From assembly GCA_963705115.1 (NCBI GenBank), contig CAVPIX010000010.1, positions 331,096-395,095 of the forward strand: a stretch of 64,000 nt of DNA, written 5' to 3'. Numbering within the stretch: position 1 is the first letter of the stretch; each line of letters begins with the position of its first letter. Below, piece by piece: positions 1 through 64,000 of this stretch. Position numbers and translations under genes: made by a program. The stretch comes from an uncultured delta proteobacterium (lineage in GTDB: Bacteria; Desulfobacterota; Desulfobaccia; Desulfobaccales; 0-14-0-80-60-11). The notes below the pieces were generated by a model, which was not told the DNA's origin, searched no databases, and was given only the letters and a program-made list of their open reading frames with translations.

Positions 1-1
1 C

Positions 2-742
2 AAGCTCACTAACAACTCTCAGGATGATTGCGCACTTAAGGTCAACTCGAGTGGCCAACTTACCTGGATGTATTACGATGGCCACGATTGGGAGATACGG
101 TACTACGTGGGGAAGGGCGTGGTCCAGCGCACCAATAACACTTACGATGATATTCTGCCCCAGATCACTGATAACGGCATGATTTACTGGCAGGGCTGGG
201 ATGGCCACGACTATGAAATTTATAGCTACACCTTCGGAAAAAGCGCCATTCAACAACGCACCAACAACTCTCAGGATGATTGCGCACTTCAGGTCAACTC
301 GAGTGGGCAACTTACCTGGATGTATTACGATGGCCAAGATTGGGAGATACGGTACTACGTGGGGAAGGGCGTGGTCCAGCGCACCAATAACACTTACGAT
401 GATATTCTGCCCCAGATCACTGATGACGGCGTGATTTCCTGGCAGGGCTGGGATGGCCACGACTATGAGATTTATAGCTACACCTTCGGAAAAAGCGCCA
501 TTCAACAACTCACCAACAACACGGTGGACGATATTACCCCGGCAGTGAAAAGCGGGGTCTTGGTTTGGTCACAGTGGGACGATAATTATTGGCAGATTTA
601 CCAGGAGGTGCTGAGCACCGGCCTCGTCACCCAGATCACCAATGATAATTACGAAAACAAGAATCCCCGGATAACCGCCTCCGGCCAGATCGTCTGGCAG
701 AAGTGGGACGGGAGTGATTATGAGGTCTATGCTTACAAATAG
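2..742 (+). CDS. Tandem-repeat protein (beta-propeller-like WxGWDGxDYEIY repeats), 5' end off-window
   Basis: The frame is open from base 2 (KLTNNSQDDCALKVNSSGQLTWM...) into listed ORF 68..742. About 40-aa units ending in WDGxDYEIY / YDGxDWEIRYY recur. Two 252-nt DNA units (from 11 and from 263) are nearly identical. Stop TAG at 740-742. Confidence 0.6.
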   Translation, partial: KLTNNSQDDCALKVNSSGQLTWMYYDGHDWEIRYYVGKGVVQRTNNTYDDILPQITDNGMIYWQGWDGHDYEIYSYTFGKSAIQQRTNNSQDDCALQVNSSGQLTWMYYDGQDWEIRYYVGKGVVQRTNNTYDDILPQITDDGVISWQGWDGHDYEIYSYTFGKSAIQQLTNNTVDDITPAVKSGVLVWSQWDDNYWQIYQEVLSTGLVTQITNDNYENKNPRITASGQIVWQKWDGSDYEVYAYK

Positions 743-763
743 ACATTAAGAGAAGAGTTTTGC

Positions 764-791
764 GGCCCGCCCCCAATAGCGGGTTTTTTTT
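764..791 (+). terminator. Rho-independent terminator candidate
   Basis: CCCGC (766-770) pairs with GCGGG (779-783) around an 8-nt loop, followed by T8 (784-791). It lies about 22 nt after the stop. Confidence 0.6.
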
Positions 792-941
792 ATAATCCTG
801 AAGGACATTAATGGCTTGTGTCGGGGGGGTGAATATGAAAGATACCTGCCCTCTGTACGTAACAAAATAGAAGAGTGCTTCCTGAGTCCGTCGGGGTCAT
901 TATCTGCCTGTTCTTTCTGTTAAAAAAGGAAGGAGGCAGGG

Positions 942-1778
942 ATGACCCAGTGGGAAAATCAAGTTGAGCAGAAGCATCACGGCAAGCCTTTTCCAGAGGT
1001 GCTTATTTCTGGGGAAGGCGTTTTCCCTGAAGAACCGTTAACCCCGCCAAGTAGTTTCACCGATCTCCCCTCGGACCTTCCCCCGGCTGGACACCGGGAG
1101 TTTCTCCGCAAGCGCCGGTTCTTGGGAAAGGTGTTGCAGCACCTGCAAGCTTCCGGTCTTCCCGGCCAAGAACTGGTCCAAACCTTCCTGTTACACCTGT
1201 ACCGCCGCAATTGCCGGCCCAATACCCTGCGGGCCTATGCCGGAGCCATCCAACTCTTTCTCACCTTCCTGCACCATGCCGGGAAAGCTCACCTGGAGGC
1301 TCTCGCCCGGGGTGACCTGGAGGCCTTTCTGGAGGAGGAGCTGACCACCCTGTTCAGCGCCATTAAGCGGCTCCGGGACCGGGCCCTCTTCTTGCTGATG
1401 CTGCGCAGTGGCTTGCGGGTGGAAGAAGTGGCGAAACTGAGCCTGGAGGCCCTGGACCTGACCCGCGGCCGGGTTCACGTCCACCACGGCAAGGGCGGCA
1501 AGGACCGGGTGGTGTATATCAGCCCGGAATTCCACGGGGCCTTGGTAGCTTACCTGCAGCTCAGGCCCCGGCTCAAGGCCAAGCAGGTCTTTTTGGTGGA
1601 GAAGGGACCTTATACGGGCAACCCTCTGTCCGTGCGGGGCATCCAGAAACTCCTGGACTACTATGCCCGGAAGACCAGGGTAACCACGTCCTGCCATCAC
1701 CTGCGGCACACCATGGCCACCCAGCTCCTCAATGCCGATGCTGCCCTGGTAAGCATCCAGGATCTCCTGGGGCACACC
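942..1778 (+). pseudogene. Tyrosine recombinase/integrase, 3'-truncated (lacks catalytic Tyr region)
   Basis: It has an N-terminal SAM-like region and the catalytic-domain motifs RDRALFLLMLRSGLRVEEV and HHLRHTMATQLLNADAALVSIQDLLGH. Similarity ends at about 1778 and the ORF runs on as unrelated sequence to 1850. A possible internal deletion lies after LEAFLEE. Confidence 0.7.
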
Positions 1779-2155
1779 GTGGGGATCCCCAAGGGGCGTT
1801 CCCCACCTCCCGGTTTGGGGATCTTCACCCTTTTCACCGGCTGCGGCTGATACGCGCCCTGCAACAACTGCTCCCGAATCCGGGGCCAGTGCTCCTTGAG
1901 ATAGTCGGCCAGCTCTTCCACCCTCATACCGTCTATCCCCGGACTGCCCTGGTTGGCCTTGACTCGCTTCAGCGCCCTCACCAGATTATCTCGCTGACAC
2001 ACCTCCTCCATCAGACACTCAGGTGACGCCGGGCTTTCAGTGCCATATCCCGCCCTGACGGCTTCAGTCCCTCCACCAGCAGCCTTCGGGGCTTCACCCC
2101 TACCCTCTGCCGGAAAGGCCAGCTTCATCTGGTTTTTCTGCTGCTTGGCCGCCAT
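1779..2155 (-). pseudogene. Group II intron reverse transcriptase/maturase, N-terminal fragment only
   Basis: Carries the motifs NLVRALKRVKANQGSPGIDGMRVEELADYLKEHWPRIREQLLQGAYQPQPVKRVKIPKPGGGERPLGIPTV (RT0-RT1). After PTV the ORF is antisense integrase sequence. Confidence 0.75.
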
Positions 2156-2562
2156 GAGAGATACGTCCTACTTGCCGCTCCATACCGTTCGGCCCTTCGG
2201 TGAGATTCCACCTACTATGGCCTCTGCTGACTCCTGGGCCGCGGTCAGAGGGCCTCACGACCCCCTCAGTCCCGAATCCGGGACACGACCCAGGCCTCCC
2301 GAGGTAAGCACCGCCGCCTTCGCCACACACCTGCCGGATTTACAGCCCTGGCCCTTGATGGATATGGACTTCGCGATCATTTGCCCACTCGTCCGGCCAG
2401 TCCTGCCTCGTATCCGGTTTCTGTCCGTCAGGTCATGGCTTTGCTCCACGCTTCCTTCAGACCCCACCTCACGATGACGCCCTTGCGCTTCGCTAACCCT
2501 TCACCTCCATCAGGTTGGGTAGAGGACTTTCACCTCCAAGCTGCGGCGCATGCCCGGCACAC
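1779..2562 (-). mobile_element. Group II intron 5' fragment (domains I-III plus start of the IEP ORF), 3' part missing
   Basis: The minus strand from 2562 reads GUGUGCCGGGCAUGCGCCGCAGCUUGGAGGUGAAAGUCC..., directly after a hairpin+U6. An RT-type ORF opens at 2155. No domain V/VI and no RT3-7 were seen. Confidence 0.7.
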
Positions 2563-2589
2563 AAAAAAGGCGGGCACGGAGGCCCGCCC
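2563..2589 (-). terminator. Rho-independent terminator of the GAF gene (also the intron insertion site)
   Basis: Minus strand: GGCGGGC (2588-2582), loop CUCCGU, GCCCGCC (2575-2569), then U6 (2568-2563). It lies 47 nt after the stop at 2636. Confidence 0.75.
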
Positions 2590-2635
2590 GAACATCTGCA
2601 AGGGGCAGAAAGCAAGGAATATATGGGACATGACA

Positions 2636-3739
2636 CTAGGTCAGCAGGCCCGCCTCCTCCCGGTATTTGACGCAGGGGGTCCAGGACCCCAGGGGACGCT
2701 TGCAGCCCCGGCAACTATTTTCCCCCTGGCGTATCTTGCAGTAGCTTTTGACCACCACCTCAAACAACTTGCCGTTTCTGATGGCAAAAGCTATTTCTTC
2801 GGCAATGGTTTGTAAAAACAGCAAATCATCTTCATGAAAACCCCCGTCATATTTATTGAGGATTTGCAGGACGCCGATCTTTTCTTCACCCGCGGTCAAG
2901 GGGATGACAATCATGTTGCGGGTGACAAAGCCTGATTCCTGGTCAAATCTTTTGAAAAACCTGGGGTCATGCTGCACATCATTGATGACCTCACCCTGCT
3001 GCGTAGCCAGCACGGCCCCGGCCAAGCCATGATCGGAGGGGAAACTGGCCATGAGCAGCACGGGTTTGGCCGGACCCTCGGCGCTGTAAAACCGGAAGTT
3101 CTTTTGCTCATAATCAAGCAGGAGCACCGAGGCCGCCTCCACCCCGAAAGATTCCATGCAGAAATAGAGGACCGCCTCCAGGACATCCTTTAAATCCAGG
3201 GCCTGGGCAATCATGGAGCTGATGTTCAGGTATGTGTTGAGATTCCTGATTTGCCGCTGGTGTTCCAACTGATCGATACTCTTATTTAAGGCGCACGTAA
3301 AAAAATTCAGGGCTTTTTTAATCGAGTAGGGATCAGTGTTCTCCATGGTGTCATGCAGAACCCCCAACAATCCTATGGTGGCTTCTTCCCTGGAGAGGGG
3401 GTACATGTACAGGCAGACCTTGGGATAAGGGGGGAGGAGCAGGGTCTCCGGGGGCGCTTGGGCTTGGGGAGGGAGGTGCCGGAGGCGCTCCTCGCACAGA
3501 CCGGCCACCGTAGGCACCGCCTCAAGGGTCAACCCTACCTGAAAAAAAGTCTCCATGGGGAGGGGAGTCTTTTTCAGGGACAGGACCGCAGCCGGCGCCC
3601 CGGTGAGGGTGGCCAACCCTCCCAAGAAGGGCTCCGCCAGCTCCCGCAAGTTCTTGGCGTGGACCATCTTTTCAGCCAAATCAAGGAGGAGCTGGGACTC
3701 CTCCACCCCAGACCGTACGTGAGCGGCTCCAGCAGGCAT
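2636..3739 (-). CDS. GAF domain protein with Cys-rich C-terminal tail
   Basis: GAF-like block GLAGAVLATQQGEVINDVQHDPRFFKRFDQESGFVTRNMIVIPLTAGEEKIGVLQILNK. C-terminal SYCKIRQGENSCRGCKRPLGSWTPC. AGGAG lies 8 nt before the ATG. Confidence 0.75.
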   Translation of the reverse strand: MPAGAAHVRSGVEESQLLLDLAEKMVHAKNLRELAEPFLGGLATLTGAPAAVLSLKKTPLPMETFFQVGLTLEAVPTVAGLCEERLRHLPPQAQAPPETLLLPPYPKVCLYMYPLSREEATIGLLGVLHDTMENTDPYSIKKALNFFTCALNKSIDQLEHQRQIRNLNTYLNISSMIAQALDLKDVLEAVLYFCMESFGVEAASVLLLDYEQKNFRFYSAEGPAKPVLLMASFPSDHGLAGAVLATQQGEVINDVQHDPRFFKRFDQESGFVTRNMIVIPLTAGEEKIGVLQILNKYDGGFHEDDLLFLQTIAEEIAFAIRNGKLFEVVVKSYCKIRQGENSCRGCKRPLGSWTPCVKYREEAGLLT

Positions 3740-3922
3740 AGCGGTGGCTCCTGTGGTGGGAAGAATATGATATGTAGGTTGACCGGGGCTTCCCTCCTGA
3801 AACGCGGGAAGCCCCAGGCTTAACTCGCAGTAATGGCGGGCATTAACTAAAGGACTACCGTTTTCTGGGCGCTGCTCCTTGGTTGTTGACGGTCATCAGA
3901 AGAAAAACTTGCGGCCCTCCCC

Positions 3923-5092
3923 CTATTGGAAATTGCTCACCGGTGTCTGGCCCTGGCCAACGGAGCTTCCGGGCTGGGTGGACTGCACCGCCACAGGAGT
4001 GTAACTCAGGGCCTCTCCCATGGCCAAGCCCATCCCCTCCTTGCATTTGGTCACATCGGTGGGATCCGCGCCGTTCTTGATCAGGGTGTCGGCGATGCGA
4101 TTCACCTCGGCGGGCAGTTTGGCCTGATTTATCTGGTCCTGGGTGGGGGGATAGTTGGGCAGTTGCCCCTCAATGCCAATATTGGGGAGATTCGTGACTA
4201 TGGCCAAATCCCCGGCTTTGAGGCCGCCTACGATGGGAGCCAGGTTTTTCATGAGAATGCCGTATTCCCCTTCGGAGACGTCGGCCTCCCTGAGACTGCG
4301 CAGGGCTTCCACCGAACATTTCAGGATAATGCAGGGGGTGCAGAACTTGGCGAATTCAGGATCCTGGCCGCACACCTGCTGGAAGTCGACGATCAGCCTC
4401 TCCAAGTCAACACCGAGCAGGACCGCGGCCTTGACCAGCGCACAGGGATCGACTTTGGCTTCCAGGCCTTCCTCCACAATCTGGCGGAGGCTCATGTTTT
4501 TCTTTAACCGCTCCGCCACGAATTTCACCGCCGGAGCGTCGGGCTGGGTGTCGGCGGAATACATCCTGACTCTGATTTTGCTCTTTTCCGGCCTGGTGGA
4601 CTTGGGGTCGGGGACCACGTAAAACACCGTGCCCTCGGGTTTGGCCACGGTGATCATCTTGGTGCCCCGGATGCCGGCGATGGCCGTGGTGGTGCGAATC
4701 TGGATGTCTTTTTGCTGCAGCTTTTCGGTGCTGGGAATGACCGTCTCCACCACCCCTTCCATGACCTTAATGGAGCCCTTGGCCTTCCCTTTACTGGCAT
4801 CGTACATGTATTCTTCGATGGTCACCTTGCTCTTGGGGGACAAGGTCATGGTGGAGTCGTCCACAAACTGCACCACGGCCATGGATTGTTCCCGGGTGCG
4901 CAGCTGATCCTGGTTGGCCACCCCGTCGGGCACCTTGGCCGCCGTGGCCGCCTCTTTCCCCTGCTTTAATTGCTCCACCTGGTTGACCACCCGGGAAAAT
5001 TTCCCCACATCTTCAGCCGAGACCAATGCGGCCCCGCCGAGGACGCCGGCCAACAGCAATGCCGCCAAAAAGCCTGGCCACCCTTTTTTCAT
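3923..5092 (-). CDS. Secreted FecR-domain protein
   Basis: Signal peptide MKKGWPGFLAALLLAGVLGGAALVSA. FecR-like beta-rich region (VNQVEQLKQG...MAVVQFVDDSTMTLSPKSKVTIEE...GIRGTKMITV). Strong SD GGGAGGAGG. Confidence 0.75.
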   Translation of the reverse strand: MKKGWPGFLAALLLAGVLGGAALVSAEDVGKFSRVVNQVEQLKQGKEAATAAKVPDGVANQDQLRTREQSMAVVQFVDDSTMTLSPKSKVTIEEYMYDASKGKAKGSIKVMEGVVETVIPSTEKLQQKDIQIRTTTAIAGIRGTKMITVAKPEGTVFYVVPDPKSTRPEKSKIRVRMYSADTQPDAPAVKFVAERLKKNMSLRQIVEEGLEAKVDPCALVKAAVLLGVDLERLIVDFQQVCGQDPEFAKFCTPCIILKCSVEALRSLREADVSEGEYGILMKNLAPIVGGLKAGDLAIVTNLPNIGIEGQLPNYPPTQDQINQAKLPAEVNRIADTLIKNGADPTDVTKCKEGMGLAMGEALSYTPVAVQSTQPGSSVGQGQTPVSNFQ

Positions 5093-5641
5093 GAAAGGCC
5101 TCCTCCCTTATCCTCCGTGGGATGGTAGCAACGCCCCTGAATAACCAGAAAAAAGCAGTTCGGACCGCGTCCCCTTGACTGGGGGCCAAGGGGCAGCCCC
5201 GCCCTGGAACTCGCGGTTCACGGGCCTGAAAGTAATGGGAGATTGACTCAGGACAGTGCTCTCATCACCGGAAGACCGTGATAATCCAGGTGCTCGGCAG
5301 TTTACCTGCTTTTGCCGGAAATGAGAAGCCATGGCTGCTACTGTTCAGTGGGCAGGTGATTTAATTTCCTGGAAAAAATTATATCATAGAATTATGCCGC
5401 AAAATAGTACATAAGTACATAGTTAAAAATTACTTTCCCTCTCCTAATTTTGCAATTACCATGCCTTTCTTAACCATTTGATAATATATATTATTTATTT
5501 CTATTCTTTTAATGATTGTTCCATTGGTTAATCATCTGTTTCAATATTTGAACTTTGCCGTTCTCTATATTTTTGAGCAAATGATTTTTTAGCCTACCCT
5601 TTTTCCCTTTGCGAACCAACGGAAGACTCGGCAGGATATTT

Positions 5642-5670
5642 TTGTCAAGCCTCCCTCTTTGTGGTATGAG
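5642..5670 (+). promoter_or_regulatory. Sigma70-like promoter candidate for the CHASE2 cyclase (would give a near-leaderless mRNA)
   Basis: TTGTCA (5642-5647), a 17-nt spacer, then TATGAG (5665-5670). The ATG is at 5679. Confidence 0.25.
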
Positions 5671-5678
5671 TTCATCTT

Positions 5679-7961
5679 ATGAGCCCCGAAGTCCCCACCG
5701 CCAGCTTGCCTGAAGCCGCCAAAACCAGATTCTCCTCCCGGCGGGCCAGTTGGCTGCTGGTAGCCGCCCTGACCCTGGTGGTCTTGGCCCTGGCCCTCTT
5801 CCGCCCCCAGCTTACCGAGTTTATGGAACTGAAACTCGTGGATCTCAAGTTCCTCTTCCGGGGGGTTATGCCGGCCAGCCCGGAATTGGCCATCGTGGCC
5901 ATCGACGACGAGAGCCTGGCCAGCCTGGGGCGCTGGCCCTGGCCCCGGGAAGTATTTTCCCGGCTGATGCAGCGCCTCAAGGAGGCCCAGCCCAAGGTCA
6001 TCGGCCTGGACATTATCTTCGCCGAAAAGAGTGACAGCGCGGTGGCCGCCTCCATGGAGCGTCTCCGGCAGAAATTATCCCGGCGGGGCCAGGGCTCCCA
6101 GGAACTGTTGGCCTTGCTCCAGGAGGAGAAGCAGGCCGCCGACGTGGACCGCCGCCTGGCGGAGGAAATCGGTCAGGGCAGCCCCACCGTCCTGGGCTTT
6201 TATTTCAAAAAGGTGGGGGTCACGGTGCTGAGTGCGGAGCCCCCCCAAGACCTGGAACCCACCGTCATCCAGGTGAGCACCTACAACATCGTGCGCCGCC
6301 TGGGCCAGAAGGACCAGCATTTGCCCATCATCGGGGCCGCGGGGGTGGAAGTCAATCTGCCGGGCATCGCCGCGGCCGCGGCCGGCGGCGGCTATTTCAA
6401 CATGATCCCGGACCCGGACGGCACGGTGCGCTCCTCTCCCCTGGCCGTGGCTTACGGCCCTTATGTGTTCGCCCCACTGTCCCTGGTGACCCTGCAGCAT
6501 TTTCTGGACAACCAGCCCTTGGGGATCGCGGTTTCCCATTTCGGCGTCAAAGAAGTCCGCCTGGGCCGGGACCTCATCCCGGTGGACCGCTACGGCCGGA
6601 TGCTCATCAATTATTTGGGGCCGCCCGGCTCCTTCCCCCTGTATTCGGCCCGGGCCGTCATGGAAGGGAACGTCCCGCCCGATGCCTTAAAGGATAAGAT
6701 CGTCCTGGTGGGGGCCACCGCGGTGGGGGTCTATGATATGCGCGTCACCCCCTTTTCCGGGGTTTTCCCGGGGATTGAGATCCAGGCCACCATCGTTGAT
6801 AACGTTTTGCGGCGCAATTTTCTTAGGACCACCCCCTATGCGCCCCTCCCGGCTCTCCTCCTGATCGTGGTCCTTGGGGTGCTCTTAGGACTCATCCTCC
6901 CCCGGATGTCGGCCATCTGGGTATTCATGATCGGCCTTCTGCTGCTGATCAGCTTCATTGCCGCCAATTACGCCATTTTTCGCTATCTGGGGGTCAATCT
7001 GGACCTGTTTTACCCCATGCTGGAAATTATTCTCGTGACCGCGGGCATTAATCTCCAGAGCTTCTTAAGGGAGGAAAGAGCCCGAATCAGCCTGAAAAAG
7101 GCCTTCCAATCGTATGTCTCCCCGAGCATCGTGGAGGAAATCATCAAGAACCCGAAATTGCTGCGGCTGGGAGGGGAGCGCCGGGACCTAACCATTTTCT
7201 TCTGCGATATTCGCGACTTCACCAATATGGCCGAGAGGATGGATCCCGAGGACTTGGCCACCACACTGCACAATTTCTTAAATCCCATGAGCAAAATCGT
7301 GGTCAAACACGGGGGCACCATCGACAAGTTCATCGGGGACGCCATCATGGCCCTGTATGGCGCTCCCCTCCATTTTCCCGATCATGCCCGCCGGGCCTGT
7401 GCCACCGCCATTGACATGATTGACACCCTGAAGGCCCTTGATGAGGAGTGGGTGGGCCAGGGCCGCCCGGCCCTGAAAATCGGCATCGGCATCAACAGCG
7501 GCCCGGTGGCCGTAGGCAACATGGGCTCCGACACCCTGTTCGACTACACCGCCATCGGCGACAACGTCAATCTGGCGGCCCGCCTGGAGGGCCTCAACAA
7601 ATACTACGGCACCGAAATCATCATCAGCGGTTCCACCGCGGCGTCCCTGGATGACCAGTTTGTCCTCAGGGAACTGGACCTGGTGCGGGTCAAGGGGAAA
7701 CAGCAACAGGTGGCCATTTTTGAATTAATGAGCACAGCCCCTCCTGACCCCAACCTGGAGGCGTTTCTTAAACTATATCACCAGGGTCTGGAATATTTGC
7801 GCCAACGCCAGTGGGAGGAGGCGGTGACCGCCTTCTCCGCGGCCCTGCGGCTGCGTCCCCAGGACCATCAAGGCCACCGCTACCTGGCCCTGGCGCAACA
7901 ATACCTGGCCGAACCCCCAGGTCCGGAATGGCAGGGTCTCTCCATTATGCGGGACAAATAA
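5679..7961 (+). CDS. CHASE2 sensor-domain adenylate/guanylate cyclase (class III) with C-terminal TPR-like tail
   Basis: N-terminal TM segment, a periplasmic CHASE2-like region (AIVAIDDESLASLGRWPWPR), and 3 TM helices. Cyclase motifs are LTIFFCDIRDFT, IDKFIGDAIMALYGAP and GDNVNLAARLEG. Confidence 0.9.
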   Translation: MSPEVPTASLPEAAKTRFSSRRASWLLVAALTLVVLALALFRPQLTEFMELKLVDLKFLFRGVMPASPELAIVAIDDESLASLGRWPWPREVFSRLMQRLKEAQPKVIGLDIIFAEKSDSAVAASMERLRQKLSRRGQGSQELLALLQEEKQAADVDRRLAEEIGQGSPTVLGFYFKKVGVTVLSAEPPQDLEPTVIQVSTYNIVRRLGQKDQHLPIIGAAGVEVNLPGIAAAAAGGGYFNMIPDPDGTVRSSPLAVAYGPYVFAPLSLVTLQHFLDNQPLGIAVSHFGVKEVRLGRDLIPVDRYGRMLINYLGPPGSFPLYSARAVMEGNVPPDALKDKIVLVGATAVGVYDMRVTPFSGVFPGIEIQATIVDNVLRRNFLRTTPYAPLPALLLIVVLGVLLGLILPRMSAIWVFMIGLLLLISFIAANYAIFRYLGVNLDLFYPMLEIILVTAGINLQSFLREERARISLKKAFQSYVSPSIVEEIIKNPKLLRLGGERRDLTIFFCDIRDFTNMAERMDPEDLATTLHNFLNPMSKIVVKHGGTIDKFIGDAIMALYGAPLHFPDHARRACATAIDMIDTLKALDEEWVGQGRPALKIGIGINSGPVAVGNMGSDTLFDYTAIGDNVNLAARLEGLNKYYGTEIIISGSTAASLDDQFVLRELDLVRVKGKQQQVAIFELMSTAPPDPNLEAFLKLYHQGLEYLRQRQWEEAVTAFSAALRLRPQDHQGHRYLALAQQYLAEPPGPEWQGLSIMRDK

Positions 7962-8010
7962 TCCGGCCGCTGTCCGAAAAGTTCAAGGTTCAAGGGTCAA
8001 AGAAGATATC

Positions 8011-8058
8011 GGGTGCGCACTGCGCACCGGGATGGCGGGCAGGGACGCCCGCCCCACC
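8011..8058. repeat. Two-hairpin composite repeat (GGTGCGC..GCGCACC + GGCGGGCAGGGACGCCCGCC-CCACC family)
   Basis: Near-identical composite at 60623-60669, and inverted at 32142-32187. Single-hairpin copies at 25712-25735, 38823-38850 and 40837-40858. Confidence 0.8.
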
Positions 8059-8182
8059 AATTTTTTCATGATTTTGGGTCTGCCAAAGGCTAATAAGCGA
8101 CAGCGCAGAGAATTAGGAGATTCTTAGCTGCGCTCAGAATGACAGGCTCCTTATGTCAGCGCCTAGTGGGGGTCTGGGGAGA

Positions 8183-8209
8183 GTAGGGGCGGGGTTACCC
8201 CGCCCCTAC
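8183..8209. repeat. GTAGGGGC...GCCCCTAC palindromic repeat
   Basis: GTAGGGGCGGGGTTACCCCGCCCCTAC. The same frame with different cores occurs at 25649-25699, 55196-55223 and 61920-61967. Confidence 0.8.
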
Positions 8210-8267
8210 GTCTCTGGCCCTCCCCTCAATGAAAAAACTTCTGCTCTGTACGGGGCTAAGGGCATAA

Positions 8268-8855
8268 TCACACCACCGCCAAAGCCAGCCAGCCGCCTTC
8301 CAGGGGCCGGGCCCAGGCCCTCACCGCCTCGGGGGTCTGAACCAGGAGTTCCAGCCCCTCCCAGGCCGGGGCCAGGAGGGCCACCCGGAGGTCCAGGGGG
8401 TCTTTGGTGTGAAAGCCCACTCCCAGGGCCTTGACCGCGGCCTCCTTGGCAGCCCATAACAGGGCCGCGGCCAAGGCCCTCTCGCCCCGGCAATGCCGCC
8501 AGGCCCCGTCCCATTCTTCCGGGTGAAAGGCGCGGGCGTAGGGATAGGGCGGTTGAAAATCCTCCACGCGGGCCGCGTCCACACCCACCCGGCCTTGTCC
8601 CGTCATCGCAGCCCAAATAAGGCCCCCCGCTTCACTGAAGGAGATGCTCGGCCCGGAGCTCTCCCCGAGTTTGAGGAGGGGTTGGCCCAGGGGGCCGGGT
8701 TCCAGAGCCAGGGGCCCCCATTCAGGAGCTTCGCGCCAGGCCGGGGCCAATCCAGCCAGGGCATGAAGCAGCCGGGCCGCCATAAGCTCCCGGGTCCCCT
8801 GCCCGGCCGCCATGGCCCCATACACCACCGGCCCCCCCCGGCCCAAGCGGGGCAA
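8268..8855 (-). CDS. 4'-phosphopantetheinyl transferase (Sfp-type superfamily)
   Basis: Contains LWAAKEAAVKALG (W-x-x-KEA-x-x-K signature) and VGVDAARVEDF. About 195 aa. Confidence 0.7.
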   Translation of the reverse strand: MPRLGRGGPVVYGAMAAGQGTRELMAARLLHALAGLAPAWREAPEWGPLALEPGPLGQPLLKLGESSGPSISFSEAGGLIWAAMTGQGRVGVDAARVEDFQPPYPYARAFHPEEWDGAWRHCRGERALAAALLWAAKEAAVKALGVGFHTKDPLDLRVALLAPAWEGLELLVQTPEAVRAWARPLEGGWLALAVV

Positions 8856-17333: not shown

Positions 17334-17445
17334 GTTCTCTCCAGGAGGGTCCATGATGAGGGAGACGACCCTTCCGACCATCCCCCAGCAGATTCCTCCC
17401 CGCCAGGGGTCGAGGAAAATCAACCAGGACAAGGAGGGTTACATT
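17326..17445 (+). promoter_or_regulatory. Conserved structured leader, copy 1 (candidate cis-regulatory RNA)
   Basis: Roughly three quarters identical to 17988-18110 in a by-eye alignment, including a perfect 28-nt block. Predicted stems are GGAGGGUC/GACCCUUCC and GAUUCCUCCCC..GGGG..AGGAA..UC. It ends in SD AAGGAGGG (17431-17438). Confidence 0.4.
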
Positions 17446-17987
17446 ATGGAGTTATGACGACAATAGTTGTTGAACCTCAAAGATGTTGTCTCTTCTACTT
17501 TGTGACCGGAATTGAAACAATATTTGGCAAAAGTCATCGATTTCTCCAAAATTAGGAAGGCATGCTGAACCTAACAAAACTGCCTCCATGCTGCTTTATC
17601 TATTGCCTCGTGATAACAAGGATGAAATTCATTTTGAGACCTTGAAGAATAACATAAAACAAAAGTATGGTCTTGCGTGAGGTTAATGTGGTGAATAAAA
17701 TTAACGATATTCTCACACAACTGGAAAATTGATAGCTTTCTGGATGATCGACCGGCATTGGCAAGGACAGGAACCAGCAATCCAGACCCCTTGAATCTGT
17801 TTAATACCCCGGAACAATGGCAAGACCCGGGTCTTATAGCAGGCTTAGGACCAATTTGCCGGGCCTCCCACTATTACAGCACCGGCTATATAATGATCAC
17901 CATCAGGCGATGACCTTTTTCCCCTAATAATAACAAAAATTTTTTGTTAAGAGATTGCTTGACAACCTTTGAGAAGTTTGCCATTCG

Positions 17988-18110
17988 CTTTTTTTGTTCT
18001 CTCCAGGAGGGTCCGCAAGCAGGGAGTAGAACCTTCCAAGCAGCCATCGGCAGATTCCTCCCCAACAGGGGTCGTGGAAAATCAATGACGGAAAAGGAGG
18101 GCTATTAATT
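17988..18110 (+). promoter_or_regulatory. Conserved structured leader, copy 2 (candidate cis-regulatory RNA)
   Basis: Paralogue of 17326-17445, with differences falling mainly in predicted loops and bulges. A TTGACA box lies at 17959-17964. SD AAGGAGGG is 7-9 nt before the ATG at 18111. Confidence 0.4.
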
Positions 18111-18179
18111 ATGGCCGAAATACCAAGTTACGCGGGTAATTGTTTGAGCCTGAAAAATGAGCAATTTACGCATTCTTGA
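18111..18179 (+). CDS. Micro-ORF, 22 aa (MAEIPSYAGNCLSLKNEQFTHS): candidate precursor or leader peptide
   Basis: Strong SD. The homologous frame in unit 1 (17446-17505) ends at the equivalent stop (..LLNLKDVVSSTL* vs ..CLSLKNEQFTHS*) but carries two in-frame stops. Confidence 0.3.
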   Translation: MAEIPSYAGNCLSLKNEQFTHS

Positions 18180-18625
18180 CGGAAACCACAACAGGACCAT
18201 TCATAGGGAAACTTCTTCTCCAGAATGGAAGAAAATCATACAAACAAGTAATTCATGCGGAATTATTCTTTATTTACTGACTCTGATAAAATGGCGACGG
18301 AGTTCCCTTTAATGTCTTAACGAACTCGTTTCTAAAATTTTCTGGCGCCACTGAGGCTGGAATAAATATTTCCTGGATAGACTTGACAATGATTATAAAA
18401 TCTCAAGGTAACGAGTTGTCGTGGGGGAGATTATAAGACCTGGATCCGTAAACTGATTTGCTTCTCAGGTGCCGGGGGAAGCCCAGAGTCAAGAAGGTGG
18501 TCCGCCGATTTGCAAGGATTCCACCTATTATAGCCCAGGAATCATTGCTGTTCCAGTGAAACTAACAAGATTAAGTTCTAACTGAGCTAACTTCTGGCCC
18601 CCGGGCGAGGGACGGGAACTGATCC

Positions 18626-19659
18626 ATGGATGGACTCGCCATTGAACTCACCAATGTCTGCAATCGGCGCTGTCTGCATTGCATCCGCAACAAGGCGGAC
18701 GCCCCTGAGTTCATGTCCCTGGCCCTGGCCCGGGAAGTCCTGGAGCAGGCCCGGGCCCTGGGCTTCCGGACTGTCTGTCTGACGGGCGGGGAGGTGGCCC
18801 TTTACCCTCACCTGAAAGAGTTCCTGGCCCTGGTGGCGGACCAGGGTTTGGCTTTCAACCTGGTGACTAACGGCCACCGCTTTCGGGAATACCTCCTGCC
18901 CCTGTTGACCGCTCCCAAAATCAAGGAGAGGCTGACTGCCGTGAGCTTCAGCCTGGACGGGGCTCACCCTGAAACCCACGACGCCCTGCGGGGGCGAGGG
19001 TCCTTCCGGGAGGTGGTGGAGGCCGCCACCCTCTGCCAGGTATCAGGCATTGCCTTCGGTTTTAAGACTATCATCACCAACTTCAACAAAGAGGAACTCA
19101 CCGAGGTGGCCCTGTTGGGGGCCGATCTGGGAGCCCAGGACCACGGTTTTCTGCACCCCTTTCCCTCGCCTCAAGCCATCCGTGCTGAAGTTTCCCTCAC
19201 CCTCATGAAGTCAGGGAAATTCATGGGTGGATTGGCGGCAGCCTGGCCAAAGCGCTGCGTCCTAAGATATTCCTCGAAGGTTATGGTCATCGGGCCACCT
19301 TGTTCACCTGCCCCAACATCATGGATGGCGCCAACCTGGATTATCAGGGGAACCTGGTTCTCTGCTGCAACCTCTCCCACGTCACCAGGGAAGATGGCGA
19401 ACCTAGCGTCTTTGGCGGGGAATGGCTGGCAGACCTCAAAGAAGTGTCCCTCCGGGAAGGGCTCATTCGGCATTATCAGGCGGTGGCCCGACTTATGGAA
19501 GCAAGGCTTCGGGACATGGAAAACCTTACGGACTTGACTTTTGTCCCCTGTTATTGGTGTTTCCGGCACTTCGGCAAGCTCGACTGGCTCAAAGATTTTC
19601 CCCACTCTCTCTGGTCTCCAGGTCTTTTGCAGGAGGAACAACGCCATGCGGTCATTTAA
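18626..19659 (+). pseudogene. Radical SAM / SPASM-domain peptide-maturase-like enzyme, split by one apparent frameshift (about 19200)
   Basis: CNRRCLHC (CxxxCxxC) with VCLTGGEVALYP and FNLVTNGHRF in ORF 18626... The SPASM-like part (FTCPNIMDGANLDYQGNLVLCCNLS...FVPCYWCFRHFG) is in the -1 frame, open from 19189 to 19659. Adding one C in the CCC run at 19200-19202 restores ...AEVSLTPHEVREIHGWIGG... Confidence 0.75.
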
Positions 19660-22600
19660 GCCAAAAAAGGTGCTGCTGCCGACAATGCTCTTGTACCTGG
19701 GCTTGGCCTTGACCTCCTTAGCCGGCGCCGCCGAGTTGGCGGGCCGGCTGGTTTTCCAGGAAGGCCAGGTGGCCGTGCGTACTGCCGGGACGGAGCAATG
19801 GCAGAAAGCCCGCCTGCACCAGGAGCTCTTTGGAGGGGATACGGTGCGCACCGGGGCCCACTCCCGGGCCGCGATCCTCTGTATGGATGAAAGCCAGATC
19901 AGGCTCAATCAGCATACGGTGCTGACCCTGAAAAGTGTGGCCCCCTCCCCCCGCCTGCGCCTGGGGGAGATCGCCCCCGCCGCCCAGGCTAAGGAAGCCG
20001 CAGTGAGCAATTACCAGGTGATTCAGGGGGAAATCTGGCTGCGCAATAAAAAGGAAAAGTTTCTCTTCGAGTTGGAGACCCCCACCGTCACCGCCACCAT
20101 CCGAGGCACGGAATTAAATGTGCGGGTGCAGCCTGACGGCGCCACCAGCGTCATTCTCCTGGAGGGCGATGTCAAGCTGGCCAACCGCTACGGCGAGGTG
20201 ATCCTGGCGGCCGGCGAGGAGGGGGTGGCCCTCCCCGGCAAGCCCCCCACCAAACAGGTAATAGTGCAGCCTGCGGACGCGGTGCAGTGGTCCCTGTTCT
20301 ATCCGGGATATTTCAGTTTTCGGGATTTGCCCTTGCAGGCCCTGGAGGGGGCTGGCCCCCCTTCTGCTAAAGCCGCGCTGGTGAGCCAGGGGGTGGCGGC
20401 CTATGACCAGGGCCGTCTGGCCGAGGCCGATAACATTGCCAACCAGGCTTTGGCCCAGGCCCCCGCCAACCCCCAGGCCCTGTCCCTGGCAGGGTGGGTG
20501 CGCCTGCAGCGCCGCCAGCCGGAGGAGGCCCTGGGATTTTTTCAGCGGGTGGACAAGCCCGGGGCCGCGGCCCTGGTGGGCGCCGCCCTGGCCCTCTATC
20601 AGACCGGCGACGCGCCGGGGGCCTATCTTCTCATGAAATCCGCAGACAAACCCAATCCCGGCCATCCCATCGTCAAGGCCATGACCGGTTATTTCGCCAT
20701 GCTCGTGGGAAGGACCGAGGAGGCCCGCCAACTCCTGGGGGCGGCGGCCGCCAGTTCCTCGCCGGTGGCGCAATTGCTGGCCACCTGTTACCTGGCCCAG
20801 ATGGACCTGGTGCAAAACCGCAAAGCCGAGGCCAGGTCCCAGGCGGACCGGGCTGTGGCCCTGGCTCCCGCTTCGCCGTTGGCCCTCCTGACCCGGGCCC
20901 TGGTGGACATCGCCGACTTTCAATTGCCTGCGGCCCAGCGGCGCCTGGAAAAGGCCCTGGAAACGGATCCCCATTTCGTGGACGCTGCCCTCTATTTGGG
21001 CAAGCTTTATCTGGGGGGGAATTATTTCACCAAGGCCAGGCAGGTGGCGGACAAGGCTTTGCAGCAGGCCCCCCGGGACGCCCGGGTTCTGTCCCTGGCA
21101 GGCTTTGTCGATATCGCCTTTCGGCGCTTCGAGAAAGCCAGGGAGCGCTTTACCCAGTCCATCAAGGAGAGCCCCCAACTGGCCGAAGCCCACCTGGGGC
21201 TGGCCATCTGCCAATTCCGCTTCCAGGAGCCGGATCGAGCTTTGGCTGCCATGCTCACCGCTACTCTCCTGGACCCCCGTCTGTCTGCCTACCAGAGTGA
21301 GTTGGGCAAGGCCTTTTACCAGGTGCGGGCCTTTGACAAGGCCCTGGCCACCTGGGATTACGCCGCCAAACTGGACCCCAAGGACCCCACCCCCCATTTT
21401 TACAAGGGCATTGCCCTCACCGACCTGAACCGCCCGGGAGAGGCCGTCCAGTCCATCAATCAGTCCATCGCCCTGAACAACAACCGGGCGGTGTTCCGCT
21501 CCCGCCTGCTCATGGACCGGGACCAGTCCACCCGCAACTACAACCTGGCCCGGTCCTATTCCCAGTTGGGGTTGGGGGAGTGGGCCCTGAGCAAGGCCAT
21601 TACCGCGGTGAAGTTGGATCCCTTGAACGCCTCGCCCCACCTCTTCTTGTCCAGGGCCTACCGGGCCTCCGACCAGCGGGTGGTGGCCGTGGACTCCGAA
21701 GATCTATTGTACCGAGTCTTGTCCCCTGCCACCCAAACCACTTTCCGGTATCTCCTGGAAAACGATTACACCTCCATGTTTGAGATGCCTTACGCCCGAG
21801 CGACGATTCAGGGCGGCATCGGTTCCTGGGAGGAGAGGAAGGCCATACACGATGATTTTGTGGGAGCCTACGGGGGGATACCCGGAGCGGCCTTTTTTGG
21901 TCAAGGATCATATCTGCAGGACCCGGGCTTTCGGGGGAAAAACGCCGATACGCAAACCTGGGACGCTCAGGGAATCTTCAAGGTGGAGCCCACGGTGCAC
22001 GGCAACCTGACGGGGTTTGTGCGATACAACAACGATAATTTTGGAGAAAGAGGGAAACCCAACGACTTTTTTTACCGCAACGAAACCGATTATCGGGCAA
22101 ACGCTAAACAACAATACTATGAAGCCTCCTATCTCCACAACTTCACTCCCAACTTAGGCCTGCTGGCATATTATCGGTATTTCAGACTGGATGACCATCG
22201 GTACGGGAACTTTCTCTATTATCTCGATCGGACAGAAAAGATTCTTCAAAGAGAAATTTATGCCGATGCCTTCAATAATCCTTTTCAAAACATCCAATTG
22301 CAGGCGCAGCTGAAACTGGGAAAGCATACCCTTCTCGGCGGCTATGACTACTTCACCGGGCCTATCAATTTTTCCATAAAGCAAAATTTCTTTATGCTGG
22401 CTTACAGTGAAGTGATTCCCACTGGGCAGACTTACCAGTTTATTTCGCCGGTTGACCGAACCTACAGTTTCTACCTCCTGGACTACTGGCGGTTGGCTCC
22501 CTGGCTGTTGGTGGAAATGGGGATCTCCCGGGATATCGCCAGAAATGCCGGCGCCGACTCCCGACCCTACACCAGCACCCTCTGGAGCACCCGGTTGGGC

Positions 22601-23319
22601 TTCAATATTCAGATAAATCCTAAGCACACCGTGCGCCTGGCCGCGATGCGGTATCTGGACACCCACCAAATCCTGACGCCCCTTTCTGGTGCCAACGGAG
22701 GTGGCCGGCCTGCCCTGGGTGGAGGACACCTTGCCCGGCGCGGAGGTGCGCCAGGCGGGGGCCTCCTGGGAAGCCCAATGGGACCCCAAGACCTTCACCG
22801 CGTTACGCCTGTCCGCCACCCGGGTGGGGGTTCCGGCGTATTTTTCCGCCTACTGGGCTGAAAAGGATCTGGCCTACAACTATGTTGCCTGGCAGGGCTG
22901 GCGGCGTTACCAGGCCTCTCTGTTCCTGAACCGCATCCTCACCAATTCTTTGGGCCTGAGATTGGGGGTCACGGGCAAGCGGTTCTTTCCCGACAAAAGC
23001 TTCAGATCCTGATTTCGAAACCTTCACCGAGGTGAATTGGCTTTTAGGCCTCAACTTCCTAACCCCCAAGGGCTGGCAGGGAGGAATCACCAACCGGCTG
23101 GTGTATCAGTATGTCAGGAACCGCTCCACCGAATTCTTTGACATTGTCAATCTCAGGTTCGGCAAGGAATTGGCCAACAAACGGGGGCTTATCACTGTCG
23201 AGGTGCAGAATTTGTTCAACCGTCACTTTTTTTATCGACTGCAGCCTACCTACTACGTAGATACGCCGGATTTTTATCCGGCCCGGCGGTTCATTGGCAA
23301 GATTCAGCTCTGGTTCTAG
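19646..23319 (+). pseudogene. FecR domain - TPR repeats - C-terminal outer-membrane beta-barrel protein, with two apparent +1 frameshifts near the 3' end
   Basis: ATG at 19646 with AGGAGG at 19631-19636. Signal peptide MRSFKPKKVLLPTMLLYLGLALTSLAGAA, a FecR block (GQVAVRTAG..GDTVRTGAHSRAAILCMDESQIRL..TATIRGTELNV) and many TPRs. The barrel continues in ORFs 22689..23012 and 23032..23319, ending ..IGKIQLWF. The shifts lie at the C4/T3 run 22679-22685 and the A4 run 22995-22998. Confidence 0.75.
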
Positions 23320-25303
23320 ATTCCTGCAACACCCCCTGGGGCGCGCCCTGGGCCTGGGGGTGGCGGTTTTTATCATGGTCATGGCCCTAGCCTCCCAGGA
23401 CCTGGGCCGCACCCTGGAAAACGCCATCCTGGACCTGTGCTGCCGCCTGGAGCCGGCCTCCGCCCCGCCCAGGGAGATTCTCCTGGTGGGCATCGACAGC
23501 CACTCCTTTCGGTCCCTGGGCCGGGCCTGGCCCTGGCCCCGGCGCTACCACGCCCGCCTCATTGACCGCCTGACCAAGGCGGGTGCGGCGCTCATCGTCT
23601 TTGATGTCTTTTTCGGCGAGCCCACGGACCCCGAGGATGACCGTCTCCTGGCCGAAGCCGTGAAGAAATCCGGCAAGGTGATCCTGGCCCGGGTGATCGA
23701 GTCCACCCAGGACCCGGTTTTTTCCCGGCAGATCATCCTCAACCCACTGGATTCCCTCTGTGCCGCGGCGTGCGGCCTGGGGGTAAGTCTCCTCACCCCG
23801 GACGCCGATGGGGTGGTGCGCCATTTCTCCCTTGCCCTGGCCGGCCAAAAGACCCTGGCGGATGAGGTCTTGCGCGTCCTGAAACCGGACATGGCCTTCC
23901 CCGCGGATTTCACGGGCTTGATCCGCTATACGGGCCCGCCCCAGTCATTGGAGAACATCTCCTACCACGAGGTTCTAGGCGACGGGGAGCTTCCCCGGGA
24001 GCAGATTAAGGACCGGGTTGTCCTGGTGGGCCGCATGATCGAGGACATCCCCCTGTCCCAGGGGCAGGTTGACGCCTTTCTCACCCCCTATCGAGGCGCG
24101 TCCCAGAGTGGCTTTATGTCCGGGGTGGAAATTCAGGGGAACATCATTTACAACCTGCTCACCGGCACCTGGGGCCAGGAGCTTACTCCGGGAACCCGGG
24201 CCGTCTTTTATCTTACGGTGTTCCTGGCCTTCAGCCTGTTGTCGGCACGGCTCACCCCCGGCGTCAGCCTGGGGTTGCTGGCCGGCTTGGGCTTGGCCCT
24301 GTTGCTGGGCACCTGGCTGGCGTTATGCTTTTTTAACCTGTGGATTCACCCGGTGCTCCTGGGCGCGGGGCTATCTCTGATTTACGCCATCAACCTCTTC
24401 ACCCATCACGTTTCCGGGCTCCAGGAGAAGCGCTGGCTGCACCAGGCCTTCACCCACTATGTCTCCCAGGAGGTGGTGGAAGCCCTTATGGCGCATCCGG
24501 AGCGGTTCGAACTGGGGGGAGAGGAACTGGAAGCCACCGTGATGTTCGCCGATCTGGCCGGGTTTGCCGAAATCTCCAAGGGCATGGCGCCCAAGGAGAT
24601 GGTGAACCTCCTGAGCGACTATTTCACCCCCCTGACGGATATTATCCTGGCCCACGGCGGCACCCTGGATAAGTACATAGATTCCCGCCTCATGGCGGTG
24701 TGGGGGGCGCCGCTGCCCAATCCCGACCACGCCCGCCGTGCCTGTCAGGCGGCCCTGGCCATGCAGCGCCGCATCGATGAGGACCTGCGGGAGCGGCAGG
24801 CCAGGGGGCAGGCCTTCCTGGGCCTCAACCTGGGCCTCCATTCCGGGCAGGTTATGGCCGGCAACGTGGGCTCCCGGGAGCGTTTCAATTACACCATCAT
24901 GGGGGACACGGTGAACCTGGCTCATCGCCTGCAGGCATTGAACCGCAGCTACGGCACCCACCTTATTCTGAGCGGGGGCACCCGGTCCCTGGCGGGGGCG
25001 GGTTTTCTGGTGCGGGAACTGGACCTGGCCCAGGTGCGGGGCCGGGTGCAGACGGTGAGCATCTTTGAACTGCTGTGGTCGGCGCCGGGGGATGCCGTCC
25101 CCCTATGGCTCACCACCTTCGAGGAGGCCCGGGCCGCGTACCTGGGGCGAAACTGGCGGCAGGCGGCCGCGCTGTTTGAAGAGGTGATCCGCCTCAAACC
25201 GGAAGACGGCCCTGCCGCCCTGTACCTGCGGCGCTGCCGGCGCTACCAGGAAGCGCCCCCGCCGCCGGACTGGCAGGGAGTTTCGGGGTTGGAGGGGGCA
25301 TAA
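23294..25303 (+). CDS. CHASE2 sensor-domain class III cyclase, paralogue 2 (variant metal-site motif)
   Basis: CHASE2-like LLVGIDSHSFRSLGRAWPWPR, TM helices, and the cyclase motifs ATVMFADLAGFA, LDKYIDSRLMAVWGAP and GDTVNLAHRLQA. The start is uncertain (TTG 23294 overlaps the upstream stop). Confidence 0.85.
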   Translation: MARFSSGSRFLQHPLGRALGLGVAVFIMVMALASQDLGRTLENAILDLCCRLEPASAPPREILLVGIDSHSFRSLGRAWPWPRRYHARLIDRLTKAGAALIVFDVFFGEPTDPEDDRLLAEAVKKSGKVILARVIESTQDPVFSRQIILNPLDSLCAAACGLGVSLLTPDADGVVRHFSLALAGQKTLADEVLRVLKPDMAFPADFTGLIRYTGPPQSLENISYHEVLGDGELPREQIKDRVVLVGRMIEDIPLSQGQVDAFLTPYRGASQSGFMSGVEIQGNIIYNLLTGTWGQELTPGTRAVFYLTVFLAFSLLSARLTPGVSLGLLAGLGLALLLGTWLALCFFNLWIHPVLLGAGLSLIYAINLFTHHVSGLQEKRWLHQAFTHYVSQEVVEALMAHPERFELGGEELEATVMFADLAGFAEISKGMAPKEMVNLLSDYFTPLTDIILAHGGTLDKYIDSRLMAVWGAPLPNPDHARRACQAALAMQRRIDEDLRERQARGQAFLGLNLGLHSGQVMAGNVGSRERFNYTIMGDTVNLAHRLQALNRSYGTHLILSGGTRSLAGAGFLVRELDLAQVRGRVQTVSIFELLWSAPGDAVPLWLTTFEEARAAYLGRNWRQAAALFEEVIRLKPEDGPAALYLRRCRRYQEAPPPPDWQGVSGLEGA

Positions 25304-25352
25304 AGGCTGTAAGCTGTATGCTGTATGCTCTATAAAGAAATAAAAAATCAGT

Positions 25353-25455
25353 GAGGGGAGGGCCAGGGAGCGCGGCTATCTGCCCTCCCCCCACACCCCC
25401 CTCCCAACCCGCAGGCTGTCCAAGAAAGCCGGGGCCAGGGGCCCCGACTTTCTAA
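25353..25455. repeat. Family-1 G/C-arm hairpin array (short version)
   Basis: GGGGAGGGCCAGGGAGC..CTGCCCTCCCCCC followed by CCAAGAAAGCCGGGGCCAGGGGCCCCGACTTTCT. Homologous to 12384 onward. Confidence 0.8.
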
Positions 25456-25648
25456 AAAAAATTCCCCATCTCGTCCCCAAGATCCTGCTTGGGGACGCAC
25501 CTGGGGGCCAGGCTCTGCCTGACCTCAGCAACTCCTCCACCGGAGCTTCCCGGTTGTGCCAAGCGGAGATTTGCAGCCAATTTCGGTTCCCAAGCCGGAG
25601 CTTGAGAACCAGAGCTGGGGTTGAAAAACTCTACCCCTCCCTCAACTC

Positions 25649-25699
25649 GTAGGGGCGCAATTCATTGCGCCCTGAGGGCTTGATAAATCAAGCCCCTAC
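25649..25699. repeat. Double GTAGGGGC-type hairpin unit
   Basis: GTAGGGGCGCAATTCATTGCGCCC + GGGCTTGATAAATCAAGCCCCTAC. The inverted copy is at 61920-61967. Confidence 0.8.
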
Positions 25700-25751
25700 A
25701 CGTTGGGAACAGATGGCCGGCAGGGACGCCCGCCCTTGTCCTTAAAAAATC

Positions 25752-25786
25752 GCCGCCCCATGGCCATGAGGCGGCCTTTTTATTTT
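25752..25786 (+). terminator. Terminator-like hairpin (bidirectional: A-run upstream, T-run downstream)
   Basis: GCCGCC (25752-25757) pairs with GGCGGC (25770-25775), followed by TTTTTATTTT. A sister element lies at 26053-26082. Confidence 0.45.
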
Positions 25787-26045
25787 ACAGAAGACAGTCC
25801 TATAGTGCGGCCCGTGGCCGCCATAAAAATCGGTCACATCTATTACTCTATGTTTGACGTATAATTAGTATTATTGCGCTTCTTATAACGCTTGCCCAAT
25901 GTAATTTCGTCATGTGGGTATGGCTTGCCATGCCCTCATGGGCACAGCAAGCTGTGCCCCTACAGGCAATATCCGCCCTCGGAAAAAACTCTTGGCAAGG
26001 GCTCTAAGCGATATAACAAAAAGCTTAAGGCTTACAGCTTATAGC

Positions 26046-26082
26046 CAATAAAAACGCCGCCCCATGGTATTGAGGCGGCGTT
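26046..26082 (-). terminator. Rho-independent terminator candidate for the dsr operon
   Basis: Minus strand: AACGCCGCC..GGCGGCGUU hairpin (26082-26053) followed by UUUUAUU. It lies about 30 nt after the dsrP stop. Confidence 0.55.
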
Positions 26083-26110
26083 CTTGTTTTAAAGAAAACA
26101 GAAAACCTTA

Positions 26111-27271
26111 CTACTCCTTGATTTCCTCTTTCACCGACACCGCAACCTTATAGAGCACGGTGAGGATGAGGAAACCGATGGAATAGACGCCCAGGGAGAT
26201 GAGGATCTCCGGCACGGTGGGCCAGTACTCCACCACCCTTTCCAGGGGGTTGGGCACAAAGCCGCCGGTCATGAGTCCCAGGCCTTTGTCGATATACGTG
26301 GTTATGATAATCAGCCCGCAGGTCATGGCCAGGGTGGTTTCGTTCTCCCGGATCTTGGGGGACACCATGAGGAGCGCGGCCACCGTCATGCCGGTGAGGG
26401 CGAACCACATCCAGGGCACCAGCTTGGCCTTGCCGTCGATCCCCTGGAAGAGGTATTGGAAGTGGAGCATGTGATCCGGAATCTGGCTGTAGAACACGGT
26501 GAACACTTCACAGAAAAAGAAGAACACGTTGATCAAAATGGCGTAGGAGACGATCTTGGCCAACGTCTGGATCTGCTCTTTCCCCGGATCAAACTTGCTG
26601 TACTTCCTGACCAAAAGGGCCAGAAGGATCAAGAGGGATGGGCCGGCGGCAAAGGCCGACGACAGGAAGCGGGGGGCCATGATGGCGGTGAGCCAGTAGC
26701 CCCGCCCCGGCAAGCCGGCGTACAGGAACGCCGTCACGGTGTGAATGCTGGGCGCCCAGGGAATGGACAGGAGGATCAGAGGCTTCACCCAGTTGGGGGG
26801 CTTGACTTCGTGACGCTCCGATTCCAGGACCACCCAACCGATGACGATGTTCAGGAGCAAATAGACGTTCAGAACGATCATATCCCAGAAGAGCACGGAA
26901 TTGGGGGTGGGATATTTGATGATGTTAGCGAGCCGGTCAGGGCGGCCCAGGTCCACGATGACGAACATGAGGCACATGAGGACCGCAGGCACCGCCACGA
27001 ATTCTCCCAGGATGGTGATCCGGCCGAAGGCCTTGTAATCATGCAGGTAGTAAGGGAGAACCACCATGACGGCGCTGGCCGCCACGCCGACCAAGTAGGT
27101 GAGCTGCGCGATGTAAAATCCCCAGGAGACATCCCGCCCGAGGCCGGTGGTGTAACCCAGGCCGTATTTCAACTGCATCAGGTACATGGACGACCCGACC
27201 AGTATGAAGAACAGCAACACGCCCAGCAGCGTATAATATCTTCTGCTTCCTACTAAGGCATTTTCCAGCAT
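26111..27271 (-). CDS. dsrP: DsrP, NrfD-like integral membrane subunit of the DsrMKJOP complex
   Basis: 10-TM NrfD/PsrC-like sequence. It is the last gene of the M-K-J-O-P order. Confidence 0.9.
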   Translation of the reverse strand: MLENALVGSRRYYTLLGVLLFFILVGSSMYLMQLKYGLGYTTGLGRDVSWGFYIAQLTYLVGVAASAVMVVLPYYLHDYKAFGRITILGEFVAVPAVLMCLMFVIVDLGRPDRLANIIKYPTPNSVLFWDMIVLNVYLLLNIVIGWVVLESERHEVKPPNWVKPLILLSIPWAPSIHTVTAFLYAGLPGRGYWLTAIMAPRFLSSAFAAGPSLLILLALLVRKYSKFDPGKEQIQTLAKIVSYAILINVFFFFCEVFTVFYSQIPDHMLHFQYLFQGIDGKAKLVPWMWFALTGMTVAALLMVSPKIRENETTLAMTCGLIIITTYIDKGLGLMTGGFVPNPLERVVEYWPTVPEILISLGVYSIGFLILTVLYKVAVSVKEEIKE

Positions 27272-27278
27272 AGCGTCC

Positions 27279-28091
27279 TCACACGATATAGTAAACTTGC
27301 GGGTTGGTGCCGAGATGCACTTTGCGGCGGATGGCGAAGTTGGCCTTCAGGGCCTCCCGCACCGGGGATTTTTCCTCGTTTAGGTCGCCGAAGATGAGGG
27401 CTCCCTTGCTTTCCACCACGCAGGCGGGCAGCTCCCCCTTGGCCAGCCGTTTGGCGCAGAAATCGCACTTTTCCACCATTCCCGGCTCCCGGGTGGGATA
27501 TTCAGGGTGGGTTTCCTTGATATAGGGCCGGGGGTCCCGCCAGTTGAAGCTGCGGGCCGAGAACGGGCAGCCCGCCATGCAGTACCGGCAGCCGATGCAG
27601 CGGTGCATGTCCATCATGACGATGCCGTCGGCCCGTTTGAAGGTGGCCTGGGTGGGGCACACCCGGACGCAGGGCGGGTTGTTGCAGTGGTTGCAGAGCA
27701 GCGGGAATTTCATATGGTGGACCCGCTCTGACATAACCTGCGCTTCTTCGCCGGGGAAGGCGTTGTGGAAGGGGTCGGTCCAGATCCACTTGACCTGCCA
27801 CCGCACCAGTTCTTCGGGGGTGACGGCGTCCTTGGGGTTGACCGGATTGGCAAAATCAGGGACGTTGTGGATTTTATGGCAAACCTCGATGCAGCGCTGG
27901 GCGGTGGCGTCGTCCAGCTTGCGCATGTCCACCGCCATGGCATAGCGCTTGGCCGCCTGGGGCGCAGGGCCGGCAGCAACGGCCGCCTCCAGTTGGCCGG
28001 GGCGCAAAAGCTCCCAGGCCGATTTGGCGCCCAGCCCGAACAGGGTGGAAAGTCCAGCAATCCTGATGAATTCTCGTCTGTTGATACCCAT
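27279..28091 (-). CDS. dsrO: DsrO, periplasmic 4Fe-4S ferredoxin-like subunit (Tat signal)
   Basis: Tat motif MGINRREFIRIAG. Cluster motifs CNHCNNPPCVRVCP and CIGCRYCMAGCP. Confidence 0.9.
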   Translation of the reverse strand: MGINRREFIRIAGLSTLFGLGAKSAWELLRPGQLEAAVAAGPAPQAAKRYAMAVDMRKLDDATAQRCIEVCHKIHNVPDFANPVNPKDAVTPEELVRWQVKWIWTDPFHNAFPGEEAQVMSERVHHMKFPLLCNHCNNPPCVRVCPTQATFKRADGIVMMDMHRCIGCRYCMAGCPFSARSFNWRDPRPYIKETHPEYPTREPGMVEKCDFCAKRLAKGELPACVVESKGALIFGDLNEEKSPVREALKANFAIRRKVHLGTNPQVYYIV

Positions 28092-28579
28092 TACTTCACC
28101 TCCGCCTGCGCCATCTTTCCTGCCGTGGGGGGTTTATCCAGATGGCAGCCCCAGCAGTTCGGCGCCACCGCTACATAGTTGTGGCACTGGTCGCAAAATT
28201 CCGCCTTGTTGGCATGGCATCCCAGGCAGGTGTTGGTGAGGCTGGGCTCAAATTTTTTACCGCTGGGGCTTACCCACACCCGGTTGCCGGTACGCACCAC
28301 CTGATCCCGCCAATCAATCAAGAGCTGCATGTGGTAGGCCCGCATCTCTTCCGTGGGGAGAACACATTGTTTATCTTTGTCGGCCAGGCTTTTGATAGCC
28401 GGGGTGTCCAGACTGGGTTTAGGCGGCGGGACAACCCTTCCGGCATTCAGCCACAGGGGGGACGTGGCCAGGATAACCAACACGGCCAGTCCGATGAAGA
28501 TCGCCAATTTGTTATAGATCTTCTTCTCAACCTGCGGGCGCTCGGCAAACCACCCGAATTCGTTCTTGTAGTCAGCCAT
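28091..28579 (-). CDS. dsrJ: DsrJ, membrane-anchored triheme cytochrome c
   Basis: Three CxxCH motifs (CLGCH, CDQCH, CWGCH) and an N-terminal anchor helix. There is a 1-nt overlap with dsrO (TAATG). Confidence 0.9.
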   Translation of the reverse strand: MADYKNEFGWFAERPQVEKKIYNKLAIFIGLAVLVILATSPLWLNAGRVVPPPKPSLDTPAIKSLADKDKQCVLPTEEMRAYHMQLLIDWRDQVVRTGNRVWVSPSGKKFEPSLTNTCLGCHANKAEFCDQCHNYVAVAPNCWGCHLDKPPTAGKMAQAEVK

Positions 28580-30223
28580 TTATTCCGCTTCCTCCTCACC
28601 CTCCGCTTCCTCGAAACCCACTAAGGGCCGATCGCGCAGGTCGGTGGTGCGCTCAATTTCATCAGGGAAGACCAGGGCGTTGCCCACCAGTTCGGTAATC
28701 CCGGTGACTTCCACTTCGGGGATCCAGTAGTTCACCAGGGTGGGGAGCGTGGCCCGGTCCAGGGCGCAGATGCAGCCCAGGTGGTTGACCCCGTATTTTT
28801 CCGCCACGTGCCGCACGGCATTGGCCCGGGGGAAGCCGCCCTTCATCCTGGTTTCCATGAGCTCATCAGCGTTCAAAGCGGCGCTGCTGCCGCAGCAGAA
28901 GGTCTTTTCCCGGATGGTGTTGGGCGGCATCTCGAAGAAATGACCTTCGGGCAGGACATTATTGATGATGTAGCGGGGCTCTTCAAAGATGCCCATGGCC
29001 CGGGCGGTGTTGCACGAATCGTGGAAGGTGAGCTTGATGTGCTCATTCCGGCTCACGTCGAACTTCAGCTTGTTGTTGTGAATCAAATCCGCGGTGAACT
29101 CGGAGATGTGCACCATCTTATGGGCCTGGGCGTTCTCGAACACCGTGCCGGTGACGGGGGACTTGGGCACCTCCAGGAAGCTCGGGGATTCGCCGTAGTA
29201 GGTGCCCATGTACTGGTTACAGACCCGCCACATGTGGCCGCATTCCCCGCCCAGGATCCACTTGACCCCTAAACGCTTGGCCTCTTCATACATCTTGATG
29301 TTGAGGCGCTTGCCCATCTCGTGGGAGATGAACCAGCCGAAGTTGCCCCCCTCGGCCGCATAGGTGCTGACGGTGTAATCCAGGTCGAGATACTTGAACA
29401 GCAGCAGGTAGCCCATCATGGTGTAGCTGCCGGGGTCGGCGAAGTAGTCGCCGGAGGGCGTAATGAAAAGAATTTCCGCGCCCTTGCGGTTATAAGTGAC
29501 CGGCGTTTCGATGCCGGTGATGCGCTCGTTTTCCTCCGCCAGGAAGTCGATCATATCCTTGAAGGCCTGGGGAGTGGCGCCGATGTGGCTGCCCTTGGTG
29601 TAGCAGCTCCCCACTGAGGCCATGGCCCAGTCGAAGTTGATACCCACCGAGGCCAGCATTTCCCGGCCCAGGAGGGTCATCTCGGTCATGTCGATGCCGT
29701 AGGGGCAAAAAACCGAGCAGCGGCGGCACATAGTGCACTGATGGAGGTAGTAAAACCACTCCTTGAGGACATCTTCGGTGAGGTCCCGTGCTCCAGCCAG
29801 GGCCCCCAACATTTTGCCGGCGGGCTTAAAGTAGCGTTTGTAAACGGAACGTAAGAGCTCCGCCCGCATTACCGGCATATTTTTGGGGTCGCCGGTGCCC
29901 AGATAAAAATGACACTTGTCGGCGCAGGCGCCGCAGCGCACGCAGATGTCAAAAAAGAGTTTCAGACTGCGGAAGCGGCTGAGACGATCTCCCATCTGTT
30001 GGAGAACAATCTCTTTCCAATTTTCCGGAAGCTTCCAGTCCTCATCGGCTACCGACCAGGCCCGGGGGTAAGGATAGTTGACCATCTCCAACCACTTGGG
30101 TTGGGCGGCATTGACATAGGTGCCCGGCCGGAAATCTGGTTTGACATCCATCCAGCCCTTGGCCGGGGGCTGGTAATTGACTTGAGCCAACTCTTGAGGT
30201 TTGGGTACCTTTACCTTAGCCAT
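28580..30223 (-). CDS. dsrK: DsrK, HdrD-like iron-sulfur catalytic subunit
   Basis: CVRCGACADKC and CTMCRRCSVFCP ferredoxin motifs, plus a CCG-domain region (FHDSCNTAR.., TFCCGSSA). Confidence 0.9.
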   Translation of the reverse strand: MAKVKVPKPQELAQVNYQPPAKGWMDVKPDFRPGTYVNAAQPKWLEMVNYPYPRAWSVADEDWKLPENWKEIVLQQMGDRLSRFRSLKLFFDICVRCGACADKCHFYLGTGDPKNMPVMRAELLRSVYKRYFKPAGKMLGALAGARDLTEDVLKEWFYYLHQCTMCRRCSVFCPYGIDMTEMTLLGREMLASVGINFDWAMASVGSCYTKGSHIGATPQAFKDMIDFLAEENERITGIETPVTYNRKGAEILFITPSGDYFADPGSYTMMGYLLLFKYLDLDYTVSTYAAEGGNFGWFISHEMGKRLNIKMYEEAKRLGVKWILGGECGHMWRVCNQYMGTYYGESPSFLEVPKSPVTGTVFENAQAHKMVHISEFTADLIHNNKLKFDVSRNEHIKLTFHDSCNTARAMGIFEEPRYIINNVLPEGHFFEMPPNTIREKTFCCGSSAALNADELMETRMKGGFPRANAVRHVAEKYGVNHLGCICALDRATLPTLVNYWIPEVEVTGITELVGNALVFPDEIERTTDLRDRPLVGFEEAEGEEEAE

Positions 30224-31284
30224 TACTTCTCCTCTTCCACCGGCGCGGCCGACGGAATCTCCACCGGAAGGCCGGCTTCAATCATAGCTTCGCGATAGTC
30301 GTTTTCCTGATCCATATAGGTGTGGAACTTGACCGGGTAGTTCCAGGGGTTGACGTGAACCCGCTGGCGGTTGTTGTTGGCCAGGTTCCGAGTGGGGCTT
30401 AAGAACACCCCCGGCGCGTGCAGGAGCTTGCTGAAGGGGAAGTAAGCCAACAGCACGCTAACCAGGAAGAGGTGGACATAAAATAACGGACTGATGCCCG
30501 CGGGCACCACCGGGTGCAGGGTCACCAGCCCCAGGGCCAGCTCTTTCACCGCGGTGATGTCGGTGCGGTACACATAGCGCATGAAAAACCCGGTAAAGCC
30601 GATGCCCAGGATGAGAAACAGGGGAAAATAATCGGCGGCCAGGGAGATGTAACGAATGGCCGGATTGCGGAGGCGCCGGAGCAGGAGATAGGTCACGGCC
30701 GTCAACAGGATGATGTCCGTCAGGTACACAACCGGGGTGTAAAACTGGACAAAGCCGTCCACCTTCTCGATGCTGTGAACAAAGCCCCAGGTGGGCTCCG
30801 AAAAGAAACGCAAATGCCGCAAAAAGATAAGCAGGAAGGCGTAATGGAAGGCGATGGCCCCGAGCCAGAGCCACTTATTGGACCAGTGCACCAGTTTTTT
30901 GCCTTCCGGGAACTTGTCCATTTTCTGCAGTTCGGTGCGGGTGTTGCGGAAAAGACTGCGAAACCCAAAAATTTCCAGGGCCATGCGGCCCACCACCTGG
31001 GTGAATTTGCTGGGGTTGTCCAGTTTGTCCTGCACCGTGCGCTTGATCCAGGGCATGGTAACGTTTTGGGCGCAGGTGGTGGGGATGCGAAACGGCACCG
31101 GAGAACGAACCCATTGAATGATTTTGTAAATCAGGCCTTCAATAAAGAGGAAAACGGCCAGATAAGGGATGGCCACCCCGAAGACCCATTGCAAATTGGC
31201 CTGTGCCCCGAAGTAGGCAATCGCCATTAAACCGAGGACGACTGCCAGCGGCACGAAGAAATGCATCTTGAAGAAATCCGTCAT
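30223..31284 (-). CDS. dsrM: DsrM, NarI-like dihaem cytochrome b membrane subunit
   Basis: Polytopic protein with conserved His-containing helices (AFHYAFLLIFLRHLRFF; FYVHLFLVSVLLAYFPFSKLLHAPG). It is the first gene of the MKJOP block. Confidence 0.9.
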   Translation of the reverse strand: MTDFFKMHFFVPLAVVLGLMAIAYFGAQANLQWVFGVAIPYLAVFLFIEGLIYKIIQWVRSPVPFRIPTTCAQNVTMPWIKRTVQDKLDNPSKFTQVVGRMALEIFGFRSLFRNTRTELQKMDKFPEGKKLVHWSNKWLWLGAIAFHYAFLLIFLRHLRFFSEPTWGFVHSIEKVDGFVQFYTPVVYLTDIILLTAVTYLLLRRLRNPAIRYISLAADYFPLFLILGIGFTGFFMRYVYRTDITAVKELALGLVTLHPVVPAGISPLFYVHLFLVSVLLAYFPFSKLLHAPGVFLSPTRNLANNNRQRVHVNPWNYPVKFHTYMDQENDYREAMIEAGLPVEIPSAAPVEEEK

Positions 31285-31333
31285 GTACGGTCACCTCGTT
31301 TGAAGTTCGCCTGGTTGCCGGAGGTTGGCGGCC

Positions 31334-31846
31334 TTACGGGTTGTCGATCTCGATGCCCGCCCGCCGCAACAGCCCGCTGACCTTGGCCTTCACCTCATTG
31401 ACCTTCAGTTCACACAGCTTCTCCCGGCGTTTGGTGTAGGCGTCAAAACCCAGGAGGGCCAACCCGTCGATGCGGGACTCCAACTCCACCAGCTCCGAGG
31501 CCAGAGAAAGGTCCTTCAGTTCTGCCGCCAGTTCCTCCCGGATCACCTGCTTGAGGAAAAACATGAAAGCCATCGCCCGGGAAGGCGGGATGTCCTGAAG
31601 GGCCAGAATCCGGATAATTTCATCCAGCGCGGCGTTGGCTTCCTCCACCCCCAGGTCCTCCATTAAAGCCGCCAGGATGTCCGTTAGACCCCGGGTCAGT
31701 TGGTGGACCACCGGATTACCAAAAGGATCTTTTTCCTTTTTCAGGAACTGCGCCGTCTCAGGATAGTAGCTGCCCAACACCATATTCAGCCATTTCTGGT
31801 GAATGGCCGCGCTGTTGGCAGAGAGGAAGGGGACCAGCCGCTGCAT
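31334..31846 (-). CDS. RsbRD N-terminal-domain protein (commonly found upstream of dsrMKJOP)
   Basis: MQRLVPFLSANSAAIHQKWLNMVLGSYYPETAQFLKKEKDPFGNPVVHQL. The listed ORF starts at 31939, but the Met at 31846 fits the family N-terminus. It lies 49 nt upstream of dsrM. Confidence 0.7.
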   Translation of the reverse strand: MQRLVPFLSANSAAIHQKWLNMVLGSYYPETAQFLKKEKDPFGNPVVHQLTRGLTDILAALMEDLGVEEANAALDEIIRILALQDIPPSRAMAFMFFLKQVIREELAAELKDLSLASELVELESRIDGLALLGFDAYTKRREKLCELKVNEVKAKVSGLLRRAGIEIDNP

Positions 31847-32141
31847 ATTAATTGTGAAAGATATAACGACCTCAAAATCAGTGTCAAGGAAAAATTGCCC
31901 GTGGGTCACAGGCGCCGGGGATATTGCGGCCCTACCCAACTGAAGAGCAATTACAGTATGTTACCCTGACCGCCCCTCGGCGTATTGATACTATAGACAA
32001 AACTTAGGCAATGTAAAGTGAAAAATTTCACAGACAAACCTTCGTGCGGGGGAAGCCCAGGGATCTGAGGTCCGTGCCCTCCCCCCTTAAGTCTCGACTA
32101 GGTCTTTTGCCGAGCCAAGGACAGAAGCGATTAATGGAGAA

Positions 32142-32187
32142 GTGGGGCGGGCGTCCCGCCCACCATCTTGGTGCGCATGGCGCACCC
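32142..32187. repeat. Two-hairpin composite repeat, inverted copy of 8011-8058
   Basis: GTGGGGCGGGCGTCCCGCCCACCATCTTGGTGCGCATGGCGCACC. Confidence 0.75.
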
Positions 32188-32221
32188 TACACAAACTTTT
32201 CCTAAACAGGCAAAATCAGGT

Positions 32222-32506
32222 TTATGAGGGCGTGTCTGAAGATGGCGGGATGGGCTTCGAAGGGGGAGCTTTCCGGGGGGTCGCCAGGCGGCGGCGAAAA
32301 AGGGCATGGCCCCGGTAATCCAAATAGTCGAAAAAATAGACGTTAGCCACAAAAAACAGGGTTATGCCCAGCAAATAGCCCAAACCTGCCAGCTCGAAAT
32401 GCCGGGTCAGGAGCTTGGCGGCCAGAAAACCGAAGAGCAGCCTGAGAAAAAAGGTGAAAGCCTGTTGTATCACCCTGAGCCTGGCCTCCCTTCTCCCAGG
32501 CAGCAT
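32222..32506 (-). CDS. Hypothetical small membrane protein
   Basis: Two hydrophobic helices (FTFFLRLLFGFLAAKLL, GLGYLLGITLFFVANVYFF). No recognisable family. Confidence 0.3.
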   Translation of the reverse strand: MLPGRREARLRVIQQAFTFFLRLLFGFLAAKLLTRHFELAGLGYLLGITLFFVANVYFFDYLDYRGHALFRRRLATPRKAPPSKPIPPSSDTPS

Positions 32507-33194
32507 ATGGTTTTGGGGGGTGGGTATGACGAGTGGAAGGGGGAGTTTAGAGGCTCGATGCTCTTATCCCGCCGCCGTTCCCTTATTTGCGAACAACCTG
32601 GGGGCACAGGAGAAAATGCCCCGGAGGCAAGCGCCAGCGGCTTATCCTAAGCCGCGGTTACCTCCCTCAGCAGCCGCCCCGGGAAAAAAGATACAGCAGG
32701 AGGGCGGCAACAACAGCAATGGTCAACCAGCTCATGGGTCACATCCTTTTTGCACTTTGGGCCCTTTCGCATAATTGTATGACATTTCCACCCAAGTGCA
32801 AGACTCCTGGGCAAGGCGCTTGGGGTCGAAATTGGGTTATGGCAATGAGTCTTTGGGGGAGGGGGAGTTTTTGCATGGTGGTGAGCCTGGGCCGCCGACC
32901 CTGCTCCACTCTCTCTTTAGCGGGAGAAAATGTCGGGCGGGCACTGCTTGCCAAATAAATGATGGGTGGAGCCCACCCTGCATACCTGGTCGTGACAGGA
33001 GGTTTGAGGAGGAGAAAAAGGGCAGTGAACCGCAGGCAAACGACGGTGTCCACTGGCCTGTAGTCTCTTGCTTATTTCCATAAATGATTTTTAATAAATT
33101 AAGGGTCTTGGCCTACAGTAACCGGAGCTTCCCCGGCCCTCCCCCTTCCCCCGCCTGAGAAAAGCTGAGATAATAAAAATTTGCCAAAACTAAA

Positions 33195-33325
33195 GAGGCT
33201 CTTGCAAAAGTCGCTTTTTGTCATCCTGAACGAAGTGAAGGATCTCAAGCCCTTGGAAATACAAGATTCTTCGCTTCGCTCAGAATGACAAGTGGTGGGA
33301 TGGAGTTATTTTTGACAAGAGCCTC
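33195..33325. mobile_element. 131-bp MITE-like element, inverted copy
   Basis: TIR GAGGCTCTTG (33195-33204) / CAAGAGCCTC (33316-33325). Flanked by TAAA on both sides (33191-33194 and 33326-33329). Confidence 0.6.
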
Positions 33326-33363
33326 TAAAGGCAGCCGAATTTCTTAGGAAGGAAAGGACCGTC

Positions 33364-33981
33364 ATGGGCGCCATGATCGCCGATCTGGAGGGGCAATTCC
33401 GGGCCTTCATTCCCCCTCGCGATGAGCTCCTGCTCGCCTTGGAGGAAGAAGCCCGGCAAGAGCGCATTCCCATTGTGGGCCCGCTGGTGGGGGAACTGCT
33501 CTTCATCCTGGCCCGGGCCACCCAGGCCCGCCGGATCCTGGAGTTGGGCACCGCCACCGGCTATTCCGCCATTTATTTGGCCCGGGGCTGTGAGCCCCAC
33601 CAGGGCCGGGTGGTCACCCTGGAGGCGGATGGGGCGATGGCGACCCGGGCCCGGAAAAACTTCAGCCGCGCCGGTCTTACCGAGCGCATCGAAGTGCGGG
33701 AGGGGGAAGCCTTGCTCCTTATGGAGAACATGGCCGATTCCTTTGACCTTGCCTTTCTGGATATTGATAAAGAGAGTTATCTGGCGGCCCTGACCCAGTG
33801 CCAGCGTCTCCTCAGGGTGGGCGGCCTTTTGGTGGCTGACAACGTGGGCTTTGCCGCGGCTCAGGAGTTCAACCAGGAGATTTTCAGACGCCCCGAATGG
33901 CGGGTGGCGCCGCTTTTGTGCTTTCTGCCCGAACATTCTCCGGAACGGGACGGCCTCTGTTTGGCGGTGAAGGTGGCGTGA
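33364..33981 (+). CDS. Class I SAM-dependent O-methyltransferase (family 3, caffeoyl-CoA OMT-like)
   Basis: ILELGTATGYSAIYLARG (motif I), FDLAFLDIDKESY and LLRVGGLLVADNV. Confidence 0.8.
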   Translation: MGAMIADLEGQFRAFIPPRDELLLALEEEARQERIPIVGPLVGELLFILARATQARRILELGTATGYSAIYLARGCEPHQGRVVTLEADGAMATRARKNFSRAGLTERIEVREGEALLLMENMADSFDLAFLDIDKESYLAALTQCQRLLRVGGLLVADNVGFAAAQEFNQEIFRRPEWRVAPLLCFLPEHSPERDGLCLAVKVA

Positions 33982-34015
33982 ACCCTGAAATTTTAGCACT
34001 GCCCCCGAAAAAGAG

Positions 34016-34067
34016 GTAGCCGCGAGGCTAAGCCTCTCGCCGGCACAGGTTAAAAACCTGTGCCACC
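34016..34067. repeat. Double-hairpin repeat (GTAGCCGCGAGGC.. / CACAGG..CCTGTGCCACC)
   Basis: Paralogue of 14224-14275 and 57012-57064. Confidence 0.75.
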
Positions 34068-34148
34068 AAACTTTTGCCTCTTTTTTATATCACAAAGTAG
34101 GGGGGGTTAAACCCGCCCCTGCCAAACAAACGAGAAAAGGTTTTACCT

Positions 34149-34886
34149 GTGATTGACCTGCATGCTCATATACTCCCCGGCATCGATGACGGCCCCCGGT
34201 CCATGGAGGATGCCCTGGAGATGGCCCGTCTGGCCGCGGCCGACGGCATCACCATTATCGTGGCCACTCCCCACCTTTTTCGCCGCAAGTCCGTGGATTT
34301 TCAGATGCTGAACACCCCGGAGGACATCCGCCAGGCGGTGGCGAGCTTCAACGACAAGCTGGCGGAGGAAGGCATCGACCTCACGGTGCTGCCGGGTTGC
34401 GAGGCCCCCCTGTTTCCGGAGATCATCAAATTCATCGACGACCAGCGCATCCTCACCATCAACGACGGGCACCGCTACCTGTGCTTGGAAATGCCGGATA
34501 CGGTGATCCCGCCGGCCACGGAGGACATCATTTTCCAGTTGAACTCCCGGGGCATTACCCCCATCATTACCCATCCGGAACGCAACATGGTTTTTTACCA
34601 GATGCCCGATAAACTCCGGCGGCTGGTCTCCCTGGGTTGTCTGGCTCAGATTACCGCGCACAGCCTTATCCGGGGATTCGGCTGGGGAGTGGCCCGCTTC
34701 ACCAAAAAACTGGTGCGGGAAGGCCTGGTGAGCATCATGGCCACTGATGCCCACAGCGTTTCCGGCCGGCCGCCCCTAATGGGGCCGGCTTTGCACAAGC
34801 TTAAGAAATTGGTGGGGGAAAGCCGGGCCCTGGACATGGTGGCCACGCTGCCGGAGCGCATCATCCGCGGCGAGCCGGTTAATTAA
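34149..34886 (+). CDS. CpsB/YwqE-type PHP-domain protein-tyrosine phosphatase
   Basis: MIDLHAHILPGIDDGP, VATPH, ITHPER and MATDAH metal-ligand motifs. GTG start. Confidence 0.8.
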   Translation: MIDLHAHILPGIDDGPRSMEDALEMARLAAADGITIIVATPHLFRRKSVDFQMLNTPEDIRQAVASFNDKLAEEGIDLTVLPGCEAPLFPEIIKFIDDQRILTINDGHRYLCLEMPDTVIPPATEDIIFQLNSRGITPIITHPERNMVFYQMPDKLRRLVSLGCLAQITAHSLIRGFGWGVARFTKKLVREGLVSIMATDAHSVSGRPPLMGPALHKLKKLVGESRALDMVATLPERIIRGEPVN

Positions 34887-34936
34887 CGGATTAGAGGGGA
34901 AATATATGTTCCCCAAAGAAAATAATGGTCTTCATG

Positions 34937-35119
34937 TGGGGGGAGGGCCAGGGACCTGAGGTCCCTGCCCTCCCCCCACACCCCCTCCCAACCCGCAGAG
35001 GGTCCGAGAAAGGCGGGGCCATGGGCCCCGACTTTCTCGGGAAATATTCCCCCTATGGGATTGGGGGAGGGGGTGCGGGGGAGGGGGTAAGGGCTTGCAG
35101 CCCTTAGCCCCCTCCCCCG
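34937..35119. repeat. Family-1 composite hairpin array (three stem-loops), near-identical to 12384-12565
   Basis: GGGGGGAGGGCCAGGGACC tga GGTCCCTGCCCTCCCCCC; CCGAGAAAGGCGGGGCCATGGGCCCCGACTTTCTCGG; GGGGAGGGGGTAAGGGCTTGCAGCCCTTAGCCCCCTCCCC. Confidence 0.85.
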
Positions 35120-35149
35120 AAAAGAATCAATTTTTAAAAATTCACCACA

Positions 35150-36994
35150 ATGAAACTGCAATCTCTCATGAATCCTGGAACGCACCGCCTCCTCATGGGC
35201 AATGAAGCCATGGCCCGGGGGCTGCTGGAACAGGGCGTCACCCTGGCGGCCTCCTATCCCGGCACGCCGGCCTCGGAGATTCTGGCCGCGGTGGCGGCCT
35301 TTGCCAAAGAAGAGGGCTTCCCCCTGCACGCGGAGTGGTCGGTGAACGAGAAGGTGGCTTACGAGACCGCGCTGGCCAACTCCATGACGGGGCGGCGCTC
35401 GGCGGTGTCCATGAAACAGGTGGGCCTGAACGTGGCCTCGGACCCCTTCATGCGCTCGGCCTATCTGGGCGTCACCGGGGGCTTGGTGGTCATCGCCGCA
35501 GACGACCCCGGACCCCACAGCTCCCAGACCGAGCAGGACAGCCGCTTTTTCGCCATGTTCGCCAAGGTGCCGGTGCTGGACCCCTCCTCGCCCCAGGAGG
35601 CCAAGGATTTGCTGGCCCAGGCCTTCGAGCTGTCGGAAAAATATGAAATCCCGGTGATGCTGCGGCCCACCACCCGGGTATGCCACGCTCGGCAAAATGT
35701 GGCGGTTAAGCCCCTGGTATCTTTGGAACGAGTCCCCCGCTTCGAGAAAAACCCCGGCCGCTGGTGCGCCACGCCCCAGTTTTTGCGGGAGTTGCACAAA
35801 CAGCTAAACGGCAAAATCGACCGCCTCTCCCGGGATCCGGCCTCTGCGCCTCTCCTCACCCCCGGAGACGGCTCTTTTCCCCGGACCTGCATCGTCGCCT
35901 CGGGGGTGGCCGCGGCCCATACCGCGGACCTTCTGGAGGAACTGGGCCTGCTGGGGAAAATTGACTTTTTTCAGGTCCTGATGCCCTATCCCCTGAACCA
36001 GGATTTTATGGAAGCCAGTCGAGCCAGGTACGACAAGGTCCTGGTGCTGGAGGAGACCTACCCGGTCATGGAGCTGCAGTTTGCCGGCGGCCCGGTCCAG
36101 GGCCGGCAGACCCAAACCGTGCCCCGGGAAGGGGAACTCACCCCCGAAGTCATTCACCCCATTCTTGAAACTTTTTTGGATCTGCCGGCATCCCCCAAGG
36201 CCAGCCCTGCCGGGGGAGGGACCAGGCCCACGTTGTGCGCCGGCTGCGGCCACCGGGCGGCCTTCTACGCCATCCGGGAGACCTTTCCGGAGGGCATCTT
36301 CCCCAGCGATATCGGCTGCTATACCCTGGGGATGAACCTGAACGCGGTGGACACCTGCCACTGCATGGGCGCGGGCATCAGCCAGGCTGCGGGTTTTTAT
36401 CGGGCCTTTTCGGCGGCGGGGGATAATTATCCCACCATCGTGGCCACCATCGGGGACTCCACCTTTTTCCATGCCGGCATCCCCGCGCTGCTGAACGCGG
36501 TTTTCCACCGGGCCCGGTTTATTTTGGTGCTCCTGGACAACGCCACCACGGCCATGACCGGCCACCAACCCACCCCCAATTTGGGGATCACCGCCATGGG
36601 CGAGGCGGGGCAGCCGGTTTATTTACTTGATCTGGTGCGGGCCTGCGGGGTTAGGTTTCTGGAGGAATGCGACTCTTACGACATCCCGGTCCTGCGCTCC
36701 CTGCTCCAGGACGCGGACCGCTATTGCCGAGGGCCCGAAGGCAATGTAGCGGTGATCATCGCCCGGCACCCCTGTCTTTTGGACCGGGAAGCGCGCCAGG
36801 CGCAGGCTGTATACAGTATGGAGGTGACCGAATTTTGCATCGCCTGCCGCCACTGCCTGGATAATTTCGAGTGCCCGGCCCTGATCTTTGATGACACCAG
36901 CGGCCGGGTGGAGATCGATGCGGCCCGCTGCGTAAGCTGCGGCGTTTGTATCCACGTCTGCCCCGAGGGGGCCATCGTGGGAAGGATAAAGTGA
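35150..36994 (+). CDS. iorA: Indolepyruvate:ferredoxin oxidoreductase, alpha subunit
   Basis: LLMGNEAMARGLLEQGVTLAASYPGTPASEI, a TPP-binding region GDSTFFHAG, and C-terminal 2x[4Fe-4S] (CIACRHC..CP, CVSCGVCIHVCP). Confidence 0.9.
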   Translation: MKLQSLMNPGTHRLLMGNEAMARGLLEQGVTLAASYPGTPASEILAAVAAFAKEEGFPLHAEWSVNEKVAYETALANSMTGRRSAVSMKQVGLNVASDPFMRSAYLGVTGGLVVIAADDPGPHSSQTEQDSRFFAMFAKVPVLDPSSPQEAKDLLAQAFELSEKYEIPVMLRPTTRVCHARQNVAVKPLVSLERVPRFEKNPGRWCATPQFLRELHKQLNGKIDRLSRDPASAPLLTPGDGSFPRTCIVASGVAAAHTADLLEELGLLGKIDFFQVLMPYPLNQDFMEASRARYDKVLVLEETYPVMELQFAGGPVQGRQTQTVPREGELTPEVIHPILETFLDLPASPKASPAGGGTRPTLCAGCGHRAAFYAIRETFPEGIFPSDIGCYTLGMNLNAVDTCHCMGAGISQAAGFYRAFSAAGDNYPTIVATIGDSTFFHAGIPALLNAVFHRARFILVLLDNATTAMTGHQPTPNLGITAMGEAGQPVYLLDLVRACGVRFLEECDSYDIPVLRSLLQDADRYCRGPEGNVAVIIARHPCLLDREARQAQAVYSMEVTEFCIACRHCLDNFECPALIFDDTSGRVEIDAARCVSCGVCIHVCPEGAIVGRIK

Positions 36995-36998
36995 TTTG

Positions 36999-37188
36999 TG
37001 GGGGAGGGGGCAAAGGGGCAGTGGCCCCTTTCCCCCTCCCCCACACCCCCTCCCCCAATCCCTTGAGGGGTGTTAAAATTTTTTGGCTTCGCCGGAGCAG
37101 ATGCCCCGGCGAAGCCAAAAACCCTAAGGGGTTGGGAGGGGGGCTTGGGGGGAGGGCAGGGAGCCGCTGCTCCCTGGCCCTCCCCCCA
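36999..37188. repeat. Family-1 composite array, large-palindrome version, inside the iorA-iorB spacer
   Basis: Three hairpins (36999-37042, about 37079-37120 and 37146-37188) with mirror-image linkers. The sister copy is at 53747-53936. Confidence 0.85.
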
Positions 37189-37204
37189 ATAAAACACATC
37201 AATC

Positions 37205-37717
37205 ATGAAACAGCAAATCATCGTCAGCGGTTTAGGCGGGCAGGGCGCGGTGACCCTGACGCGCTTATTGGCGGAGGCGGCTTTGGCCCTGGGTCTGCCG
37301 GTTCTCACTTCCGAGACCCACGGCATGGCCCAGCGGGGCGGCACGGTCATTTCCATGATTAAGGTGGGGCCGTTTCGGGGACCTTTGATCCCCGCAGGCG
37401 CCGCGGATTTAGGTTTGTTTCTCTATGACAAGAATCTCGCCGCGCACCGGCATTATCTGAAGCCGGACGGCATCCTGGTGGTCAACAGCGCCGCGCCGGG
37501 GGACTTTCTGCAGGTGGACGCCCTGGGGCTGGCAGCAGGCGAAGGTTTGCCGCCGGTGGCCGCCAATCTTATCATGTTGGGATTTGCCGCGGGAAAAAAC
37601 GGCCTGTTCTGCCAGGACGGGCTTCTGGAAGAGATTATTCGGGAGAAATCGCCGGCCCGTTTCCGGGACAGCAATGTCTTGGCCTTTCTCACCGGCAAAC
37701 ACGCGGCGGGTTCGTAA
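37205..37717 (+). CDS. iorB: Indolepyruvate:ferredoxin oxidoreductase, beta subunit
   Basis: IIVSGLGGQGAVTLTRLLAEAALALGLPVLTSETHGMAQRGGTV. Confidence 0.85.
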   Translation: MKQQIIVSGLGGQGAVTLTRLLAEAALALGLPVLTSETHGMAQRGGTVISMIKVGPFRGPLIPAGAADLGLFLYDKNLAAHRHYLKPDGILVVNSAAPGDFLQVDALGLAAGEGLPPVAANLIMLGFAAGKNGLFCQDGLLEEIIREKSPARFRDSNVLAFLTGKHAAGS

Positions 37718-37772
37718 GATCAGGGGGCGGAAGCTATTGGCCAAGGGAGTTCTTGAGCGCACCCCGTTGTTC

Positions 37773-38744
37773 ATGCTGCGGCATGTGACCGGTCTCTCCG
37801 TCATCGGCCTGGCCGTTCTGCTCCTCCTTATCCCCCTGCAGTTGGCCAACCCCTTTATCTTCAGCATCCTGAACCTCATCGGCCTGTTTATCATTGTGGT
37901 CCTGGGGCTGAATCTCTTCACCGGCTATGCCGGCCAAATATCCCTGGGGCACGCCGCGTTTTTCGGGCTGGGGGCTTACGGCTCCGCCATCCTCACGGCC
38001 ACCTGCCACTTCCCGCCCTGGCCCACCATAGTGCTGGTGGCCGGGGTCTTGGCCCTTGTGGCCCTGGTCATCGGGGTGCCCACCCTGAGATTGTCTGGCC
38101 ATTACCTGGCCATGGCCACCCTGGGGTTTAACTATGCGGTGCACATCATTTTTGTCCAATGGGATGAGGTCACCGGGGGGCCGAGCGGCTTGTCGGGCAT
38201 ACCTCCCCTTACCCTGGGCGGCATCAGCTTCAACACCGAACTCAAATCTTACTATCTGGTGTGGACCTTCGCCCTCATAGCCCTGACCCTGTGCCTCAAC
38301 CTGGTGCGTACCGGGGTGGGCCGGGGGCTGGCCGCCCTGGCCCAGGATGAAGTGGCCGCGGCCTCCCTCGGGGTGGATGTGCGCCGGGATAAAGTGCGGG
38401 TGTTCATGCTCTCGGCAGTGCTGGCCTCGGTGGCCGGCAGCCTTTACGCCCATTATTTTGGCCATGTCAACCCGGACGCGTTCAGCATTTTCAAGTCCCT
38501 GGACCTGGTCATCATGGTGGTGGTGGGGGGCCTGGGCTCTATCTGGGGGACCCTGTTCGGGGTGAGCTTCGTGGTCATCCTGCCGTACTTCCTGGAATCA
38601 TTGGAGAATTACTTCGACATCATCCACGGCCTCATCCTGGTGCTGATACTCATGTTCCTGCCCCAGGGTTTTGTGACGGGAATCTGGGACCAGGTGCGCC
38701 TCTCCTTGGCCCGCCGCCGCCTGGCCCGGGAGAAGGCCCCATAA
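37773..38744 (+). CDS. livM: Branched-chain amino acid-type ABC transporter permease (LivM-like)
   Basis: GLNLFTGYAGQISLGHAAFFGLGAYGSAIL. The listed ORF starts at 37584 inside iorB. The Met at 37773 is the first start after the iorB stop, so the exact start is uncertain. Confidence 0.8.
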   Translation: MLRHVTGLSVIGLAVLLLLIPLQLANPFIFSILNLIGLFIIVVLGLNLFTGYAGQISLGHAAFFGLGAYGSAILTATCHFPPWPTIVLVAGVLALVALVIGVPTLRLSGHYLAMATLGFNYAVHIIFVQWDEVTGGPSGLSGIPPLTLGGISFNTELKSYYLVWTFALIALTLCLNLVRTGVGRGLAALAQDEVAAASLGVDVRRDKVRVFMLSAVLASVAGSLYAHYFGHVNPDAFSIFKSLDLVIMVVVGGLGSIWGTLFGVSFVVILPYFLESLENYFDIIHGLILVLILMFLPQGFVTGIWDQVRLSLARRRLAREKAP

Positions 38745-38926
38745 TAAATAAGGAATGCTGGCGCAGGCTTTACGGAACAGTCGCTCGTGAGCCTTTGGCA
38801 CTCTCAAAATAATGAAAAAGACGGTGGGGCGGGCGTCCCTGCCCGCCATCTTTTAAGGCGGGATGTGCTGCGCTTTCCCGCCCTATAGATTAAATTTAAA
38901 CCTGAACCTTGAACTTTACGGAACAG

Positions 38927-39760
38927 ATGATGATTCCCCCTCAGCCTGACCCTCTTGCTCAAAAGGGGGAAGGGAAAGGCCAGACAGCACCCCCCCTGCT
39001 CCACATCTCGGGGTTGAGAAAAAATTTCGGCGGGGTGCCGGCCCTGCAAGAAGTAAGTTTTGACCTCGCCCCGGGGCAGTTGACCGCGCTCATCGGCCCC
39101 AACGGCGCCGGGAAAACCACCCTGCTCAACTGCCTTTCCGGGGTGCTGCCGCCGGACCAGGGGACCATTTGGTTCAAGGGCGCTGATTTGGCCGGGCTGC
39201 CGGCCCACCGGGTGGCCCGCCTGGGCATCGCCCGCACCTTCCAGAACCTGCGGCTTTTCCCCCGCTTGAGCGTCCTGGACAATGTGCTCTGCGGCCTGAC
39301 AGTGCAGGCCAAAGATTCTCTGTGGCAGGCGCTTTTGAGGCCGCCGGGCCTGCGCCATCAGGAAAGGCGTCTTAAGCTCCTGGCCCTGGAAGCCCTGGAT
39401 ATGTTCGGCCTGACCGGTAAAATGGACCTTCCTGCGGGGGTCTTGCCCTATGGCGACAAAAAACGGGTGGAACTGGCCCGGGTTTTCGTCTCCCAGCCCG
39501 TTCTGGCCTTGCTGGATGAACCGGTGGCGGGCCTCAATCCCGAGGAAACCGCCGAGATCGCCGGACTCTTGCGCCAGCTCAGGCAGAAGGGCAAAACCAT
39601 GCTCCTGGTGGAGCATGACATGGAACTGGTCATGGGGGTGGCGGATCAGGTAGTGGTCCTGGACGGCGGTAAATTGATCGCCTCCGGCTCCCCGGAGGAA
39701 ATCCGGGTCAATCCCCTGGTCCTGGAGGCCTATCTGGGCCGCATGAGTGTAACGGCCTAA
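38927..39760 (+). CDS. livG: Branched-chain amino acid-type ABC transporter ATP-binding protein (LivG-like)
   Basis: Walker A GPNGAGKTT, signature LPYGDKKRVELAR and Walker B LALLDEPVAGL. The ATG at 38927 is preferred over the TTG at 38909, which lies in a repeat. Confidence 0.85.
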   Translation: MMIPPQPDPLAQKGEGKGQTAPPLLHISGLRKNFGGVPALQEVSFDLAPGQLTALIGPNGAGKTTLLNCLSGVLPPDQGTIWFKGADLAGLPAHRVARLGIARTFQNLRLFPRLSVLDNVLCGLTVQAKDSLWQALLRPPGLRHQERRLKLLALEALDMFGLTGKMDLPAGVLPYGDKKRVELARVFVSQPVLALLDEPVAGLNPEETAEIAGLLRQLRQKGKTMLLVEHDMELVMGVADQVVVLDGGKLIASGSPEEIRVNPLVLEAYLGRMSVTA

Positions 39761-39829
39761 TTTTTCGCGCCAAGACGCCAAGGCGCTAAAACCCTGGCGG
39801 AGCCTAGTGCGCTTATTTACGAATCTTCC

Positions 39830-40633
39830 ATGAGCCCATCCCCTTTTTCCCTCTATACCTGTCCCCATTGCCGGGGTTCCCTCGCTCTCGAAAATGCCGC
39901 CCGCCTGGTTTGCCGCGCCTGCCACGGGGCCTATCCCATCGTGGACGGCATTCCCAACTTCATTATGGATGACCTGACCGTCAGCCCCCACGTGGTGTTG
40001 CGCCGGGCAAAGGTCTTTGACTGGCTGGCCCGCATTTATGACTGGAAGCCGGCCTATCCTCTGGCCGTCAGGATTTACGCCGGCTGGCGGGTGTCCCACG
40101 CCCGGGTGCTGAGATTGCTGGCTGAAATGGTGTCGGGGGTTTCCGGCCTCATCCTGGATGTGGCCTGCGGCCCCGGCACCCTGGGGCGCCGCCTGGCCAG
40201 CGGTCATCGGGAAATATATGGTGTGGATATGTCCTGGGGCATGCTCCGCCAGGGGGCTATCCTGGCAGCCAAGGAGAGAAAGTATGGAGTGCATTTTGCC
40301 CGGGCCCTGGCCGAGGCCCTGCCCTTTCCGGATGGCTGCTTTGATGCCGCGCTCGCCGGCGCGGCCCTCCATCTCCTGGCCGATCCCCTGCAGGCCCTGC
40401 GGGAAATGAGCCGCACCCTGAAGCCCGGCGCCCCCCTGGCCGCCACTACCGTTATAGCCGGAGAAACCGGTCTCTTCAAGTATGGGGCCTTCCGGGAACA
40501 TATGGAAAAGGCCCACGGCCTGCACGCTTTCACAATCCCGGAACTGGCCCGCCTTACAGCCGAGGCGGGTTTTCAGGATTTTCAGCCCCGGGTGTTCGGC
40601 TCTCTGGTGGCCTTTCGGGCGCGCCAAGGATAA
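39830..40633 (+). CDS. Class I SAM-dependent methyltransferase with N-terminal Trm112-like zinc ribbon
   Basis: CPHCRGSL..CRACHGAYPIVDGIPNF, followed by ILDVACGPGTLG and LKPGAPL. Confidence 0.8.
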   Translation: MSPSPFSLYTCPHCRGSLALENAARLVCRACHGAYPIVDGIPNFIMDDLTVSPHVVLRRAKVFDWLARIYDWKPAYPLAVRIYAGWRVSHARVLRLLAEMVSGVSGLILDVACGPGTLGRRLASGHREIYGVDMSWGMLRQGAILAAKERKYGVHFARALAEALPFPDGCFDAALAGAALHLLADPLQALREMSRTLKPGAPLAATTVIAGETGLFKYGAFREHMEKAHGLHAFTIPELARLTAEAGFQDFQPRVFGSLVAFRARQG

Positions 40634-40976
40634 GCAAGGTTTGATGTCAAAACCATGAAAGCCCAGGTGGCACAGGTGTCCTCACCTGAGCCCGGTGGGA
40701 GGCGCTTCGCTTTCCAGCCCTCCAGCCCCATACTCGAAACTCATGGGCGTTTCACGCAGCAATGTTGGCGCCTAAAAGGCACCCTGCACCATTTCTGCAA
40801 ATGATATGCAGGGTAAGCCCTGCCCACCAAAGTGGTGTGCAGGGACGCCCGCCCCACCGACCAAGGGGAAACTTTCCAAGGAGAAATGACCAATCAAAGA
40901 ATCCTTTCCCCTGCGAGCAGGTCTGTTGTATAGTCGCACAGGGTAAAAAGTTCTCATTCTCAGCACAGGAGGATAT

Positions 40977-41333
40977 ATGGCCAAATTTCTCTTTGTCCTG
41001 ACCCGAGGCCCGGAAGACCCCACCCGGGCGGTGCGTTGCTTCCAGTTTGCCAAAATTGCCGCGGACAAGGGCCACGAAGTCACGGTGTTCCTGGTGGATG
41101 ATGCGGTTTACTTCACCAACCTGTCCTTGAGCGAGCGCATCAAGGCCCCCACTGGCGACGAGCTCATGGGCTACTGGAGATTCCTGGTGGACAAGGGCGC
41201 CACCATGCTGGTGTGCAAGCCCTGCGCCGAGACGCGCCTGGTGGCCGAAGATGACCTGCCCCCGGGCCTGAAAATCGGCACCGGAGTCGCCCTCATCGAC
41301 CTAGCCGTGGAAGCGAAGGTTTTTACGTTCTGA
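40977..41333 (+). CDS. DsrE/DsrF-like sulfur-relay family protein
   Basis: MAKFLFVLTRGPEDPTRAVRCFQFAKIAADKGHEVTVFLVDDAVY...MLVCKPCAETR. 118 aa. Confidence 0.7.
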   Translation: MAKFLFVLTRGPEDPTRAVRCFQFAKIAADKGHEVTVFLVDDAVYFTNLSLSERIKAPTGDELMGYWRFLVDKGATMLVCKPCAETRLVAEDDLPPGLKIGTGVALIDLAVEAKVFTF

Positions 41334-41434
41334 TTTTGCCGGCCGGGGGTGGCCGAAAAGAAAAAGGCCAGGGTTCAGGCAGCGCTCGCTTCTCCCCCCT
41401 GGCCTGTGTGGCTGAATGGATGGACGGCTTGTGG

Positions 41435-41641
41435 TTACGCGGTGGAGGGCTCGTAATAGGCCACCCCGTCGCTCCACCAGGTCAGCCGATATCTTTCGCC
41501 TTTGAGATTGATGTGGGGGCGGACCCATAAAATCACCCGTTCCACCAGCCGGCCGTGAAATGGATGGGGCAAAACCGCTACCACCAGCTTGTCTAAATCC
41601 TTGTTTTCTGCCGACATATTGTGACCATATTCGTTAAGCAT
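41435..41641 (-). CDS. Hypothetical 68-aa protein
   Basis: ORF only; no recognisable motif. It sits between the DsrE-like gene and the divergent livF::paaK promoter region. Confidence 0.3.
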   Translation of the reverse strand: MLNEYGHNMSAENKDLDKLVVAVLPHPFHGRLVERVILWVRPHINLKGERYRLTWWSDGVAYYEPSTA

Positions 41642-41895
41642 GGCAATCCCCTTATGATGCTTCTGACCCTCTTGATGCGGGCGAAATTTATCTGAATGGC
41701 GCCTTCTTTGCTACTGCCAGGAAACCCTTCACAATTATAATATGTAAACATCTTGCCCTTGAATATCAAGCCCCCCACCTTTTTTTTTGTAACCGGGTCC
41801 TAAAAGCGCCAGACCTGCCCCCCGGAATCAGGTGGCCTGCCGGCAGCAGAGAAGCCATTGCAACCGAGCAAGAATTGGGATAATTTTTCTTATCC

Positions 41896-44031
41896 ATGAG
41901 CCCGGTTACAGACCCGACCTCTCTTTTGCGCATTGACCAGCTCCAGGTCCACTATGGCGCGGCCCAGGCCCTGTTCGGCATCGGCCTGTCAGTGGCCAAA
42001 GGGGAAACCGTGGCCCTGGTGGGGGCCAACGGCGCCGGCAAATCCAGCCTTTTAAAGGCCGTCATGGGTCTGGTGCCCGTTTCCGGCGGGGCCATTTTCC
42101 TGGACGGCCAAGAGGTGACAGGCTCAAGCCCCGCCGCCATGACCTCCCGGGGGGTGTCCCTCTGCCCCGAGGGCCGGGAAATGTTCGGCGACCTCACGGT
42201 CCGGGAAAACCTGGATCTGGGCGTCATGGCCTTAAAGGTGGACCGGGGGGAGCGGGACCGCCGCCTGGAGGAGGTCCTGGCCCGCTTCCCCCGCCTGAAG
42301 GAGCGCCTCCGCCAACCCACGGCCACACTTTCCGGGGGCGAACAGCAGATGGTGGCCATCGGCCGGGCCCTCATGGCCAAGCCCCGCCTCCTGCTGCTGG
42401 ATGAACCGAGCCTGGGGCTGGCCCCCCTCATCGCCGATGAAATTTTCGACATCATCAACCAGCTTTCCCGGGCCGGAGTAACCATCCTCCTGGTGGAGCA
42501 AAACGCCGCCCGGGCCCTGACGGCCTCAAGTTCGGCCTATCTCCTGGCCAACGGCAGGATCGTCACTTCGGGAAAAAGTGAGAAACTTCTCGTGGACGCA
42601 GACCTGCGCCGGGCTTTCTTGGGCGCGGCCACAGCCCACAATCCGGCCGCCAGCCGCCTGGGCGGCGCCGGCTTCACTAATATTCGACTGGATAAGCCCA
42701 ATATGAGCCGAAAAACCTTCATGCCCCCCTTTACAACGACAGAGGAACTGGGCGAGCACCAGCTTGCCGCCCTCAAGTGGACCCTGCGCCATGCCTACGA
42801 AGGCTCGGGGTTTTACCGGGAAAAGCTGGACGCCGCGGGAGTGCGCCCCGGGGACCTCCGGTCCCTGGCGGATTTGCCGCAACTCCCTTTTACTACCGCG
42901 GAGGACATTCGGGACAACTACCCCTTTCCCTTAAGGTCCGTACCCTTCGAGCAAATCGTCCGCATCCATTCCTCCAGCGGCACCACCGGCAAGCGCAAAA
43001 TCCTCTGTTACACCCAAAAAGACGTGGACGACTGGGCTCATTTTTTCGCCCGCTGCTATGAAATGGCCGGGGTCACCCACCTGGACCGGGTGCAGATCGC
43101 GGTGGGCTATGGCCTGTGGACGGCAGGGGTGGGTTTCCAGGCCGGGGTCGAAAAACTGGGGGCCATGGCCGTGCCGGTGGGGCCGGGGAACCTGGACCTG
43201 CAACTCGAGTTTCTCGTCGATTTGCAGTCCACCGTGTTCTGCTGCACCGCCAGCATGGGACTGCTACTGGCCGAAGAGGTTCACAAGCGGGAACTGGCGG
43301 ATAAGATCAACGTGCGCAAGATCATCTACGGTTCGGAGCGCTCCAGCGTCTCCATGCGCAAAAAGATCTCCGAGCTCTTCGGCGGGGTGGAAATCTTCGA
43401 TATTCCTGGGCTTACCGAACTCTACGGGCCGGGAACGGGCATTGAGTGCCCCCACCACGACTGCATCCACTACTGGGCCGACTACTATATCCTGGAAATT
43501 GTCGATCCGGACACCCTGAAGCCCTTGCCGGACGGGGAGTGGGGCGAAATGGTGGTCACCACCCTGGCCAAAGAAGCCGCGCCCCTCATCCGCTACCGCA
43601 CCCGGGACATTACCCGCATCATTCCGGGGCCTTGCACCTGCGGGGCGCTGCTCCCCCGCCACTCCCGCATCCGGGGGCGCACCGACGACATGTTCAAGTT
43701 CCGGGGCGTCAACATCTATCCCTCCAGCATCGACCGGCTGCTCTCCGAGGTGCCGGGCCTGGGCTCCGAGTACCAGGTGCACCTCACCCGGGACGACCGG
43801 GGCCGGGACCACATGCGCCTCAAAGTGGAAGGGGGCGAGGGCGTGGAGGCCGGCCGCCGGGACGAGTTGGGCCGGGAGGTGAGCTATGTCATCAAGCACA
43901 AACTCCTGGTCACCCCCGAAGTGGAGATTGTGGGCTATGGGGAGCTGCCCCGCTCCGAGCGCAAGAGCCAGCGCATCTTCGACAACCGCATCACCGATGA
44001 GGTGGTGGAGGGTTTGGCTGAGGGCCCCTGA
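41896..44031 (+). CDS. Fusion ORF: LivF-like ABC ATPase (N-terminal about 235 aa) + phenylacetate-CoA ligase PaaK-like adenylating enzyme (C-terminal about 440 aa)
   Basis: The N-terminal part has GANGAGKSSLL, LSGGEQQMVAIGRAL, LLLLDEPSLGL and ..DLRRAFLGA. After a 30-aa linker comes MSRKTFMPPFTTTEELGEHQLAALKWTLRHAYEGSGFYREKLDAAGV.., SSSGTTGKRK and YRTRD. No in-frame stop separates the two parts. Confidence 0.8.
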   Translation: MSPVTDPTSLLRIDQLQVHYGAAQALFGIGLSVAKGETVALVGANGAGKSSLLKAVMGLVPVSGGAIFLDGQEVTGSSPAAMTSRGVSLCPEGREMFGDLTVRENLDLGVMALKVDRGERDRRLEEVLARFPRLKERLRQPTATLSGGEQQMVAIGRALMAKPRLLLLDEPSLGLAPLIADEIFDIINQLSRAGVTILLVEQNAARALTASSSAYLLANGRIVTSGKSEKLLVDADLRRAFLGAATAHNPAASRLGGAGFTNIRLDKPNMSRKTFMPPFTTTEELGEHQLAALKWTLRHAYEGSGFYREKLDAAGVRPGDLRSLADLPQLPFTTAEDIRDNYPFPLRSVPFEQIVRIHSSSGTTGKRKILCYTQKDVDDWAHFFARCYEMAGVTHLDRVQIAVGYGLWTAGVGFQAGVEKLGAMAVPVGPGNLDLQLEFLVDLQSTVFCCTASMGLLLAEEVHKRELADKINVRKIIYGSERSSVSMRKKISELFGGVEIFDIPGLTELYGPGTGIECPHHDCIHYWADYYILEIVDPDTLKPLPDGEWGEMVVTTLAKEAAPLIRYRTRDITRIIPGPCTCGALLPRHSRIRGRTDDMFKFRGVNIYPSSIDRLLSEVPGLGSEYQVHLTRDDRGRDHMRLKVEGGEGVEAGRRDELGREVSYVIKHKLLVTPEVEIVGYGELPRSERKSQRIFDNRITDEVVEGLAEGP

Positions 44032-44057
44032 GATGGAGACAGTACTTGTACCGAGTT

Positions 44058-44288
44058 GAGGCCAACTGCGAAAGTCCATAAAACTGTAATTCTGAGGGCG
44101 CGAAGCGACCAAAGAATCTCATAACTACAACGATTGCCAGAAGTTTTTCCTTATATTCCCTCTCCACCCCGCAGGGGGAGAGGGTTAGGGTGAGGGGGGA
44201 GAGAAAACCTCTGGCAACGAGTATATTTGAAAAGACGAGATCCTTCGCTTCGCTCAGGATGACAAACATGCATTTTTACAGAGGTCTC
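44058..44288. mobile_element. MITE-like element interrupted by a second palindromic element (nested repeats)
   Basis: The outer halves are GAGGCCAACTGCG..GTAATTCTGAGGGCGCGAAGCG (44058-) and ..CTTCGCTTCGCTCAGGATGAC..CAGAGGTCTC (-44288). The inner element at about 44132-44215 has termini TTGCCAGAAGTTTTT / AAAACCTCTGGCAA and the core CCCTCTCC..GGGAGAGGG. Confidence 0.55.
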
Positions 44289-44313
44289 GACTCGGTATTA
44301 GGGGAAAAGGCAC

Positions 44314-44730
44314 CTATTTCCCAAGGCGGAAGGCGTGGGGCAAAAGCTCGCTGATGGGGACTGCCATCATCTCTTCTTCTCCCGGAAAGATGACCAGGGC
44401 CTCGGGGCCGAACTCAATGATCACCTGGCGGCAGGCCCCACAGGGGGCGAAAGGCCCCGGCCGGTCGCTCACCACGGCGATGGCCCGGATTTGCATCTCC
44501 GGCCCCTCCGCCGCCACCGCCTGGGCAATGGCCGCCCGCTCGGCGCACAGGGTAAGGCCGTAGGAGGCGTTTTCCACATTCCCGCCGCTGAACACCTGCC
44601 CCTTTGCCGTCAACACCGCCGCACCCACCTTGATGCCGGAATAGGGGGCATAGGCCCGGGCCAAAACGTCTCGGGCCGTTTCTATAAGCCTTGTCTTTTC
44701 AGGTTCTAACAGGGTCATTGGAGAAGTCAT
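44314..44730 (-). CDS. cdd: Cytidine deaminase (homotetrameric type)
   Basis: Zinc motifs LCAERAAI (C-A-E) and PCGACRQ. About 138 aa. Confidence 0.9.
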   Translation of the reverse strand: MTSPMTLLEPEKTRLIETARDVLARAYAPYSGIKVGAAVLTAKGQVFSGGNVENASYGLTLCAERAAIAQAVAAEGPEMQIRAIAVVSDRPGPFAPCGACRQVIIEFGPEALVIFPGEEEMMAVPISELLPHAFRLGK

Positions 44731-44824
44731 GAAACCTCTACATTGTAAAAGAAAACTGACTTGAAGAGTCTGGATGGACTAAGCGGGGTTTGGTTTAAAT
44801 TATTTTGGAAGAATTACCATCTTA

Positions 44825-45283
44825 TTAGTCTGGTAGTTTACGAATTTCTATTTTCTCATATAATTCCATTTTGAAATCAGCTTTAATTGCGGCATTATTA
44901 ATTCTATTTTGTAATTGACCATCCTTATAAACATGTATTTCTGAATGACAATAGTTATGTTCTAAAGGTACATGCTCTACTTGAAAGTAATAACGAACTC
45001 CTCCACCTGATTCCATAAATTGTGGAACATCTATTACTTTAAATGCACCATACCCCCAATTTTTATAACAGGGCAACAAAACCCATTCCGGCTGACATCC
45101 GTGTTTTGATCTATTCAGCGATTGGTTTACGGATTTTATTTCAATAGGAATTAGTTGATCTTCATGAATTATTTTGAACCTAATGAAAAGATCTTCCTCA
45201 GGTTCAAAATCCTGATCTGCTTCTCGATTGTCTTGAAGCATTCCAGGTGGGAGGCTGTCAGGAGATAAACAACTAGGAGGCAT
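44825..45283 (-). CDS. Hypothetical protein, third gene of the AT-rich islet
   Basis: 152-aa ORF in DNA of about 25-35% GC, 12 nt after the upstream stop. It carries a conserved-looking block, VEHVPLEHNYCHSEIHV. No family recognised. Confidence 0.5.
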   Translation of the reverse strand: MPPSCLSPDSLPPGMLQDNREADQDFEPEEDLFIRFKIIHEDQLIPIEIKSVNQSLNRSKHGCQPEWVLLPCYKNWGYGAFKVIDVPQFMESGGGVRYYFQVEHVPLEHNYCHSEIHVYKDGQLQNRINNAAIKADFKMELYEKIEIRKLPD

Positions 45284-45295
45284 TGATAAAAGCTT

Positions 45296-45814
45296 TTAAT
45301 ATTTCAGTCCATCTTTGATTTCATCAATGGTATCTCCGATCTGCCTGGTTCTTCGATACCCCTTCCGATCAGACATTGCAACCACTATCTCGCCGTCATT
45401 GTAGCATTCTATGAAACCATATTTGTTTTTATTAGAGAAGTAGAACCCGATACCTTCATCTGATGATGGTAATAATTTAGCTGGGGGGAAATCCATTTCA
45501 CTCAATACATCTATGACATTCCAAGCATGAAAGCGAGCTTTCCTATTCGGTGCCGCAGTTCCCTGACCATCCCAATTATCAGTTAGAGTGCTGATGTCGT
45601 TTAGTCTTTTAATGAGATCCGAAAACACATTTGGCACAAAGGTACCTGGGATATCCATGTCCAGGAATATCTTACACTCATTGCCTAAATCGCATGTATC
45701 TCCTTCGGTTCTTTCAGAATATCCAATAGACACATTGCCAGTGCCGCTTACATAGGGCTCTTGAGGGAAATAGCCGAAAGTTGCATTATTTGCTTCCACA
45801 TACGCCGGATTCAT
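45296..45814 (-). CDS. Hypothetical protein, second gene of the AT-rich islet
   Basis: 172-aa ORF. Its ATG overlaps the upstream stop (ATGA at 45811-45814). Carries the motif LTDNWDGQGTAAP. No family recognised. Confidence 0.5.
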   Translation of the reverse strand: MNPAYVEANNATFGYFPQEPYVSGTGNVSIGYSERTEGDTCDLGNECKIFLDMDIPGTFVPNVFSDLIKRLNDISTLTDNWDGQGTAAPNRKARFHAWNVIDVLSEMDFPPAKLLPSSDEGIGFYFSNKNKYGFIECYNDGEIVVAMSDRKGYRRTRQIGDTIDEIKDGLKY

Positions 45815-46206
45815 TTAGTCCTTCTTTCTGGTTTGGCTTTGGTCGCCTTTTGAATTTTCTCGATGTTCCTGGTTAGCCAGTCCCGCACTCGAGTGGCGAC
45901 TGCAATATCCATAACCAAGAGCGCCTCAACCTCCCTGATTACGGCATCTCGTGTAACTTGCTCTTCCAAAATTTCCCCACCAACTTCTCCTTTAGGACCG
46001 ATTTTCATCACTGTACGCTTCGGAATAGGCCACCGTTCATTAAAAACATTCAAATGAACAATTCCAGGTGGGGGTGCACTTCCACCAATACCGCCGTCGA
46101 CATGAATCACCCGGAAATTATTTCCTTTTATGTAATCGAAGGAAATAGTCCCCTTTTCCATGTCGATGCCTGGGACTTTCTTCTTTTCGCCATCAGTTCC
46201 CATCAC
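45811..46206 (-). CDS. Hypothetical protein, first gene of the AT-rich islet
   Basis: 131-aa ORF with GTG 46206 / ATG 46203 and AAGGA upstream. It has a basic C-terminal tail (KATKAKPERRTK). No family recognised. Confidence 0.5.
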   Translation of the reverse strand: MMGTDGEKKKVPGIDMEKGTISFDYIKGNNFRVIHVDGGIGGSAPPPGIVHLNVFNERWPIPKRTVMKIGPKGEVGGEILEEQVTRDAVIREVEALLVMDIAVATRVRDWLTRNIEKIQKATKAKPERRTK

Positions 46207-46487
46207 TTATCGTCCTTTTAAGGGAAAACAAAAATCTCGACGTTGACCTGGGATAAATGGATTATTTCACATATAAACCCTCTCCGCAAGATGTTCAAGA
46301 CCATGGTTGCCATTTTAGTGACTTTTTCACCATATAAATCCTGGGGGATTTTTCCTTTAAGCTAACTCGATCACTATATTGGGTGCTTACCCAACAAGGG
46401 AAGATGACAAATGGGCCTGTCCCTTCCTGACCATATCTATCACCCGTTTCTTTTCTGGTTCTGAAATGGTCGATGTAGCCATAATGA

Positions 46488-48020
46488 TCAACTAGTGAAT
46501 TTCCTATCCAGCGTCCGATACTGAATAGCCTCGGCCACGTGGGCCGGGGAGAGGTTGGGCTCATCTTCCAGGTCGGCGATGGTGCGGGCGATCTTAAGTA
46601 TCCGGGAGTAGGCCCGGGCGGAGAGGGCCAGCTTTTCCATGGCCGCCTCCAGGAGGCGCCGGGTGTCGTCCGTGAGGGCGCAGAATTCCTTCAGGTGCCT
46701 CTGGGTCATGTACGCGTTGGCGAAGATTTTGCTTTTGGCAAAGCGAGACCGCTGCTTGTCCCGGGCGGCGAGCACCCGCGCCCGCATGCCTGTGGAGCCT
46801 TCCTGGCTGTCGGCGGGGTCGGCCAACTCCTGGAAGCGCACCGCGGGGACCTGCACCTGGAGGTCGATGCGGTCCAGGAGCGGCCCGGAGATGCGGGAAC
46901 GGTAGGTGTTGATCTGGTGGGGGTTGCAGGTGCAGGGCTTGCGGGGGTCCCCGTAAAAGCCGCAGGGACAGGGGTTCATGGCCGCCACCAGCATGAAGCG
47001 GGCCGGGTAGGTCAGGGAGCTCGTGGCCCGGGAGATGGTGACCAGGCCCTCCTCCAGGGGCTGGCGCAGGACCTCCAGAGTGGCCCGCTTGAATTCCGGC
47101 AGTTCATCCAGGAAAAGCACTCCGTGGTGGGCCAGGGAGACCTCGCCGGGCTTGGGGCTGGTGCCGCCGCCGATGAGCCCGGCGTCGGAAATGGTGTGGT
47201 GAGGGGAGCGGAAAGGCCTTTGGCGCAAGAGGGCCTGGCCTGGCGGCAAGAGCCCCATGATGCTGTAAATCCGGGAGGTTTCCAGGGCCTCCTCGAAACT
47301 GAGCGGCGGCAGGATACTGCTAAGACGTTGGGCTATCATGGTCTTACCGGCCCCAGGCGGCCCCACCATGAGGACATTGTGCCCCCCGGCCGCGGCCAGA
47401 AGAAGCGCCCGCTTCACCGGCTCCTGGCCCCGCACTTCCTTGAAGTCCACGTCGTCCCTGGACTCCCAGCCCGCCTCGTCCGGGGCCAGCGGCGGGGTGG
47501 GTTCCAACTGCAAACGTCCGGCCAGAAAATCCACCACCTGGGCCAGGGTGTCCACGGCAAAGAGCTCCAGGCCCTGGACCACCGCAGCTTCCCGGGCGTT
47601 TTCCCGGGGGAGGATGAGGCCCAGGCCGGCCTCCCGGGTGGTCAGCGCCATGGACAGGACCCCCCGGGTGGGCTTGAGACGCCCGTCCAGGGAAAGCTCT
47701 CCGAACAACAGATACTTTCCCAACCCCTCGTCTTCCACCACGCCTTGGGCTGCCAACAGCCCCACGGCCACGGGCAGGTCAAAGCCCGTGCCCTCCTTGC
47801 GCACGTCCGCGGGGGCCAGATTGATGGTGACACGGTTGCCGGGGAACTTATAGCCCGAATTCTTGAGCGCGGCCCGCACCCGGTCTTTGGCTTCTTTGAC
47901 GGCGGTCTCGGGCAAGCCCACGGTGGTGAAGGCCGGCAGCCCCGGAGCCAGGTCCACCTCCACCTCCACGATATAGGCGTCCACCCCCTTGAGCGCGCCG
48001 CTTTTCACCCGGGCTAACAT
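46488..48020 (-). CDS. comM: YifB/ComM-family Mg-chelatase-like AAA+ ATPase
   Basis: MLARVKSGALKGVDAYIVEVEVD.., a Lon-like N-domain, Walker A GPPGAGKTM, VLFLDELPEF and a C-terminal helical domain. The Met at 48020 is preferred over the listed 48062. Confidence 0.9.
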   Translation of the reverse strand: MLARVKSGALKGVDAYIVEVEVDLAPGLPAFTTVGLPETAVKEAKDRVRAALKNSGYKFPGNRVTINLAPADVRKEGTGFDLPVAVGLLAAQGVVEDEGLGKYLLFGELSLDGRLKPTRGVLSMALTTREAGLGLILPRENAREAAVVQGLELFAVDTLAQVVDFLAGRLQLEPTPPLAPDEAGWESRDDVDFKEVRGQEPVKRALLLAAAGGHNVLMVGPPGAGKTMIAQRLSSILPPLSFEEALETSRIYSIMGLLPPGQALLRQRPFRSPHHTISDAGLIGGGTSPKPGEVSLAHHGVLFLDELPEFKRATLEVLRQPLEEGLVTISRATSSLTYPARFMLVAAMNPCPCGFYGDPRKPCTCNPHQINTYRSRISGPLLDRIDLQVQVPAVRFQELADPADSQEGSTGMRARVLAARDKQRSRFAKSKIFANAYMTQRHLKEFCALTDDTRRLLEAAMEKLALSARAYSRILKIARTIADLEDEPNLSPAHVAEAIQYRTLDRKFTS

Positions 48021-48082
48021 TGAGACGTTAAAAGAAATCCGATTATTCCCTTGGCCCCGCAAAGAAAATAAGGTTTCTGGCG

Positions 48083-48185
48083 TGGGGGGAGGGCCAGGGA
48101 CCTGAGGTCACTGCCCTCCCCCCTCCACCCTCCCAACCCGTATAGGGTTTGAGAAGGGCGGGGCCTTGGGTCCCGACTTTCTCGG
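48083..48185. repeat. Family-1 G/C-arm hairpin array (two stem-loops)
   Basis: GGGGGGAGGGCCAGGGACCTGAGGTCACTGCCCTCCCCCC ... TTGAGAAGGGCGGGGCCTTGGGTCCCGACTTTCTCGG. Confidence 0.8.
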
Positions 48186-48484
48186 AAAATAATCTCCTTA
48201 AGAAATTACCTTAACCTTTTGATTGATCAAGTTACCGCAAAAAGATGGCTGCAAATACTTACATTTTTTAACTTGCCACAACAGGCCGCAAGGATCAATT
48301 GTTACTGAACCCGAACTTAACCTATTTTCGCCATGAAATGAAACATTCATAGGGGCCGACCCAGGTGTCGGCCCGATATTACGGGCGGACACGCGGGTCC
48401 GCCCCTACGGGCTTGTTGCAGGTCATTATGAACATGGTATTACATCGTAACCTATTGTAATCGTATTTTTTTCAGAAAACAGTA

Positions 48485-49834
48485 TCAGCCACTGCCCTCA
48501 AGCTGTTTATCAATATAGGCCTGCACGTCAAATTTTCCCGCGGCCCCCTTGTAACTCATGTAGCGGATTTTGCCGAAGAGGCGCCGTTCTCCCCAGGCCC
48601 GGTCGTGGACTCCGCCCAGGCTCCAGGCTACCCCCACGTAGCCGTTGGGGTCCCGGCCGTCCAGTTCATAGCGGTCGTTTAAGTAAATGGCCGCGCCCAG
48701 GGCCTCCTCCGGGGAGGCCGTCCATTCCAGGATTTTTTTGGCCCAGTACATCCTCATGTAGCCGTGCATTTTGCCCAGGTTGACCATCTCCAGTTGGGCC
48801 GCGTTCCACAGGGGATCGTGGGTGCGGCCGGCCTCCAATTCCTCCAGACTATAAAGATACTCCCGCTCATCGGCCCGGTGGTCGTGCAAAGTTTTCTGGG
48901 CCCAATCCGGAAAACCCTGGAAGCGGTCGTAGGCCGGGTTGTAATAGACAAAATTGTCGGAGAGTTCACGGCGGACGATAAGCTCTTCCAGGAAGGCCTC
49001 TTTGGCGGCCCGGGGCGTTTTGGCCTCCTCGACCTCTAAAGCCACCCGCTGGGGCGCCAGCTGCCCGAAATGAAAATACGGGGAAAGGTCGGATTGCCCG
49101 TCCCGGTTGGGGTCGTTCCGGTCCTCGTCATAGCGGGGCAATTTCTTGGAAAGAAACTGCCTAAGGTGGGCCCGGGCGCGGTTCTCCCCCGGCTGGAGCC
49201 AGGTGACCGGGGCGACGCTGCGGTCCAGTGAAAGGGAGTCCAGGAGTTTCGGGACGTCAAGGCCGATCCCTTTTTCCCCGGACGGGAACGGGTGTTTCAG
49301 CAAGGGCGGAAATGGCATGAGAAATTCGCTCAAGGCCCGGTGGATCTTGGGCCGGAAGGAATACGCGGCCCATTCCTGCTTGGGGGAGGCCAGCCAACAA
49401 GGGACGATGTTGTGCGCGTCCACCTCCCAGAGGGGCACGGCTAACCTTTGGGCAACCTCCTCTTTCCAGGCTCTCTTAAGGCGTAAAGGATCAAAGTCGG
49501 TGACCAGGAGGCCCACATCCATGGCTTTGGCCCATTGAGGAATTTCAACCCCAGGCTCACCCCGCATCAGGTGGAAGGGAATCCCGAAATTTTCCAACTC
49601 CTGGGCCACCTCGGCCAGCCCCTTTAGCATAAAATCATACTGACGCCACGCGGCCCCGAGAAAGGCCGGCGCCAGGCAAAAGACCACCAGGAGGGGAACC
49701 CGGCGCTCCAGGGCCAGTTGCTGGGCATAAAGCAAAGCCCAATTGTCATGGGCCCGCTGGTCCCGGCTCATCCAATAGGCCACCGGGCCGGGCTGCTCTT
49801 TTCCGGCTTGCAGAAGTCTTGCTCGTTTGTCCAT
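48485..49834 (-). CDS. phr: Deoxyribodipyrimidine photolyase, class II-like
   Basis: VAYWMSRDQRAHDNWALLYAQ.., ..RNDPNRDGQSDLSPYFHFGQL.., ..WNAAQLEMVNLGKMHGYMRMYWAKK... The Met at 49834 (MDKRARLL) is preferred over the listed 49960. Confidence 0.85.
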   Translation of the reverse strand: MDKRARLLQAGKEQPGPVAYWMSRDQRAHDNWALLYAQQLALERRVPLLVVFCLAPAFLGAAWRQYDFMLKGLAEVAQELENFGIPFHLMRGEPGVEIPQWAKAMDVGLLVTDFDPLRLKRAWKEEVAQRLAVPLWEVDAHNIVPCWLASPKQEWAAYSFRPKIHRALSEFLMPFPPLLKHPFPSGEKGIGLDVPKLLDSLSLDRSVAPVTWLQPGENRARAHLRQFLSKKLPRYDEDRNDPNRDGQSDLSPYFHFGQLAPQRVALEVEEAKTPRAAKEAFLEELIVRRELSDNFVYYNPAYDRFQGFPDWAQKTLHDHRADEREYLYSLEELEAGRTHDPLWNAAQLEMVNLGKMHGYMRMYWAKKILEWTASPEEALGAAIYLNDRYELDGRDPNGYVGVAWSLGGVHDRAWGERRLFGKIRYMSYKGAAGKFDVQAYIDKQLEGSG

Positions 49835-50037
49835 GCTGGTCTGGTTCCTTGGGCTAAGATAGAACAATCCGTTACCGATGGTGGGATTATGCCACGGCTG
49901 TGAATTGTTGCAAGGGAGAGTTCCGGGATACGGGGAAGCCCTCGGGGCTGGTTGCTGCAACCTGTCTTAAAACGCCTATCTTATGTGATATACTAAAATA
50001 AAGTTTTTCATGGTCTTTCTCAGGAATAGGTTTCTCA

Positions 50038-52347
50038 ATGGCTGAACCCCTGCCTGCTTCCATTTCCCTGGCCCGAAGAAAAATTACCGTCACCGGCCTG
50101 GTCCAGGGGGTGGGCTTCCGTCCCTTCGTGTACCGTCTGGCCCGGAGCCATAACCTGGCGGGCTGGGTGCGCAACACTTCCCGGGGGCTGGAGATGGAGA
50201 TGGAAGGGCCGCCCGCTGTCCTGGAAATGTTTATCAGCCGCTTGTCGGCGGAGGCGCCGGCCCTCGCCCGGGTGGAGCAGGTGGTCTCCGCAGGAAACCG
50301 CGCCCCTGGCCCAGGATGAATTCATCATTTTGGCCAGCGAGAATCTGCCGAGCACGGAGGCGGTCATCCCCCCGGATGTGGGCCTCTGCGCCGACTGCGC
50401 CCGGGAAATCCGGGACCCCGGAGACCGGCGGTTTCAGTATCCCTTCACTAATTGCACCAACTGCGGCCCCCGCTTCACCCTCATCCGCCAAGTGCCATAC
50501 GACCGCCCCCAGACCACCATGGCCGTTTTCGACATGTGTCCGGACTGCCGCCGGGAGTATGAAGACCCCGGAGACCGCCGCTTTCACGCCGAACCCACCG
50601 CCTGCCCGGCCTGCGGGCCCCACATCTGGCTGGAATATCAGGGCGAGCGCCGCGACACCGAAGTCCTGCCCGCCGCGGCCGGGTTACTGCGGAACGGTAA
50701 AATCCTGGCGGTGAAGGGCCTGGGGGGCTTCCATCTGGCCGGCGATGCCCGCAACGACGCGGCGGTGCGGGCCTTGCGGGAGCGCAAAGGCCGCCAGGAT
50801 AAGCCCTTGGCCCTCATGGTGCGGGATCTTGAGGAAGCGGCTCTGATCGGGGAAATCACCGAGCTGGAACGGGCCCTGCTCCTTTCCCCGGAGCGCCCCA
50901 TTGTCTTGTGCCGGCGGCGGCCGGGCGGAGGAATTTCCCCCCTGGCGGCCCCGGGTAACAATTACCTGGGTTTGCTCCTGCCTTACACGCCGCTGCATCT
51001 GGTGCTCATGGACCAGGCCCCCGCGGCCCTGGTCATGACCAGCGGCAATGTGAGCGAGGAGCCCCTGGCCTTCACCAACGAGGAGGCTCGGCGCAAGCTG
51101 GCCCCTCTGGCGGACGCCTTCCTCATGCACAACCGGGACATTCACGTCCCCTGCGACGACTCCGTAGTGCGGCCCCTCCCGGACGGCACGGTGATTCCCT
51201 TGAGAAGGGCCCGGGGCTTTGTGCCCCAAACCATTCCCCTGCCCATAGAAGCGCCGGAGGTTGTGGGACTGGGGGCCGAGCAAAAAAACACCTTTTGCCT
51301 GGCCTGGGGGCAAACCGCGCTGATGAGCCAGCACATCGGGGACCTGGACACCCTGGAGACCCTGGAGTATTATCAGCTTGCCATCCGCCACTTTGAGGCC
51401 CTGAGCCGGAAGCGCCCCCGGATTTTGGCCCATGACCTGCACCCCCATTATCTCAGCACCCGCTATGCCCTGGAGTCAGGAGGGGGTGCAGCTTGTCGGG
51501 GTGCAGCATCATCACGCCCACGTAGCCGCCTGCCTGGCGGAAAACGGCCGCACGGGACCGTGCATCGGGGTGGCCCTGGACGGTACGGGCTATGGCCCGG
51601 ACGGCACGGTCTGGGGCGGCGAAGTTCTGGTGGCTGACCTTCTAGACTTCACCCGGGTGGGCCATTTGGCGCCGGTGCGCCTTCCCGGCGGCGAGGCGGC
51701 CATCCGCAGCCCGGCCCGCATGGCCGCGGCCTATCTGTTTGCGGCATATGGGGAGCGTTTTCAGGAAATGGCCCAACGGTTAGGCCTTCATTTTCCGGAC
51801 CTGGAGTGGCGGGTGCTGCACAAGCAGTTGGCCGAGGGCTGGAATTCCCCCTTGACCACCAGCGCCGGGCGCCTGTTCGACGCGGTGGCCGCGGCCACGG
51901 GCATCTGCCGGCAGCGGACCTATGAAGGCCAGCCCGCCATGGAACTGGAGATGGCCGCCGATCCTGACGAACAGGGAATGTATCCGGCCCCGGTGCGCCA
52001 AGACGGAGAAACCCTGGTGCTGGACACCCTGGCCCTGTTCCGGGGGATAGTGGCGGATCGTTTGGCAGGCCTTGCTAATGCCGGTATCGCCGGGCGCTTC
52101 CATCAGTCCCTGGCCGATGGCTTAACCCGGATGTGCGTGAATAATCCGGGAGCGCACCGGCCTAAACCTGGCGGCCCTGTCGGGCGGGGTTTTCCAAAAT
52201 GCGTTCATGGTGCTGAACCTCAAGACCCGCCTGGAAGAGCAGGGGTTCGAGGTTCTGACCCACAGGCTGGTCCCCCCCAACGACGGGGGCCTTTCCCTGG
52301 GCCAGGCCGCCATAGCCGCAGCCCGGTTGGGGAAGAAGGAGAAGTAA
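50038..52347 (+). pseudogene. hypF: Carbamoyltransferase HypF, reading frame broken by three apparent single-base insertions
   Basis: The acylphosphatase domain is in ORF 50038... The Zn-finger repeats (CADCAREIRDPGDRRFQYPFTNCTNCGPRF; CPDCRREYEDPGDRRFHAEPTACPACGP) and the YrdC-like part are in ORF 50330... The Kae1-like part (VQHHHAHVAACLAENG) is in ORF 51432... The last block, ERTGLNLAALSGGVFQN...PPNDGGLSLGQAAIAA, is in a fourth frame ending TAA at 52345-52347. Confidence 0.8.
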
Positions 52348-52425
52348 ATATTGGGAGGGAGGTGGGGAGAGGGTCAGTGAGCCAGCTGCCTGGCCTTACC
52401 CATAAATCAAGCCAGAGGAACCATT

Positions 52426-52647
52426 ATGTGTCTTGCTATTCCCATGCGTATTGTGGAGATTGACGGGTTCAAGGCCGTGGCCGAAGTGGACGGGGTGCGC
52501 CGGGAGGCCCGCCTGGACCTCATCCCGGAGGCGGTGGTGGGGGATTATATCCTGGTGCATGCCGGGCTGGCCATCGCCACGGTGGACCCGGAGGCCGCGG
52601 AGGAAACCCTGACGCTTTTGAGGCAGTTCGCTGATGAAATACAGTGA
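52426..52647 (+). CDS. hypC: Hydrogenase maturation chaperone HypC
   Basis: N-terminal MCLAIPMRIV signature. 73 aa. Confidence 0.9.
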   Translation: MCLAIPMRIVEIDGFKAVAEVDGVRREARLDLIPEAVVGDYILVHAGLAIATVDPEAAEETLTLLRQFADEIQ

Positions 52648-53725
52648 AGAATACCGGGACCGGGAGCTGGTGCAGAAGCTCAGCCGCCAGATCGGCGATC
52701 TCGCCCCCGGTCCGGCCACCCTCATGGAGGTGTGCGGCACCCACACCATGTCGGTGGCCCGCTTCGGCTTAAAATCCCTTTTGCCCGCCGCACTAAAGCT
52801 GGTGTCCGGGCCGGGCTGCCCGGTGTGCGTCACCGCTCAACAGGACATCGACGGCTATTTGGCCCTGGGAAGTATGCCTGAAGCTATTTTGGCCACCTTC
52901 GGCGACATGGTGCGGGTGCCTGGGTCAGCGACGTCTCTCGAAAAAGCCAGGTCTCAGGGGGTGCAGGTGCGGGTGGTGTATGCTCCCCTGGATGCCGTAA
53001 CCGTGGCTCGGGAAAATCCCCACAAGGAAGTCATTTTTTTCGGGGTGGGCTTTGAAACCACCATGCCGGCCACCGCCCTGGCGGTGAAGGTGGCCGCGTC
53101 CGAAGGTGTTACGAATTTTTCCGTATTTTCTGTGCACAAGACCATGCCCTCAGCGCTACGGGCTCTGTTGGGCAGCGGCGACCTCAAGGTGTCGGGGCTT
53201 CTTCTCCCCGGTCATGTCACCACCATCATTGGGCCCCAGGCTTACAACTTCATACCGCAAGAGTTCCACATCCCTTGCGCGGTGACGGGTTTTGAGCCGG
53301 TGGATATCCTGTTGGGGATTGCCTCAATTGTCAGGCAATTAAAGAAAAATCAACCGATTGTGGAAAATGTCTACACCCGGGCGGTGAAGACCCCAGTGAA
53401 TCTCCGGGCTAAGGCTCTGTTAGAGGAGATTTTCGTGCCGGAGGACGCGGCCTGGCGGGGGCTGGGGGTTATTCCGGGAAGCGGCGCCGGACTGCGGGAA
53501 GCATACGCCCCCTTTGATGCCAGGCGGCGCTTTGCTGACGTGCTGGCCCGGGTGCCCCCGGCCAAACCCACTGCCTGCCGCTGCGGGGAGGTCCTGCGGG
53601 GAACCCTGGCGCCTCGCCAATGTCCCCAGTTCGATGAGACTTGCACCCCCTCCCAGCCCCTGGGACCGTGCATGGTCTCCAGCGAGGGCGCCTGCGCCGC
53701 GGCGTTTAAGTATGAAAGAGGGTAA
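52634..53725 (+). CDS. hypD: Hydrogenase maturation factor HypD
   Basis: MKYSEEYRD.., LMEVCGTHT, GPGCPVCV, FFGVGFETT and the C-terminal CxxC-rich region. It overlaps hypC by 14 nt. Confidence 0.9.
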   Translation: MKYSEEYRDRELVQKLSRQIGDLAPGPATLMEVCGTHTMSVARFGLKSLLPAALKLVSGPGCPVCVTAQQDIDGYLALGSMPEAILATFGDMVRVPGSATSLEKARSQGVQVRVVYAPLDAVTVARENPHKEVIFFGVGFETTMPATALAVKVAASEGVTNFSVFSVHKTMPSALRALLGSGDLKVSGLLLPGHVTTIIGPQAYNFIPQEFHIPCAVTGFEPVDILLGIASIVRQLKKNQPIVENVYTRAVKTPVNLRAKALLEEIFVPEDAAWRGLGVIPGSGAGLREAYAPFDARRRFADVLARVPPAKPTACRCGEVLRGTLAPRQCPQFDETCTPSQPLGPCMVSSEGACAAAFKYERG

Positions 53726-53746
53726 GGCGGGAGGATAAAGGAAATG

Positions 53747-53936
53747 TGGGGAAGGGGGCTAAGGGGCGGTGGCCCCTTAGCCCCCTTCCCCACACCCCCA
53801 CCCCCAATCCCTTGTGGGGATGTGTAAACACCGGTTCAGCCAGGGCCAAATGGCCCAGGCTGAACCGGCACCCCAAGCGGGTTGGGAGGGGGGCTTGGGG
53901 GGAGGGCAGGGACCACTGGTCCCTGGCCCTCCCCCC
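53747..53936. repeat. Family-1 composite array (large-palindrome version) inside the hypD-hypE spacer
   Basis: Sister of 36999-37188. It is translated as the bogus N-terminal extension of ORF 53746... Confidence 0.85.
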
Positions 53937-53958
53937 AAAAAACCATTCAAGGCTAACT

Positions 53959-54957
53959 ATGGACCGGATTTTGTTAAGCCACGGCGCCGGCGGGCGGGAG
54001 ATGGGCGAGTTGATCCGCCGGGTGTTCCTGTCGGCGTATGGCTCTGAGGGCTTCAGGGCCGACGACAGCGCCGTGCTCAGTGTTGAATCCCCTGAGATCG
54101 CGTTCACCACGGATGCCTTTGTGGTGGCCCCCCTGTTTTTCCCCGGCGGCGATATCGGCCGGCTGGCGGTGGCCGGCACGGTGAACGATCTCCTCACCGC
54201 CGGGGCCCGGCCCCTGGCCCTGTCCGCCTCATTTATTATCGAAGAAGGTTTCCCCATCCAAGACTTGCAAAAGATCGCGGCATCCATGGCCCGCACTTCG
54301 GCGGAGGCGGGGGTGGCCATCGCCACCGGCGACACCAAGGTGGTGCCCCGGGGGTCGGCGGACCGGCTGTTTATTACCACGTCGGGAGTGGGCCGGGTCA
54401 TATCGCCGGGCATCTCAGGCGCGGCCGTCCGCCCCGGGGACCGGCTTATCCTCACCGGCTCAACGGGGGATCACGGCATTGCGGTGATGCTCGCCAGGGA
54501 AAACCTGTTGCAGGGGGAGAACATTATAAGTGATGCCGCGCCCCTGACCGAAATGGTTCTCAACCTGCTGGAAAAAAATCTCCCCATTCACGCCATGCGA
54601 GACCCCACCCGGGGAGGCGTGGCCGCAGCCTTGAACGAAATCGCCCGTCAGTCCCAGGTTTGCCTGGAAATCGAGGAATCTGCCATTCCGGTGAAACCCG
54701 GGGTGGCTGCGGCCTGCGAAGCCCTGGGGCTGGACGTTCTCCAGGTGGCCAACGAAGGGAAAATGCTCATTTTCGTGGCCCCTGAGGCCGCGGCAACCGC
54801 CCTGGCCATAATCAAGGCCAGCCGCTACGGCCAGGAAGCCCAACTCATCGGCGCGGCGATACCTTCCCCCCCGGGACGGGTGCACCTGCACACCCAGATC
54901 GGCACCACCCGCATTCTCGCCCCCCCCACCGGCGAACTCCTACCCCGGATTTGTTGA
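53959..54957 (+). CDS. hypE: Hydrogenase maturation protein HypE
   Basis: MDRILLSHGAGG.., a PurM-like fold, and the C-terminal PRIC motif. The Met at 53959 follows the repeat array. Confidence 0.9.
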   Translation: MDRILLSHGAGGREMGELIRRVFLSAYGSEGFRADDSAVLSVESPEIAFTTDAFVVAPLFFPGGDIGRLAVAGTVNDLLTAGARPLALSASFIIEEGFPIQDLQKIAASMARTSAEAGVAIATGDTKVVPRGSADRLFITTSGVGRVISPGISGAAVRPGDRLILTGSTGDHGIAVMLARENLLQGENIISDAAPLTEMVLNLLEKNLPIHAMRDPTRGGVAAALNEIARQSQVCLEIEESAIPVKPGVAAACEALGLDVLQVANEGKMLIFVAPEAAATALAIIKASRYGQEAQLIGAAIPSPPGRVHLHTQIGTTRILAPPTGELLPRIC

Positions 54958-55195
54958 GGGATTGTTGAGTAAGGGGGGGCCCACGGGCTGGAAGCCCTCC
55001 TACCGTAGCGCACCCCACGTCTCTCCGGGAGCACAGGCATCTTTCCTGTGCCACAGGCGGGAGCCTGTGCTCCCGAGATGGGTGGGCGAGGGGGTTGGTA
55101 GGGTGGTTTTCCGAGAGTGGCCAGGGGGCGTGGGTTGCTTATTGCTCGGATGCAATGCTTTTATACCAAGTTGCTGTCAAACAAGTAATTTGGCT

Positions 55196-55223
55196 GTAGG
55201 GGCGACGCATGCGTCGCCCCTAC
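55196..55223. repeat. GTAGGGGC...GCCCCTAC palindromic repeat
   Basis: GTAGGGGCGACGCATGCGTCGCCCCTAC. Confidence 0.8.
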
Positions 55224-55276
55224 CCGGGTCAAGATTTAAAGCTACAGTTTGTTACCTCTATGGCGGCAACTTGGTA

Positions 55277-56764
55277 TTAAACGAGCCACAAAATGACCCC
55301 GATAAAAAACGAGGCGGCCACCCCTAAGGGGATGGTGCGCCGCAGAATTTCCCCTTCCTGTCCCAGAGCGCCGCACATGGGGGTGGCCAGGGCGATTTTG
55401 AAGGGAGAGGAAATGGACCCGAGAGAGGCTCCCACCGTCAGGCCGCCGGCCAGCCAGACCGCGGACACCCCCAGCAGTTCGGCGGCGTGCACCTGCAACT
55501 CCCCGAAAAGCAGCAGAGAAGCCACGCCATAGCCGGTGAGAAAGGTGCCGGCCCAACCCAAAAGGGGCACGAACAGGGGATACCAATTGCCGGTCCAGGT
55601 TTTAAGCCCCGTGGCCAGGACCCAGGGGATATTGCTGGCCTGCTGCAAGTGCCCGAAGCCCTGGCCATAGCCGGAGTAGGCAATAACCTGGCCCATGGCC
55701 CCGAATAAGGCCATGGCCATGAGCGCCCGCCAGGCCTGCTTGAGGCCGCCAGCCATGACCTGGGACAGGCTGACCTTTGACCGGAACATGACCGCGGCCA
55801 CCCCGAAGGCCAGGAACAGATAGAGGTAAGCGGAAAAAAAGGGCGTCAGGGTAATCTGGTGAATGGGCACCACCTTCACCTGGAAGACCCAGCGGTTATG
55901 GGTGAGGTCCCAGAGCCCCGGCACCGTGTTGACCAGCAGGAGGGGCAGAAGGATGCAGGCGAAGGGGGCCAGATCCCGGGAGAGTTCCCCGGTCCAGGTC
56001 CACCGGCGGGGGCCCAGGAGCATGAGCAGAGCCATGAGGGCCAGCCCTCCCACCATCCCGGCCAGGGCCACCCCCAGGGTCAGGGTGGTCCCTAGGGCCA
56101 CCACACTCACCACCAGGGCGCTTCCCAAAACCGAGGGGAGAAAAGCCCAGCCCCCGTCCTCCCGGGGCAGATACCAGGGGATGCAGGCAGCCATGGCCAG
56201 GGTGGCGGGCACCGACAGCCAGGCCGTGGCCGCGCCCAGGGCCGCGAAGGGGAGGCCGGTGACCAAAGCCAGCACGGTGATAATGACCCCGGTCATTTCC
56301 ACGCTCATGAGACCGGCATAGCCGATGATGGACAGGGCCGCAGCCCCGGCCGGACTAACCCCGGCGGAGCGGAGCATGGGCGCCACCAAGGGCTCGGCAA
56401 TGACGCTGGCCCCTTCCAGGAAGTTGCAAATTCCCAGGCTGATGAACAGGTGCCGGTGGCGGGGGTGCCGCAGGCCCTGGGTAAAATACGCCACCAGGCG
56501 GTTTATGGAGCCGGAGGCCATGAGGAGATTGGAGAGGAGGATGCCGGCCAAGACCACCAGGAGCAGGGGGAGGGTGGTGACCAGGCCGTCCAGCGCGGCC
56601 CTGAGGATGACAGCCAGGGGGGTGTGGAAAGCCAAAAAGGCCAGCGCCGCAGTAAAGGCCACCCCATAGAGGGAGAGTTCCAGGGCCGGCCGCTTGAAGC
56701 CCACGGCCAGGACGGCCAGGACCAGGACGGGGCTCCAGCTCAAGAGGAAGGGGGATATGTCCAT
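55277..56764 (-). CDS. L-lactate permease (LctP) family transporter
   Basis: Polytopic protein. The C-terminal part, PLLGWAGTFLTG...LFGELQVHAAELLGVS...GGLTVGASLGSISSPFKIALA, parallels E. coli LldP ([20 protein letters not shown]..). Confidence 0.7.
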   Translation of the reverse strand: MDISPFLLSWSPVLVLAVLAVGFKRPALELSLYGVAFTAALAFLAFHTPLAVILRAALDGLVTTLPLLLVVLAGILLSNLLMASGSINRLVAYFTQGLRHPRHRHLFISLGICNFLEGASVIAEPLVAPMLRSAGVSPAGAAALSIIGYAGLMSVEMTGVIITVLALVTGLPFAALGAATAWLSVPATLAMAACIPWYLPREDGGWAFLPSVLGSALVVSVVALGTTLTLGVALAGMVGGLALMALLMLLGPRRWTWTGELSRDLAPFACILLPLLLVNTVPGLWDLTHNRWVFQVKVVPIHQITLTPFFSAYLYLFLAFGVAAVMFRSKVSLSQVMAGGLKQAWRALMAMALFGAMGQVIAYSGYGQGFGHLQQASNIPWVLATGLKTWTGNWYPLFVPLLGWAGTFLTGYGVASLLLFGELQVHAAELLGVSAVWLAGGLTVGASLGSISSPFKIALATPMCGALGQEGEILRRTIPLGVAASFFIGVILWLV

Positions 56765-56819
56765 CTCTAGAGGCCTATGCGAAAATCCCTTTTTCTCCCA
56801 ACAGTTCTCAGGGAAACTT

Positions 56820-56916
56820 TATACTCGTTGCCAAACGTATTTTCTTCCCCCTCACCCTCTCCCCCCTCGTTGGGGGGAGGGGGGATTTAAGGAAAGATCT
56901 TTTGGCAAACGGTATA
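56820..56916. repeat. Palindromic element TATACTCGTTGCCAAA...CCCTCTCC..GGGGAGGGG...TTTGGCAAACGGTATA
   Basis: The same family as the inner element at about 44132-44215. A half copy lies at about 57141-57195. Confidence 0.7.
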
Positions 56917-57011
56917 TATCTGGTCAAACCGAGAGCAGACCAATCCTCCCTGACAAGTAGTGTCCGGTAGGGTTTTGGCAAGCCTCGTTTCATTTGAAAT
57001 AAAGAAAAAAT

Positions 57012-57064
57012 GTAGCTGCGAGGCTCAAGCCTCGCGCCAGCACAGGCGAGACGCCTGTGCCACC
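57012..57064. repeat. Double-hairpin repeat (GTAGCTGCGAGGC.. / CACAGG..CCTGTGCCACC)
   Basis: Paralogue of 14224-14275 and 34016-34067. Confidence 0.75.
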
Positions 57065-57237
57065 ATAATCTCCTGTCAAATTGAGGGCATAAGGCAAAGA
57101 TGGAAAGTGAAAAAATCGACCGCTTTCTTCCCCGCCTAACAAGTATACTCGTTGCCAAAAGCTTTTTCTTTCCCCCCTTACCCTCACCCCCTTTCCAGGA
57201 TGGCCGTAAAGGTATTATTCCCCTCCCCCGCAGTTCC

Positions 57238-58368
57238 CTAAGCCAATCTTCTCCGGAAGCGCAGCACACTCAGGGCCAGGAGGGCAAGCCCCAGGATGGT
57301 CATGCCCGCCATTTGGGGCCAGAGGATGGCCAGGCCGTCCCCTCTCAGGAAAATGCCCTGCACCACCACCACGAAATAGCGCAAGGGATTGAGATAGGTA
57401 AGGTACTGGAAGAACAGGGGCATGTTGGGTATGGGGAAGATAAGCCCGGAAAGGAGGATGGCCGGGGTGAAGAAAAAGGTGCCCGCCATCATGGCCTGCT
57501 GCTGGGTGGAGGAGACGGTGGAGATGAAAAGCCCCAGACCCACGGAATTAAACAAAAAGGTGATGGCCCCCAGAAAAAGGATCACCAGGCTCCCCCGGAG
57601 AGGGACCTCGAACCAGAACACCCCCACCAGGATCACCAGCACCATGTCAAAAAGGGAGATAAGGATAAAGGGAATGGTTTTCCCCAGCATGAATTCCACC
57701 GGGCGGATGGGGGACACCAGGATCTGCTCCATGGTGCCGATCTCTTTTTCCCGAACCACGGCCAGGGCGGTGAGCATGAGGCTCACCAGCATGACCACCA
57801 TGGCGATGACCCCGGGGACGAAGGAATAGCGGCTGCTCAGATTGGCGTTGAACCAGGCCCGGTTCTCGACGGCCACGGGAATATTGAGGCCCTGGACCGC
57901 GCCCAGGCGGGCCAGGCGCTCCTGCATGATTTCCAGGGAAAACTCGGAGATGACGTTCATGGCGTAGCGGCCCACGATAAGCGCGGCGTTGCTGTCGGTG
58001 GCGTCGACGATGACCTGGACCGGGGCCGTTTGACTGGACTTGAGCAGACGGGCGAAATCATAGGGGAGGCGCAGGGCCATGGTGACCCGGTTGTCGTCAA
58101 TCAGACGCCGCAGTTCATCCTCGGTTTGAATGAAGTATTTGAGGGCAAAGTACTCCGAGGATGCGAACCGGGAGATGAGGCGGCGGCTTTCGGCACTGTG
58201 GTCCTGGTCATAGATGGCGGTGGGCACGCGCTTGATATCGAAATTGATGGCGTAACCGTAGGCAATGAGCTGGATGATGGGGGGCAAAAAAATAAACAGC
58301 CGCAGCTTCTTGTCCCGGAGAACCTGAATAAATTCTTTGCGGATGAGGTGACGGAGGCGGCGGAGCAT
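57238..58368 (-). CDS. ABC-2 type transporter permease (YbhR/YbhS-like)
   Basis: N-terminal cytoplasmic segment and TM1, a large periplasmic loop, then 5 C-terminal TM helices. It is a paralogue of the upstream gene. Confidence 0.85.
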   Translation of the reverse strand: MLRRLRHLIRKEFIQVLRDKKLRLFIFLPPIIQLIAYGYAINFDIKRVPTAIYDQDHSAESRRLISRFASSEYFALKYFIQTEDELRRLIDDNRVTMALRLPYDFARLLKSSQTAPVQVIVDATDSNAALIVGRYAMNVISEFSLEIMQERLARLGAVQGLNIPVAVENRAWFNANLSSRYSFVPGVIAMVVMLVSLMLTALAVVREKEIGTMEQILVSPIRPVEFMLGKTIPFILISLFDMVLVILVGVFWFEVPLRGSLVILFLGAITFLFNSVGLGLFISTVSSTQQQAMMAGTFFFTPAILLSGLIFPIPNMPLFFQYLTYLNPLRYFVVVVQGIFLRGDGLAILWPQMAGMTILGLALLALSVLRFRRRLA

Positions 58369-58378
58369 GATTTATGCC

Positions 58379-58410
58379 GGTTTTCGGTTTTCGGTTTTCA
58401 GTTTTCGGTT
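58379..58410. repeat. Tandem heptamer GGTTTTC x4.5
   Basis: ggttttc ggttttc ggttttc agttttc ggtt. It lies between the intra-operon hairpin and the start codon at 58368 (minus strand reads GAAAACC repeats). Confidence 0.8.
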
Positions 58411-58447
58411 AAAAAAAAATGGAGCCTCGGAAGCCGCTGTTCTCCAT
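58411..58447 (-). terminator. Intra-operon terminator/attenuator-like hairpin + U9
   Basis: Minus strand: AUGGAG (58447-58442) pairs with CUCCAU (58424-58419), with an inner CGG/CCG stem, followed by U9 (58419-58411). It lies 26 nt after the upstream permease stop. Confidence 0.45.
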
Positions 58448-58473
58448 GATTTTTGTAAAGGTCTCACCTTGTA

Positions 58474-59607
58474 TTACCCGATTTTGTGCCGGAACTTGCG
58501 GATAGCCAGAGCCAGGAAAAAGACCGCAAAAAACACCAGCATCAGGGCCGAGGGCCACAGAACCTCCAGGCCCACCCCCTTGAGGTAGACGCCCTTGGCG
58601 ATGGTGACGAGATACCGGGCCGGGACCACAAAGGAAGCCACTTGCAGGAAGGCAGGCATCAAAGGAATGGCAAAGACGAACCCGGACAGGAGGAAAGCCG
58701 GCAAAAAGGTGATGAGGGTGGCCATCTGGTAGGCCTGCAACTGGTTTTCCGAGAGGATGGAAATGAGCATCCCCAAGCCCAGCATGACCACCAGGAAGAC
58801 TGCGGACAGAATGACATACAGAATAATGCTGCCTTTGAGGGGCACCTGAAAGAGAAACTCCCCCATGGCTACGGCAATGGCCAGGTCCAGGAGGCCCAGG
58901 AGGAAATAGGGACCGAGCTTGCCCAAAATGAGCTCGGCTTTGTGGAGAGGCGTGGCCAAGAGGCTCTCCATGCTGCCCCGCTCCACTTCCCGGACAATGG
59001 TGAGCGCGGTGAGGAGAGCCCCCACCATGGTCATGATGATGACAATGAGGCCGGGAATAATAAAATTTTTGCTCTCCAGGTCTTCATTGAACCAGAAACG
59101 CAGGCGGGGCGTCACCGGGGTGCTGGCCTCGACAATACCCTTCTGGTTGAGTCTTTCCACCATGACCTTCTGGTTATAATCCTGGACCACCCCTTGGACA
59201 TAACCCTGGATAATGTTGGCGGTATTGGCGTCGGTGCCGTCCAGGATGGCCTGAATCTTGGCGGTCTCTCCAGACTTGAGGCTTCGGGAAAAATCATGAG
59301 GGACCACTAGGGCCAGGCGGATATCCCGGGCGTCAATGAGGCTGCGAATCTCCTCATAGCTCGAGACGTAATGGCGCAGATCGAAATAGCGGCTGCCCTG
59401 AAAGTTCTTCAGGAATCCCTGGCTGATGCGGGTGTGGTCCTGATCAAAGACCGCGGTGGGCACGTGCATAATGTCGAAGGTCAGGGCGTAGCCGTACAGA
59501 ACGAGGAGCATCACCGGCAGGAGGATGACCTGGACAAGGCTTTGGTAGTCCCGGCGGATGTGGATGAGCTCTTTTCTGAAGATGGCCCCGGTGCGCCTCA
59601 GGTCCAT
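58474..59607 (-). CDS. ABC-2 type transporter permease (YbhS/YbhR-like)
   Basis: Same architecture as 57238..58368. Its start abuts the ATPase stop. Confidence 0.85.
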   Translation of the reverse strand: MDLRRTGAIFRKELIHIRRDYQSLVQVILLPVMLLVLYGYALTFDIMHVPTAVFDQDHTRISQGFLKNFQGSRYFDLRHYVSSYEEIRSLIDARDIRLALVVPHDFSRSLKSGETAKIQAILDGTDANTANIIQGYVQGVVQDYNQKVMVERLNQKGIVEASTPVTPRLRFWFNEDLESKNFIIPGLIVIIMTMVGALLTALTIVREVERGSMESLLATPLHKAELILGKLGPYFLLGLLDLAIAVAMGEFLFQVPLKGSIILYVILSAVFLVVMLGLGMLISILSENQLQAYQMATLITFLPAFLLSGFVFAIPLMPAFLQVASFVVPARYLVTIAKGVYLKGVGLEVLWPSALMLVFFAVFFLALAIRKFRHKIG

Positions 59608-59608
59608 A

Positions 59609-60547
59609 TCAACCCTCCCCGGCCCGCTGGATGAGGGAAATGAAGGCGTCCTCCAGTGAGGGGGTAATGCGGGTGAGACGCCGGACGTTGATGCCGGCTT
59701 GAGCGAGACTCTGGCGTAAGGCCTTTTCCGCCTCCTCCGGGCGGAGGGTGGCCACGTGGAGGCCGTCCCCGAAGACTGCGGCCTCCCCCAGTTCGGGGAT
59801 GCCGCGGGCCACCTCCAGGGCCTCCCCCAGGCGGTCGGGGTAGACGGCCAGGATGGTTTCCGGCAGGGAGCCCTTCAGGTCCCGGGGCGAACCGGCGGCA
59901 ATGACCCGGCCCTGGTAAATGAGGACCAGGCGGTCGCAGAATTCGGCTTCATCCATGTAGTGGGTGGTGACCAGAACGGTCACCCCTTGGGCGGCCATGG
60001 CGTAGATGAGGTCCCAAAAATTACGGCGGGAGATGGGGTCCACCCCGCTGGTGGGTTCATCCAGGAAAAGGATGGAGGGCTCGTGCAGCATCGCGGAGGC
60101 CAGGGCCAGGCGCTGCCTGAGCCCCAGGGCCAGGTCCCGGGTGAGGTCCCGGCGCCGGTCGCTGAGGCCCACCAAGGCCAGGGCCTCATCAAGACGCGTC
60201 GCCAGCCTGTCAGGGGGGAGGCCGTAAACCCCGCCGAAAAAGGAGAGATTTTCTTCGGCGGTGAGGTCTTCGTACAGGGAAAAGCGCTGGGACATGTAGC
60301 CGATGCGGGCTTTGATGCGGTCATGGTCCCGGACGATGTGGAGGCCGTCCACCCAGCCCTCGCCGGCGCTGGGGAGCAGCAGACCGTTTAGCATGCGGAT
60401 GGTGGTGGACTTGCCCGCGCCGTTGGGGCCCAGAAAGCCGAAAATTTCCCCCCGGGCCACCGTGAAGCTGACGTTGTCCACGGCCCGGAATTTCCCGAAA
60501 TCCCGGGTGAGGTTTTTTACCTCAATGGCGGGTCCATGGGCGTTCAT
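59609..60547 (-). CDS. ABC transporter ATP-binding protein (YbhF/DrrA-like)
   Basis: Walker A GPNGAGKST, signature LALGLRQRLALA and Walker B ILFLDEPTSGVD. Confidence 0.9.
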   Translation of the reverse strand: MNAHGPAIEVKNLTRDFGKFRAVDNVSFTVARGEIFGFLGPNGAGKSTTIRMLNGLLLPSAGEGWVDGLHIVRDHDRIKARIGYMSQRFSLYEDLTAEENLSFFGGVYGLPPDRLATRLDEALALVGLSDRRRDLTRDLALGLRQRLALASAMLHEPSILFLDEPTSGVDPISRRNFWDLIYAMAAQGVTVLVTTHYMDEAEFCDRLVLIYQGRVIAAGSPRDLKGSLPETILAVYPDRLGEALEVARGIPELGEAAVFGDGLHVATLRPEEAEKALRQSLAQAGINVRRLTRITPSLEDAFISLIQRAGEG

Positions 60548-60622
60548 GGTCTTGGGGAGTATCGGGATAATCGGGGAAAAGTATGTGGCAATGTCAAGGG
60601 ATTCACAGGTCAGAAAGTGTGG

Positions 60623-60669
60623 GGTGCGCTCGGCGCACCAGGCTGGCGGGCAGGGACGCCCGCCCCACC
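60623..60669. repeat. Two-hairpin composite repeat, same orientation as 8011-8058
   Basis: GGTGCGCTCGGCGCACCAGGCTGGCGGGCAGGGACGCCCGCCCCACC. Confidence 0.8.
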
Positions 60670-60861
60670 GGCCATTGTACCTTTATCAGTTAAGGACCAT
60701 AGGGCGGGAAAACGAAGCGCATCCCGCCTTGGGGATATTGCGGGCACGGGTGAGGACACCTGCGACCTCGGCTTCTTCATGGTTTTTTAGAGAGACTCTC
60801 ATCTCGTCCCCAAGCGGGGGCTTGGGAACCAGGAGGGCAGGCTTATACTTACGGGCAGACT

Positions 60862-61866
60862 CTAACCCCCCGCTTTCGGCGGTTGATCCACAAAAATCCG
60901 TGCTTCCGCGGGCATGCCGGGTTTCAATTCGTGATTTGGGTTTTCCACCCGGATCTTGGTGCGATACACCAGGGTGACCCGCTCCTTGAAGGTTTCCACA
61001 CTCTTGGGAGTGAACTCGGCCTTGGCGGCAATGTAGGAAACCCAGGCCGGATAGCGTTTGCCCGGATAGGTGTCGGTGGTGACTTCGGCCTTTTGCTGGT
61101 AACGTACCCGGGCCAAATCGGTTTCCGGAATGTAGCCCTCGAAATAGGCGTGGTCCAGATCCCCCAGGGTGAGGACGGTGGCCCCCACCGCCGCCACCTG
61201 GCCGGGTTCCATGGGGCGGGCCAGGGCCACCCCGGTGACGGGAGAGGTGATGGTGGCGTAGCCGAGGCGGGTCTGGGCCAGTTCCAGGTTGGCCTGGGCC
61301 TGCCGGAAGTCGGCCCGGGCCGCGTCGATGTCCTCCCGGCGGAAACCGGCCTTGAAAAGATTATAATTCTCCTGGGCCCGGCGCAGGGCCTCCTGGGCCA
61401 TGCGGTAGGCGGCTTCGGATTTGTCCCGGGTGGAGGCGGGGACCACTTTGCGCTCGAACAGATTCTGCATGCGCTGAAAATCTTTGGCCTTCTCGTCAAA
61501 GTCGGCCTGGGCCTGGGCCGTTGCGGCCTGGGCCTCCCGCACCTCCTGGGGCCGGTAGCCGGCCTCCAGTTTGGCCAGGTTGGCCCGGGCGGCAGCCAGG
61601 CGGGATTGGGCCGCATCCACTTCCCGGCGCAAATCCTGGGATTCCAGTTCGGCCACCACCTCCCCGGCCTTGACCTCCTGGCCTTCCTCGAAGTTAATGG
61701 CCGCGATTTTTCCCGGCACCTTAAAGCCCAGATCGGTTTCGGTGGCCTCGATGTGGCCGGCCAGGCGCAAGACACCGGGGATTTTTTTTTCAGCGCCCCA
61801 ATAGAACCAATATCCCAGGGCGAGTACCGCCCCCAGCAGGACCACCGCGAGAAGGATGCGTTTCAC
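60862..61866 (-). CDS. HlyD-family membrane fusion protein (YbhG-like)
   Basis: N-terminal anchor, a lipoyl-like hairpin (GKIAAINFEEGQEVKAGEVVAEL), long coiled coils, and SPVTGVAL..GMPAEARI. Confidence 0.85.
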   Translation of the reverse strand: MKRILLAVVLLGAVLALGYWFYWGAEKKIPGVLRLAGHIEATETDLGFKVPGKIAAINFEEGQEVKAGEVVAELESQDLRREVDAAQSRLAAARANLAKLEAGYRPQEVREAQAATAQAQADFDEKAKDFQRMQNLFERKVVPASTRDKSEAAYRMAQEALRRAQENYNLFKAGFRREDIDAARADFRQAQANLELAQTRLGYATITSPVTGVALARPMEPGQVAAVGATVLTLGDLDHAYFEGYIPETDLARVRYQQKAEVTTDTYPGKRYPAWVSYIAAKAEFTPKSVETFKERVTLVYRTKIRVENPNHELKPGMPAEARIFVDQPPKAGG

Positions 61867-61919
61867 TGAAATGCCTTTTTGGGAAAGTCTGGCCCATCCC
61901 TACCCCCTTGGTACCCCTT

Positions 61920-61967
61920 GTAGGGGCTTGATTCATCAAGCCCAATGGGCGCAATGAATTGCGCCCC
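61920..61967. repeat. Double GTAGGGGC-type hairpin unit, inverted copy of 25649-25699
   Basis: GTAGGGGCTTGATTCATCAAGCCC + GGGCGCAATGAATTGCGCCCC. Confidence 0.8.
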
Positions 61968-62090
61968 AACAGGGTTAGGGGAGCAAGATGGAGACATGGG
62001 GGCAGGAATTCACCCCCCTAAGCCCACCTCACAAAGCCTCATTACAATTATTGCAAGGTGAACCATCAGGATGATGGCAATAAGCCGAAG

Positions 62091-63074
62091 TTAAGGTTTT
62101 CCCTGAATACCTTGCCTGGGATCGCCCTCCTTTTCCTGGGAAATCCCACTCAAGTTTCTTTCTGCCGGCTGGCGCACTTCGATGGTGGCCTTGAGGCCCT
62201 CCTTCAGGACCAGATCCGGGTTTTCCACTTTGAATTCCACATCGTAGTAGGTGGGATGTTCCAGGGTGATGACGGGCGGGGCCCAGGGGAGGCGGCTGAT
62301 CTGGGCATTGAACTTTTGGCCGGGAAGGGACTCAATGGTAATGTCGGCCTTGTCCCCCACCTGGAGCTTCAGGGCCTCGATTTCGTGGACCTGGGCTCTG
62401 AGCAGCATGGGGTCCATGACACCCACCATGAGGACCGGCATGCCTCCGGCCAGTTGTGCCCCCTTCCTGAGGTCGGGGTGCATCCAGACCACGTGCCCGT
62501 CGATGGGCGCCACCAACACCCCTTCTTTCGGAACCTGGCCGGATTTAAAGGAAACACCCAATTGTTTCCGGGCCAGGGCTTCTTCTTCACTGGTGGTTCT
62601 TTCCGCCTGCTCGAGGGCCTCCTGGAGAACCGAGCGCTGCTTTCTCAGGGCCTGGATTTCTTCCTCCACCTGGGTCAGGCTCTGGGGGGCGGCCAGATTT
62701 TGCTTGGACAAGGCCGTGAGGGTGTTTTGCTTATTTTTGAGGGTGGTGAGGCCCTTGTCGACTTCCGCCAGCCGGGCTTTCAGATCCGTAATCTGGGTAG
62801 GCAGCAGGCGGCGGCGCATGGCCTGGACAGACTCGGGCAGCAGGCGGTAACGCCCCAGGATTTCCCCCTCTTTCACCTTTTGGCCGGGCTGCGCCTTCAG
62901 GGAGATGATGTCGCCGGCCACCGGCAGCATCACCGGCCGCTTCAGGTAACAAACCAGCTTGCCGGTGAAATTGAGTGGGGCCCCGTGGGCCGGCGGGACG
63001 GCGCCGTCCAGGAATGAGGACAGGGTGATGCCCACGACCGCGATAAACACCAAAAAATTTCTGATATTTCTCAT
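62091..63074 (-). CDS. Second HlyD/RND-adaptor-like periplasmic protein
   Basis: MRNIRNFLVFIAVVGITL anchor, GDIISLKAQPGQKVKEGEILG, a coiled coil, and APIDGHVV..VGDKADITIESLPGQKF. The Met at 63074 is chosen because the listed start at 63260 overlaps the upstream gene. Confidence 0.75.
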   Translation of the reverse strand: MRNIRNFLVFIAVVGITLSSFLDGAVPPAHGAPLNFTGKLVCYLKRPVMLPVAGDIISLKAQPGQKVKEGEILGRYRLLPESVQAMRRRLLPTQITDLKARLAEVDKGLTTLKNKQNTLTALSKQNLAAPQSLTQVEEEIQALRKQRSVLQEALEQAERTTSEEEALARKQLGVSFKSGQVPKEGVLVAPIDGHVVWMHPDLRKGAQLAGGMPVLMVGVMDPMLLRAQVHEIEALKLQVGDKADITIESLPGQKFNAQISRLPWAPPVITLEHPTYYDVEFKVENPDLVLKEGLKATIEVRQPAERNLSGISQEKEGDPRQGIQGKP

Positions 63075-63114
63075 AAGTAATTGGTAGTTATGGTCAAGCA
63101 ATGGCCTGGCCAGG

Positions 63115-64000
63115 TCACTTTTTAAACTGGTTTTCATGCGCGTAATGATACACCAGATCCCCGGACAGATGGCGCAATTCCAGCACGGCCAGGTCGTAAT
63201 CCAGGCCCTTTTTGACGGCTTCCGTCTGGGCCTTGACCCGGGCTTGCCGACCCGCCACAAGTATGGAGAAATCCTTTTCCGCGGAACGGTACAGGGTTTC
63301 CCCCTGGGTCTCCTTAAGTTTGGCCAGGTCGGCCTGGGCCTGGGCCACGCGCAGGGCCGCAGCCGCGTTGTTCAGCTTTTCCTCAGCCTCCCCCCATTTC
63401 TGGGATAGTTCGGAAGTCTTCACTTCTTCTTCGGAGGCATACTGCTCGAGGACGGTCTTCTGACGGTCAATGTTCCTGAGTCTCTTAAAACCGTCAAAAA
63501 TCGGGAAGCTCAAACCCACGGAAAAAAACGTGCCCCGGGCGCTGGTCAAGGTCAGGGGGTCGGGACTTTGCAAAGACAGGTTGAGGCTGGGCAGGAATTT
63601 CATCTTGGCCAGGGACACATTATAGGTTTGCAGCTCTTTGGTCATTCTCTTGATGCGCACGTCAAAGGAGCGCTCCTCGGCTTGTTGCAGACCAGCCTTT
63701 TTCGGTTGGAAATCCCCCAGCACCTGGCGCCGGGCCGAACTCACCTCCAGGCGCAGGGACTGGTCCGGTTTCAGGCCCATGAAGTCGCGGATGGCGCGGC
63801 GCAGGCTGCCCTGGCTGGCCTTCATGGCTTCCAGTTCCGCTGCGGCCACCTCCGCTTCCTGGTTGGCGATCTGGACTTCCATAGGGGTCAGCTCCCCCAG
63901 CTTCTGACGCTCCCGGGCATAACGCACACTCTCCCGGGCCAGATCAACCGCCTGCCCCTTCAACTTAATAAGGTTTTCCAAGGCGTTCAGTTCCAGAAAG
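63115..64000 (-). CDS. TolC-family outer membrane efflux protein, 5' end off-window
   Basis: Coiled-coil/beta pattern typical of OEP repeats (..LSLQSPDPLTLTSARGTFFSVGLSFPIFDGFKRL..). The frame stays open through base 64000 (..FLELNALENLIKLKG). Confidence 0.75.
   Translation of the reverse strand, partial: FLELNALENLIKLKGQAVDLARESVRYARERQKLGELTPMEVQIANQEAEVAAAELEAMKASQGSLRRAIRDFMGLKPDQSLRLEVSSARRQVLGDFQPKKAGLQQAEERSFDVRIKRMTKELQTYNVSLAKMKFLPSLNLSLQSPDPLTLTSARGTFFSVGLSFPIFDGFKRLRNIDRQKTVLEQYASEEEVKTSELSQKWGEAEEKLNNAAAALRVAQAQADLAKLKETQGETLYRSAEKDFSILVAGRQARVKAQTEAVKKGLDYDLAVLELRHLSGDLVYHYAHENQFKK

Follow-up and report, generated by a model that had tools for sequence, protein, structure and literature searches.

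A small protein with a predicted RRE fold and a radical SAM enzyme are genetically linked to an NsrA-like outer-membrane protein and a CHASE2 cyclase in a probably decayed Desulfobaccales module

CHASE2 is, to our knowledge, a widespread extracytoplasmic sensor domain whose ligand is not defined, and we know of only one NsrA-CHASE2 cyclase pathway that has been studied, which responds to an exogenous protein by a mechanism that is not known. The nsrA gene is said, in work by Garnerone et al. from 2018, to lie directly upstream of cyaK. Maturation by radical SAM enzymes that depends on a RiPP recognition element (RRE) is represented by PqqA/D/E, by mycofactocin MftA/B/C and by QhpC/QhpD/QhpE of QHNDH. 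For QHNDH, the substrate is a small protein that receives its modification in the cytoplasm, is cut by a peptidase of the S8 type and ends up in the periplasm. In such systems the RRE fold normally reads the precursor peptide, and being the substrate is not its usual role. The function of NsrA and CyaK has been published (PMC7529298, PMC13001267, PMC10463352), the barrel of NsrA was placed at amino acids 600-1200, and the rhizobial signal was an exogenous basic protein, uL2 (PMC7529298). In Campylobacterota, a cAMP cluster consisting of a CHASE2 adenylate cyclase, a FecR-domain outer-membrane protein, a TPR protein and a phosphodiesterase was described (PMC9239204). Operons with a LysM-FecR protein and a CHASE2 histidine kinase were reported for Burkholderia BiofilmReg and P. 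aeruginosa (PMC5192318).

The window, which is the whole stretch of 64,000 nt analysed here from an uncultured delta proteobacterium, contained the features collected in Table 1. The gene order of the module was SP, radical SAM enzyme, NsrA-like outer-membrane protein and CHASE2 class III cyclase, in which SP denotes a protein of about 150 aa. Our preferred reading, with a rough probability of 0.6, was that the window holds a decayed copy of a conserved four-gene module of Desulfobaccales and their relatives, in which the enzyme would modify SP and SP would act in the periplasm on the receptor or the cyclase. The gene overlaps recorded in the first-pass annotation were reproduced. The radical SAM frame ended with TAA at 19657-19659, 14 nt past the ATG at 19646, with AGGAGG at 19632-19637, and the stop of the outer-membrane protein gene (TAG, 23317-23319) overlapped the cyclase start (TTG, 23294) by 26 nt. 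Identical 14-nt and 26-nt overlaps were found in the intact relative L081, and terminator-like sites inside the unit were not above the shuffled background, in agreement with the single transcription unit proposed before.

Table 1. Coordinates of the module features within the window
Feature	Position	Strand	Basis
SP leader and ribosome-binding site (GGGGTCGAGGAAAATCAACCAGGACAAGGAGGG)	17404..17445	+	direct sequence reading; repeat at 18063-18110
SP pseudogene, copy 1	17446..17913	+	tblastn with intact SPs of L001, L081 and P0148
SP pseudogene, copy 2	18111..18585	+	tblastn with intact SPs of L001, L081 and P0148
Radical SAM enzyme gene, 344 aa after repair, frameshifted	18626..19659	+	PF04055
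NsrA-like outer-membrane protein gene, 1223 aa after repair, frameshifted twice	19646..23319	+	Pfam, AlphaFold2, hhalign
CHASE2 class III nucleotidyl cyclase gene, 669 aa, intact	23294..25303	+	Pfam

The last two genes were compared with their rhizobial counterparts. On pSymB of S. meliloti 2011 (L080) and in the rhizobial locus L078, a FecR and TPR protein of about 1215 aa was encoded by a gene whose stop overlapped the start of a CHASE2 cyclase, and a CHASE2 cyclase gene directly behind the outer-membrane gene was recorded for this plasmid as well as for Rhizobium BG4. The L080 reading frame is presumably NsrA, and the pSymB pair was taken by us as NsrA-CyaK. A sequence or locus tag of NsrA was absent from the supplements of PMC7529298, and the search for smb20775 returned no match. 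When the family profile was aligned with the rhizobial L078 protein by hhalign, a probability of 99.9 (E 1e-32) was obtained over 993 columns. By tblastn, the match to the rhizobial protein covered residues 40-244 only, and identity outside the FecR domain was very low. The window cyclase was 31% identical to the rhizobial cyclase adjoining the NsrA-like gene. The pairing of such an outer-membrane protein with a CHASE2 cyclase is not new, and in architecture, size, gene order and overlap it equals the pair on S. meliloti pSymB. The earlier statement that no described system has this composition was therefore wrong for the outer-membrane protein and the cyclase, which have precedents in the rhizobial pair and the Campylobacterota cluster, whereas the link of a radical SAM gene to such a pair seems undescribed. 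No paper joining CHASE2 and radical SAM was found in the literature searches.

The domain composition of the outer-membrane protein was resolved by Pfam and structure prediction. It started with a signal-peptide-like N-terminus, contained many TPR matches and ended in ...IGKIQLWF. The FecR domain (PF04773, E 2.7e-13) was located at about 19838-20176, a TPR solenoid of about 15 TPRs at about 20330-21630, and a predicted 22-strand, TonB-dependent-receptor-like barrel at about 21740-23316. Pfam matches of the barrel were weak (PF00593, PF14905), a profile search of the protein against PDB sequences gave TPR proteins alone, and the barrel was identified only after structure prediction. The AlphaFold2 model of P0010, a homologue with 75% identity, had a pLDDT of 80. 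A beta-rich domain could be distinguished in it, along with about 30 helices and some 22 long strands; the TPR part ended at residue 656 and passed directly into the barrel, which occupied residues 668-1179. The best Foldseek matches of the barrel model were FptA, FhuA and FpvA, with E about 1e-13. A TonB-dependent transporter is defined by a Plug inside the 22-strand barrel, and no Pfam match to a Plug domain was obtained in this protein. Full-length homologues, with about 1220 aa each, numbered 260. The signal peptide, FecR domain, TPRs, barrel and ...QLWF end that had been attributed to a protein of about 1220 aa were all recovered, but the gene in the window switched frame twice. The gene measured 3674 nt, which is not divisible by 3, and the lesions were one additional nucleotide in a C-run near 22684 and a 5-nt deletion near 23003.

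The radical SAM gene in the window was matched by PF04055 (E 7e-23) and carried a frameshift of -1 nt near 19228. Intact genes with 75% identity to the window copy were present in L001 and L081. The CX3CX2C cluster motif (C12, C16 and C19) was kept in 94% of 33 members of the radical SAM family. The label of SPASM, which the frame had been given before, could not be maintained, as no SPASM match was detected in Pfam at E up to 1. The conserved C-terminal cysteines comprised CX12GX4C-C...CX2C only, in place of the seven-cysteine SPASM motif CX9-15GX4C...CX2CX5CX3C...C, and judged from these residues, partial SPASM or twitch-like is the more fitting description. None of the NCBIfam families reached its cutoff for this enzyme, and the weak best matches were peptide maturases mixed with haem and cofactor enzymes.

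In the window cyclase, the CHASE2 domain (E 7.8e-45) extended from about 23369 to 24235, followed by transmembrane helices and a catalytic domain at about 24530-25048 (Guanylate_cyc, PF00211, E 2.1e-20), and the protein was 75% identical to the cyclase of L081 over the full length. Class III cyclases are marked by two metal-binding aspartates, and the first of these (FADL) was present. At the second metal-binding motif, IGD was replaced by IDS in the window, L081, L001 and L004, by MDS in L033 and by IGS in L002. Since the canonical GD motif is absent from the cyclases of this clade, these enzymes might be inactive. What looked like cyclase fusions in L051, L056 and L057 (about 1600 aa) was put down to the long frames that stay open in GC-rich DNA, and real fusions were rejected.

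The gene neighbourhood was then compared across related loci, and the radical SAM, FecR-TPR-barrel and CHASE2 cyclase genes were again found together in other loci, so that the proposal of the first-pass annotation passed the co-occurrence check set out with it. The cyclase was directly downstream of the outer-membrane gene in 38 of the 55 loci with enough downstream sequence, and a radical SAM gene was present in 14 of the 40 loci assessable on both sides. Intact four-gene modules were found in L081, L085 and L087. In six loci SP, the enzyme and the outer-membrane gene were present, and the flank that had been fetched contained no cyclase. About two thirds of the related loci had no radical SAM gene, including all Desulfovibrionaceae loci, as would be seen if the gene were merely a neighbour with no functional tie to the signalling pair. 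Against such chance adjacency, its recurrence beside the outer-membrane gene took three gene orders (upstream of the outer-membrane gene, downstream of it, or between it and the cyclase), through which the SP and radical SAM genes stayed paired, and the outer-membrane proteins of the radical SAM-bearing loci formed one clade. Look-ups anchored on SP recovered the radical SAM gene directly after SP in 4 of 4 cases, and a FecR/TPR gene together with a CHASE2 cyclase in all 3 cases with enough flank. The SP and radical SAM genes are additions to the receptor-cyclase pair that occur in a single clade of the outer-membrane protein family, and the link of the radical SAM gene to the receptor-cyclase pair is real. 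Mere adjacency was already largely refuted by these neighbourhood data and was regarded as extremely improbable.

In all of the roughly 20 loci in which sequence ahead of a full-length radical SAM gene was available, SP was encoded immediately before that gene. The family was small, with 96 representatives among 1.84 billion, and no NCBIfam family was assigned to it. In the AlphaFold2 model of SP (pLDDT 86), residues 1-110 were folded and the C-terminal tail was disordered. The best Foldseek matches were a lasso B1 protein, TbiB1 and PqqD (6jx3_B, 5v1v_A, 5sxy) with probabilities of 0.99-1.0 and target TM-scores of 0.73-0.75 for the lasso B1 protein and TbiB1 and 0.58 for PqqD; the E-values were weak (about 1e-2) and the top matches were mutually consistent. 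Matches to the PqqD HMM were also weak, with E about 0.007. Based on these models, SP has a predicted RRE or PqqD-like fold, and its constant position before the radical SAM gene agrees with an enzyme that acts on a peptide or a protein. The tail was conserved and of the type ...K-[GVI]-P, with a conserved motif at the extreme C-terminus, which makes this disordered segment the candidate modified core. Tat or Sec export signals were detected in at least nine members of the family, among them P0144, P0150, P0193, P0195, P0203, P0231, P0212 and P0233. Most SPs, those of the window clade included, were without an export signal.

In the window, SP was represented by the two decayed copies of Table 1. 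The leader before copy 1 recurred before copy 2 and also preceded the intact SP gene of L001, and a known riboswitch or leader RNA was rejected for this repeated element because the Rfam scan of 15.5-26.5 kb was empty. In copy 1, the N-terminal part lay in one frame with two in-frame stops, and the C-terminal part (...NPDPLNLF...GPICRASHYYSTGYIMITIRR, followed by the stop) lay in a different frame; tblastn pieces were placed at 17450-17668 and 17701-17910, in different frames and with stops. Copy 2 (MAEIPSYAGNCLSLKNEQF... then ...GGPPICKDSTYYSPGIIAVPVK) was distributed over three frames with several in-frame stops. A duplicated leader and micro-ORF cassette had been described at this place; the tandem pair was confirmed, and the micro-ORFs were decayed copies of a gene of about 150 aa. 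A separate micro-ORF precursor was also rejected, as the small ORFs clustered from sequence upstream of radical SAM genes (15-120 aa) were out-of-frame echoes of known genes.

These results bear on the possibility that the radical SAM enzyme acts on a short ribosomal peptide, which passes through the barrel protein by secretion or is handled by it, and which the CHASE2 cyclase reads as a diffusible autoinducer. The coupling of the radical SAM gene to an RRE-fold protein and the conserved motif at the extreme C-terminus of SP would suit a peptide product, and a subtilisin-like S8 peptidase encoded between the outer-membrane gene and SP in L083 could free the SP tail as such a peptide. This peptidase was seen in one locus type only, though, and the small-ORF clustering yielded no conserved small ORF other than SP near the enzyme. 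The supposed micro-ORFs of the window were fragments of the larger decayed gene, and the TonB-dependent-receptor-like barrel is an import or signalling fold, not a known exporter. An autoinducer peptide was accordingly considered unlikely. The modified-peptide signalling circuit proposed in the first-pass annotation was thus upheld for the co-occurrence of the genes and the RRE-fold partner, whereas the micro-ORF peptide substrate gave way to what is likely a folded protein of about 150 aa.

A second alternative was that SP is a mere adaptor, a discrete RRE by which another protein, such as the outer-membrane protein or the cyclase, is presented to the radical SAM enzyme before export, so that the receptor itself is matured. 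Sulfatases are matured in this manner by anSME. The RRE fold is normally a leader-binding module, and SP and the enzyme co-evolve with one outer-membrane protein clade and can lack an adjacent cyclase, which would agree with an adaptor. On the other hand, at least nine members of the SP family have Tat or Sec signals, for which a cytoplasmic adaptor would have no use, and SP carries a conserved disordered C-terminal tail of its own. The adaptor was given even less credence than the autoinducer.

Under the preferred reading of SP as the modified and exported partner, the cytoplasmic radical SAM enzyme would modify SP, most likely on its tail; SP would then reach the periplasm and may bind either the receptor, at its FecR/TPR part, or the CHASE2 domain, and the binding would set the cyclic-nucleotide output, probably cAMP. 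It is further conceivable, though less likely than not, that SP is the founding example of a radical-SAM-modified, self-encoded periplasmic ligand, whose RRE fold serves as a "leader" and which supplies the endogenous signal for NsrA-type receptors and CHASE2 cyclases. If this were true, a ligand of a CHASE2 pathway would for the first time have been defined genetically. The tie of a receptor-cyclase clade to a small exported protein and a dedicated radical SAM enzyme offers a concrete, expressible candidate ligand, and SP would be an unusual maturation substrate, with the RRE fold and the putative core tail in a single polypeptide.

For the genome of the window, the result was more modest, namely a relic module with the cyclase alone intact. 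Frameshifts or stops interrupt both copies of SP as well as the maturase and receptor genes, and the module is probably inactive in this genome. The opposing explanation, in which the frameshifts arose as errors of sequencing or assembly and the organism has an intact, working module, draws on hypF (50330-52463) in the same window, which was also split by a frameshift, so that some lesions could be assembly errors. Two of the three large-gene lesions were in or beside short homopolymer runs, the same truncated protein was found on a 1.55-Mb contig, suggesting a long-read assembly, and split genes were also present on the related long contig L001. However, one lesion was a 5-nt deletion, both SP copies contained several frame switches and in-frame stops, and the flanking genes, over about 8.7 kb, were as intact relative to L081 as the cyclase was, while at least three lesions fell within 4.7 kb. 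Sequencing or assembly error throughout was judged improbable, and decay of the module was retained as the better explanation.

Several described systems shared parts of this composition. The LysM-FecR/CHASE2 kinase operons also place a gene for a FecR-domain periplasmic protein beside a CHASE2 sensor gene, but they have a kinase output and no barrel, TPR or radical SAM gene. In FecA-FecR-FecI, a TonB-dependent-receptor-type barrel and a periplasmic FecR domain likewise relay a surface signal to the inner membrane; here FecR was fused to the barrel protein and not to an anti-sigma factor of the inner membrane, a Plug domain was missing among the Pfam matches, and the output was a cyclase instead of a sigma factor. 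That system is recognized by an ECF sigma factor with a membrane-spanning FecR anti-sigma factor, and no sigma-factor domains were found among the called neighbours of the intact modules. In the Campylobacterota cluster, FecR, TPR, outer-membrane protein and CHASE2 cyclase are genetically clustered as well, but the FecR outer-membrane and TPR proteins are separate, a phosphodiesterase is present, and no radical SAM or RRE protein has been reported.

The closest likeness was with NsrA-CyaK of S. meliloti, an outer-membrane receptor protein with an inner-membrane CHASE2 adenylate cyclase. There, the gene for an outer-membrane protein of about 1200 aa with signal peptide, FecR, TPRs and C-terminal barrel runs into the start of the gene for a class III cyclase with CHASE2. 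The differences were that no SP or radical SAM gene was annotated beside the rhizobial pair in L078, that the cyclases of the window clade have IDS for IGD, and that the signal there is exogenous uL2 whereas the candidate ligand here would be a self-encoded modified protein. With PqqA/D/E, MftA/B/C and QHNDH, the module shared a PqqD-fold gene directly before a SPASM- or twitch-type radical SAM gene and a C-terminal motif as the likely target, and both the S8 peptidase of L083 and the export signals (Tat or Sec) borne by some SPs were comparable to QHNDH. In contrast to these pathways, the radical SAM enzyme here reached no curated family cutoff, the RRE fold and the putative target tail were combined in one polypeptide, and the genetic partner was a signalling pair instead of a dehydrogenase or cofactor pathway.

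The first-pass annotation had read this region as a possible peptide-signalling circuit of a radical SAM/SPASM enzyme, a FecR-TPR-barrel protein and a CHASE2 cyclase. The genes, their order and their domains were all present, but three of the genes were broken. For the large NsrA-like outer-membrane protein gene, the ATG, the AGGAGG ahead of it (19632-19637) and the ...QLWF end were borne out by ORFs and translation, and for the cyclase the TTG start and both domains were confirmed by ORF and Pfam analysis. The NsrA-like protein matched FecR (E 2.7e-13) and many TPR families in Pfam, and TonB_dep_Rec_b-barrel and OMP_b-brl_3 weakly. Its gene span of 3674 nt is no multiple of three. Compared with L081, an intact relative of 75% identity used as reference, the gene was spread over three frames (19646-22684, 22680-23009 and 22987-23316) and the radical SAM gene over two. 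Nucleotide alignment to L081 and two further related loci, L001 and L004, located three lesions: 1 nt is lost near 19228, 1 nt is gained within a C-run near 22684, and 5 nt are deleted near 23003.

Features of the four-gene module in the window
Feature	Position	Strand	Evidence or state
SP tandem copy 1	~17446-17913		frame switches, in-frame stops
SP tandem copy 2	~18111-18585		frame switches, in-frame stops
Radical SAM gene	18626-19659 (end of last frame)	+	ORF/translation; Pfam Radical_SAM E 7e-23
NsrA-like gene	ATG 19646 to TAG 23317-23319, C-terminus ...IGKIQLWF	+	ORF/translation, Pfam
CHASE2 cyclase ORF	TTG 23294-25303	+	Pfam CHASE2 E 7.8e-45, Guanylate_cyc E 2e-20

In relatives, a small protein of 130-220 aa (SP) is encoded directly ahead of the radical SAM gene. 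What had been taken for a leader/micro-ORF cassette proved to be two broken tandem copies of the SP gene, the "micro-ORFs" being their surviving first codons. A leader of ~40 nt ending in AAGGAGGG precedes both copies (17404-17445 and 18063-18110) and also the intact SP gene of L001 (about 8300-8336), and more distant loci likewise show conserved bases ahead of the SP start. This leader, for which Rfam gave no match, may be a regulatory element. A 282-aa predicted lipoprotein without Pfam match (16296-17144, +; lipobox LAC, Gly/Ala-rich centre) is encoded at the same position in L001 and is absent from L081.

Sequencing or assembly errors could also account for the lesions, since one or more frameshifts of the assembly lie beyond the module: hypF (50330-52463, +) is split into two overlapping ORFs, and its HypF_C domain is broken at profile position 78/79, placing the frameshift near 51.4-51.6 kb. 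Errors were nevertheless considered the less likely origin, because the cyclase and the genes on either side (15128-16013 and 26117-32422) were intact against L081, the lesions clustered in the NsrA-like gene, the radical SAM gene and the two SP copies, and stop codons were found among them besides the 5-nt deletion. Real decay of the module was judged probable, by a comfortable degree.

The 14-nt and 26-nt gene overlaps were kept in L081. Internal terminators, named in the first-pass annotation as a sign that would refute the circuit, showed no excess, with 14 terminator-like sites found and 13.8 expected from the shuffled background; most promoter-like matches fell in the AT-rich 17.1-18.6 kb spacer, and a weak one at 23294-23322. 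Judged from these sequence features, co-transcription of the module genes is likely. Among the terminator-like hairpins here, the strongest (25752-25775, -; 10-bp GC-rich stem and T-run) sits between the cyclase and a convergent NrfD/ferredoxin operon. Elsewhere in the window, positions 44001-46000 have a GC content of 0.46 compared with about 0.6 for the remainder, and may be a foreign insert.

The neighbourhood survey, in which one genome per species was scanned, yielded 77 loci. The CHASE2 cyclase directly followed the NsrA-like gene in 38 of the 55 loci with at least 2.6 kb downstream, and the junction in these 38 usually had the same small overlap; such pairs included Desulfovibrionaceae, Desulfobulbus, Desulfonatronospira, Acidobacteriota and Chromatiaceae. 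Of the 40 loci that could be assessed on both flanks, 14 had a radical SAM gene (eight with the cyclase, six without), so the co-occurrence whose absence would have refuted the first-pass reading was found. This gene lay upstream of the NsrA-like gene in ~12 loci and downstream in ~11, three of the latter having it between the NsrA-like gene and the cyclase. Nearly all radical SAM loci fell into one clade of the neighbour-joining tree of the outer-membrane proteins, which suggests that the gene was acquired once and kept through rearrangements. The SP gene stood directly before every full-length radical SAM gene having upstream sequence (~20 loci), often with an overlap of a few bases. When four loci were looked up from SP, the radical SAM gene followed directly in 4/4, and the FecR/TPR gene and CHASE2 cyclase were present in all three with enough flank, the fourth contig (L088) being too short to show them. 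The linkage of the radical SAM gene to the receptor-cyclase pair is real, with SP as the fourth gene.

Two or three paralogues of the NsrA-like module can share one genome, and only some of these paralogues come with SP and radical SAM genes (grouped by shared genome: L001 and L031; L014, L027 and L029; L011, L048 and L074). In four loci without an adjacent cyclase (L017, L027, L035, L067), the NsrA-like, SP and radical SAM genes are followed by zinc-ribbon and WD40-repeat protein genes (L035, 15996-17316).

SP had no Pfam or NCBIfam family, with sub-threshold PqqD matches only. The protein is rare: an indexed search collected 30 proteins, and a full profile search found 96 representatives among 1.84 billion. 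The AlphaFold2 model (pLDDT 86) predicted residues 1-110 as folded, strands preceding three helices, and the last ~30 residues as disordered. The best PDB matches of the model in Foldseek were all RiPP recognition elements (RREs), namely lasso B1 6jx3, TbiB1 with leader peptide (5v1v, 5v1u) and PqqD 5sxy, followed by RRE-containing enzymes. The tail is conserved, ending in about YDLDF[RS]VNWFGxGxxK[GVI]P-x0-2 in most members and PICKxNTFYSSGWIAVPIRR in the window's clade. The radical SAM enzyme contains CX3CX2C and conserved C137, C229-X12-G-X4-C247-C248 and C309-X2-C312. Its SPASM label could not be kept, as the SPASM HMM search gave no match; the C-terminal cysteines read as a partial SPASM or twitch-like pattern. 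The best curated-family matches (ScmF, NirJ2, MftC, StsB, AhbD) were far below cutoffs and covered the core domain only, favouring neither peptide nor non-peptide enzymes as its relatives. The enzyme is probably protein-modifying.

We infer a circuit whose substrate, proposed earlier as a small peptide, would be the folded small protein SP predicted by AlphaFold2. The cytoplasmic radical SAM enzyme would modify SP, probably in its tail, and SP would reach the periplasm, where its target would be either CHASE2 or the FecR/TPR portion of the receptor. Analogy with FecA-FecR signalling suggests a relay from the FecR domain to the CHASE2 domain, after which the cyclase would make a cyclic nucleotide. 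At least six SP members have twin-arginine signals (SRR[AKNT]FF[KT]) and two have Sec signals, but most SPs lack an export signal, which weighs against the periplasmic step. What weighs against SP as substrate is that RREs usually serve as readers. In L083 (13687-15228) and L084, a gene for a subtilisin-like S8 peptidase separates the outer-membrane protein gene from SP (L083 order: NsrA-like gene, peptidase, SP, radical SAM gene, cyclase); the enzyme brings to mind QhpE, the peptidase of QHNDH maturation, and may point to processing of SP.

The output step is opposed by the cyclases of this clade, which read IDS instead of the metal-binding IGD. The second metal-binding motif is YIDS[RCS]L in the window (~24650-24665), L081, L001 and L004, while L033 has the variant MDS and L002 has IGS; canonical IGDA is found in all other homologues. 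The changed motif is kept even in intact modules of this clade and may mean an altered or inactive catalytic centre. A Lys...Thr specificity pair is read as cAMP-type in class III cyclases, and its presence here suggests cAMP as product. The intact four-gene module of L085 is directly preceded (3365-7371) by genes for a cNMP-binding protein of 165 aa and a MalT/BTAD-type regulator of 1121 aa, both of them candidates for effectors that act downstream of the cyclic nucleotide.

The repaired NsrA-like protein has 1223 aa. Its 260 homologues come from Desulfobaccales and other Desulfobacterota, and most of them are 1200-1280 aa long. The AlphaFold2 model of one homologue, P0010 (75% identical; pLDDT 80, pTM 0.70), comprised an N-terminal beta-rich domain (FecR), a TPR solenoid of ~30 helices (residues 165-656) and ~22 long C-terminal strands (668-1179). 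In Foldseek this barrel matched the TonB-dependent receptors FptA, FhuA, FpvA and OprC at E ~1e-13, and a Plug domain was found neither by Pfam nor in the model. The window also contains a second, divergent FecR-CHASE2 pair without barrel or radical SAM gene: a 389-aa FecR-domain protein with signal peptide (3923-5092, -) and a 760-aa CHASE2 cyclase with C-terminal TPR and canonical IGD motif (5679-7961, +).

No paper combining CHASE2 with a radical SAM enzyme was found in the literature searched. In 2018, Garnerone et al. reportedly placed nsrA directly upstream of cyaK. By tblastn against plasmids, rhizobial megaplasmid proteins were matched in the FecR domain only, and comparison of the family profile with the L078 protein gave a probability of 99.9 over 993 columns. 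Rhizobium BG4 (L078) encodes a 1213-aa FecR and TPR protein whose stop overlaps the start of a CHASE2 cyclase, and S. meliloti 2011 pSymB (L080) a ~1219-aa protein of the same design and overlap; the cyclases of the window and the rhizobial pair are 31% identical. NsrA is an outer-membrane protein with a barrel at amino acids 600-1200, and the CHASE2 cyclase CyaK needs it to respond to the protein signal uL2 (PMC7529298, PMC13001267, PMC10463352). Related clusters include a FecR outer-membrane protein, TPR protein and CHASE2 cyclase in Campylobacterota (PMC9239204) and operons of a FecR protein and CHASE2 kinase in Burkholderia (PMC5192318). The first-pass claim that no such system had been described thus did not hold for the receptor-cyclase half, which is already known and matches in design the homologous rhizobial pair taken to be NsrA-CyaK.
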